64,000 nt of DNA from an uncultured delta proteobacterium (GTDB lineage: Bacteria; Myxococcota; Myxococcia; Myxococcales; Myxococcaceae): the NCBI GenBank assembly GCA_963771175.1, contig CAVYSY010000001.1:217562-281561 (forward strand), read 5' to 3'. Made by a program: the position numbers and the translations under genes. Below the pieces are notes generated by a model. The model was not told the DNA's origin. It saw only the letters and a program-made list of their open reading frames with translations, and ran no database searches. Shown here piece by piece: positions 1 to 64,000 of the stretch (the stretch's first letter is position 1; each line of letters starts with the position of its first letter).

Positions 1-890
<890 letters not shown>

Positions 891-957
891 GGTCTTCACA
901 ACCTAACAAGCAACCGCCCGGGAGGGGGGATTTCCCGACCCGCGGTGCGGCCCGACC

Positions 958-1497
958 TCATACGCCGCTTTCAGATTCCCAGCCGGCTGCTTGCTCCCCC
1001 TCCCGTCGACGCCAGTTCAGGTCGTAGCGGCGGTTCTCCTCCAACGCGGCCGCGTGCTGCTCGTCCCAGGTGTCGATGAAGGGCTCGATGCGCGGGGTGA
1101 GCCGCAGCATGGAGCTGGGGAAGCAGCGCTCGGGCAGCTCGTCGAAGATGCGCCGGGCTGTTCGGGCCTCCTCCTCTCCTCGCACGGCCACGTGGGGACG
1201 GACGATCAGGTCCGTATAGTGGGGCTGGCCGCCTGGGCCATCCACCCGGCGTGCTACCGCGGAACTCTGGTAGAAAAGAACCTCCACACCCTGGGCATTC
1301 GCCTGCTCCAGGAAGGCCAGCAGGGTTCGCCCTTCCACCGCCCCCACCAGCAGGGTCTCGGGGTTCCACCGCTCATCCAGGGCGCCCGAGGGCCCACCCA
1401 GGGGGAGGGTCGGGGCCCGCTCTCCGGCGAGGAGTGCCCCGGATTCATTCCGCCACTGGAGCCGCGTCTCGAACTCGGTGATGGGAACGTAGGTCAC
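958..1497 (-). CDS. OsmC/Ohr-like protein
   Basis: ORF 958..1560; likely GTG start at 1497 behind [15 protein letters not shown] and late C(FPSS) resemble the OsmC fold; the first Cys appears absent. Confidence 0.6.
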
Positions 1498-1618
1498 AGC
1501 ACACCTCCGGGGTGTCACATCCACGGAGAGACCTTCAATGTGCGTGCCGCGGAACCCCAAAGGTGAGGAGTTCCGCCCCTTTACGAGCGATGGGGCAGGG
1601 GGCTGGCCGCCCCTCTGC

Positions 1619-2959
1619 TCATTCGGGTCTGACGAGCAGCACCGGCCGGGTGCTGCTCTGGAGTACTTCCTGCGCCACCGAGCCGGCCAGGGCCTTGGTC
1701 AGCCCCGAGCGCCCGTGGGTGGCCAGGCAGATGACATCGCAGCCGAGCCGCTCCGCCGCCTGGTTGATGGCCTCGGACACCTTGCGGCCGTGGACCACCT
1801 CCACCCGGGTGGAGATGCCGCGGACGGCCGCCTCGGGAGGGATGAGGCCGCGCAGCTCCTCGGCGATGCGCTCCTGCTCGGGCGAGTGGACCACGGAGCT
1901 CGGGGGCGAGATGTACTGGGCGTAGAGGGGGGGCGTGCCACCCAGGGGCTCCAGGACGTGCAGCAGGTAGACGGTGCCTCCGGCCGGCACCACCGAGTAG
2001 GCATGCCGGATGGCGCGGACGCCCACCTCGGAAAGATCCGTGGGGGCCAGCACCCGGCGCACCACGGGGATGGTGACCGCGGCCACCGCGCTGGAGGGGA
2101 CGCACAGGACGGAGATGGGGGACTCGTGGGTGACGCGCTGGGATACCGAGCCGTACCACCACTTGCTCGCCCCGGTGCGTTGGTGGGTCCCCACCACGAT
2201 GAGGTCCGCCTCCTCCTTGCGCGCGAGCGCCACCAGCGAGTCCGAGGGCCGACCCAGGCCCGGATCCAGGTGGACCCACACCGCGCCGTTGCCGGGCATG
2301 TCACCCAGGCGGGCCGTCAGGTCGCGCCGCAGCGCCTCCTCCACCTCCGGCGTCACCTCGGACTCGGGGGAGAGGGGGACGCCGTAGCGCACATGCGCGT
2401 CCGCGCCCCAGTAGTGGTGGGCGGCCACCACCTCGCAGGTGCCGAGCGAACGCAGCTTGCGCACCCAGGCCACCGCCGCGTCCGAGGGAGGCGAGAAGTC
2501 CAGGCCCAGGAGGATGCGCAGGCTGCGCTCCCCGCGGGCCCAGGCCTCCAGGGGGCCCGCCGAGCGGATGACGAGCACCGGGCATCGGGCCGCCTGCACC
2601 ACCCGCTCCGCCACGTTGCCGATGCGCCAGCGCGGCGCCCGCTGCCCATGGTGGGACACGACGAGGAGCGAGGCGTGAACGAGCGCCGCGTGCTCGACGA
2701 GGACCTCGTCCGGAGCGCCCTCCAGCAGGTGGACCTCCACCCGGGCGTCCCCGATGCGCAGCTCGGCGGCCTGCGCCTCCAGGCGGGAGGTCAGCTCGCG
2801 GCGCAGGGCCTCATCGGTGGCGGTGGTGCGCCCCACGTTCCCATACTCGGTGATGTGGACCAGGTGGAGTACTTCACCACTCCGGCGGGCGAGCGTCGCC
2901 GCCGCTCGCCCGGCCGTCATCGCCCGTTCCGAGAAGTCCGTTCCGAAGACGATCGACAT
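1619..2959 (-). CDS. Universal stress protein with three tandem USP domains
   Basis: Repeated USP motifs: IVFGTDFS, ILLGLDFS, VLAPTDLS; ADLIVVGTH...GSVSQRV; ICLATHGRSG...GSVAQEVLQ..RPVLLV. Confidence 0.93.
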   Translation of the reverse strand: MSIVFGTDFSERAMTAGRAAATLARRSGEVLHLVHITEYGNVGRTTATDEALRRELTSRLEAQAAELRIGDARVEVHLLEGAPDEVLVEHAALVHASLLVVSHHGQRAPRWRIGNVAERVVQAARCPVLVIRSAGPLEAWARGERSLRILLGLDFSPPSDAAVAWVRKLRSLGTCEVVAAHHYWGADAHVRYGVPLSPESEVTPEVEEALRRDLTARLGDMPGNGAVWVHLDPGLGRPSDSLVALARKEEADLIVVGTHQRTGASKWWYGSVSQRVTHESPISVLCVPSSAVAAVTIPVVRRVLAPTDLSEVGVRAIRHAYSVVPAGGTVYLLHVLEPLGGTPPLYAQYISPPSSVVHSPEQERIAEELRGLIPPEAAVRGISTRVEVVHGRKVSEAINQAAERLGCDVICLATHGRSGLTKALAGSVAQEVLQSSTRPVLLVRPE

Positions 2960-2979
2960 GGTGCTCCCCCGTGGACTGC

Positions 2980-3417
2980 TCAGGTCTCGTACTCGGCCGC
3001 GAGGCTCCGGCGGTCCAGGTCCTCGATGAGGTGCTGGGCGAAGCGGACCATGTCCGCCTCGGTGAGGATGCCGAGCAACTCGCCGTCCGCCCCCACCACG
3101 GGCAGACAGCCATACTTGTTGTCCAGCATCTGCTTCACCGCGTCCCGGGTGGGCGTGTCCGAGCGCACCGTCTTCACGTCACGCACCATCACGTCCGAGG
3201 CCCACAGCGGCTGCTTCGCCGGATCCGCTCCGCCGCGCTGCGCCGCGGCCTTCAGCAGGTCCCTATGGGTGACGAGCCCGACGAGCTTCCCATTGCGCAC
3301 CACCGGCAGGTGACGGATGCGGTGCAGGCGGAGCAGATCCTCCGCCGCGGCCAGGTTCTGGGTTTCCGTGAGCGTGACCAGATTGCTGCGGGTCATCAGC
3401 TCTCCAACGGTCTGCAT
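2980..3417 (-). CDS. CBS-domain pair protein
   Basis: MQTVGELMT...IRHLPVV..GKLVGLVTHRDL...GCLPVV...LLGILTEAD. Confidence 0.9.
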   Translation of the reverse strand: MQTVGELMTRSNLVTLTETQNLAAAEDLLRLHRIRHLPVVRNGKLVGLVTHRDLLKAAAQRGGADPAKQPLWASDVMVRDVKTVRSDTPTRDAVKQMLDNKYGCLPVVGADGELLGILTEADMVRFAQHLIEDLDRRSLAAEYET

Positions 3418-3466
3418 ACGTGGCTCCGGTCCTTTGCTTTGGAAGGGTGTGTCCTGAAAGAAGCTA

Positions 3467-3483
3467 TTGCAGGTTTGGTTCCA
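3467..3483 (-). promoter_or_regulatory. Candidate sigma54 (-24/-12) promoter for the CBS-USP genes
   Basis: Minus strand TGGAACCAAACCTGCAA: GG-N10-GC spacing, 50 nt upstream of the CBS start. Confidence 0.5.
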
Positions 3484-3666
3484 GGGCGTGCTCCCTTTGA
3501 AGCTCGCCATGCTGGCAGTCTCACCTCAGGGCCACTCAGCGCAACGTTTTCATTCACGAAGGGGCCCGCCGCAGATGCTGCGTTGCCCACCCATCTGATT
3601 CTTGACGGACAGGGAGCCCTCCAGGCGGTTGAAGCCCGGTCCCTCGATGGGCTACACCCTCGCCCT

Positions 3667-3759
3667 GTCGCTAGGGGTGCCTCCGAGAGAGGCTGAGACG
3701 GCCGTGGAGCGGCCAACCCTTGGAACCTGAACCGGTTAGGACCGGCGGAGGGAAGCGGC
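3667..3759 (+). ncRNA. TPP (thi-box) riboswitch
   Basis: AGGGGTGC...GCTGAGA...ACCCTTGGAACCTGAACCGGTTAGGACCGGCGGAGGGAAG; P1 GTCGCT/AGCGGC; directly upstream of thiC. A downstream pyrimidine tract (3771-3784) could pair with the RBS region GGGATGAGGAGG. Confidence 0.95.
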
Positions 3760-3807
3760 GAGCGCTCCACGCCTCGCCTGTCCCTCCCGTGGGATGAGGA
3801 GGAGTGA

Positions 3808-5696
<1,889 letters not shown>

Positions 5697-5834
5697 GGAC
5701 TCGCTGACTCGTGAGGTCCCCCTCCCACCCCCCCCTCGCGATGCCGCAACGTGACATTTGCCCGGGGAGTGGGGGAATATGGGCGCGTCAGGGCGCGGCT
5801 TGACGCGCCCAGTCGTACTTGGAGGGGAACTTCA

Positions 5835-6206
5835 ATGGAGCAGCAGGGTCAGCAGGTCAGCTCGTTCATCACAGGTTCATCGATGCCGACGCAGGATGAG
5901 AAGACGTGGGGGATGCTCTCGCATCTGAGTGGTCTGTTGCTGGCCTTCATCGGCCCGCTCATCATCTGGCAGACGAAGGGCAAGGAGTCCGCCTGGGTGG
6001 AGCGTCAGGCCATCGAGGCGCTCAACTTCCAGATCACCATCGCCATCGCGTTCGTCGCCTCGTTCATCCTGACGTTCGTGGTGATCGGCGCCTGCCTGAT
6101 GCCGCTGGTGGGGCTCGGTGCGCTGGTGCTCTCCATCCTCGCCGGCATCAAGGCCAACAACGGTGAGGTCTACCGCTACCCGGTGACCCTCCGGCTGATC
6201 AAGTAA
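5835..6206 (+). CDS. DUF4870 / Tic20-like small membrane protein
   Basis: DEKTWGMLSHLSG..GPLIIW..K...EALNFQIT...KANNGEVYRYP; three hydrophobic segments. Confidence 0.85.
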   Translation: MEQQGQQVSSFITGSSMPTQDEKTWGMLSHLSGLLLAFIGPLIIWQTKGKESAWVERQAIEALNFQITIAIAFVASFILTFVVIGACLMPLVGLGALVLSILAGIKANNGEVYRYPVTLRLIK

Positions 6207-6232
6207 CCCCACCCGCGTAGGGTCGTCGCATC

Positions 6233-6275
6233 ACGGGCGAGGCGGGCCTCCACGAGGGGTCCGGTCCTCGCCCGT
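6233..6275. terminator. Hairpin between convergent genes (probable bidirectional terminator)
   Basis: ACGGGCGAGG...CCTCGCCCGT inverted repeat. Confidence 0.55.
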
Positions 6276-6289
6276 CGTGTTTCCGGGGC

Positions 6290-7288
6290 TCAGCCGCCGA
6301 TGCCCATCATGGACAGCAGCGAGGCCCCGGCGCCGGGTTCGGTGAAACGGTGGCCGTCGGGTTTCTCACCGAGGGCGTGGCGGATGGCCAGGGCCAGGTC
6401 CGTGTCCGTGGCACCGTTGCGGATGAGCGCGTGCAGCGGCGCCTGGGCACGCCCGCCGAGGCAGCTCCGCAGGTCTCCGTTGGAGGCCACGCGCACGCGG
6501 TTGCAGCCGCCGCAGAAGTTCTGGGTGAGGGGCGAGATGAAGCCCACCAGCCCCCGGGGGGCTCGCCAGTAGCTCGCCGGGCCCGAGGTGGCATCGTGCT
6601 TCGCGTCCTCGGGGACGAGGGAGATGCCCGAGGCCTGGAGCCGCTCCACCAACTCCGCGGTGGGCACTGGCGTCCCCTGGCCGAAGGGCATCAGCTCGAT
6701 GAAGCGCGGCACCATGCCTCGGGCATGGGCATGGGCGATCAGCGCTGGCACCTCGAGGTCGTTCACCCCGCGCATGACGACGACGTTCAGCTTGAGGGAG
6801 GCGTAGCCCGCCTCCACCGCCGCGTCGATGCCACGCAGGGTGGCGGCGAAGTCTCCCTGCTTGGAGATGCTCCGGAAGGTGGCCTCGGACAGGGTGTCCA
6901 GGCTGATGTTGAGCTGGGTGACACCCGCCTCGCGCAGCGGCACGGCCAGCCGCTCCAGGTGGCTCGCGTTGGTGGTGATGGCCACCCGCTCCACCCCGGG
7001 CACCGCGGCGATGCGCCGGGACACCTCGATGATGTCCGGGCGGATGAGGGGTTCGCCCCCGGTGAGTCGGACCCGCCGGATGCCCATGCGCGCGAAGACG
7101 GAGGCGATGCGCTCGAACTCCTCGGCTGTCAGGAGATCCTTCTTCCCACCCCAGCTCGCCGGCGAGCAGTACGTGCAGCGAAAGTTGCACCGGTCCGTCA
7201 CGGACAGGCGCAGGTACGTCATGACCCTTCCCTGGGCGTCGAGTAGGGGAGGGGTCAGGGGATCCCTGGGTGGGGGAGCAAGCGTCAT
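6290..7288 (-). CDS. moaA: GTP 3',8-cyclase (molybdenum cofactor biosynthesis)
   Basis: YLRLSVTDRCNFRCTYC radical SAM motif; FCGGCNRVR..C; C-terminal MGIGG. Confidence 0.95.
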   Translation of the reverse strand: MTLAPPPRDPLTPPLLDAQGRVMTYLRLSVTDRCNFRCTYCSPASWGGKKDLLTAEEFERIASVFARMGIRRVRLTGGEPLIRPDIIEVSRRIAAVPGVERVAITTNASHLERLAVPLREAGVTQLNISLDTLSEATFRSISKQGDFAATLRGIDAAVEAGYASLKLNVVVMRGVNDLEVPALIAHAHARGMVPRFIELMPFGQGTPVPTAELVERLQASGISLVPEDAKHDATSGPASYWRAPRGLVGFISPLTQNFCGGCNRVRVASNGDLRSCLGGRAQAPLHALIRNGATDTDLALAIRHALGEKPDGHRFTEPGAGASLLSMMGIGG

Positions 7289-7421
7289 TAATGGCCTCGA
7301 CTATCAACCACCATGGCCTCCATCCGGCATCCCCGCAAGTCGGTTTTTCCTGCTCGGCCAGGCCTCAGGCACGTCTGGTTGAGCAGATTCGGGGCCACTT
7401 CTGGTCGACCAGAAGTGACTC

Positions 7422-8738
7422 TCACTCGCGCGGGTTGCCTTGACGTCCACCCGCCAGCACCGAGAGAACCACGGGCTGCTGGGCCGGGGTAGAGGAGGCG
7501 GAAGGGGCGGGAGGATGCGCGGCGCGAGTCGCGGGACCCTGTCCGCCAGTTCCCGTTCCCGGGTTGCCAGGACCCGGGATGGTCTGGTCGATATCGTCCA
7601 GATCATCGCCGAGCCGGGCGAGGGTGGCCTCGGCCTCCTGGGCCTGCGCCTCCGCCTGCACCAGGGTCAGCTTCCGGTTGTGCATGTCCTCGCGGATCTT
7701 GATGAGCGCCTGCTCACCGATATCGAGGAAGGCCCGGACGACGTCGCGGTCGAACTGCGTCCCCGCGCAGCGGTTGATCTCCGCGATCGCGTTGGCGAAC
7801 GTGGTGCCCTTGCGGTAGGGCCGGTCGCTCGTCATCGCGTCCAGGGTGTCCGCCACGGCGAAGATGCGCGCGCCGATGTGGATCTCCTGACCCCGGAGGT
7901 TGCGCGGGTAGCCCTGGCCGTCCCAGCGCTCCTGGTGCGACAGCACGATCTGCGCCGGCGTGGCCAGGAAGGGGATGTTCTGGATCATCTGGAAGCCGAT
8001 GTCCGGATGCTTGCGCATCTCCTGCCACTCCTCCGGGGTGAGCTTCCCCGGCTTGAGCAGCACGGCATCCGGCACGCCGATCTTTCCGATGTCATGCAGC
8101 AGGGCGCCCCGGCCGATCTCCTCCAACTCCTGGCCCTTGATGCTCAGGCGCTCGGCGATGGCGTTGGTGTAGCTCACCACGCGCTGCGAGTGGTCCGACG
8201 TCTCGTGCTCGCGGGCGTCCAGGGCCGCCACCAGTGCCAGCAGGGTGGACTGGTAGGTGTGGGCGATGTCCCGGAGCGCGTTGCGCAGCTCGGTCGTGCG
8301 ATCCCTCACCTTGCGCTCCAGCTTCTTCTGGTAGCGCTTGCGTGCCAGTTCGATGCGGCGCTTGGCGAGAGCCCTCTCGATGGCGCGGATGAGATCCGTC
8401 AGCTTGGGCGGCTTGAGGAGGTAGTCCACGGCGCCGCGGCGCAGGCAGTCCACCGCGGACTCGGTGTCGCCATAGCCCGTCAGCATGATGACCGAGGTGT
8501 CCGGGTAGCGCTCACGCAGGTTCTCGAGCAGCCACAGGCCGTCCTTGCCCGGCATCTTCATGTCGCTGATGACCAGTGGCGTCTCTTCCTGCCCGGCGAC
8601 GTCCAGGGCCATCTCGGCGCCACTGGCGACCACGCAGTTGTAGCCCTCCTCTCTGAGGAGGACGGAGATGACGTCGCGCACGGAATCGTCGTCGTCGACG
8701 ATCAGAATCCGAGGAGGTACGGGAGGAATGGCTTCCAC
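7422..8738 (-). CDS. Response regulator with HD-GYP cyclic-dinucleotide phosphodiesterase domain
   Basis: REC (ILIVDDD, SDMKMPG); HSQRV; LLHDIGKIG; HQERWDGQGYP; DAMTSDRPYR. Start position uncertain (GTG at 8738). Confidence 0.92.
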   Translation of the reverse strand: MEAIPPVPPRILIVDDDDSVRDVISVLLREEGYNCVVASGAEMALDVAGQEETPLVISDMKMPGKDGLWLLENLRERYPDTSVIMLTGYGDTESAVDCLRRGAVDYLLKPPKLTDLIRAIERALAKRRIELARKRYQKKLERKVRDRTTELRNALRDIAHTYQSTLLALVAALDAREHETSDHSQRVVSYTNAIAERLSIKGQELEEIGRGALLHDIGKIGVPDAVLLKPGKLTPEEWQEMRKHPDIGFQMIQNIPFLATPAQIVLSHQERWDGQGYPRNLRGQEIHIGARIFAVADTLDAMTSDRPYRKGTTFANAIAEINRCAGTQFDRDVVRAFLDIGEQALIKIREDMHNRKLTLVQAEAQAQEAEATLARLGDDLDDIDQTIPGPGNPGTGTGGQGPATRAAHPPAPSASSTPAQQPVVLSVLAGGRQGNPRE

Positions 8739-8850
8739 GGTCGGCGATTCTAGGAGGATCAGGCTCCGGAAGGCCAACCCAACTCGGTTTTTCGAGATTC
8801 TCGTCCGTCCGAAAGTGGGACGGGGGGGTAGGGAATTCCCCCCTGCCTGC

Positions 8851-9960
8851 TCAGCGACGGGGGAAGCGATCAAAACGGAACGGGGCGAGGTCCACCGAGG
8901 GAGACTCGCCGAGGACCACCTGGGCCATGAGCTTCGCGGTGATGGGAGCCAGGAGGATGCCGTTGCGGAAATGTCCAGTGGCCAGGAAGAGGCCGGGCAG
9001 GGGCCCCGTCCCCAGGATGGGCAGGTGATCCTCGGTGTAGGGCCGCAGGCCCGCCCACGTCTCCTGCACCGGCGCCGAGGCCAGCGCGGGGCAGATCTGC
9101 ATGGCCAGGGAGAGGATGCGGTGCAGGCCCTCGGCGGTGACGTTCTTCTCGAAGCCGGCGAACTCCAGGGTGCTGCCGGCGATGATGCGCCCGTCGGCCC
9201 GGGGGATGACGTAGCCCTTGTTGGAGAAGATGACGTGCGAGAAGAGCGGCAGCCGGGTCTGGAGCTGCACCATCTGCCCGCGCGCCGGGCGCACCACGCG
9301 CGGATCCAGCGCGATGCCCTGCACCAGACCGGACCAGGAGCCGGCGGCGATCACCACGGCATCCGCGCGCAGCGTGTCCCCATCCAGATCCACGCCCACC
9401 GCGCGGCCGTGCTCCTCCACCACCCCTCGCACGTAGCCGGTGCGGAAGGTGACGCCCACCTTCGCGGCGGCCATGGTGAGGGCCCGCGCCAGCAGCCGGT
9501 TGTCGACCTGATGGTCATCCTGGAAGCGCGCGGCGGCCACCACCTGGGGCGAGAGCTGGGGCTCCAGGGCGCGCACCTCGGCCGTGGCGAGCAGCTCCGC
9601 GCGCAGGCCCAGGGCGCTCTGCCAGCCCACGGTGGCCTCCAGGCGCTGGGCCTCGGCCTCGTCGAAGGCCAGGTGCAGCAGGCCGCTGGGCAGGTAGTTC
9701 ACGTTGACGCCGGTGAGGGCGAGCAGCTCCGCGGCGAAGTCCGCGTACATGCCCCGGCTGCGCAGGCCCAGCTCGAGGAAGGGCCCCGGCCCCTCGGACT
9801 CCTGCTGGGGCGCGAGGATGCCGCCCGCCGCGCTGGAGGCCTCGGCCCCGGGGATGGAGCGCTCGAGCACCGTCACCCGCGCGCCGGCCTGGCGCAGCCG
9901 CAGGGCGATGCCACACCCCATCAATCCGCCCCCTACGATGACCACGTTCATGTCACGCAT
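8851..9960 (-). CDS. thiO: Glycine oxidase (FAD-dependent)
   Basis: VVIVGGGLMG; ASSAAGGIL; WAGLRP; ATGHFRNGILLAP. Confidence 0.88.
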   Translation of the reverse strand: MRDMNVVIVGGGLMGCGIALRLRQAGARVTVLERSIPGAEASSAAGGILAPQQESEGPGPFLELGLRSRGMYADFAAELLALTGVNVNYLPSGLLHLAFDEAEAQRLEATVGWQSALGLRAELLATAEVRALEPQLSPQVVAAARFQDDHQVDNRLLARALTMAAAKVGVTFRTGYVRGVVEEHGRAVGVDLDGDTLRADAVVIAAGSWSGLVQGIALDPRVVRPARGQMVQLQTRLPLFSHVIFSNKGYVIPRADGRIIAGSTLEFAGFEKNVTAEGLHRILSLAMQICPALASAPVQETWAGLRPYTEDHLPILGTGPLPGLFLATGHFRNGILLAPITAKLMAQVVLGESPSVDLAPFRFDRFPRR

Positions 9961-10052
9961 CGGTGGCGCTTGTGCTCGCTTGGGGTGGGTTTTGGCAAGT
10001 GCGCGGTGGGTTGGGTTGACGGCACGGGGGCTTTTCCGTTACCAATGGACTC

Positions 10053-10136
10053 GTGCTTTTCGCGTCCGTTCATCACCACCATGCGCATCATCGGCCGGCC
10101 CCGACGGGACCGCTCGCCGTGCGCATGTTCGGGTGA
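10053..10136 (+). CDS. His-rich leader peptide (MLFASVHHHHAHHRPAPTGPLAVRMFG)
   Basis: GTG CTT TTC GCG TCC GTT CAT CAC CAC CAT GCG CAT CAT...GGG TGA: 6 His in 7 codons, 112 nt upstream of hisG. Confidence 0.8.
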   Translation: MLFASVHHHHAHHRPAPTGPLAVRMFG

Positions 10137-10180
10137 AAGCGTCCAGACGCCCCCCCCAATGAACCTGCCGCAGTGACCGG

Positions 10181-10215
10181 AAGCCCGTCCAACCCAGGAC
10201 GGGCTTTCTTCGTTT
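10181..10215 (+). terminator. Attenuator terminator of the his leader
   Basis: Perfect 10-bp stem AAGCCCGTCC-aaccca-GGACGGGCTT followed by TCTTCGTTT; GACGGG at 10103-10108 can pair with CCCGTC (antiterminator). Confidence 0.8.
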
Positions 10216-10248
10216 CCGAGCCCGTCTCCCACCTCACCGAGTACCCCA

Positions 10249-11104
10249 ATGCTGAAAATCGCCCTGCCCAACAAAGGTCGCCTCTCCGAGGAGGTTCGTG
10301 AGCTCTTCAACGATGCCGGTCTGGAGGTCCGTGCCCGGGGAGAGCGGGCCCTCACCGCGTCGCTCGGCGGCGAGTTCGAGGCCATCTTCGTGCGCGCCCA
10401 GGACATCCCCGAGTTCGTCGCCGATGGCGCGGCGGACGCGGGCGTCACCGGGTGGGACCTGGTGTGCGAGTCCGGCCGCGAGCTGGAGCTGCTGATGGAC
10501 CTGGAGTTCGGCAGGTGCCGGCTGGTGGTGGCCGCCCGCGAGGAGAGCGGCATCCAGAAGCTCGAGGACATCCAGGACGGGGTGCGCGTGGCCTCGTCCT
10601 TCACGCGGCTGACGCAGGAGTTCTTCGCGAAGCGCGGCCAGAAGGTGACGGTGGTGCCGGTGTCGGGCGCCACGGAGATCGCCCCGCACCTGGGCATCGC
10701 GGACATCATCGTGGACCTGACCTCCACGGGCTCGACGCTGAAGATGAACGGCCTGCGCGAGGTGGGGACGGTGGTGCAGTCCAGCGCCCGGCTCATCGCT
10801 CGCAAGGGCCACGCCCCCGAGGCGGCGGCGAAGCTGGACGGAGCTGCGGCAGGCGCTGGGCTCGGTGCTGGCGGCCCGGGGCAAGCGCTACCTGATGGCC
10901 AACGTGCCGCGCCGCGTGCTGCCCAATGTTCGCGAGGTGCTGCCGGGCCTCAACGGCCCCACCGTGGTGGACGTGCAGGGCGGTGACTTCGTGGCCGTGC
11001 ACGCCGTGGTGCCCGCCAAGAGCATCTATCGCACCATCTCGGCCCTGAAGTCCCTGGGCTGCGAGGGCATCCTCGTCACCCGCATCGAGAGGTTGATGCC
11101 GTGA
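10249..11104 (+). CDS. hisG: ATP phosphoribosyltransferase, long form (indel near 10838)
   Basis: LKIALPNKGRL, RAQDIP, DLTSTGSTL; C-terminal regulatory domain in ORF 10865..11104. Confidence 0.95.
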
Positions 11105-12403
11105 GCGCCCCCACGCTCAAGTACCAGGGCCGGCTGAAGGACCTGTCCCCCGAGGCGCGCCGCCGCCTGCTGGAGCGCACGGGCGAGTCGGATGCCCGCG
11201 TCGCGCAGCGCACCGCGGATCTCATCGCCCGCGTGCGCCGGGACGGGGACAAGGCGCTGCGCGAGATGGCGCGCGAGTTCGACCGCGCGGAGCTCCAGTC
11301 GCTGGAGGTGCCGCGCTCGGTGTGCGAGGCGGCGCTGGCATCGCTGGAGCCGAAGCTGAAGGACGCGCTGGCCCGCGCGGCGCGCAACATCGCCAAGGCG
11401 CACGCGGCGCAGAAGCCCCAGGCCACCGAGGTGGAGACGGAGCCGGGCATCCTCGTCGGGCGCCGGCCGGATCCGCTCGGGCGCGTGGGCGTGTACGCGC
11501 CGGGGGGCCGGGCCGTGTACCCGAGCAGCGTGCTGATGGGCGTGGTGCCGGCGAAGGTGGCCGGGGTGGGCGAGGTCATCGTCTGCTCGCCGCCAGGCCC
11601 GGACGGGAAGCCCTCGGCGGGCGTGCTGGCGGCGGCGGCGCTGGCGGGAGCGGATCGCGTCTTCGCCCTCGGTGGGGCGGGCGCGGTGGCGGCCATGGCC
11701 TACGGTACGGAGAGCGTGCCCCGGGTGGACCGCATCGTCGGCCCGGGCAATGCCTACGTGGCCGCGGCCAAGCTGCAGGTGGTGGAGGCGGTGGCCATCG
11801 ACGCGCCGGCGGGCCCGAGTGAGATCCTCGTCGTCGCGGATGGTTCGGCGGACCCCGAGGCGGTGGCGCGGGAGATGCTGGCCCAGGCCGAGCACGACCC
11901 GGATGCCTGCTGCGTGACGGTGGCGGTGGGCGATGCGTTGGCCCGGGCGGTGTCGAGGCGGTGGGCCGGGCGGCGGCGCGGGCACAGCGCCAGGAGATCG
12001 TCGCGAAGGCCCTGGGCGAGCGCGGCGCCGTGCTGAGCGTGGACACGCTGGAGGAGGCCTGGCCCTTCGTGGCGGACTTCGCTCCCGAGCACCTGCTCAT
12101 CGCCACCCGGTCTCCGCGTGGAGGACCTGCCGAAGGCTGCGCAACGCGGGCACGGTGTTCGTGGGCCAGTACGCCTCGGTGGCCTACGGCGACTACATGA
12201 CGGGCGCCAACCACGTGCTGCCCACGGCGGGACTGGCCCGCGCGTACTCGGGACTGAGCGTGCTCGACTTCTACCGGTGGACCACGTACCAGCGCGTGGA
12301 GCGCGATGCGGCGGCGCGGCTCGCCGATGATGTGGGCCTGCTCGCCGACAGCGAGGGCCTCTTCGCCCATGCCGACGCCGCGCGCGGCTGGAGGAAGCCA
12401 TGA
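11101..12403 (+). CDS. hisD: Histidinol dehydrogenase (indels near 11953 and 12110)
   Basis: GVYAPGG, IVGPGNAYV, PAGPSE, QAEHDP, APEHL, GDY.TGANHVLPT. Confidence 0.95.
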
Positions 12404-13438
12404 ACCTGCCCTCTCGCGCCTCCTACCGGGACATCCCGCTGTACTCGCCCTCCAAGGTGAAGTGCGGCGTGGACCTGAGTGACAACACCAACCTCTTCGG
12501 CATGCCCCCGGCCGCCGAGCGCATCCTTCGCGAGACGGTGGCCTCCCAGGTCTCCAGCTACCCCGTGGGCTATGCGCCAGGACCTCAAGCGGGCCGTGGC
12601 CGCCTACACGGGCGTGGAGCCCTCGCGGGTGACCACCGGATGCGGCTCGGACGACGTCATCGACAGCACCCTGCGGGCCTTCCTGGAGCCGGGCGAGCTC
12701 ATCGCCTTCCCGGACCCCACCTTCGTGATGATGTCCTACTTCGCGAAGGTGAACGGGCTGCGGTACGCGCCGGTGCCGCTCAAGCCGGACTTCGACATCG
12801 ACGTGGACGGGCTGCTCGCCACGGGCGCGAAGCTCATCTACGTGTGCTCGCCCAACAACCCCACGGGCACGGTGGCCTCGCGGGCCGCGCTGGAGCGGCT
12901 GGTGGACAACGCCCCGGGCATCGTCCTGCTCGACGAGGCCTATGCCGAGTTCGCTCGGGAGAGCCACCTGGACCTGGCCTCGCGGCCCAACGTGCTCGTG
13001 ACGCGCACGCTGTCCAAGGCCTTCGGGCTGGCGGGCCTGCGGGTGGGCTACGCGGTAGGCAACCCCACCCTGGTGGCCGAGGTGGAGAAGGCGCGCGGGC
13101 CCTACAAGGTGACGGGCCTGTCCGAGCGCATGGCCGTCGCGGCGCTGCTCGAGGACGTGCCGTGGATGAAGGCGCGGGCGGCCGAGTCGCTGGCCATCCG
13201 GGAGCGGCTGGTGGCCGAGCTGGAGAATCTGGGGCTGAAGTCGTTGCCGGCCGAGGCCAACTTCGTGATGGTGCCGCTGCCCGGCGCGCTCGCGGTGGCG
13301 GAGCGGATGCGGCAGCGGGACGTGAATGTGCGGGCATTCCAGGGACTGACGGTCGTCGGGGACGCGCTCCGGATCGGTTGTGGCCCGTGGACCCTGATGG
13401 AGGCGGCGCTGACGGCGCTGCGAGAGGCTCTGCGATGA
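12400..13438 (+). CDS. hisC: Histidinol-phosphate aminotransferase (indel near 12577)
   Basis: CSPNNPTG, DEAYAEF, RTLSKAFGLAGLRVGY. Confidence 0.95.
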
Positions 13439-14028
13439 GAGTGACGCTGTTCGACTACGGGGCGGGCAACCTGCACTCACTGGCCAAGGCACTGGCCACG
13501 GTGCCGGACGTCGAGGTGCGCGTGCAGGAGGATCCGATTCGGGCTCTCGACACGGACTTGCTGGTGCTGCCGGGCGTGGGGGCCTTCGGCGCGGCGGCGG
13601 CGCGGCTGGAGCCGGGGCGCGAGAAGATGCGGCGCGCGCTGGAGGACGGCCTGCCGTGCCTGGGCATCTGCCTGGGCATGCAGCTCATGTTCGACACGAG
13701 CGACGAGGGCGGAGGCTGGGGCCTGGGCGTCTTCCGCGGCCAGGTGACGAAGCTGCGCTCCCAGCGCGTGCCCCACATCGGGTGGAACTCGGTGGAGGAG
13801 GACACCGCTCTGAAGAGCGCGAAGCTGGGCACCGTCTACTACGCGCACAGCTACGTCTGCCGCGCCGAGGAGCTCAACGTCGTGGTGGGCTGGACCACGC
13901 ACGAGGAGGACCGGTTCCCCGCGGCGGTGCGGCGCGGGAACGTGCTCGGGGTGCAGTTCCACCCGGAGAAGAGCTCGGCGGCCGGCGTGCGCTTCGTGCA
14001 GGCCTTCCTCGAGGAGGTGCGCAAGTGA
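13435..14028 (+). CDS. hisH: Imidazole glycerol phosphate synthase, glutaminase subunit
   Basis: DYGAGNL, LPGVGAF, GICLGMQ, PHIGWN, QFHPEKS. Confidence 0.96.
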   Translation: MRVTLFDYGAGNLHSLAKALATVPDVEVRVQEDPIRALDTDLLVLPGVGAFGAAAARLEPGREKMRRALEDGLPCLGICLGMQLMFDTSDEGGGWGLGVFRGQVTKLRSQRVPHIGWNSVEEDTALKSAKLGTVYYAHSYVCRAEELNVVVGWTTHEEDRFPAAVRRGNVLGVQFHPEKSSAAGVRFVQAFLEEVRK

Positions 14029-14738
14029 TCGCCATTCCGGCAATCGACCTTCGGGAGGGCGCCTGCGTGCAGCTCGTGGGCGGCTCGTACGCCGACGAGC
14101 GGGTGCGGGTGAAGGACCCCATGGACGCACTCAAGCGCTGGCGCGCCCACGGCTTCAAGAGCTTCCACGTGGTGGACCTGGACGCCGCGCTGGGCAAGGG
14201 CTCCAACGAGGGCCCCATCGGCAAGCTGTTGAGCCATGAGCCGGGGCTCAGCTTCTCGGTGGGCGGTGGCGTGCGGAGCACGGCGAAGGTGGAGGCGGTG
14301 CTCGCACTGGGTGCCGCCTACGTGGTGGTGGGCACGCGGGCCATCGAGGACGGGGTGTGGCTGCGCGAGGTGGCCGAGCGCTTCCCAGGCCGCGTGGTGG
14401 TGGCCGCGGACGTGAAGGGTCGCGAGGTGGTGACGCGCGGCTGGACGGCGGGCAGCGCCCGGGACATCGGCGACGTGCTCAAGTCGCTGGAGCCGCTGCC
14501 CCTGGGGGGCCTGCTGGTGACGGCGGTCCACAAGGAGGGACAGATGGAGGGCGTGGACCTGCCGCTGATGGAGGAGGTGGCCCGGACGAGCCGCCACCCT
14601 CTGTACGCCTCGGGTGGAGTGACGACGGTGGAGGATCTGCGGGCCCTCGGGCGCGTGGGCGCCTTCGGGGCCGTCATTGGCATGGCGCTGTACACGGGCA
14701 CGCTGGACGCGGCCGCGGTGGCGAGGGAGTTCGCATGA
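14025..14738 (+). CDS. hisA: ProFAR isomerase
   Basis: IPAIDLREGACVQL, HVVDLDAA, VGGGVR, ASGGV. Confidence 0.95.
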   Translation: MIAIPAIDLREGACVQLVGGSYADERVRVKDPMDALKRWRAHGFKSFHVVDLDAALGKGSNEGPIGKLLSHEPGLSFSVGGGVRSTAKVEAVLALGAAYVVVGTRAIEDGVWLREVAERFPGRVVVAADVKGREVVTRGWTAGSARDIGDVLKSLEPLPLGGLLVTAVHKEGQMEGVDLPLMEEVARTSRHPLYASGGVTTVEDLRALGRVGAFGAVIGMALYTGTLDAAAVAREFA

Positions 14739-15272
14739 CGACCATCGTTCGGGAGACGAAGGAGACGAAGGTCACGGTCGAGATTGCCCTGGGCAAGGGC
14801 GTGGCCAAGGTGGACACGGGCCTGCCCTTCTTCGACCACATGCTGTCCACCTTCGCGCGTTACGCGGGGTTGGACCTGACGCTGCACGCGCGCGGCGACT
14901 TGCGGCACCACCTCATGGAGGACGTGGCCATTACCCTGGGCACGGCGGTGCAGAAGGTGATTCCCGCCACCGCGGCCCGCTACGGCGAGCGCACCATCCC
15001 CATGGACGACGCGCTGGTGCAGGCCTGCATCGACGTGGCCGGGCGCTTCTATTACCGGGGGCCGCTGCGCAACAAGCTCTACGAGCACGTCATGCGCTCG
15101 TTCTGCGAGCACGCGAAGGTGACGCTGCATCTGCGCATCCTCCGCGGCAAGGACAGCCACCACGTGACGGAGGCGGCCTTCAAGGCGCTCGGCATGGCGC
15201 TGCGCGACGCGATGGTGGACTCGGGAGTGGTGTTCAGCACGAAGGGCGCGGTCGCCCTGGAGGTGAAGTGGA
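14735..15272 (+). CDS. hisB: Imidazoleglycerol-phosphate dehydratase (stop codon apparently lost to an indel near 15270)
   Basis: RETKET, TGLPFFDHML, HHLMED, PMDDAL, HHVTEAAFKA, STKG. Confidence 0.92.
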
Positions 15273-16031
15273 ATGCTCACGCGGCGACTGATTGTGTGCT
15301 TGGACGTGAAGGGCGGGCGCGTGGTGAAGGGCGTCCAGTTCGAAGGACTGCGCGACGTGGGCGATCCCGTGGAGCTGGCCATGCGCTACGAGGAGGCGGG
15401 CGCCGACGAGGTGACCTTCCTCGACATCTCCGCGAGCAACGAGGAGCGCGGCACCCTGTGGGACCTGGTGCAGCGCACGGCGGAGCGGCTGTTCATCCCG
15501 CTGACGGTGGGCGGCGGCGTGCGCACGGTGGACGACGTGGGCCGGGCGCTGCGGGCGGGCGCGGACAAGGTGAGCATCAACTCGGCGGCCGTGGCCCGGC
15601 CCGAGGTGCTCACCGAGTGCGCCGAGCGCTTCGGCGCCCAGTGCGTGGTGGCGAGCATCGACGCCAAGAGGGACGGCGACCAGTGGCGCGTGTACACCCA
15701 CGGCGGCAAGCGGGCCACGGAACTGGACGCGGTGGCCTGGGCGCGCGAGTGCGTGAAACGTGGAGCAGGTGAAATCCTCCTCACGAGCATTGACCGGGAC
15801 GGAGCCCGTTCGGGGTATGACCTGGAGCTGACGCGGACAATCGCCGAGGGGGTGGCTGTCCCAGTCATCGCCTCGGGGGGCGCGGGCAACGCGGAGCACG
15901 TTCGGGCCGCGCTGAAGGAAGGTCAGGCGGACGCGGCGCTGGTGGCGGGCATCCTCCACGACGGCGTCACCACTGTTGGAGCGATCAAGACGCTGCTCCA
16001 GGAGAGCGGCCTCAAGGTCAGGAGCCTCTGA
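15273..16031 (+). CDS. hisF: Imidazole glycerol phosphate synthase, cyclase subunit
   Basis: CLDVKGGRVVKG, GADEVTFLDI, GAGEILLTSIDRDG. Confidence 0.97.
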   Translation: MLTRRLIVCLDVKGGRVVKGVQFEGLRDVGDPVELAMRYEEAGADEVTFLDISASNEERGTLWDLVQRTAERLFIPLTVGGGVRTVDDVGRALRAGADKVSINSAAVARPEVLTECAERFGAQCVVASIDAKRDGDQWRVYTHGGKRATELDAVAWARECVKRGAGEILLTSIDRDGARSGYDLELTRTIAEGVAVPVIASGGAGNAEHVRAALKEGQADAALVAGILHDGVTTVGAIKTLLQESGLKVRSL

Positions 16032-16807
16032 ATGGACGCGCAGTCGGCGATGCAGGCGGTGGAGCAGGTGGCGCGCAGGTCCGGAGACGTGGCGCTCGGC
16101 TTCTTCCGGAAGGGCATCCAGGTGCACACCAAGGGGGACGGGACGCCGGTGACGGTGGCGGACCAGACCGCCGAGAGGACGGCGCGCGAGTGGATTGAGT
16201 CCCACTTCCCCGAGGACGGCATCCTCGGGGAGGAGTTCGGCGAGACGCGGCCTGGAGCGAAGCGCCGGTGGATTCTGGACCCGATTGACGGCACGAAGTC
16301 GTTCATCCGCGGCGTGCCGCTGTGGGGCACGCTGGTGGCGCTGGCGGAGGGGAGCGCATCCTCGCGGGCGCGGCGTACTTCCCGCCGGTGGGGGACATGC
16401 TGGTGGCGGCGCCGGGGCAGGGGTGCTGGTGGAACGGGAAGCGGACGCGGGTGTCGGAGGAGGCGGACCTGTCCAGGGCGACGGTGCTGGCCACGGACGA
16501 GCGCTTCCGGGTGTACCCGGAGCGCGGGGCGAAGTGGCGAGCGCTGACGGCGAAGGCGCTCATCTCGCGGACGTGGGGAGACTGCTACGGCTACCTGATG
16601 CTGGCCACGGGGCGGGCGGAGGTGATGATCGACGAGGAGCTGTCGCCCTGGGACGCGGCGGCGCTGCAGCCCATCATCGAGGAAGCGGGTGGAGTGTTCA
16701 CGGACTGGACGGGGACGAGGACCTCGTTCGGCGGCAACGCGATCGCGACGAATGCCGCGCTCGCGGACCAGGTGCGCGAGCTGCTGGGCGCGACGAAGAG
16801 GGCATGA
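16032..16807 (+). CDS. hisN: Histidinol-phosphatase, inositol monophosphatase family (indel near 16350)
   Basis: PVTVAD, GEEFG, WILDPIDGTKSF, WDAAAL; located inside the his operon. Confidence 0.85.
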
Positions 16808-17428
16808 TGCTGGACCTGTCGAAGCTGGACTTTGCCAAGGGCAACGGGATGGTGACGGTGGTGACGCAGGACGCGCACACCGGTGACCTGTTGATGGTGG
16901 CGCACGCGGATCGCGAGGCGTTGGAGAAGACGCTGGAGACGGGCGAGAATGTACTACCGCTCGCGCACGCGCGGGCTGTGGCACAAGGGCGGGACGAGCG
17001 GGAACGTGCAGCGGGTGGTGTCGCTGACGGCGGACTGCGATGGAGACGCGGTGCTGGCGCGGGTGGAGAAGGCGGGCCCGGCGTGTCACACCGGGGCGGA
17101 GACCTGCTTCGACATCGGTCCGGTGGACGCGCTCGTCGAGCTGGACCGGACCATCACCCAGCGGGCGGCGAAGGCACCGGAGGCGGGGGAGAAGCCGAGC
17201 TACACGCGGCGGCTGCTGGACGACCGGAACCTGCGGCTGAAGAAGATCGGCGAGGAGGCGGTGGAGCTGGTGACGGCGTGCGCGGACGGGGACAAGGAGC
17301 GCGCGGTGGAGGAGGCGGCGGACGTGCTCTACCACCTGCTCGTGGCGGTGCGCCCGCTGGGCGTGACGCTGGACGACGTGAAGGCGGTGCTCGCGCGCCG
17401 TGCTGGAAAGACCGTCTCCCTCCGATGA
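16804..17428 (+). CDS. hisIE: Bifunctional PR-AMP cyclohydrolase / PR-ATP pyrophosphatase (indel near 16948)
   Basis: [40 protein letters not shown]. Confidence 0.94.
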
Positions 17429-18591
17429 AGAGCCTCGGGAAGCGCGGGGTTCTGGCGCGTGTGGCCCGGTGGACGGGACTGCTGGTGGCAATCGCAGGGG
17501 TCGCCATTGCCGCCGACGCGTGGACCGCGCTGGGCCGGCGTGCCGACGGAGCGCGACGCGTGCGCATGGAGCGCTCGCCGCAGTGGCAGGACGGGCACTT
17601 CGAGAACCCGCAGCCGCTCTTCAACGACTGGCGGGGCTCGCTGATGGCCATGTTCAAGGCGAGCCCCGACGTGGGCCCCGCCGAGCCGCTGCCCACGGTG
17701 CCGGGCGACCGTCGCGGGTTCGAGACGCCGCCGAGCACGGGACTGCGCGTCACCTGGCTCGGGCACTCCTCGGTGCTGATCGAAATCGACGGACACCGTG
17801 TCCTCACCGACCCCATCTGGAGTGAGCGTGCCTCGCCGCTGAGCTGGGTGGGCCCGAAGCGCTGGTATGCCCCGCCGATTCCGCTCGCGGAGCTGCCGCC
17901 CATCGACGCGGTCGTCATCTCGCACGACCACTACGACCACCTCGATTACCCCACCGTCTCGGCGATGAAGGACTGGGACACCACCTTCGTGGTGCCGCTC
18001 GGCGTGGGCGCGCACCTGGCGTCGTGGGGCGTGCCCGAGACGCGCATCGTCGAGCTCGACTGGTGGGAGCGCACGCGGGTGCGCGGGCTCGAGATCGTCG
18101 GCACGCCCGCGCGCCACGCGTCGGGACGGACCGGCCTCGACAAGGACGCGACCCTGTGGGCGGGCTTCGCGCTCCTCGGCCCCCAGCACCGCGCGTATTA
18201 CTCGGGGGACACGGGGCTGTTCCCCGCGATGAAGGACATCGGCGCGCGCCTCGGGCCCTTCGACGTGACGATGATCGAGGTGGGCCAGTACCACAGCGCG
18301 TGGCCCGACTGGCACATCGGGCCCGAGCAGGCCGTCCTCGCCCACCGGATGGTTCAGGGCCGCGTCCTGCTGCCCGTGCACTGGGGGCTCTTCACCCTCG
18401 CCGTCCACGGCTGGACCGAGCCCATCGAGCGCGTGCTCGCCGCGGCCGAACAGGCCGGCGATACCGTCGTCGTCCCCAAGCCCGGACAGAGCATCGAGCC
18501 CGCGGCACCGCCCGCGCGCGAGCGCTGGTGGCCGAACCTGCCCTGGGAGACCGCGGCGCAGCATCCCATCGTCTCCACCCAGTTGAACTGA
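17425..18591 (+). CDS. MBL-fold metallohydrolase (NAPE-PLD/RomA-like) with N-terminal membrane anchor
   Basis: [33 protein letters not shown]. Confidence 0.9.
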
Positions 18592-18687
18592 AGCGCGCCA
18601 GGGCTCGAACCGGGGATGACCTGACGCGTGTCCGTGGCGTGGGATAGCATCCGGACGCCTCTTCATCATCCCTGGGGGGATCTCCAC

Positions 18688-19884
18688 ATGACTGTCCGGT
18701 TGAACCTCTTCGCGCCCGAGTTCCGCGCCAACCCCTATCCGTTCTTCGCCGAGCTGCGGCGCCAGCCCACGCTCGCCCAGGTGGACCTGCTCGGCTTCTG
18801 GGCCGTCTCCCGCTACGCCGACGTCCTGCACGTCTTGAAGAATCCCCAGCTCTTTTCCTCCACCGGCCATCGCGCGCCCTCGGAGCCCGAATGGCTGGGG
18901 CGCGGCAACCCGATCGCGGACTCCATCGTCATGATGGATCCGCCCAAGCACACCCGCCTCCGGGCGCTCGTCAACCGCGCCTTCGGCTCCACCGCCTTGA
19001 GCCGGATGGAGCCGCGCATCCGCGCCTACGCCGAGCAGGCCGCCGCCGAGCTGCCTCTCGGCCGCCCCGTGGACTTCGTCGAGTCCTTCGCCCTGCGCGT
19101 GCCTGCCTCCGTCATTGGCGAGCTGCTCGGCCTGGACGCCTCACATCACATGCGCTTCAAGCGCTGGACGGACGACATCAACAACACCACCGCCACGCCC
19201 CCGGATGCCCATGAGTGGCACGCCCAGATTCGGGGCACCTACGCGGAGATGGAGCAGTACCTGAAGGAGGTCATCGCGGACCGCCGCCGCTCCCCCCGCG
19301 AGGACATGGTGAGTGAGCTGATCGCCGCCCGAATCGAAGGCGAATCCCTCACGGATGCGGAGTTGATGGGCTTCCTCTTCCTGCTGCTCGTCGCCGGCCT
19401 GGAGACCACCATCCACCTGCTGGGCCACTCCGCCCTGGTACTCGCCGAGCGCCCGGACGTGTTCGCCCGCCTGCGCGCGAACCGCTCGCTGATTCCCCTC
19501 TTCATCGAGGAGGTGCTGCGCTACGAGCCCGTCGCCCAGACGCTGCTGCGGCTCACCACCGCCGAGACGGAGCTTGGCGGCGTCCGCCTGCCGGCCGGCT
19601 CGCACGTGATGCTGTTGCTGGGTTCCGCCTGCCGCGACGAGGCGCAGTTCCCCAACAGCGAGCGCTTCGACCTCGACCGCGAGGGCCAGCAGAACATGCC
19701 CTTCGGCCACGGCATCCACTTCTGCCTCGGTGCCCCCCTGGCCCGCCTGGAGGCGCGGCTCGCCCTGGATGCGCTGCTCGACCGGTGCGGCGGGCTGGTT
19801 CGCGACGCCGCGCCCGTGCAGTGGCACCCCTCGATTGTCGTTCGCGGGCCCACGGTGCTGCCGCTCACCGTGCTGCCGGGTTGA
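18688..19884 (+). CDS. Cytochrome P450
   Basis: DPPKHTRLR, AGLETT, EEVLRY, FGHGIHFCLG. Confidence 0.96.
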   Translation: MTVRLNLFAPEFRANPYPFFAELRRQPTLAQVDLLGFWAVSRYADVLHVLKNPQLFSSTGHRAPSEPEWLGRGNPIADSIVMMDPPKHTRLRALVNRAFGSTALSRMEPRIRAYAEQAAAELPLGRPVDFVESFALRVPASVIGELLGLDASHHMRFKRWTDDINNTTATPPDAHEWHAQIRGTYAEMEQYLKEVIADRRRSPREDMVSELIAARIEGESLTDAELMGFLFLLLVAGLETTIHLLGHSALVLAERPDVFARLRANRSLIPLFIEEVLRYEPVAQTLLRLTTAETELGGVRLPAGSHVMLLLGSACRDEAQFPNSERFDLDREGQQNMPFGHGIHFCLGAPLARLEARLALDALLDRCGGLVRDAAPVQWHPSIVVRGPTVLPLTVLPG

Positions 19885-19899
19885 GACACCTGGGGCGGC

Positions 19900-21795
19900 T
19901 CACCCGGCGAGCGCGAGCTCGATGCGGCCGAGGTTCTCGTCGGTGGAGGCCACGCGCACCCGCAGCGGCATGCCGATGGTGAAGGTGCGCGCCCGGCCCA
20001 CGAGGGACGTCTCCCTCGGGTCGGGCTGGTAGGGCCCGTCCGGCAGCGTGTCCGCCGGGAGGTAGCCCTCCACCAGCATGCCGTCGAGCTGGACGAGCAC
20101 GCCGAAGGGCTTCACCCGGGTGATGCGCCCCGTGAACTCCGCACCCACGTGTGCGGCCATCACCCGTGCCTCCAGCACGCGGTGGCGATCCTTCTCGGCG
20201 CGGTGGGCGGTGCGGGAGCGCTCGTTGACGTGGACCGCGAGCTCCTCGACGGCGGGGTCCTCATGGACGAAGTCGCGCCGGCCCCGCAGGTACTGCTTGA
20301 GGGCGCGGTGGACGGAGAGGTCCGCGTACCGCCGGATGGGGGAGGTGAAGTGGACGTAGGCTCGCGCCGCGAGGCCGAAGTGCATGGCCGGCACCACGGT
20401 GTAGCGCGAGGGGCCCAGCGAGCGTCGCAGCACCGAGCGCAGCGCGGGCTCGGAGGTGCAGCCGGCGATCTGCCGGTCGAACGCGGCGAGCGCGAGCGGG
20501 GTGAGCCTGCGGCCGAAGCCCGCGGCGAAGCCCGAGTGGTGCGCGAAGGCGGCCAGGTCGGCCACGCGCTGGGGATCCGGCTCGTCCTGGACGCGGAAGA
20601 GGGCGGGGACACCCCGATCGAGGAGCCATCCCGCGAGGGCCTCGTTGGCGGCCACCATGAAGCGCTCGATGAGGGCGTGCGCCGTGGTGGGCCGCACGGC
20701 CTCGATGCCGGAGACCTCTCCCGTCTCCTCGTCGAAGGTGAAGCGGGCCTCCTCGCGCGCCATCTCGATGCCACCGCGCCCGGCCCTCGCCACCGCCAGC
20801 CGGGCCGCCGCCGCGCGGAACCACGGCAGGGCTTCGCGCACTGTCGCCATCGGCTCGGACACCTCGCCCTTGTCGAGGTAGTCCGCCACCTCGGTGTAGC
20901 TCAGCTTCGCCCACGAGCGGATGAGGCTCTCGTACACGTCCATCGCGGTGACGTGCCCCTCCGGGTCGATGCGCAGCTCCACCGTGAGGCACAGCCGCTC
21001 CTCGCCGGGCACCAGGCTGAGCCAGTTCGTGGAGAGCTCCTCCGGGAGCATCGGCAGCATGGCTCCGGCGAGGTACACACTGCTCGTCCGCTCGCGCGCC
21101 ACACGGTCCAGCGCCGAGCCCTCGGGGACGAACTCCGCCGCATCGGCGATGGAGATGAACACGCGCAGCGCACCGTCCGCCCCCGCGGGCAGTACGGAGA
21201 CGGCGTCGTCGATGACGCGCGTCGAGGCAGAGTCCACGGTAACGGTGGGCACCTGGCGCAGGTCTCGCCGCGCCCCGAGCGCGTGGGGAATGGCGAGCAC
21301 GCGCCGCACCTCGGCCAGGGCCTCCGGGTCGAAGTCCCGGCGCAGCCCGTGACGCACGATGATGCGCTCCAGCGAGCGGTCCGCGCCCGGCTCGAGCTTG
21401 CGCAGGAGCCACGCCTTGCCGTCGGCGACGCGGGCCACCACCGCGTCACCCTGCTGCACGTCGACACCGGCCGTCTCCAGCGGCCAGTCGCCATTGCCCA
21501 GTTCGCGATCGATGCGCAGGTGCGGGGCTCCCTTGCGCGTCACCAGTTCGCCGTAGACCTCCTGGCGCGGACGCTTCAGGAGGGACAGCCCGCTCGCGCT
21601 CCAGCGTCCGTCAGCCGAGGCCGTCACGGTCGCGGAGACGACGTCATCGGCGAGGTAGGGGTTGAGCTCGGGCGGAGGGATGAACGCGGAGAGCACCTCG
21701 TCGGAGCCGGACGGGTGCACGATGAGGAAGCCGTAGCCGCGAGGGTGGACGTCGATGCGGCCGGTGACGGTGCGCGAAGGGGCGGGCGTTTCCAT
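19900..21795 (-). CDS. RNB-family (RNase II/R-like) exoribonuclease with S1 domain
   Basis: HPRGYGF, VDSASTRVIDDA, SVYL...PMLP, IERFMVAAN, HFTSPIRRYAD. Confidence 0.92.
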   Translation of the reverse strand: METPAPSRTVTGRIDVHPRGYGFLIVHPSGSDEVLSAFIPPPELNPYLADDVVSATVTASADGRWSASGLSLLKRPRQEVYGELVTRKGAPHLRIDRELGNGDWPLETAGVDVQQGDAVVARVADGKAWLLRKLEPGADRSLERIIVRHGLRRDFDPEALAEVRRVLAIPHALGARRDLRQVPTVTVDSASTRVIDDAVSVLPAGADGALRVFISIADAAEFVPEGSALDRVARERTSSVYLAGAMLPMLPEELSTNWLSLVPGEERLCLTVELRIDPEGHVTAMDVYESLIRSWAKLSYTEVADYLDKGEVSEPMATVREALPWFRAAAARLAVARAGRGGIEMAREEARFTFDEETGEVSGIEAVRPTTAHALIERFMVAANEALAGWLLDRGVPALFRVQDEPDPQRVADLAAFAHHSGFAAGFGRRLTPLALAAFDRQIAGCTSEPALRSVLRRSLGPSRYTVVPAMHFGLAARAYVHFTSPIRRYADLSVHRALKQYLRGRRDFVHEDPAVEELAVHVNERSRTAHRAEKDRHRVLEARVMAAHVGAEFTGRITRVKPFGVLVQLDGMLVEGYLPADTLPDGPYQPDPRETSLVGRARTFTIGMPLRVRVASTDENLGRIELALAG

Positions 21796-21858
21796 GGGGC
21801 GCAGACATGCTACCGCCTGACCTCGCGGCGCCGCCGGGCAATGTGACGCCGATGGCTT

Positions 21859-22605
21859 TCAGGGGATGCGGTAGGGGACGAGCTCCTTCCCCTGGCGCCG
21901 CAAGGTCCTCGGAAGGGTGGAGCGGACCTGGGCGGGGGCTCCCTGCTCCTGTCGCTCCACCCGGATGGCCTCATCCTCATGGATGACCGCCCACCGTGTA
22001 CCGGTGGAGTCTCGGACCTCGAATGCGTTCTCCGCGGGCTGCTCGGGTGGGCGTTCCTGGGGTGCCTCCTTGGGGGGGCTCCAGGTCCGGCCTCCGTTTC
22101 GAGTGACGAGCGCGCGGGGACGGGACTTCTCCTCGTTCGCGTCCACCAGCCACACCGTGCCGTTCTGGCCGTCCTTCCAGACGATGTATTCCGGCCACTC
22201 GGACCAGACGGCCTTGGGCAAGGTGCTCCGGCGCTTCCACGAGGCTCCACAGTCCGAACTCGCGTAGAGCGAGAGCTCTCCCGGTCCTTCCGTACTCCAG
22301 CCCACCAGGGCGCGCCCCTCGCAGCCCAGGAAGTCGAGGAACAGCACCTCGCTGTCGCTCACTCGCGGGAGCACCTCGGTCCAGTGGGCCCCGCCGTCGG
22401 TGCTGCGCAGCAGCAGGGCTCGCACCGGACGGGCCGAGGTGGAGAGTGCGCCGTACAGGTAGATGCCGGCCTCCGCACGGGTGGGGACCGAGAGCCCGGA
22501 GACTCGCAGGGTGGCGATGTCATCGGGCTCGATGTCCCCCGCGCGCAGCTTCACGGGCAACTCGGGGGAGGAGGCGAGCAGCGCGCAGAGGAACAGCGGG
22601 AGCAT
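21859..22605 (-). CDS. Secreted protein with Asp-box/BNR repeats
   Basis: Signal-like N-terminus; STDGGAHW, SSDCGASW, TRNGGRTW. Confidence 0.7.
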   Translation of the reverse strand: MLPLFLCALLASSPELPVKLRAGDIEPDDIATLRVSGLSVPTRAEAGIYLYGALSTSARPVRALLLRSTDGGAHWTEVLPRVSDSEVLFLDFLGCEGRALVGWSTEGPGELSLYASSDCGASWKRRSTLPKAVWSEWPEYIVWKDGQNGTVWLVDANEEKSRPRALVTRNGGRTWSPPKEAPQERPPEQPAENAFEVRDSTGTRWAVIHEDEAIRVERQEQGAPAQVRSTLPRTLRRQGKELVPYRIP

Positions 22606-22629
22606 CGGGGGGTCCTCGAGTGGGGAAGA

Positions 22630-22664
22630 CCCTCAGCCTATCCCCATCCCATGGGAGAGGGGAC
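22630..22664. repeat. REP-like palindrome (CCCTC...CCC/GGGAGAGGG family)
   Basis: CCCTCAGCCTATCCCCATCCCATGGGAGAGGGGAC, intergenic; related copy at 32101. Confidence 0.55.
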
Positions 22665-22672
22665 ACCCACGT

Positions 22673-23482
22673 TCACGGCTTCGAGCTGCCCCGTTCGAAC
22701 AGCGACACCAGATCCGCCTGCACGCCCACGAGCGCGAAGCCGAAGTTGCCCCAGTTGTAGATGTCCCGGCTCTTCACGTCCGCGCCACCCCCGAGCAGCC
22801 GCAGCCGCGCGTACGCGCTCACGTCTCCCTTCGAGTTCAGCGGAACGCCCAGCGTCAGTGCCACGTCGTAGATGCCGCCCGACGTGTTGCCGAGCAGCCC
22901 GAAGGTGGACAGCGCGTCGGCTTCGAGCCCCGCCCACACGCGCGAGGGCAGCTCGTAGCGCAGCCGCGTCTTCAGCGCCCCCACCACGCCGATGTCGCTC
23001 TCCTTCGCGTAGCGCGAACCGTCCACCGCGCTCAGGTCCACCAGCGCGTTGCGGATCTGCACGCTCGCGCCGATATCCCAGGTGAAGCGCTCGCCGTCGA
23101 TGAGCCGGTAGAGGTAGCTGGCCCGGTAGCCCTCGAACAGATAGCGGCTGTCCACCACCGTGCCCGTCGGGAACACCGTCCCCCGGAAGTCGATGTCCTT
23201 CGACAGCGTCGCGCGCGTGGTGATGTCGAAGGGGGCCCACAGCAGGATGATGCCGTGGCGCTCTCCCAGCCGCGCCTCGAGCGCGATGCGCTGGGTCCGG
23301 TACAGGTTGCTCTTCTGGTTGAGGTCGTCGGCCTCGAAGTCCGTGCCGGTCGGGCCGTAGCGCCCGTCGTTCTGGAAGATGTAGCCAGGGCCCGTCTCAT
23401 ACTCGGCGACGAGCGCGGACAGAGGGCTTTCGGCCAGGGCCGGAGTGGCCACCAGGGTCAGTGCGAGCAGAGGGATTTTCAC
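22673..23482 (-). CDS. Putative outer-membrane beta-barrel protein
   Basis: Signal peptide (VKIPLLALTLVATPALA) and alternating aromatic/hydrophobic strands. Confidence 0.6.
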   Translation of the reverse strand: MKIPLLALTLVATPALAESPLSALVAEYETGPGYIFQNDGRYGPTGTDFEADDLNQKSNLYRTQRIALEARLGERHGIILLWAPFDITTRATLSKDIDFRGTVFPTGTVVDSRYLFEGYRASYLYRLIDGERFTWDIGASVQIRNALVDLSAVDGSRYAKESDIGVVGALKTRLRYELPSRVWAGLEADALSTFGLLGNTSGGIYDVALTLGVPLNSKGDVSAYARLRLLGGGADVKSRDIYNWGNFGFALVGVQADLVSLFERGSSKP

Positions 23483-23541
23483 GGCCCCGCTTGGATGCGG
23501 ATCCGCATCCAGCGTTGCGCGAAAATCCCCGGGTCTTCCGC

Positions 23542-24693
23542 TCACCGCGTTCCGCGGGGTTCCATCTCACTCAGCGTGAGCTTGCCCTTCTCGGGGAACA
23601 CGCTCAGTGCTTCCACGGTGAGCAGCGGCACCGGAAGCGAGCAGGCCTCCCACTGTCCGGTGCCACGGAAGCGGCAGGCCACCGGGAGGACGAAGCTCGT
23701 CTGCGAGTCTGGATCGCTCATGCCCAGATCTCCCTCGGTGCGGACGACGGCTCTCACGGTGCCCGGCCCGCTGGCACGTACGCGCAGCGCCGAGAGCGCT
23801 GTCACCGGCGGCTCGAACACCGCGCTCAGTGCTCCGTCCTTGTCCCAGCGGGGCGCCTGGGGGGTCGCCGTGAGCTCCACACCCGTGGTCTCCTGGCCGT
23901 CGAAGGCTTTCTCTCCGCCCTGGGCGCCCACGAGCCGGCTCGGCTTCAGCACGGCGCTCTCACCGGCCGGCTTCGCCTGGACGAGCTGGGCCAGCGCGGG
24001 CACGCCGCCCTGCACCACGGCCGCGTTGAGCACGTTCGCGGGGAGTTGTCCCGCGCGTGCACACGCGGGAGCGAGCTGTCCGAGTACCGCCTTCTGCACG
24101 TCCGTCAGCGTGTCGTTGGGGATCGCCGCTGGCGCCAGCAACGAGCGCACCACCTCGGCGCAGGCGATGGGGGTTCCCGGCCCGGCGTGCTCCAGGTTCC
24201 ACTGCAGGGCGGCGGGGTCGGCCGATCTCCCCACGGCGAGCCCCATTACCGCGCGTGTGACCTGGCCGGCACACGGGTTGGTCGCGGCCGGACAGCGTTG
24301 GCACAGTGCGTCTAGAAGCTCCCGCAGGGGGGACGTCCCCCCATCGACGCCAGTGCGGGCCTCCAGGGCCGCGCCCAGCTCACAGGCGCGCGCTGGAAGC
24401 TCGGGGCAGGTGTCGAGCTGTTGCCGGGCCCTCGTGAAGGCGGCCGGGTCGGTGGGGGCTCGGATTGCGGCCTCCAGGGTGCGATCCAGGGTACGGCAGG
24501 CCTGCTCGCCCGTGGGGGAGCCGGGCTCCGGGCTCCGAGGGGTCACGTCGATGACCCGCTCGTCCGGCTTCGCCGGGGCAGGGGCGGAGCTCTCGGCCTG
24601 ACGCCTGGTCGTATGGGTGATGTAGTACAGGCGCAGGAAGGCCAGCAGCGCCAGCGTCATCAGCAACAGAGTTCGGAGCGGAAATCGGCGCAC
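23542..24693 (-). CDS. Membrane-anchored Cys-rich hypothetical protein
   Basis: GTG at 24693; RRFPLRTLLLMTLALLAFL anchor; many Cys; beta-rich C-terminus (KAFDG, discoidin-like). Confidence 0.65.
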   Translation of the reverse strand: MRRFPLRTLLLMTLALLAFLRLYYITHTTRRQAESSAPAPAKPDERVIDVTPRSPEPGSPTGEQACRTLDRTLEAAIRAPTDPAAFTRARQQLDTCPELPARACELGAALEARTGVDGGTSPLRELLDALCQRCPAATNPCAGQVTRAVMGLAVGRSADPAALQWNLEHAGPGTPIACAEVVRSLLAPAAIPNDTLTDVQKAVLGQLAPACARAGQLPANVLNAAVVQGGVPALAQLVQAKPAGESAVLKPSRLVGAQGGEKAFDGQETTGVELTATPQAPRWDKDGALSAVFEPPVTALSALRVRASGPGTVRAVVRTEGDLGMSDPDSQTSFVLPVACRFRGTGQWEACSLPVPLLTVEALSVFPEKGKLTLSEMEPRGTR

Positions 24694-24769
24694 GGTGCAA
24701 ACTCCTTGATTCCAGCCGGGATGGGTGGTTATCAGCGCCGCGCGAGTACATCCACCCACGGAGGCGTTC

Positions 24770-26173
24770 GTGGCTGAGACTTTCGACGTGGTGATCATCG
24801 GTTCGGGCCCCGGCGGGTACGTGGCGCCATCCGCGCCGGGCAGCTCGGTCTGAAGACGGCCATCGTCGAGCGCGACAAGCGCCTGGGCGGCACCTGCCTC
24901 CACCGCGGCTGCATCCCCACCAAGTCGCTGCTGTGGACCGCCGCGCTGCTCCACCACATGCAGGAGGCCGCGGACTTCGGCGTCGAGGTCCCCAGCCCGA
25001 TGGTGAACTGGGCCAACGCGGTCCAGGAGCACAAGGACAAGGTGGTCACCAAGGGTGCCAACGGCATCGACTACCTGATGAAGAAGAACAAGGTGACCGT
25101 GGTCAAGGGCCACGGCCGCATCGCCGGCAAGGGCAAGGTCGAGGTCACCGCCGAGGGCGGGGCAAGCAGACGCTGGACACCAAGAACATCATCATCGCCA
25201 CCGGCTCGGTGCCCAAGTCGCTGCCCAACGTCGCAGGTCGACCACAAGCGGTCCTCAACAGCGACTCGATCCTGGAGATCCATCGACCGCATCCCCAAGA
25301 GCATCATCGTGCTCGGCGCGGGCGCGGTGGGCTGCGAGTTCGCTTCCGTCTTCAACCACGTGGGCAGCAAGGTCGTCCATCGTGGAGTACATGCCCAACC
25401 TGCTGCCCATCGAGGACATCGACTGCTCGAAGGAGCTGGAGAAGCACTTCAAGAAGCGGAAGATCGACGTGCACCTCGGCGCCAAGGTGGAGAAGGTCGA
25501 GAACACCGACACGGGCGTGAAGCTGACCATGACCGTGGGCAGCGAGACCCGCACGATCGAGGCGGAGATCGTCCTGTCGGCGGTGGGCCGCGCGCCCGTC
25601 ACCGAGGACATCGGGCTGGAGCTGACGAACATCAAGCCCGATCGCGGCTTCATCAAGACGGACAGCATGATGCGCACCACCGAGCCGAACGTGTACGCGA
25701 TCGGCGACGTGATCCCCACGCCGATGCTCGCCCACGTGGCCAGCGCCGAGGGCGTGCTCGCCGTCGAGCACATCGCGGGCAAGAACCCGGCGCCCATCAA
25801 CTACGACCTCACGCCGTCCGCCACCTACTGCTACCCCGAGGTGGCCTCGGTGGGCCTCACCGAGAAGAAGGCCAAGGAGCGCGGCTACGACGTGAAGGCC
25901 GCCATCTTCCCGTTCACCGCCGTCACCAAGGCCTCCATCTCCAACGAGGGCTTCGGAATGATCAAGGTCGTCTCCGACAAGAAGTACGACGAGGTGCTCG
26001 GCGTCCACCTCGTGGGCCCGCACGCCACCGAGCTGCTCGCCGAGGCCTGCGTCGCCATGCGGCTGGAGATCACCACCGAGGAGCTCGCCCACACGATGCA
26101 CGCGCACCCGACGCTCTCCGAGATCATCAAGGAGGGCGCCGAGGCCACCCTGGGTCACCCGATCCACATCTGA
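24770..26173 (+). CDS. lpdA: Dihydrolipoamide dehydrogenase E3 (several indels)
   Basis: DVVIIGSGPGGY, GGTCLHRGCIPTK, YAIGD, HAHPTLSE. Confidence 0.95.
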
Positions 26174-26201
26174 GTCGCGACCGGGACTCCGGTTGCTTCA
26201 G

Positions 26202-26995
26202 TCAGGCCGTTCGAGACTCTTCTGTCTCGGACGGCCTTCGCATTTCGGGCGGTGGGTGCACCGGCACGTGGCCCAGCAGCTCCGCCAGGTCGAAGGCGTC
26301 CAGCAGCGCGTGCCCGTGCAGGTCGTTGTTGAAGTAGACCCAGGCCGTGCGGCCCTTGCGTCTCCACCTGTCCAGGTCGCGCGCCACCGGCCACAGCGCC
26401 TCGCGGCCGTAGCGCCCGGCGTAGCGCGAGCGTCGCCCCGTGGAAGCGCAGGTAGCGGAAGCCTCCCGTGAGACGCGGTGGAGGTACCGGCACGAGGTCG
26501 TGCTCGCACACGGCCACGCCCGTGGCGGTCGAGCACCTCGCAGCACCTCCTCGTGGTACCAGGCCGCGTCGCGGAACTCGAAGACGGCCTGGACGCCTCG
26601 GGGCAGGGCGGCGAGGAAGCGATCCACCCGCTCGGGGTCCGGCTTCTTCATGTGCGGCGGCAGTTGCCACAGCACCGGACCCAGCTTCGGGCCCAGGCGG
26701 AGGATGACGCTGAAGAAGCGCTCCAGGCCCTCGCCCACGTCCGTCAGCCGCTTCATGTGCGTGAGGTAGCGGCTGCCCTTGCACGCGAACCGGAAGCCGC
26801 GCGGGCATCTGCTCGCCTCCAGCCGTCCACCGCGTCCGCCGTGGGCAGCCGGTAGAAGGGCGCGTTCAGCTCCACCGTGGCGAAGACGCGGGCGTAGTAG
26901 GGGAGCCAGCGGCTGGCTGGCAGCTTGGGCGGGTAGAAGTGTCCTCGCCAGTGCTGGTAGACGTAGCCGCTCGTCCCCAGGTGGATGGCCCTCAT
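26202..26995 (-). CDS. DUF72 family protein (indels)
   Basis: LGTSGYVYQHW.G.FYP, VELNAPFYRLP, LWQLPP, VYFNND. Confidence 0.88.
26204..26237. terminator. Hairpin between convergent lpdA and DUF72 genes
   Basis: AGGCCGTTCGAGAC-tcttct-GTCTCGGACGGCCT. Confidence 0.6.
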
Positions 26996-27218
26996 GCGCT
27001 CAAGCATGCGCACTCCGGCCGCTCCTGGTGGCCGGCTCATCCCTTGCCCAAGCTGTGCTTAAAGGGCACTCGGAAGGGGTCCTGCTTCCCGGCGTACCCG
27101 GATGATGCCGCACTCCGTGTCGGCGTTAGATCGGGTGAGGCGATCCGAGCTGACGCCTCGCGTCAGGGCTTCTCCCTTGACCCCTGCTTTCACCCCACCC
27201 GTAGAAGGCCCGCGACCC

Positions 27219-28161
27219 ATGGCAACTCCCGATCGCTTCCCGCTCCCGCAGGTCACCGACACCACCCGCAAGCCCGAGTGGCTGAAGGTGCGCCTGCCGC
27301 ACGGGGAGGGCTACGAGCGGGTGAAGGCCATCGTGAAGCCGCACCAAGCTCGCCACGGTGTGCGAGGAGGCCCGCTGCCCCAACATCGCCGAGTGCTGGG
27401 GCGGTGGCACCGCCACGGTGATGCTGATGGGCGAGGTGTGCACCCGCGCGTGCCGCTTCTGCCACGTGAAGGTGGGCGCGCCCCCGCCGCTGGATCCGAT
27501 GGAGCCCATCCACCTCGCCCAGGCGGTGAAGGAGCTGGACCTCGAGTACATCGTGGTCACCTCGCGTGAACCGCGACGATCGGCCGGACGGCGGCGCCAG
27601 CCACTTCGCGCGCGGCCATCCGCGAGCTGCGCCGCCAGAGCGCCCAAGACGATGGTCGAGGTGCTCATCCCCGACTTCAAGGGCGTGGAGAAGGACCTGG
27701 CCACGGTGGCCGACGCCGGCCCGCACGTGGTGGCCCACAACGTCGAGACCGTGGAGCGCCTCACCCCCACCGTGCGCGATCGCCGCGCCACCTACCGCCA
27801 GTCGCTGCGGGTGCTGGAGTACCTGAAGAAGCGCCCCGAGGGGCTCTACACCAAGAGCTCGGTCATGGTGGGCCTGGGCGAGACGGACGAGGAGCTGGAG
27901 CAGACCTTCCGGGATCTGCGCGAGGTGGGCGTGGACGTGCTCACCCTGGGCCAGTACCTGCAGCCCAGCCAGTACCACCTCCGGGTGCAGCGCTTCGTCA
28001 CGCCCGCAGCAGTTCGAGGACTACAAGCAGCTGGCCGAGTCCTACGGCTTCCTGTACGTGGCCAGCGGGCCGCTGGTGCGCTCCAGCTACCGCGCGGCCG
28101 AGTTCTTCATGAAGGGCCTCATGGACGCGCGAGCGCCTGGGTCCGGCAGCGCACGGCCTGA
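27219..28161 (+). CDS. lipA: Lipoyl synthase (indels)
   Basis: [49 protein letters not shown]. Confidence 0.96.
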
Positions 28162-28211
28162 CGCGCTTCTCAACCCTCAGCACTTCCGACGGAAGACGGA
28201 CCCGACCGCGA

Positions 28212-29491
28212 ATGGCGACCTTTGAATTCAAGCTGCCCGACCTCGGCGAAGGCGTGGTCGAGGGCGAGATCGTCAAGTGGCTGGTCAAGGCCGGCGACAC
28301 CGTCGAAGGAGGACCAGGTCGCTCGTGCGAGGTGATGACCGACAAGGCCACCGTCACCGTCCCCGCCCCACGGCGGGCAAGGTGCGTGCAGGCGCACGGC
28401 AAGGAAGGCGACATGGCCAAGGTCCACCAGCTCGCTGCGTGACGCTCGAGATCGAGGGCGCCGCGCCGGTCCAGGCCTCGGGTCAGGCGCGCCCGCCGCC
28501 GCCGCGCTGCCGCGGCCGCGCCGGCCACGTCCGCCGCAGGGCGACGGCGCGCAGGCTCGCGACACCAAGGTGCTCGCCACGCCGGTCACCCGCCGCATGG
28601 CGCGTGAGCACGGGCTCAACCTCGCGGAGATCTCCGGCATCGGGTCCCCAGGGCCGCGTGACCAAGGCGGACGTGAGGCGGCCCTCGCGGGCGCCAGCGC
28701 CGCCCCGCGCAACCGAGGTGGCCGCCTCGCCGCTGCGCAGGCCCGCCCGGCCGCGCCCTCGGGCTACCGGGCCGGGCGACGAGCGCATCCCGCTGCGCGG
28801 GCCTGCGCAAGAAGATCGCCGAGAAGATGGTGCGCTCGAAGTACACCGATGCCGCACTTCGGCTTCGTCGAGGAGGTGGACTGCCACCGAGCTGGTCGCG
28901 CTCCGCAAGCGCCTCAACGACGAGCCTGGCCGCCTCGGGCGAGAAGACGAAGCTGTCGCTTCCTGCCCTTCATCATCAAGGCCGTGATCGCGGCGATGAG
29001 GAAGTTCCCGCACCTCAACGCGAACTTCGACGAGGCGGCGCAGGAGCTCGTCGTCCGCGGCGAGTTCAACATCGGCATCGCGGTGGCCACCGACGACGGC
29101 CTCACCGTCCCGGTGATCAAGAACGCGGATCGGCTCACCCTGCGGGAGCTGGCGGACGAGGTCGTCCGTCTCGCGCAACGCGGCGCGCGACCGCAAGCTG
29201 AAGATGGAGGAGCTGACGGGCGGCACCTTCACCATCACCTCGCTCGGCCAGACCGGCGGCATCTTCGCCACGCCCATCATCAACCACCCCGAGGTGGCGA
29301 TCCTCGGCATCCACCGCATGCGCAAGCGCCCCGTGGTGGACAAGGACGACGAGATCGTGGTGCGCGAGATGATGAACGTCTCCATCTCGGCCGATCACCG
29401 CGTCATCGACGGCCAGGTCGCCGCGGACTTCGTGTACGAGGTCATCAAGTACCTGGAGCATCCGGAGATGCTGTTCCTCGAGATGGCCTGA
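28212..29491 (+). CDS. 2-oxoacid dehydrogenase E2 acyltransferase (many indels)
   Basis: [17 protein letters not shown] lipoyl Lys, [28 protein letters not shown]. Confidence 0.93.
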
Positions 29492-29576
29492 CGGCCGGCC
29501 ACCTGCCGGGGGCGCGTGCCTCGCCGGGAGCGCTCGCGCACCGCGCTCCCGGCCTTCGAGGAGGTTACGCTGCCCC

Positions 29577-30994
29577 ATGGCCGAGAACGTTCGCGACGTC
29601 ATCCGCGCCGCCCAGGCCGCGGAGCTCGGGGGAGACAAGCCCCGGGCGATCGAGCTGCTGCGCCGCGCCGCCACCATGTACCGGCGCGCGGGCAGCTTCA
29701 CCCGTGCCGAGCAACTCCTGCGCTATGCCCTCCGGTTGGATTCCTCGCTCACCGACGAGCTGGAGGAGGAGATCCGCCGTCTGTCGGAGGTGACGCAGGC
29801 CACCTCGGACGTCCAGGCGTGGGCCGGGGAGGAGTCGTCGCCGGATACGTCCGCGCCCGCCCCCGATGAGGACCCCGAGAGTGGGGTGTGGGTGCATCGA
29901 GGAAGACCCCTCGTCCGGCGCCCTCCAGAGGGCCCTGCGCGAGGCCGAGCTGGCCGTGGGCCTGCGCACCGACCCCGTGACCGTCGCCGTGGAGGCCGTG
30001 CGCACCACCGTGCTCAGCATGGAGGTGTCGGCGGTCGCGGCTCGGATGGAGGAGCCCCCACCTGTGGAGGAGCCCCCGCCTGATCCGGTCCCGGAGGCGG
30101 AGGGGGCCTTCATCGAGCGGGGGCCGACGCGGGCCGATCCCTCGCTCGATGCGTGGTGCTCCTTCTGCTGCCGGCCTCGCTCCGAGGTGGGGCCGCTCGT
30201 CGCCGGTCCCGCCGGTGCGTTCATCTGCTCGGCCTGCACCGGTGAGTCGAGCACGCTGCTCGGCGGTGTGGCTCCAAGTGCTCCCGCGCGCAACCGGGCC
30301 GCGGCCCGGGGGCCCGTCACCTTCGAGCTGGTGGGCCAGGAGGCGGCCCGTGAGCAGCTCGAGCGCGCATGGGAGGCGCGGCGTGCGCCATGTGCTGGTG
30401 CTCGGACCCGAGGGCTCCGGCAAGAGCACCTGGATGCGGGCGCTCGCGGAGCAGGGGAGGGGCGTGCTCGGCCTCCCCGAGGCCCTGGACCGCGCTCCCC
30501 TGGAGGCCGCGCTCCTCGTGGAGGACGTGGACCGGCTCCCGCCCGCCGAGCAGGCCTCGCGCTGGGCGCCTTCCTGGCCCGTCATCCCGAGCGCACCGTG
30601 CTGATGACGGCTCGGGGCACTCCGGCGGCTCCGGGAGTGGTGCTCCTGTCGGACTCCGGCCGTCTGCCCATGCTCACCACCGCCGCGCTCTCCGAGGCCG
30701 TACAGGGGCGCGCTGCCCGTCGCGCTGCTGGAGCGGGTGCAGCTCCTCGTTCCGCTCGAGCGGCCGAGCATCGAGGCACCTGGTGGAGATCGCCCGGCGC
30801 GGGCTCGCCTCACGCGAGGATTGTCACCTCTCCGACGAGGTGCTCGTCGCCCTCGCCACCGAGGCGGCCCGTTCGCCCCGGGCCGGACACGAGCTGCGGG
30901 CCCTCCTGGCCCGCGTGCCTCCGGGCACGTGGCGTCTGGAGGTCAAGAAGGGGAAGGCGAAGCCGGCCCGTCGCGGTCGGCGAAAGGGGAAGTC

Positions 30995-30998
<4 letters not shown>
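29577..30998 (+). CDS. Protein with helical N-terminus, ClpX-type C4 zinc finger and degenerate P-loop domain (indels)
   Basis: CSFCCRPRSEVGPLVAGPAGAFICSAC; VLGPEGSGKST; LLVEDVD. Confidence 0.7.
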
Positions 30999-32088
<1,090 letters not shown>

Positions 32089-32100
32089 TCGCGGGGGCGA

Positions 32101-32152
32101 CCCCCACCCGCATTCCCTCTCCCATCGGGAGAGGGCGGAGTGGGGGAGGGGA
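32101..32152. repeat. REP-like palindrome between convergent genes
   Basis: CCCTCTCCC-atc-GGGAGAGGG perfect stem at 32115-32135. Confidence 0.6.
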
Positions 32153-32998
32153 CTAGAGCTTCAGGGTGTCCCGCTCCACGGCGGCGATCACCTCGGGACG
32201 GTGCTTGCGCACCTCCTCCACGAAGCGATCCATCGCATCGTCGTCGCGCGTCGGCTCGTGGTGGAAGAGCACCAGCGTCTTCACCTTCGCCTCGTCGGCC
32301 GTCTCGCACCGCGCGCCTCCCAGGTGGAGTGGCCCCAGCCGACCTTCGAGGCGCCCACGCGGCCGTCGTACTCGTCCTCGGTGTACATCGCGTCGTAGAT
32401 GAGGACGTCCGCGTCCCGCGGCGAACTCGACCAGGTCCTTGTCCCGGTCGCAGCCGTGCTCGACGTCCGTGGCGTACACCACCGACTTGCCGCCGAACTC
32501 CACCCGGTAGCCCAGGTTGCCGCCCGGGTGGTTCAGCTCGAGTCGTGCGCGATCCTCGCCGGACCCAGCTCCAGCTCCTGTCCCGAGCGCAGCGCCTCGT
32601 AGGTCGAGCTGGGCGCGGAAGATCAGCTCCGCGGTCACCGGGAAGTAGGGCTGCATCATCTGCCCCGTCCAGCACCTCCTTCACCGAGCGCCCGTCCGCG
32701 GCCGCGCCGTAGACCGTGAAGGCGTGCTTGCGCGGATCGAAGATGGGCGTGAAGAACGGCAGCCCCTGCAGGTGATCGTAGTGGTAGTGCGAGAGGAAGA
32801 TGGACGCACGCGCCGGTCCGCCCGCCGCGCAGGCAGCTCGTCGCCCAGCACACGCACGCCGGAGCCCAGGTCGAAGATGAGCAGCTCGTCGCCGCAGCGC
32901 ACCTCGACGCAGGGCGTGTTGCCCCCGTAGCGCTGCGTCTTCGGTCCCGGGGCAGGGATCGAGCCGCGCACTCCCCAGAAACGAACCTGGAAGGGCAC
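32153..32998 (-). CDS. MBL-fold metallohydrolase (indels)
   Basis: [43 protein letters not shown]. Confidence 0.88.
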
Positions 32999-33029
32999 GC
33001 TCGCCGGCGTCCCTCCTGCTTGCTCGTCG

Positions 33030-33702
33030 TCAGCCGACCTTCGCTTCCGTGTCGTCGTCGTCCTCGGCGAAGAGCTCAATGAGGTGCCCCGTCCGCTCGC
33101 GCTTCGTCCTCAGGTACTCGACGTTATGCGGATTGTGCTCAGTACGCGAGGGAATGCGTCGCCGCACGGGGATTCCCTCTTCCACCAGGCCCGCAATCTT
33201 CAGCGGGTTGTTGGTGATCAGGTCCACCGACCGCACGTCCCAGGGTGCGCAGCATCTCGGCCGCGACGTCGTAGCTGCGCAGGTCGTCCGGGAAGCCCAG
33301 CTGCCGGTTGGCCTCGTAGGTGTCCAGGCCCTGGGCCTGCAGCGCGTAGGCCTTGATCTTGTTGCCCAGGCCGATGCCCCGGCCCTCCTGCCGCAGGTAG
33401 AGCACCACGCCGCACCCATTCTGGGCGACGAAGTCCAGCGCGCGGTCGAGCTGCTCGCGGCAGTCGCACTTCAGGCTGCCGAACACCTCGCTGGTCAGGC
33501 ACTCGGAGTGGACGCGGACCGGCACGCCCTCCTGCCCCTGGACGTCGCCCATCACCAGCGCCACGTGCTCTCGCCCGTTGCGCTTGTCGCGGAAGACGAC
33601 CGTGCGCAGCACCCCTCGGGGGGTCGGCACGTCCGCTTCGGAGAACTTCTCCAGGAGAGAAGAGGTCTTTCGGGCCGGGAGAACCTGGGGTGTATCGGAC
33701 AT
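33030..33702 (-). CDS. ribA: GTP cyclohydrolase II (indel near 33240)
   Basis: [36 protein letters not shown]. Confidence 0.95.
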
Positions 33703-33769
33703 GATGATCCCTTCTCTCGCACAACATCTGGGCGGCACAAGTTGGATGCGAACCGCCGGAGTTCGTTCT

Positions 33770-34996
33770 TCATGCCCTCCAGGACAGAGGAAGCAACTCC
33801 ACTTTGTCTCCATTAGTTAATCTGCTGGCCGAAAGTGGAAAGTGGAGCAGGTGTGTGGCCGAGGCCGCCGAGCGCAGCACTCCCGACGTCTGGGTGGACA
33901 AGGGCCTGGCCCACAGCTCGCCGTCCTCCCAGGTGGCCGTCACCCGGATGTAGTGGGCCAGCCCGGGGGCCTTCTTCAGCTCGCCCGCCAGCCGGCCGCC
34001 CACGCTCGGTGGCTCCACGTCCGGGTGCCCCAGCATGCGGCGCAGCGCCGGGCGGACGAAGAGCTCGAAGGTGACGAGCGAGGAGGTGGGGTTGCCCGGC
34101 AGCCCGAAGTAGACGGTGCTCCCCTTGCGCCCCACCGCCAGCGGCTTGCCCGGCTTGATGGCCACACGCCAGAAGTCCTGCTCGACGCCCAGCCTCGCAA
34201 GGGCCTCGCGTACGAAGTCGTGTTCGCCCACGGACATGCCCGCGCTCGTCAGCACCAGATCGTAACCCTCGGCCGCCGCGAGGTGCGCGGAGACGTCCTC
34301 CAGCGTGTCCCGGGCGATGCCCAGCACCGAGGGCACTCCGCCCGCGCGCAGCACGGCCAGGGAGAGGGCGGGGGCGTTGGCGTCCACGATGTGGCCCTCG
34401 GCGGGCGCATCCGCCCGGCACAATTCGTCGCCGGTGGAGAGGATGGCCACCCGGGGGCGGCGCGGCACCGGCACCGACAGCATCCCCTGGCTCACCAGCA
34501 GCCCCAGCTCCGGAATTCCCAGCGGCGTGCCCCGCGCCAGCAGCACCTCGCCCTCCCGCGCGTCCTCGCCCCGGGGCCGTACGAAGTTCCCCGGCCCCAC
34601 CGGTTCCAGGATGTCCACCTCGCTCCCGTCGGGCTCCAGCCGCGTCCGCTCGCGCATCACCACCGCGTCCGCTCCCGCCGGCAGCGGGGCGCCCGTCATG
34701 ATCCGCGCGCAGGTGCCCGATCGGACCTCCTCGCGGGGCGTCTGGCCGGCGTAGATCGTCTCCCGCACCTGGAGGCGGATGGGCGGCGGGCCCGAGAGAT
34801 CGGCGCTGCGCACCGCGAAGCCATCCATGGCCGAGTTGTCCCAGGGCGGCAGGGTGCGTTGCGCGCGGACGTCCACCGCCAGGGCGCGCCCGAGGGCCTC
34901 CTCCAGCCGCACCCACTCCAGCGGCAGGGGAGCGGTCAGGGCGAGCGTGCGAGCACGCGCATCCTCCACGGGTAGCAGAGCGGCTTCTTCCTTCAT
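33770..34996 (-). CDS. moeA: Molybdopterin molybdotransferase
   Basis: [41 protein letters not shown]. Confidence 0.95.
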
Positions 34997-35118
34997 GGGT
35001 CGGGCTCCCTCGGGATGATCTCCCAGGACAGATTGGCGTTGCCCCGGGCGAAGCGAAACAGGCGTGTAGCGACGGGTTGTTTTTGGGATCAAAGTCCCTA
35101 GGAATTTCAAGACTTTGT

Positions 35119-35147
35119 TTGACAGACCTGCTGATCATCGTTACAAG
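35119..35147 (+). promoter_or_regulatory. Candidate sigma70-type promoter
   Basis: TTGACA-17 nt-TACAAG upstream of ATG 35233. Confidence 0.5.
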
Positions 35148-35232
35148 CCGTGGTGATCGCGAGACCCGATATCCGGTCGGGGGAATGCGCCAACCCGTTG
35201 AGATGACACGGGATTTCAAGGAGACAGCGTCG

Positions 35233-36639
35233 ATGGCCAAGCCCAGGTCCGGGGCCAAGAAGGCGACTCCCGCTGCGAAGAAGGTCAAGTCGACGAAACC
35301 GGGTGCTCTCAAGACCGCGTCCAAGCGTGTGGCCAAGGCGGCCGCGAAGCTGGCGACGAAGGCCGCCGGAGCCGCGAAGGCGGTGAAGAAGGTGGCGAAG
35401 GTCCAGAAGCCCGCGCCGACTCCCGCTGCCGCGAAGAAGACCGCGGCTCCAGCGAAGGTCGCGGCGAAGAAGAGCGCCGCCCAGGTAAAGGTGAAGGAAG
35501 TGGCCGCCAAGGCGACGACCGCGGCCGCCAAGGCGACGACCGTGGCCACCAAGGCGACGACCGTGGCCACCAAGGTCGCGGCGAAGGCGGTCACCAAGGT
35601 GAAGGAGGCCGCCTCCAAGGCGGCGGCCGTCGCGGTGCCGGCGGTCGAGAAGCCGAAGCCCCGCGCCACCAAGCTGCCCCCCGCGGGCGAGCCCCTCAAC
35701 AAGCGCGACATGGAGCAGTTGCTCACCGCGGGTGCGGGCCGTGGCGTGACGGGGGAGGGCAGCCTCAAGGGTCGTCTGGTGGTGACGGATGGCATGCCGA
35801 ACCTGGTGGTGATCGGCCGCGACAAGCGCGAGCTGACCTTCCTGCTCCAGGGGCCGGATCAAGAGGTGCTGCCGGCCTACATGGACCACAAGGTCTCCGT
35901 CAGCGGCCTCATCAAGAAGACCACCAACTACGGCGGCACGGTGGACGTGCGGAAGTTCTCCGCCAAGAAGCCCGAGGTCGAGGAGCCCGTGGTGGTGCCC
36001 GCGGAGCCGGAGACGAAGCTGCGCTTCCTGTCTCCCGGCGAGGTGTCCCAGGTCAGCTCGGCCGGCATGGGCGCGGGGATGAAGGGCTTCGCCGCGCTGC
36101 GCGGCAACCTCGAGATGACGGGCGACGAGTTCGTGCTGGTGGTGTCCCACGGGGGTACCCGGCAGCAGGTGTCCTTCATCCTCGAGGGCAAGGGCGCCAA
36201 GGGGCTGCGCAAGTACCTGGGCCAGACGCTCATCGTCACCGGCGTGGCGGACAAGTCCTCCGGCTGGGGTGGCCGCATCGAGGTGGAGAGCGTGGAGCCG
36301 CGCCCCGCCGAGTCCCGCCCCATGTCCCGCGAGGGCATGGAGAGCGTCCACGTGGAGGGCGAGCAGTCCACCCACGTCGAGGTGAAGCTCAACCACGCCT
36401 TCACCGTGCGGCTGCAGGAGCAGCCGGGCTTCACCTGGGCCATCGAGCCCACGGTGGCCAAGCGTGTGGGCCTGCGAGAGGCCAACTTCGAGCCGGGCCC
36501 CGACGGCCAGGCCACCCGCGAGTTCTTCTTCGTGCCGCGCAACCCCGGCGCCACGGAGATCGAGTTCTTCCTGGCCAAGGCCTTCAACCCGGGCCAGGTG
36601 GAGCGCTCGTTCAAGCTCAATGTGACGGTCAAGCCTTGA
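35233..36639 (+). CDS. Histone-H1-like Lys/Ala-rich N-terminus, duplicated beta domain and chagasin/I42-like C-terminus
   Basis: About 145 aa K/A-rich with KATT(A/V)A repeats; two related segments (LKGRL..VSVSG..YGGTV / LRGNL..LIVTG..WGGRI); FTVRLQEQPGFTW...PGATEIEF. Confidence 0.75.
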   Translation: MAKPRSGAKKATPAAKKVKSTKPGALKTASKRVAKAAAKLATKAAGAAKAVKKVAKVQKPAPTPAAAKKTAAPAKVAAKKSAAQVKVKEVAAKATTAAAKATTVATKATTVATKVAAKAVTKVKEAASKAAAVAVPAVEKPKPRATKLPPAGEPLNKRDMEQLLTAGAGRGVTGEGSLKGRLVVTDGMPNLVVIGRDKRELTFLLQGPDQEVLPAYMDHKVSVSGLIKKTTNYGGTVDVRKFSAKKPEVEEPVVVPAEPETKLRFLSPGEVSQVSSAGMGAGMKGFAALRGNLEMTGDEFVLVVSHGGTRQQVSFILEGKGAKGLRKYLGQTLIVTGVADKSSGWGGRIEVESVEPRPAESRPMSREGMESVHVEGEQSTHVEVKLNHAFTVRLQEQPGFTWAIEPTVAKRVGLREANFEPGPDGQATREFFFVPRNPGATEIEFFLAKAFNPGQVERSFKLNVTVKP

Positions 36640-36757
36640 GGGCCTGCCTGGCTCTTCGAAGCCAGGACGTCACCTTCTCCCGCCCGGGGGTCCCCAGTGG
36701 GACCTTCCGGGCTTACTTTTTTCAGGGCCCGTTGGGCTCCCTCCGCTGGGACCTCTC

Positions 36758-39700
36758 GTGACCGAACTTCCTCAGAGATCTGAAGCGTCATCTGGCCGAG
36801 TCCAAGCACCCGCTTGGGGTGAAAGAGCTTCTCAAGCTCACCGGCCTGCACCCTGGGCAGCAGACCCAGATCAAGCGCGTTCTCCGGGACATGGTCCGCC
36901 GGGGCGAGTTGCTCAAGGAGGGCAAGCGCTTCTTCCTGCGGAGCGAGCGGCCATCCCCGAACCGGGGCGAGGGTGATGGGCGGGGGCCTCCTCCCCACGT
37001 CCGGCGCCGGCCCGGACCCGAGGAAGCGGCTCCCGGGAGCTCGCCGGGGCCCGAGCGCGAGGAGCGCCGGTTCGGTGGCCCGAGCGAGGGCACCCGCGAG
37101 GAATCCCGTCCCGCGCCGGACGCGCGCTTCGCACCGCGGGGCCGTTTCGCGCGGGAGGAGCGTCCCGAGCCTCGGGGTCGCTTCGTGCGCGAGGGACGCG
37201 TGGAGACCGGTGGCCGTGCCCAGGGACCTGGTGCCGAGCCTCGTGGCCCCGAGCCTCGTGGCCCCGAGCCTCGTGGCCCCGAGCCTCGTGGCCCTGGTGC
37301 CGAGCAGCCCCGGGGGCGTTTCGCCCGGCAGGTGAGGCCCGGTGGAGAGCGCTTCGAGTCGCGAGGCCCCCAGCAGCCGGGTGGGCGTCCTGGCCAGCAG
37401 CAGCGGCCCGGTGGCGGTCGCGTCGAGGTGCGCGGCCCCGAGCCCCGAGGTCGCTTCGCCCGGGACGAGCGCCGGCCCGGTGGCGGTCGCGTCGAGCAGG
37501 ATCGTCGCTCCGGACGCGGGGGACGTTTCGCGCGGGAGGAGCGCTTCGAGCCGCGCGGCCGTGGAGGCCGGCGCGGGGCGGAGCAGGGGCAGGAGACCCT
37601 CACCGTCGAGGGCATCCTCCACGTCCACCGCGACGGCTACGGCTTCGTCCACCCCAGCTCCGGCGAGGGGGACAACATCTTCCTGCCGCCCCAAGAGGCC
37701 GCGCGGGCGCTCGACAATGACCGCGTCGTCGTGGAGGCCTGGGGTCGTCCCGGCCGCATGGAAGGGCGTCTGCTCAGCGTGCGCGATCGCGTGCGGCAGC
37801 TCGCCGTGGGCACCTACATGGAGCGCGGCCGGCGCGAGGCCCTGGTCGTTCCCCACGACAAGAACCTCCAGACGCAGGGCCCCATCCGCGTCCCGCCCTC
37901 TCAGATGGCTCGTGACGGGGACGTGGTGAAGGTGCGACTGGGCATTGGCGCGGAGCTGCTGGAGCCCGGCGAGGGCCTCTACGGCGAGGTCGCCGGCTCC
38001 ATTGGCAAGCCCGGAGACCCGAGCACCGAGGTGCTCTCCATCGCCTACTCGCAGGGCTTCTCCGACGAGTTCCCGCCCGAGGTCATGGACGAGGCGGATC
38101 GCATCCGCACGGTGGTGAGCGAGGAGGAGGCCCGCGCCGAGGGCCGCCGCGACTTGCGGGAGATGGCGCTCGTCACCATCGACGGCGAGGACGCCCGCGA
38201 CTTCGACGACGCCGTCTACGCGGAGCGGCACCCGCGGGGCTGGCGGCTGGTGGTGGCCATCGCCGACGTGACGCACTACGTCCGCGAGCACACGCCGCTC
38301 AACGCCGAGGCCCTGCGCCGCGCCACCTCCGTCTACCTGCCGGACCGGGTGCTGCCCATGCTCCCCGAGCGGCTCAGCAACGGCATCTGCTCGCTGCGTC
38401 CCGACGAGGACCGGCTGTGCATGGTGGCCGACATGGTGCTCGACCCGCACGGGCGGCTCCTCTCCAGCGAGCTGTACCCGGGCGTCATGCGCAGCCAGGC
38501 CCGCTGCACCTACAACGAGGTGCAGGACGTCCTCGATGGCAAGGACGTCCCCCACCGCAACGCCTTCAAGCTCCACTTCGAGCGGCTCTGGAGCTGGCCC
38601 GCGCGCTGACGCAGATGCGCAAGGAGCGCGGCGCCATCGACTTCAACCTGCCCGAGCACAAGGTGATGATGGGCGAGGACGGTCTGCCCGCCCGCATGGA
38701 GCGCCGCGAGCGCAAGGACAGCCACCGGCTCATCGAGGAGTGCATGCTCGCCGCCAACGAGGCGGTGGCGAAGTTCTTCGCCGACGAGGGCCTGCCCAGC
38801 GTCTACCGCTACCACGGTGAGCCCGACGAGGAGAAGCTGGCCGTCTTCGCCCAGCTCGCGCAGGCCTACGGCTTCCGCCTGCTGCCCGCGGAGCATCTCC
38901 TCGAAGGATCTCAACGCCTTCATGGCCCAGCTCCAGGGCCACCCCGAGGAGCGCGCCCTCAACCAGCTCCTGCTGCGCTCGATGATGCAGGCCGTCTACA
39001 CGGCCTCGGACATCGGCCACTACGGCCTGGCCGCCGAGTACTACCTCCACTTCACCTCGCCCATCCGCCGCTACCCGGACCTGCTCGTCCACCGGCTCCT
39101 CAAGGCCCACTGGGCTCGCAGCGGGCAGCAGCGCTCCCCCGCGCAGCTCGAGCGCGAGGAGCAGATGCTGGAGGAGATGGCCGCCCAGAGCTCCGAGCGC
39201 GAGCGCGCCGCCATGCAGGCCGAGCGCGAGGTCGTCTCCTTCTACGCCGCCCTGATGATGAAGGACCGGCTCGGCGAGGAGTTCGCCGCCACCGTCACCG
39301 GCCTCGTCGAGTTCGGCTTCTTCGTCGAGCTCGATGAGGTCCACGTCGAGGGGCTCGTCCGCGCCGACTCGCTCGGTTTCGGTACGCGCTTCGACAAGGC
39401 CCTGCACTCCTTCACGCTGCCGGGTGGCTTCCGCGTCCGCGTCGGGCAGAAGGCCCGGGTGCGGCTCGTCAACGTGAACCTGGCCCTGCGGCGGATCGAG
39501 TTCGATGCCCTCGAGGTTGGGGGCAAGACGATTGGGGCCCTGCGGGAAGTCGATCGGGTGGAGCAGAAGGCCCAGAAGCACCAGCTCCGCGAGGATCGGA
39601 AGCAGGCCATGCGTGCCGCGCGTGAGCGGGAGCGCGAGGAGCGCTGGGGCCCGCGTGCTGCTGGGGCCGAGCTCTCGATGGCCGAGGCCGAGGCGCTGCG

Positions 39701-40262
39701 GACGCGGGTCGCCGAGGAGGCAGCTCCGGCCGCGCAGGGAGGGGTCGAGGAAGTGGCTCCTGCCGCCGTGGAGCGGATGCCCGAGGTTCCCGCGGAGGTG
39801 GAGCGGGCCGCCGAGGAGGTGCCGGCCGTGGCCGATCGCATCCGCGCCCTCGCCGCCCGTGGCGAGCGGACAGAGGTCGAGGAGGCCCAGCCGGTTCGGG
39901 CCGTTGCTCCCACGCGGCGCCGGAAGGTCGCCGCCGCGGCCGAGGAGAAGCCGGCGCGTGCGAAGCGGGCCGCTGGGGCTCGGAAGGCTGCTCCGGCGAA
40001 GAAGGCTCCGGCTCGCAAGGCCGCCGCGAAGAAGCAGGCCGTGGCGGGTGGGGCGAAGAAGAAGGCCCCGGCTCGCAAGGCCGTGACGAAGGCCGCCGCG
40101 AAGAAGACGACGCGGGCCGCCGCCAAGAAGGCTCCCGCCGCGAAGAAGACGACGCGGGCCGCCGCCAAGAAGGCTCCCGCCAAGGCTCGCTCCGCGGGTG
40201 GAGCCAAGGCGAAGGCCGGCGCGAAGAAGACCGCTTCCTCTCGCAAGGGGAAGAAGCGGTAG
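36758..40262 (+). CDS. rnr: Ribonuclease R with RG/PRG-rich insertion and H1-like C-terminal tail (indels near 36775, 38590, 38885)
   Basis: HRDGYGF, TIDGEDARDFDDA, SVYLPDRVLPMLPE, IEECMLAAN, HFTSPIRRYPD, S1 domain. Confidence 0.93.
37236..37294 (+). repeat. Intragenic tandem repeat, 4 x 15 bp (EPRGP)
   Basis: GAGCCTCGTGGCCCC x4. Confidence 0.95.
40095..40178 (+). repeat. Intragenic tandem repeat, 2 x 42 bp (AAKKTTRAAAKKAP)
   Basis: Exact duplication in the RNase R tail. Confidence 0.9.
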
Positions 40263-40310
40263 GGCAGGGGTCCTCGGGCTGGCCCGTTCACGGGCTCGAC
40301 CCGGGGACCC

Positions 40311-41903
40311 TCAGTCGAGGCGGAACTCTCCCTGGATGAAGGGCATGTCCGCCGTCATCCCGTGCTCGCGGCAGTATGCGATGAGCTTTCGCGACTCGAC
40401 GAGCTGCGGCGAGGTCTCCGTGTAGCCGAGCACCATCACGTGGCTCAGCCAGGGCTCGCGGCCCATGGCGTAGACGTAGACCTGCTTGGGGTTGAGCCTG
40501 TTGACGATCTCGATGGCGCGCTCGCTGTTCGAGCCATTGAGCCGCCGCGACTGATCCGCCTTCCTCGGCAGCGGCGTCGTCAACAGCGGCCCGTACATCC
40601 AGCTCAGCGGGGCGCCCTCACTCTCCATTCCGATGAAGAGCACGTCGATCTCACCCACCATCCTCCGGACATGGTCGTAGAGGCGGGGCTCGATCGCATT
40701 GGAGTCGGCCGCCATGAGCAGCGACCTGCCCCCCAGCTGGACCAGGTGGGCGATCTTCGCGCGGATGTTCAGGTCCCCGTGCTCGCCCAGGAAGGGCAGG
40801 CCGGTCAGCGAGCCCCCGGGGATGTCCAGGGTCTCCATCTCGTCGATCTCCACCACGTTGCGGAAGCCCGTGTGGCGCAGCAGCAGTTTGAGCGAGGGAT
40901 CCGCCAGCGCCCCACCGTTGCTCCGGGGAACGACGATCGTTCCGATGCGCTTGCGGAGCTGCAGCAGCGTCTCCAGCATCAGGTGATCGGCGTGGCCGTG
41001 CGTGATGAGGACGTAGTCCAGCTTCTCCGGCAGGTCCGCGATGGTGAAGCGCGGCAGATCCGCGGCGTACTCGTAGCTGAGGACGGGGTCCGTCAGGATG
41101 CTGACGTCACGCGTCTCCAGCAGCACGCACGCATGGCCGAAGTAGCGCACCCGCACGCCCTCGCCGTCGTACTTCGAGCGCGGGCGCGGCGGCTCCTCGG
41201 TGAAGAAGGTCGAGAACACCTCGGCGTCCGCTCCCCGGATGCCCAGGGCCTCCAGGATGGGCTCCACCGGGCCGGGGGTGTCCCTCATGGCGAAGAGCGC
41301 GTCCAGCGCCTCGTGACGGAAGGGGACGTGGACGTGGACGGTGCCATCTCCCCCGAGTCGCGGCGTGCTGAAGACGTAGGGCCGGGCGTCCCCCGAGAGC
41401 TGCCGGAACGCGAGGCTCTGCGAGGACTCCCGGTAGTGGGGGCCGTTGTAGAGCAGGGCCTCGATGAAGCGGACCGATGGCCGGTTGTTCAGGTCGTACG
41501 TCAGCTCCACATAGCCGCGGAGGATGTCCGGGACCTGCTTGTACAGCGACTCCAGCGACATGCCCGCCGGGGCATTGGCCAACAGCCGCTCGAGCTCTCC
41601 CAGGGCCTGCGCGAGCTGGAGCGTGGCCGCCTGCTCCTTCTGGGTCCGCTCCAGGAGGAGCTTCACCTCGGGGGCCTTGTCGGCGCCGGCGTTGATGTAC
41701 GGGCCGCCTCGCAGCGCCGGATCCTTCAGGGCGGCGACGTGCAGGTCCGGCGCCGTCACGAAGGACTGCATGAGCTTCAGGTGCAGGTTCGTGACGAACA
41801 GGGGCGCGGTTGTCGGCGGTACCAGGTACCACCACGCGTACCACTGGTTGTAGAGCGGCTCGACGGCGACGTTGGGCTTCAGGTACCGGGCAGGTGCGGT
41901 CAT
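40311..41903 (-). CDS. CmlA-type non-heme diiron beta-hydroxylase (MBL fold)
   Basis: 530 aa; N-terminal YLKPNVAVEPLYNQWYAW; YFGHAC; THGHADH; FLGEHGDL; AADS; VYAMGREPW. Confidence 0.85.
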   Translation of the reverse strand: MTAPARYLKPNVAVEPLYNQWYAWWYLVPPTTAPLFVTNLHLKLMQSFVTAPDLHVAALKDPALRGGPYINAGADKAPEVKLLLERTQKEQAATLQLAQALGELERLLANAPAGMSLESLYKQVPDILRGYVELTYDLNNRPSVRFIEALLYNGPHYRESSQSLAFRQLSGDARPYVFSTPRLGGDGTVHVHVPFRHEALDALFAMRDTPGPVEPILEALGIRGADAEVFSTFFTEEPPRPRSKYDGEGVRVRYFGHACVLLETRDVSILTDPVLSYEYAADLPRFTIADLPEKLDYVLITHGHADHLMLETLLQLRKRIGTIVVPRSNGGALADPSLKLLLRHTGFRNVVEIDEMETLDIPGGSLTGLPFLGEHGDLNIRAKIAHLVQLGGRSLLMAADSNAIEPRLYDHVRRMVGEIDVLFIGMESEGAPLSWMYGPLLTTPLPRKADQSRRLNGSNSERAIEIVNRLNPKQVYVYAMGREPWLSHVMVLGYTETSPQLVESRKLIAYCREHGMTADMPFIQGEFRLD

Positions 41904-42067
41904 CGGAGTGTTCGCGGCCGAGGGGACGAGCGAGAGCCTATGTCATGCGCTGGGACGAGGGGAACCCGCCCTGGCTCGTGACTCGTGCTCGCTCGGGCCC
42001 TGGGATTCCTTGTGACCGCTGGGGGCTCGTGAAACCATCCGGCGCGAGCGAAAAAAGGAGCCGGAGC

Positions 42068-42544
42068 ATGAGGACTGTTTCCCTGCGACCGATGTCGGAC
42101 GAGGTCTACGCGGCGTACATGGAGAGCCACATCCATGAGTACGCCGGGGACCGGATGCGCACGGACTTCGAGACCCGAGAGGAGGCCGAGCAGGTCACCC
42201 GCAAGCAGATCTCCAGCACCCTCCCCGACGGCCCGCACACGAAGAACCACTACTTCTACGTCGTCACCGACGAGCAGTCGGGCGAGAGCGTCGGCCACGT
42301 GTGGCTCAACGTCCAGCCCGACACGCGACTCGCGTTCCTGTTCCACATCATCATCCACCCCGAGAAACGTCGCTCCGGCTACGGGCGCCAGACGATGCAG
42401 CTCATCCTCCAGCGGGCGCGCGAGCTGGGCGGTCGCGTGTTCTGGCTCAACGTCATGGGCCACAACCACGAGGCGATTGCCTTCTACAAGGCCATCGGCT
42501 TCAACACGGCCGCCATGCACATGAACATGCTGCTGGAGGGCTGA
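42068..42544 (+). CDS. GNAT N-acetyltransferase
   Basis: IHPEKRRSGYGR acetyl-CoA motif; LNVMGHN..AIAFYKAIGF. Confidence 0.9.
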   Translation: MRTVSLRPMSDEVYAAYMESHIHEYAGDRMRTDFETREEAEQVTRKQISSTLPDGPHTKNHYFYVVTDEQSGESVGHVWLNVQPDTRLAFLFHIIIHPEKRRSGYGRQTMQLILQRARELGGRVFWLNVMGHNHEAIAFYKAIGFNTAAMHMNMLLEG

Positions 42545-42578
42545 CCCCGCCCGAGGGAGGCGGGGCCGCGCTCCTCCC

Positions 42579-45500
42579 TCAACCCGCGAGCAGCTCCCTC
42601 AGCCCGCTCAGGTGGGCCTTGGCCAGTCCCTCCACCGTGGCCCGCTCGTGCAGGTTCTCGCTGTAGCGCCACTCGAGCTGCAACCGGCCCTCCACCACGC
42701 TCGCGAGGATCTGGAGCACGTGGCTCCTTCGCGCGGAGGGATCCCGATCCGCCCCGGCGAGCTCCTTCGCCAGCCGGAAGCTCGTGGTCTCCGTCATGAG
42801 GCGCTGGCTCAGGTAGTCGAAGCTGATCTCCGCGGCGGGCAGTGCCTGGAGCCTCCGCGCTTGCTCCCCCTCGCCGAGGAAGCGCAGCAGTCCATAGCCC
42901 AGGCCCCGCCCCGGAATCCGCGCCAGCGTCGCGTCCACCTCGCCGAGCAGTTCCCGCGTGTCCCGGGCCCGCTGCACGTCCAGGCGCACCGGGCAGTCCG
43001 TCGTCATGCAGCCCAGCGTCCGGGAGAGATCCACTGACTCGTCTCTCGCTTCGCGACCATGTCGGCCGAGGTCCAGCAGCACCGGAGCCCCATCCATCCA
43101 GCGGGAGATGACTCTGGCCAGCGGCGCGAGCAGCACGGTCTCCAGCCCTCGGCCCAGCACCGCCGGCGTGTCCCGGAGCAGGTGCTGCGTCTCGGCCCCG
43201 GTCAGCTCCACCCGGACGGAGCGCATCGAGCCCTCCGTGTTGGTGCCACCCGGACGCTCCACGGGCACTCGACCCGACGTGCCGCCGAGCTCCGTCAGCC
43301 AGTGCTCCGCCTCCCGCTGCGTCTCCTCCGAGCGGGCCAGGTTCGCCAGGCTCTCGGCCCAGGTCCGGAACGAGCTGGTGCGCGGTGGGAGCTGGACCGC
43401 CTCGCCCCGCAGGAGCTGCGCGTAGGCGGCCTGCAGCTCGTCGACGAAGAGCCCCCATGAGAGCCCGTCCGCCACGAGGAAGTGGAGGACGATGAACAGG
43501 CGGCTCGGCCTCCCGGAGCCGAGGTCCAGGTGGGCCACACGCACCAGCGGGCCCCGCGACAGCTCCAGCTGCTGCAGGGCCTCCGTGGTCGTGCGCAGGG
43601 TCGCCGCGAGCTCCGCGTCCGGTACGCCGGAGAGATCGATCCGCGTGTAGGGCACCTCGTCACCCGGGTCGCCCGCGTCGAGCTGCCGCCAGCCCTTCTC
43701 GTCTCGGAGGAACCGGAGGCGGAGCGCGTCATGACGAAGGAGCAGCAGGCGCAGCGCCTCGCGGAGCTGGGCGTCCTGGACGGGCTCGTGGACCTCCAGC
43801 AGCAGCGAGCGGTTCCAATGGTGCGGCGCGGGCAGCTCCTGCTCCAGGAAGCGCCGCTGCGCCGGAGTGAGCGGCACCGGGCCTCCGGTGGGTGCGACCT
43901 CGGGCTCCTGGGCGCGGGTCCCCACCACCGTCGCGAGCTGGGCGATGGTCTGGTTCTGGAAGAGCTGCCGCGCCGTGAGCGACAGGCCGGCCTGGTTCGC
44001 CCGGGCGATCAGCCGGATGGCCATGAGCGAGTCGCCGCCCCGATCGAAGAAGCCGTCGTGGATGCCCACTCGCTCCAGCTTCAGGACCTCCGCCCAGAGC
44101 CGCGCCAGCGTCTCCTCGATGGCGTTGCGGGGCGCCACGAAGTCCCGCTCCGCGTCCTCGGCGTCGGGGGGTGGTGCGGAGAGCGCCAGGGCCTTGCGAT
44201 CCACCTTGTCGCTGGCCAGCCGGGGCAGGGACTCGTGGAACACGACGCGGGCCGGTACGAGGTAGTGCGGGAGCCGGGTGCCGAGCCGCGAGCGCAGCTC
44301 CGCCTCCGACAGCGCCTGCCCGGCCGTCACCACGTGCGCCTCCAGCCTGCCCTCTCCCGAGGCATTCTGTCGGTGCAGCACCACCGCCTCCCGCACCTCC
44401 GGGAGTTGCTCGAGCATGGATTCGATCTCTCCCAGCTCGATGCGGAAGCCCCGGATCTTCACCTGGTGATCGCGACGGCCGAGGAACTCGAGGTGGCCGT
44501 CCGGCAGCAGTCGCGCCAGATCTCCGGTCCGATACATCCGCGCGCCCGCCTCGCCACTGAACGGATCCGGCACGAAGGCGGCCGCCGTGAGGGCCGGCTG
44601 GTCCAGGTAGCCCCGTGCCACCCCGAGGCCGCCCAGGTACAGCTCACCCGGAGCACCCGCGGGCACCAGTCTCAGGTGCGCGTCGAGCACGTAGGCTCGG
44701 ACCCCCGGCAGTGGCCTGCCGACGGGCACGCGTGGGCGCTCGAAGGCGAGGCCCTGGGGTGGCTCATAGACAGTCGCGGTGATGGTCGCCTCGGTGGGGC
44801 CGTAGGCGTTCAGCCAGCGCACGCCGTCGCCCACCCGCTCGCGCCAGCGCGCCAGTCGCTCGGGGGAGGGCGCCTGGCTGCCGGTGACCACCAGCCGCAC
44901 CGAGCGCGGCACTGGTGAGGAGAGCCGCGGCAGCTCGTCCACCCACTCGTGCCAGTAGGGCGCTGGCAGGTTCACCACCGTCACGCCGTTGCGGTCGATG
45001 AAGTCCCGCAGCTCGGCCACGGAGTCGACGGTGCCCGTGCGCCGCGGCACCACCGTCGCGCCGCTCGCCAGCGTGGGGAACAGCTCCTCGGCGGCCACGT
45101 CGAAGCTGAGTGCCGAGAACTGCAGGACGCGATCCTCCGGCGTCAGCCCGTAGCGGGCCACCACCGCGCGCAGGTGGTTCGCCAGGGCCCGATGGGGCAC
45201 CACCACGCCCTTGGGTCGACCCGTCGAGCCCGAGGTGTGGAGGACATAGGCCGCGCCCTCGGGGGATACCGTCACACCCGTCGGGCCGTCCTCCTCTCGC
45301 GCCAGTGCCTCGCCCAGCGCGCCGAGGCACAGCACTCGCGCCCGGCCGCCGGAGACCCGGGCCTCGAGGGACTCCTGCGTCAGCACCACCGGCGCCGCCA
45401 CGTCCTCCAGCAGCGAGGCCAACCGCTCGCGGGGCGCGGAGGGATCCAACGGCACGTAGGCCGCACCCGCCTTGAGGATGCCCAGCATCGCCACCACCGC

Positions 45501-48500
45501 CTCCGCCGAGCGCTCCATGCACAGGCCAATCCGGATCTCCGGACCCGCGCCCATCCGGCGCAGGAGGTGCGCGAGCCGGTTCGCCTTGCGATCCAGCTCG
45601 CCATAGGTGAGCACGCCACCATCCCAGACGAGCGCCGGACGCTCCGGGGCTCGCGCGGCCTGTTGCTCGAACGCCTCGTGCACGGTGAGCACCGGCGGCA
45701 CCAGCGTTCCCTCGCCCCAGGTCTCGCGCAGCTCCAGGGGTGATGGAAGCGCCAGCTCCGACAGCCTCCGCTCCGGCTGCTCCGCCAGGGCTTCCAGCGT
45801 CCGCTCCACCTCCCGCGCGAGTCGCGCCACGGTGGCCTCGTCGAACAGCTCGGCGCTGTACTCGAAGGCCCCGGCGTAGCCCTGGGGCGTGGGTCGCAGC
45901 CACAGCGTCAGATCGAACTGGGTGCTCCCGGTCTCGAGCTCCAGGGGCTGGATGGACAGGCCCTCCAGCGAGGCGGGCATGCTCGACTCCTCCTGGAGCG
46001 AGAGCATCACCTGGAAGAGGGGCGAGCGGCTCGGATCCCTCTCCGGGTGCAGCTCCTCCACCAGCTTCTCGAAGGGGAGATCCTGGTGCGCGTAGGCGCC
46101 CAGCGTCGCCTCCTTCACCCGCTCCAGCAGGGCTCGCCCGCTGGGGTTCCCGGAGAGATCGGTGCGCAACACGAGCGTGTTGACGAACATGCCGATCATC
46201 CCCTCCAGCTCCGTGCGTCCACGCCCCGCGATGGGCGAGCCCACCGCGATGTCGCTCTGCCCGCTGAAGCGACCGAGCGCCGCACTGAACGCGGCCAGGA
46301 GCACCATGAAGGGCGTCACGCTCTCGCGCCGGCCGAGCGCCTCCAGGGCGTCGCTCTGGCTCCGGGTGAGGGTGAAGGGACTCCGGGCCGCGCGGAAGGA
46401 GGGCGTGGGCGGCCGGGGCCGATCCGTTGGCAGCTCCAGGGGCTGGAGTCCCGCGAGGCGCTCCTTCCAGTACCCGAGTTGTGCGTCCAGCGCTGGGCCC
46501 TGCAACCACCGTCGCTGCCAGAGCGCGTAGTCGACGTACTGGAGGGAGGGCTCCGGAAGAGCAGGGGCCTCGCCACGCCTCGACGCCAGATAGAGAGCCA
46601 CCATCTCCCGGGTGAGCACGCGCAGGGACCAGCCATCCGCGATGAGATGGTGCAGCGTCACCACCAGCAGGTGGTCCTCCGGCGCGAGCCGGATGAGGGT
46701 GGCGCGGATCAGCGGCCCACGAATCAGCTCGAAGGGCTGGTCCACTTCCTCCGCCGCCAGGCGCAGTGCCGCCGCCTCGCGCTCTGCCTCTGGGATCGCG
46801 TCGAGCTCCACCCGCCTCAGCGCCAGCGAGGCCTGGGGGGCGATCTCCTGGACCGGCTGCCCATCGGTGGACGGGAAGGACGTGCGGAGGGACTCGTGCC
46901 GTCGTACCAGCCCGGTGAAGCTGGCCTCCAGGGCCGCCGCGTCCAGGGAGCCACGGAGCCGGAGCGCCTGCGGCAGATGGTAGGCACTCCCGCCCGGGGT
47001 GATCTGCTCCAGCATCCACAGCCGCTGCTGGGCGAACGAGAGCGGCAGCGGACCGTCGCGGAGGGCTCGCTCCAACCGGGGGGCGCCGTCCTCCTTCTTG
47101 GGGCTCGGCGTCCCGAGTCGCGCGGCGAGGCCGGCCACGGTGGGGTCCTCGAACAGCTCCTTCACCGTCAGCACCACGCCGAACTCATCATGCAGCCGCG
47201 AGACGATCTGCGTAGCGAGCAGCGAGTGGCCGCCCAGGTCGAAGAAGCCGTCGCGCGTGCCGATGGGCGAGAAGCCCAGGCACTCCTCCCAGATGGCCAC
47301 GAGCCGACGCTCCACGTCCGTGGTCGGCGCGACATAGGGCGTCTGGAGCGAGGAGGGGCGCTCGTGCTTGACGGAGGGCGTGCTCGCGGGCGTGGTGGAG
47401 GAGGCGCGCGTGGGCGCGGGCTGCAGCGGGAGCGCCCGCGAGCCAGTAATGCTGGCGCTCGAAGGGGTAGGTGGGCAGCGACACGCGCCGACGGCGGTGG
47501 CCCTTGTGGAAGCCCTTCCAATCCACCGGGACTCCGGAGAGCCACAGCGCTCCGAGTGTCCGCAGGGCGAAGGCCATGTCGGAGGCATCGCGATCCTGCG
47601 GGTGCCGCAGCGACGACAGCACCGCGCGCCCGGCCGGCCGCTCCGGGTGCCGCAGCGCCAGCGTGGCCAGCGTGCGTCCCGGCCCCACCTCCAGCAGCAC
47701 GGTGTCCTGCGCCTGGAGCAGTCGCTTCACGCCGTCCGAGAAGCGCACCTCGTGCCGCAGGTGGCGGACCCAGTAGTCGGGGATCGTCGCCTCGGCGGGG
47801 GTGATCCAGTCGCCCGTCACGTTGGAGACGAACGGAATCTTCGGTGGCCGCAGCGTCACCTTCGCCAACCGCGCGGCGAACGGAGCCAGGGCGGGCTCCA
47901 TCATGGCCGAGTGGAACGCGTGCGACGTGTGCAGCCGCGTGCTGGACACGCCCCGCTCGGCGAGCAGCCGCTCCAGGTGCTGGATGTCCTCCGCCGGACC
48001 GGCGACCACGCTCAGCGCGGGACCATTGACGGCGGCCAGGGAGAGCCGCTCGCCGAGCAGTCCTCGCAGCTCCGCCTCGGGCAGCGGGACGCGAGCATGG
48101 CGCCGGGGGGCAGCCGCTGCATGAGCCGGCCCCGGGCGGCGACCACCGCCAGCGCGTCCTCCAGCGAGAAGACACCCGCGAGGCACGCGGCCACGTACTC
48201 GCCGACGCTGTGGCCGAGCATCGCGCGCGGGCGCACGCCCCACGCCTCCCACTGCTGCGCCAGCGCGTACTCGACGGCGAAGAGCGCGGGCTGGGTGAGC
48301 CCCGTCTGCGCGAGCCTCGCCTCCGCCTGCTCCCGCTGCGCCTCGGGCGGGTAGAGGACCTGGCGGAGGTCCACGCCCAGGTGCGGCTTCAGCAGCCGGG
48401 CGCAGTGCGTCGAGCTGCTCGCGGAACACCGGCTCGCTCGCGTACAGCTCGCGGCCCATGTCCACGTACTGCGCGCCCTGGCCGGGGAACATGAAGGCCA

Positions 48501-50088
48501 CGCCCGGCTCGGCCTTGACTCCCCCTCCAGCACCCGCTCGGGAGCGCAGGCCCGTGAGCGCGCCCAGCGCCTCCTCGCGCGTGCGGCACACCACCGCGCG
48601 CCGGTGCGCGAAGGCCCGGCGGCCCAGCTGCAGCGTGTAGGCCACGTCGGCCAGGGGCAGCTCCGGGTGCTCCTCCAGGTGCGGGCCAGCCTGTCCGTCG
48701 CGCGCGCGAGCGCCGTGGGCGTCCTCGCCGAGAGCACCAGCACCTGCGCCCCACGCCCGGCGGACGAGGGCTCGGACGGGCGCCTCCTCCAGCACCACGT
48801 GGGCGTTGGTGCCGCCGATGCCGAACGAGCTGACGCCGGCCCGGCGGGGCGCCGTCGCGCTCGGGCCAGTCGGCGCAGCCGGGCGTTCACGTAGACGGGC
48901 GCTGCGGGCGAAGTCGATCCGCGGGTTCGGCCGCTCGAAGTGCAGGCTGGGCGGGAGCTGCCGTGCTGGAGCACCAGCACCGTCTTGATCAGCCCGGCCA
49001 CGCCGGCCGCCGCGTCGAGGTGGCCGATGTTGGTCTTCACCGAGCCGATGGCGCAGAAGCCCGTGGCCTCGGTCGTCCGCGCGGAAGGCCTCGCGTCAGC
49101 GCGGCGATCTCGATCGGATCGCCCAGCGCCGTCCCGGTGCCGTGCGCCTCGACGTAGCCGATCGTCGCCGGGCTCGACGCCGGCCATCGTCGTGCGCCAC
49201 GGCGATCGACCTCGGCCTGCCCCTCGACGCTGGGCGCGGTGAAGCCCACCTTGAGCGAGCCGTCGTTGTTGATCGCCGATGCCGCGGATGACGGCGCGGA
49301 TGTGGTCGCCGTCGGCGAGCGCGTCCTCCAGCCGCTTGAGCACCACGACGCCCACGCCGCTGCCGACCACGGTGCCCTGCGCCTCGGCGTCGAAGGCGCG
49401 GCAGTGCCCGTCCGGCGAGAAGATGCCGCCCTCCTGGTACAGGTAGCCAGCCACCTCCTGCGGCAGCGCAGCGGACACGCCGCCGGCCAGCGCCATGTCG
49501 CACTCGTCGGCGAGCAGGCTCTGGCAGGCCATGTGGATGGCGACCAGCGAGGTCGAGCAGGCGGTCTGCACGGTCACGCTCGGCCCTCGCAGGTTGAGCT
49601 TGTAGGAGATGCGGGTGGCCAGGAAGTCGCTCAGGCCGCCGATGGCCAGTTGCAGCAGGTTCTCCGGCATCCCGTTGCCGCGCAGCGCCTCCAGCATGTA
49701 CGTGCTCATGCTGGCGCCCGCGAAGACGCCGATCCGCCCGCCGTAGCGCTGCGAGTCGTAGCCGGCGTCCTCCAGCGCCTCCCAGGCGCACTCCAGCAGC
49801 AGCCGGTGCTGCGGATCCGTCTGCTCGGCCTCGCGCGGGCTGTAGTCGAAGAAGGCCGCGTCGAAGAGGTCGGTGTCCTCCAGCCTGCCCCGGGCCTTCA
49901 CGTAGCGAGGATTCGCCAGCAGCTCGGGAGGCACCCCGGCCGCCCGCAGCTCCTCGTCCGAGAAGGTGGAGAGGGCCGGGATGCCGGCGCGCAGGTTCTC
50001 CCAGAACTCCGCGAGGTCGCGGGCCCTGGGGAAGCGGCCCGCCATCCCGATGACGGCGATGCCCTCGGTGGCGAAGGAGTCTTCTGCC

Positions 50089-50096
<8 letters not shown>
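42579..50096 (-). CDS. Hybrid PKS-NRPS: KS-AT-ACP-C-A(Arg-like)-T-E(degenerate); indels at 47.4-49.3 kb
   Basis: VQTACSTSL, EAHGTGT, GHSVG and HAFHS (malonyl AT), [30 protein letters not shown], terminal HFLVADGLSW. Confidence 0.92.
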
Positions 50097-62031
<11,935 letters not shown>

Positions 62032-62244
62032 CAGCTGTCTCCGGTGGAGTCGGGGCGGCGAGGGATGCGAAATCTTAGACAAGTCCAAGGAACGGCAGCA
62101 ATCCGGATGAAAGCCAGAAAGCCGGACTTCACGGAGGGCATTCCCTGTCGTTAGACTGGCTCGCGGACGAGCGGAGATCTCGGTGGGCGCGAATCTTCCT
62201 GCCCGGGTGCGAGTGCGCTCGTCAAACTCGTCAAAGGAGCCCTG

Positions 62245-62886
62245 ATGAAACAGGTAGTCGATGATTTCCACGCCCTCTACCTGGGCGAGCTGGCGATGCG
62301 AGAGGCCGGGGGCGGCGGCGAGACGTGGATGGGCGTGCAGATCCTCAAGTGCCCGCTCGACCTGTGGGTGTACCAGGAGATCCTCTTCGAGGTGCGGCCC
62401 GATCTCATCATCGAGACGGGGACCTACCTGGGGGGCTCGGCGCTGTACCTGGCGCACCTGTGCGAGCTGCTCGGCAAGGGGCGCATCCTCTCCATCGATC
62501 TGACGCACCGGGGCTCGCTCCCCACGCACCCGCGCATCGAGTACCTACAGGGCTCGTCGGTGGATCCGACCATTCTCGCCGCCGTGCGGCAGCGGATCCG
62601 CCCGGAGGAGAAGGTGCTCGTCATACTGGATTCGGATCACCACGCGCCCCACGTGCTGGAGGAGCTGAAGGCATACGCGCCGCTCGTCACCCGGGGCAGC
62701 TACCTGATCGTCGAGGACACCAACCTGAACGGCCACCCCATCATCCAGCCCGGCTTCGAGGGGGAAGGGCCCACCGAGGCGCTGGAGCAATTCCTGCCCA
62801 CGGCCCCCGAGTTCGAGCGAGATCTGGCTCGTGAGAAGCTCCTGTTCACCTTCAACCCTGGCGGCTTCCTCAAGAAGGTTGCCTGA
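62245..62886 (+). CDS. CmcI ('cephalosporin hydroxylase') family, probable SAM-dependent O-methyltransferase
   Basis: [26 protein letters not shown]...GGS, VILDSDH, YLIVEDT. Confidence 0.88.
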
Positions 62887-62907
62887 CCCGCAGGCGGAAA
62901 CGACGAC

Positions 62908-63738
62908 ATGAACGCGGACACCATCGCGGCGATTGACAAGACGTTGGGCGCCCTGAAGGAGCAGTACGGCAAGGACGCGCTCGAGCGGGTAGACGAGTGC
63001 GTTCGGATCAGCCTCGGGCGCAAGGAGCTCCCGCGACTTCCGGAGCACCAGAAGCCCACGCTGTTCTACTTCCCGGACCTGGGCACGAAGCCCTGGTACG
63101 AGCCCGAGGAGTACGAGGAGACGCTGGCGCTGACGCGGCGCCTGGAGGCGGCGGCTCCCCTCATGCGCGAGGAGTACCTCAACAAGGCGCGGGGCCAGGG
63201 CAAGTCGCTCGCCTACGAGGACCAGTTCCCGGGCCGCTTCAAGGACATCCGCGCCCAGGACTGGCACTCCTTCTATCTGCGGCGCAAGGGCGAGGCGAGC
63301 GTGGAGGAGAACTGCGCGGCCTGCCCGCGCACGGCCGGGGTGATGCGGGAGCTGGAGCAGCACCTCAGCCCTGGTGGCGCCTTCTTCTTCTCCGTCATCG
63401 GCCCGAAGTCGGGGGTGCCTCCGCACCACGACACCACCAACCTCAAGTTGACGGTGCAGCTCGCGCTCATCATCCCCCCCGGGTGCGGCATCCGCGTGGG
63501 CGGCATCACCAAGGAGTGGCACGAGGGCAAGTGCATCCTCTTCGATGACACCTTCAAGCACGACGTGTGGAACGACAGCTCCGAGCCGCGCGTGTGCCTC
63601 CTGGTGGATATCTGGCACCCCGGCCTCACCGTGGTGGAGCGCAAGTCCCTCGTCGCGCTCCACCAGGTGATCGAGGATCAGCTCGGCCTCGACTACAAGG
63701 CGCCCTGGGCGGTGGACCTCACCGGCCTGGAGGACTAG
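62908..63738 (+). CDS. Aspartyl/asparaginyl beta-hydroxylase family 2OG-Fe(II) dioxygenase
   Basis: NCAACPRT, PPHHD, W.EGK..LFDDTFKHDVWN, R..LLVDIWHP. Confidence 0.92.
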   Translation: MNADTIAAIDKTLGALKEQYGKDALERVDECVRISLGRKELPRLPEHQKPTLFYFPDLGTKPWYEPEEYEETLALTRRLEAAAPLMREEYLNKARGQGKSLAYEDQFPGRFKDIRAQDWHSFYLRRKGEASVEENCAACPRTAGVMRELEQHLSPGGAFFFSVIGPKSGVPPHHDTTNLKLTVQLALIIPPGCGIRVGGITKEWHEGKCILFDDTFKHDVWNDSSEPRVCLLVDIWHPGLTVVERKSLVALHQVIEDQLGLDYKAPWAVDLTGLED

Positions 63739-63783
63739 CGGCACCCGGCGCGGGGGCGGCTCGGAGCGGCGGGTTGCCCTGCA

Positions 63784-63808
63784 TGGAAGCGGCGGGAATC
63801 GAACCCGC
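63784..63808 (-). other. Isolated tmRNA/tRNA-like 3' fragment (att-like site)
   Basis: Minus strand GCGGGTTCGATTCCCGC-CGCTTCCA = T-arm + acceptor 3' strand + discriminator; no CCA and no upstream RNA body. Confidence 0.7.
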
Positions 63809-64000
63809 AGCAAGGCGAGAGCAAAACCCTCAGCAGGTCGCGCTTTTACCGGCTAACGCCTTGAGCTCACACCGGATCCGTTCCCCCGCTCCGTCCCGTC
63901 CCGTTCTTATCCCCGCTGGAGGGGCACACTGGGGGCACATGCGGCCCAACAGGGTCAATCTGCTCGGACGCGAGCGGCCTGAGTTCCCCGGTTGCCCGAT

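Follow-up and report, generated by a model that had tools for sequence, protein, structure and literature searches.

An assembly line that closes in an epimerase-like domain

The window analysed here is a stretch of 64,000 nucleotides from an uncultured delta proteobacterium of the Myxococcaceae (GenBank assembly GCA_963771175.1, contig CAVYSY010000001.1, positions 217,562 to 281,561 of the forward strand), and coordinates below are those of the window. Its minus strand carries a FAAL-NRPS-PKS-NRPS assembly line that starts with a lipo-initiation module, followed by three NRPS modules (FAAL-T-C-A-T-C-A-T-C-A-T, 50100..62070, both ends approximate) and continues with the KS-AT of a PKS module (47446..50096). 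Both regions were annotated by Pfam on frame pieces: many frame switches interrupt the first, which is collinear with a 3918-aa orthologue from another genome (G158), and about four break the second in this assembly, where an intact collinear orthologue (P0014) served for comparison. In intact orthologues the PKS module consists of KS-AT-ACP only, with no Pfam match to a KR, DH or ER domain, and the AT of the orthologous sequences reads HAFH, a motif that we take to indicate malonyl-type specificity.

The last ORF (42579..47588, minus strand; protein P0001) completes the line. Pfam matches delimit the ACP of the PKS module (PP-binding, residues 94–158, 47115..47309), a condensation domain linking the PKS product with the final amino acid (Condensation, residues 181–619, 45732..47048) and the adenylation domain of the last module (AMP-binding and AMP-binding_C, residues 640–1128, 44205..45671). 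The Stachelhaus code of this adenylation domain, counted by motif, is presumably something like D-V-E-N-V-T-A-I-T-K, an unreliable reading that matches no code known to us and is given no weight here. Translation and Pfam place the last T domain at 43923..44141; it is of the GGDS type, with its serine in GGDSL (44016..44039). GGDS was found in 9/9 T domains that precede the terminal domain described below and in 126/126 that precede canonical E domains, other GGxS sites being mostly GGHS. The protein then ends in an epimerase-like domain of the condensation superfamily, which we call E* (436 aa, 42582..43889, minus strand; stop codon 42579–42581). The window ends where contig C1 ends, so that the cluster is truncated on its upstream side; it continues on contig C50, and the gap between the two contigs splits it.

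E* belongs to the epimerization domains

Sequence and fold comparisons agree on the ancestry of E*. The Pfam family Condensation (PF00668) matched it with an E-value of 8.7e-56, and TIGR01720, which marks the C-terminal half of E domains, scored 81.4 bits, above its cut-off of 74.2. In a sequence search of solved structures, the ten best matches were E domains only (from PvdL, TycB3, GrsA, BacC and TycA; E 1e-62 to 7e-47), whereas ordinary C domains scored only ~1e-10. An AF2 model of E* (pLDDT 87.7) gave a similar picture: the first 12 matches listed by a Foldseek search of the PDB were all E domains (TM 0.87–0.91), and the predicted fold lay further from the glycopeptide X-domain (TM 0.75–0.76). 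Trees of E* with canonical E domains, akin to the C/E phylogeny that the sequence-only reading of this DNA had suggested as a check, placed the E* rows as one clade inside the E domains. Judged by these alignments and trees, E* is an E-type member of the condensation superfamily, nested among E domains.

The same early reading held that the E-domain motifs had been changed systematically, and translation reproduced all four altered motifs, coordinates included. The His motif reads HFLVADGLSW (43455..43484, minus strand), its codons beginning CAC TTC; the catalytic second His is Phe here, an exchange that needs two base changes. GRHGRE stands for EGHGRE (43050..43067), with a Glu lost and an Arg gained; epimerisation depends on this Glu as well as on the second His. 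RTLGCMT for RTVGWFT (43002..43022) introduces a Cys that is invariant in the clade, FDYLSQ replaces FNYLGQ (42804..42821), and the KTT of the LPxKTTSF region is gone. Aligned with PvdL, E* has HF opposite HH, G opposite the Glu of EGHGRE, C opposite W and D opposite N. Both of these residues are lost from E*, and a new, mostly polar set (Arg276, Cys294, Asp298 and Asp358) has become fixed in the altered motifs, alongside Arg13, Arg27, Glu250 and Arg408.

To quantify these changes we aligned 13 E* rows with 128 canonical E domains; the frequencies in the latter show that chance does not account for them. At the second-His position, 10 of the 13 E* rows have F and the other 3 have A, as against H in 98% of canonical domains. 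G275 and R276 are present in 13/13 (canonical E 97% and G 85%), as are C294 (canonical W 97%) and D358 (canonical N 98%), and S361 is found in 12/13 (canonical G 99%).

The substitutions are conserved across distant myxobacteria

Orthologous KS-AT-ACP-C-A-T-E* proteins were found in loci titled Archangium, Myxococcus, Corallococcus, Sorangium and Polyangium, and in each case E* is the last domain of a protein that closes a FAAL-primed line of three NRPS modules. Every E* orthologue examined has H[F/A] together with three further exchanges, Glu-Gly to Gly-Arg, Trp to Cys and Asn to Asp; the altered His motif was seen in all 8 orthologous proteins and 4 translated loci. In a tree of the 13 E* rows and 55 canonical rows drawn at random from the 128, all 13 formed a single clade (SH-aLRT 100, stem 0.37), and the clade, reduced to 8 non-redundant rows, was again separate after four other degenerate E domains had been added. 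Among orthologues E* is 44–58% identical, the C domain 50–69% and the A domain 51–69%. E* retains 94 of the 123 positions that are conserved at 85% or more in canonical E domains, and the 29 that have changed lie mostly in or beside E core motifs. Thirteen positions are invariant in 8/8 E* lineages, yet occur in fewer than 15% of canonical E domains; these clade-specific residues argue for constraint that was gained, not merely lost. The alignments thus show E* to be under purifying selection, and E* to be a genuine, selectively maintained offshoot of the NRPS epimerization domains.

An assembly error or a decaying pseudogene could in principle produce altered motifs of this kind, and the window invites the suspicion: frame switches are numerous, housekeeping genes included, they cut the remainder of the synthetase in many places, and genome completeness is 81.66%. 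E* itself, however, lies inside an unbroken frame of 4.8 kb (47432 to 42591), several of its changes need two base substitutions each, and identical substitutions recur in intact orthologues from other assemblies. The last point refutes an artefact or pseudogene, whose probability we regard as negligible; the early judgement that sequencing error was unlikely, founded on the intact frame and the two-base change from His to Phe, proved sound, and HF is indeed kept in homologues (as HA in Sorangium).

A profile search with E* against 1.84 billion representatives returned a list dominated by giant NRPSs with summed scores, which gave no measure of the clade's breadth; the top single-domain score in it, 474 bits, belonged to a canonical E domain. 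Other E domains that have degenerated independently were met, namely P0127 (HQ), P0139 (HG, QRHGRE, GC) and P0123 (HR). The first two are protein-terminal and end in a COM-type tail, and the third is internal.

No thioesterase, reductase or partner synthetase was found in the cluster

Pfam detected neither a TE nor a reductase domain in the last ORF, and a search of the cluster likewise found none, nor a PBP-type cyclase or an additional NRPS gene. In the complete Sorangium chromosome behind locus L025, the cluster is flanked upstream by kinase and FIST genes and downstream by GT, kinase and ArsR genes, and the nearest matches to PF00975 and PF00144 lie ~300 kb and ~450 kb away. On C1 of the window's own genome the closest PF00975 match is ~97 kb distant, C50 has none, and neither of the two genomes searched has a PF00144 gene close to the cluster. 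Nor was a TE seen downstream of E* within 10 kb in two further loci (L026 and L027) or within the ~5 kb present in a third (L013). These observations bear out the earlier statement that the line ends without TE or reductase, and the combination of an intact HH with a downstream TE gene, which that reading had set against its own interpretation, was looked for and seen in none of the contexts examined. A TE-bearing NRPS lies 12 kb upstream of the G158 cluster; we treat it as part of a neighbouring cluster, since neither the Sorangium cluster nor the initial 20 kb of C50 has an equivalent.

The end of the protein is also unusual. In 9/9 proteins the tail after E* measures -1 to 14 aa, compared with at least 25 aa in 69 of 73 canonical protein-terminal E domains, and a TPSDF-like COM motif is present in 0/9 E* tails versus 56/73 canonical ones. 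A partner NRPS gene was looked for in the complete Sorangium cluster and none was found; C50 of the window's own genome has no NRPS or TE in its first 20 kb, the C1–C50 gap being unread. E* thus has neither the tail of a COM-donor docking E domain, typically about 30–40 aa, nor, in the sequence read, its cluster-encoded partner NRPS. The lack of a COM-type tail in all nine proteins and of a second NRPS in the complete Sorangium cluster disfavours transfer of the chain from E* to another NRPS, and with it the early suggestion of docking or hand-off to a module encoded elsewhere.

A heavily tailored gene neighbourhood

Several putative tailoring genes surround the assembly line. Beyond the 3' end of the NRPS gene lies a CmlA-like diiron beta-hydroxylase (40314..41942, minus strand; Pfam CmlA_N E 8e-88 with a metallo-beta-lactamase fold), of which the Sorangium cluster contains an orthologue of 66% identity. 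A GNAT acetyltransferase (41810..42541, plus strand; Acetyltransf_1 E 4e-17) is convergent with the NRPS gene and probably starts later than 41810. We had considered it a conserved member of the cluster and dropped this, as the GNAT-like gene in other clusters is not its orthologue. On the other side of the line, and divergent from it, are a CmcI-like O-methyltransferase (62155..62883, plus strand; RMNT_CmcI E 5e-63), whose orthologues adjoin E* genes in four other contexts (G002, G158, G193 and L026), and an oxygenase of AspH type, from the Asp/Asn beta-hydroxylase family (62887..63735, plus strand; Asp_Arg_Hydrox E 1.6e-44). The AspH-type gene is present in 7/7 contexts (the window and six others) and is the sole tailoring gene common to all clusters. 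Across the clusters, trans-acting oxygenases and methyltransferases are unusually abundant (AspH-type, cupin-8/JmjC, CmlA-like, CmcI-like and PRMT-like). The single P450 of the window (18625..19881) is ~23 kb away, beyond housekeeping genes. A complex prediction for E* with the AspH-type hydroxylase scored 0.00, which speaks neither for nor against binding.

The clusters also encode an M28 peptidase and, beside the PRMT-like methyltransferase, a conserved all-helical protein of 466–506 aa (G000:C50:1848-3248). The helical protein had no sequence match in the PDB, no Pfam or NCBIfam match and no Atlas lead; its model is all-helical (pLDDT 68.8) and gave no Foldseek match at E ≤0.001, and a VIA wide search returned generic helical bundles only (Z ≤5.7). 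An SznF-like identity that we had entertained for it found no support in these searches and was dropped. Two known myxobacterial pathways were compared with the cluster and ruled out as its identity: corramycin, which has 12 modules and a TE, and myxoglucamide, which has different genes.

A possible off-loading function for E*

Taken as a whole, the sequence-only interpretation holds in part: the altered E-type domain and the missing TE and reductase stand, hand-off is disfavoured, and non-canonical release by a repurposed domain is the reading that we infer to fit best. Specifically, we tentatively favour E* being a repurposed off-loading domain, while placing this at somewhat less than an even chance. 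The absence of a KR from the PKS module and the malonyl-type HAFH of its AT imply that the last carrier would hold lipopeptidyl-CO-CH2-CO-NH-CHR-CO-S-T. Such an N-(beta-ketoacyl)aminoacyl thioester is the classic substrate of Dieckmann (tetramate) release. The thioester would still be presented to E*, because a carrier of the E-partner (GGDS) type precedes it. E* would then bind the tethered chain and promote its intramolecular release, most likely with the acidic C-2 methylene attacking the thioester, a Dieckmann or Lacey cyclisation that would yield a 3-acyl tetramic acid. The carbanion chemistry of the ancestral epimerase would be kept, with the newly fixed residues as a putative active-site set. 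In a less specific variant, E* would catalyse hydrolysis or another cyclisation.

A bolder form of the proposal, which we consider rather unlikely, would make E* an unrecognised subtype of the condensation superfamily, derived from epimerases and independent of a TE, that performs Dieckmann release of the N-(beta-ketoacyl)aminoacyl chain via Arg/Cys/Asp in place of His/Glu and so furnishes lipopeptidyl tetramic acids in Archangium, Myxococcus, Corallococcus, Sorangium and Polyangium. Since all E* examples come from one orthologous cluster family, the association with a KR-less PKS module counts as a single evolutionary observation. The off-loading reading is weakened by the second His: to our knowledge, every characterised catalytic release domain of the C family, such as the fungal CT, requires it, and E* does not have it. 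It is weakened, too, by the ability of stand-alone enzymes to cyclise or release beta-ketoacyl-aminoacyl thioesters, a role for which the helical protein and the M28 peptidase are candidates. Searches of an open-access library turned up neither this cluster nor any earlier case of Dieckmann cyclisation or terminal release of this kind by a C- or E-type domain.

The loss of both catalytic residues also fits a non-catalytic scaffold, like the glycopeptide X-domain or a siderophore interface domain, that would recruit trans-acting tailoring enzymes to the carrier-bound chain and leave release to a spontaneous reaction or an unrecognised enzyme. The X-domain (Tcp12, 4TX2/4TX3) sits between T and TE and recruits P450s; it is described as a C/E fold after the last carrier that has a mutated His motif (HRxxxDD), is regarded as non-catalytic and belongs to a line dependent on trans-acting oxygenases (PMC11546977). 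The wealth of such enzymes in the E* clusters, the AspH-type gene in every context, and the purifying selection on E* with its largely charged new invariant residues all suit this role. E* differs, however, in its HFxxxDG motif, its protein-terminal position and the absence of a TE and of a cluster P450, and its predicted fold is nearer to E domains than to the X-domain. Moreover, the changed and newly fixed residues lie in or beside active-site motifs instead of being scattered, only one tailoring gene is common to all clusters, and chain release would go unexplained; a C-like interface domain of the myxoglucamide pathway is reported to be dispensable (PMC13638107). A scaffold is thus possible, but we think it doubtful.

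Catalytic loss might instead have left a vestigial E domain that serves the folding, stability or oligomerisation of the megasynthase, with the chain released spontaneously or by housekeeping hydrolases, or passed to an NRPS elsewhere. An inactive terminal E domain is known in LgrA (PMC10510592), and this domain, P0127 and P0139 resemble E* in being E-type, protein-terminal and impaired in their catalytic motifs; P0123 is a further case of independent degeneration. In LgrA-type and degenerate E domains, however, the chain is passed to the next NRPS protein, and P0127 and P0139 keep the COM-type tail for which E* has no equivalent, just as it has no partner NRPS in the complete Sorangium cluster. 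E* forms its own clade, shows neither decay nor truncation across loci titled with five genera, and has gained constraint at its 13 clade-specific residues, all of which makes mere vestige improbable. We are slightly more sceptical still of continued epimerisation with another acid/base set (for example Cys294 and Asp358), which would leave a D-residue at the C-terminus for a cyclase or hydrolase to act on in trans. The E fold, the GGDS carrier and the Cys and Asp conserved within the motifs are compatible with it, and TE-less C-A-T-E termini of the nocobactin/mycobactin type exist: the line of NbtE likewise ends in T-E, and its E domain is described as active, forming a D-lysine lactam, the epsilon-caprolactam terminus that nocobactin derives from its terminal lysine (PMC7413640). 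The NbtE line, unlike that of E*, has no preceding KR-less PKS module. PBP-type TEs, which serve surugamide-type lines, require a C-terminal D-residue (PMC11735501), but no PF00144 gene is near the E* cluster in the two genomes searched. The second His and the EGHGRE Glu are both gone from E*, and mutating HHxxxD at its second His and its Asp lowered epimerisation in GrsA (PMC10510592).

Relation to known release systems

Among characterised domains, canonical E domains (TycA-E 2XHG, TycB3-E 6TA8, GrsA PCP-E 5ISX and PvdL-E2 9LCO) share with E* the family, the predicted fold, the GGDS carrier and the conserved positions counted above; E* departs from them in its altered motifs, the loss of KTT, and the absence of a COM tail and of a downstream C domain or TE. 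The fungal CT class shares with E* the C-terminal position in a TE-less termination module. Its members (e.g. TqaA) belong to the C superfamily, stand at the C-terminus of TE-less lines and free the chain through an intramolecular attack (PMC10510592). They are C-type, form macrolactams and carry an SHxxxDx motif with an essential second His, in contrast to the E-type ancestry of E* and its lack of that residue.

If the off-loading reading were right, the kind of substrate would be that of the stand-alone bacterial tetramate Dieckmann cyclases, beta-ketoacyl-aminoacyl thioesters; the proposed likeness to them is a functional analogy only. These cyclases, the TrdC, SlgL and NcmC family, are not of the C superfamily. 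TE-independent off-loading by a C-like domain is represented by CroK-C2 of crocacin, which is hydrolytic.

The final scaffold of a non-ribosomal product is set at chain release, for which only a handful of routes are known (TE, reductase, fungal CT, PBP-type TE and stand-alone Dieckmann cyclases). If confirmed, off-loading of the chain, or organisation of its tailoring, by an E-derived domain on a TE-less bacterial line would be a new function in the condensation superfamily. For genome mining, E* can be recognised by H[F/A]xxxD, GR[H/L]GR, GC and FDY with no COM tail, a signature that marks an uncharacterised, heavily tailored lipopeptide-polyketide cluster common to distant myxobacteria.

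Organization of the assembly line and identity of its terminal domain

One hybrid assembly line runs along the minus strand of the window (~70% G+C) from ~62070 down to 42582, and the window (G000:C1:217562-281561) ends on the right where contig C1 ends. Pfam matches on frame pieces gave the domain order FAAL-like A (DIP2-type)-T; C-A-T, C-A-T, C-A-T; KS-AT-ACP; C-A-T; and a final Condensation-family domain. The T domain of the first C-A-T had no Pfam match on the broken frames of the window; all four T domains of the FAAL-NRPS part are present in the intact orthologue of another genome, G158, and collinearity with intact orthologues was perfect by tblastn. The same searches placed frame changes near 61400, 59710, 58405, 57350, 48960, 48405, 48085 and 47440, followed by a single unbroken frame over the final 4.8 kb of the line (47432-42591). 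Frame switches occur window-wide, in housekeeping genes as well as the NRPS (e.g. 36762-38606 / 38670-40259; 29117-29488; 47440-62000). The RNase R gene is broken at 38606/38670, the E2 and E3 genes are partial, and the genome is only 81.66% complete at 9.8 Mb. The switches look like indels of an indel-rich assembly, not cluster decay.

The terminal domain, E*, occupies the final 436 codons (43889-42582, minus strand). The sequence-only reading had placed the motifs HFLVADGLSW, GRHGRE, RTLGCMT and FDYLSQ here, within an indel-free stretch, and both observations were borne out. E* scores above the curated cut-off of TIGR01720; its ten best sequence matches among solved structures are all E domains (E 1e-62 to 7e-47), with C domains reaching only ~1e-10. 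Its AlphaFold2 model (pLDDT 87.7) aligned to E-domain structures with TM 0.87-0.91, as against 0.73-0.80 for other C-family domains and 0.75-0.76 for the X-domain. E* is an E-type domain. Among 128 canonical E domains, drawn from the 120 matches listed in a search of 5.8 billion proteins, conservation is 98% at the second His and at the FNYLGQ Asn, and 97% at the EGHGRE Glu and the RTVGWFT Trp; at such levels, the combination seen in E* is far from chance.

The altered motifs are conserved

Searching 41 related genomes gave G002 as the best non-self match (60% identity); it too reads HFLVADG, and its ORF likewise stops right after the E* domain. The matches listed in the 5.8-billion-protein search include eight proteins of 2493-2529 aa with KS-AT-ACP-C-A-T-E architecture, 44-58% identical to the window's E* domain: four, one of them named Corallococcus terminator, combine HF with GRHGR, three named Sorangium combine HA with GRLGR, and one named Polyangium fumosum has HFLVADA with GRHGRQ. 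HF or HA is kept, with no intact HH among the eight, in answer to the check on HF conservation that the sequence-only reading had proposed. Four of the 401 genomes in a phylum-wide sample had a match with an E-value of 1e-115 or lower (G000, the window's own, and G158, G193 and G285), and scanning 185,579 species representatives for the pattern returned five loci, titled Myxococcus sp. CA023, Archangium sp. (MAG), Sorangium sp. So ce315, Corallococcus terminator BB12-2 and Polyangium fumosum DSM 14668; the collections behind these lists overlap, and their counts are not independent of one another. A tree combining 13 E* rows with 55 canonical rows chosen at random recovered E* as one clade among E domains (SH-aLRT 100, stem 0.37), and the clade again stood alone in a second tree of eight non-redundant E* rows to which four other degenerate E domains were added. 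The altered motifs are conserved, not accidental; an artefact or pseudogene is excluded by the orthologues with the same changes.

E* keeps 94 of the 123 positions conserved in at least 85% of canonical E domains. The other 29 fall for the most part within, or adjacent to, the E core motifs (canonical residues H137, R146, D151, K170-T172, E275, G276, E280, V292, W294-T296, E320, R323, Y332, N358 and L360-Q362). Orthologues share 44-58% identity in E*, 50-69% in C, 51-69% in A and 67-85% in KS. Together, the changed motifs, the kept positions and these identities indicate that the epimerase residues have been lost while E* is still under purifying selection. Thirteen residues (R13, R27, A140, L201, E250, G267, G275, R276, C294, D298, D358, Q393 and R408) are invariant in all eight E* lineages, yet are found in fewer than 15% of canonical E domains. 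Judged from sequence, E* has acquired constraint at new residues, most of them charged or nucleophilic, within the former active-site motifs, and these residues, from their motif positions, would line one pocket.

The line stops at E* with no thioesterase following

In all nine E* proteins the chain ends -1 to 14 aa past the domain. Among 73 canonical protein-terminal E domains, 69 have tails of at least 25 aa, usually of 30-39 aa; a TPSDF-like COM motif occurs in 56 of the 73 and in none of the nine E* proteins.

In Sorangium, where a complete chromosome lies behind the locus (L025), the order is kinase, FIST and SpoIIE genes; FAAL-NRPS; KS-AT-ACP-C-A-T-E*; cupin-8; an MbtH-like ORF; MFS; PRMT-like methyltransferase; a 506-aa protein; CmlA-like hydroxylase; AspH-type oxygenase; a GNAT-like gene; a glycosyltransferase; and kinase and ArsR genes. 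The nearest PF00975 thioesterase match on this chromosome is ~300 kb off and the nearest PF00144 match ~450 kb off. A 289-aa ORF (L025:13226-14092, plus strand) carries the MbtH-like domain at its C-terminal end (residues 225-275); it may be a fusion or have a mis-set start. In Polyangium (L027), the 10 kb past E* hold cupin-8, a relative of the 506-aa protein, AspH, MatE, an M28 peptidase, JmjC and a transposase. In G158, E* is preceded by another relative of that protein, a PRMT-MT and a cupin-8/CmcI pair, and followed by CmcI-MT, a GNAT-like gene, MFS and AspH. The sequence-only reading had named a counter-case, homologues with an intact HH motif and a downstream TE-bearing gene; the homologues read HF or HA, and no TE follows E* in the Sorangium, Polyangium or G158 contexts.

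Directly upstream of the G158 cluster, at a distance of 12 kb, a separate NRPS ends in C-A-T-TE (L020, G158:C169:140120-154999); neither Sorangium nor the first 20 kb of contig C50 of the window's genome has a counterpart of it. An MFS, a stand-alone FAAL and a 693-aa protein accompany it. The window's own cluster resumes at the start of C50 (G000:C50:1-12500) with a 466-aa protein, PRMT-MT, MFS, M28 peptidase, a second CmcI-like gene and a cupin-8 oxygenase, and then a MutS2-like gene. No convincing ORF lies within the first 1.8 kb of C50. A gap separates C1 from C50; on the C50 side the first 20 kb contain no NRPS or TE, and on C1 the nearest PF00975 match is ~97 kb from E*.

Possible roles of E*

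Intact orthologues have KS-AT-ACP with no KR, DH or ER, and the AT motif of this PKS module, HAFH, is that of a malonyl-specific AT; the last carrier should therefore bear lipopeptidyl-CO-CH2-CO-NH-CHR-CO-S-T. Chains of this type are the textbook precursors of 3-acyl tetramic acids, formed by Dieckmann cyclization, a chain release that is free of a TE; CroK-C2 and the TrdC/SlgL cyclases are systems for comparison. The carrier has the GGDS signature in all nine cases before E* and in all 126 before canonical E domains, other GGxS sites being mostly GGHS, and since this signature is kept, the pantetheine arm is most likely still delivered to E*. The beta-keto chain and the GGDS carrier lead us to favour E*, tentatively, as a putative off-loading domain. 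That it forms the tetramate itself is a more specific proposal, and an unlikely one. E* would redirect the ancestral chemistry, which makes a carbanion beside a thioester, to the more acidic C-2 methylene by means of its new Arg, Cys and Asp set.

An X-domain-like scaffold is possible, if somewhat doubtful: it would fit the absence of the catalytic residues as well as the abundance of trans-acting oxygenases and methyltransferases, but it leaves chain release unexplained and gives no account of new invariant residues sitting in active-site motifs. Residual epimerization with new bases, for which a release enzyme would still be required and none is present in the clusters, seems very improbable.

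The sequence-only reading had an altered epimerase at a TE-less end, which stands; its suggestion of a hand-off to an NRPS module elsewhere is unlikely, with both COM tail and partner missing. The same two absences, and the gained constraint, make a vestigial or docking E domain, as in LgrA, quite improbable. Degenerate E domains that are independent of E* occur in other giant NRPSs, namely P0127 (5162-5603; HQ), P0139 (3552-3976; HG, QRHGRE, GC) and P0123 (1273-1703; HR). The P0123 domain is internal; those of P0127 and P0139 are protein-terminal and do keep a COM-type tail, which again argues against a vestigial or docking role for E*. The G-to-R and W-to-C changes are found in both P0139 and E*, yet the two do not group together.

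Passages compared with this system came from papers on E, CT and X domains, including the inactive E of LgrA (PMC10510592), on the X domain (PMC11546977), on NbtE C-A-T-E and the caprolactam (PMC7413640), on PBP-type TEs (PMC11735501), on atypical C domains in myxoglucamide (PMC13638107) and on corramycin (PMC10099666); none of these passages describes E* or its cluster. In a library of open-access papers we found no precedent for C-/E-type Dieckmann or terminal release, or for a myxobacterial FAAL line of this kind. E* is of real interest to NRPS enzymology.

A conserved helical protein and other genes of the window

Four clusters encode a protein of 466-506 aa (L031, the start of C50, 1848-3248, minus strand; L019:18568-19992, minus; L025:16862-18268, plus; L027:13185-14570, minus), with 44-65% identity and invariant Cys and His residues; a PRMT-like methyltransferase adjoins it in three of the four. 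The C50 member is 64% identical to its G158 counterpart. The modelled protein is all-helical (pLDDT 68.8), and had no match in Pfam, NCBIfam, PDB sequences, the Atlas or a fold search. This orphan family may have a part in release or may modify an arginine-type residue.

The housekeeping part of the window also contains two RNase II/R-family (RNB) genes (19903-21858, minus; 36762-40259, plus) and a cytochrome P450 gene (18625-19881, plus), ~23 kb from E*. The other clusters also have a GNAT-like gene, but the window's GNAT at 41810-42541 (plus) is not its orthologue. The longest ORF of the window's GNAT overlaps the stop-to-stop frame of a CmlA-like hydroxylase on the opposite strand (40314-41942, minus) by ~130 bp, and its true start is probably further downstream than 41810.
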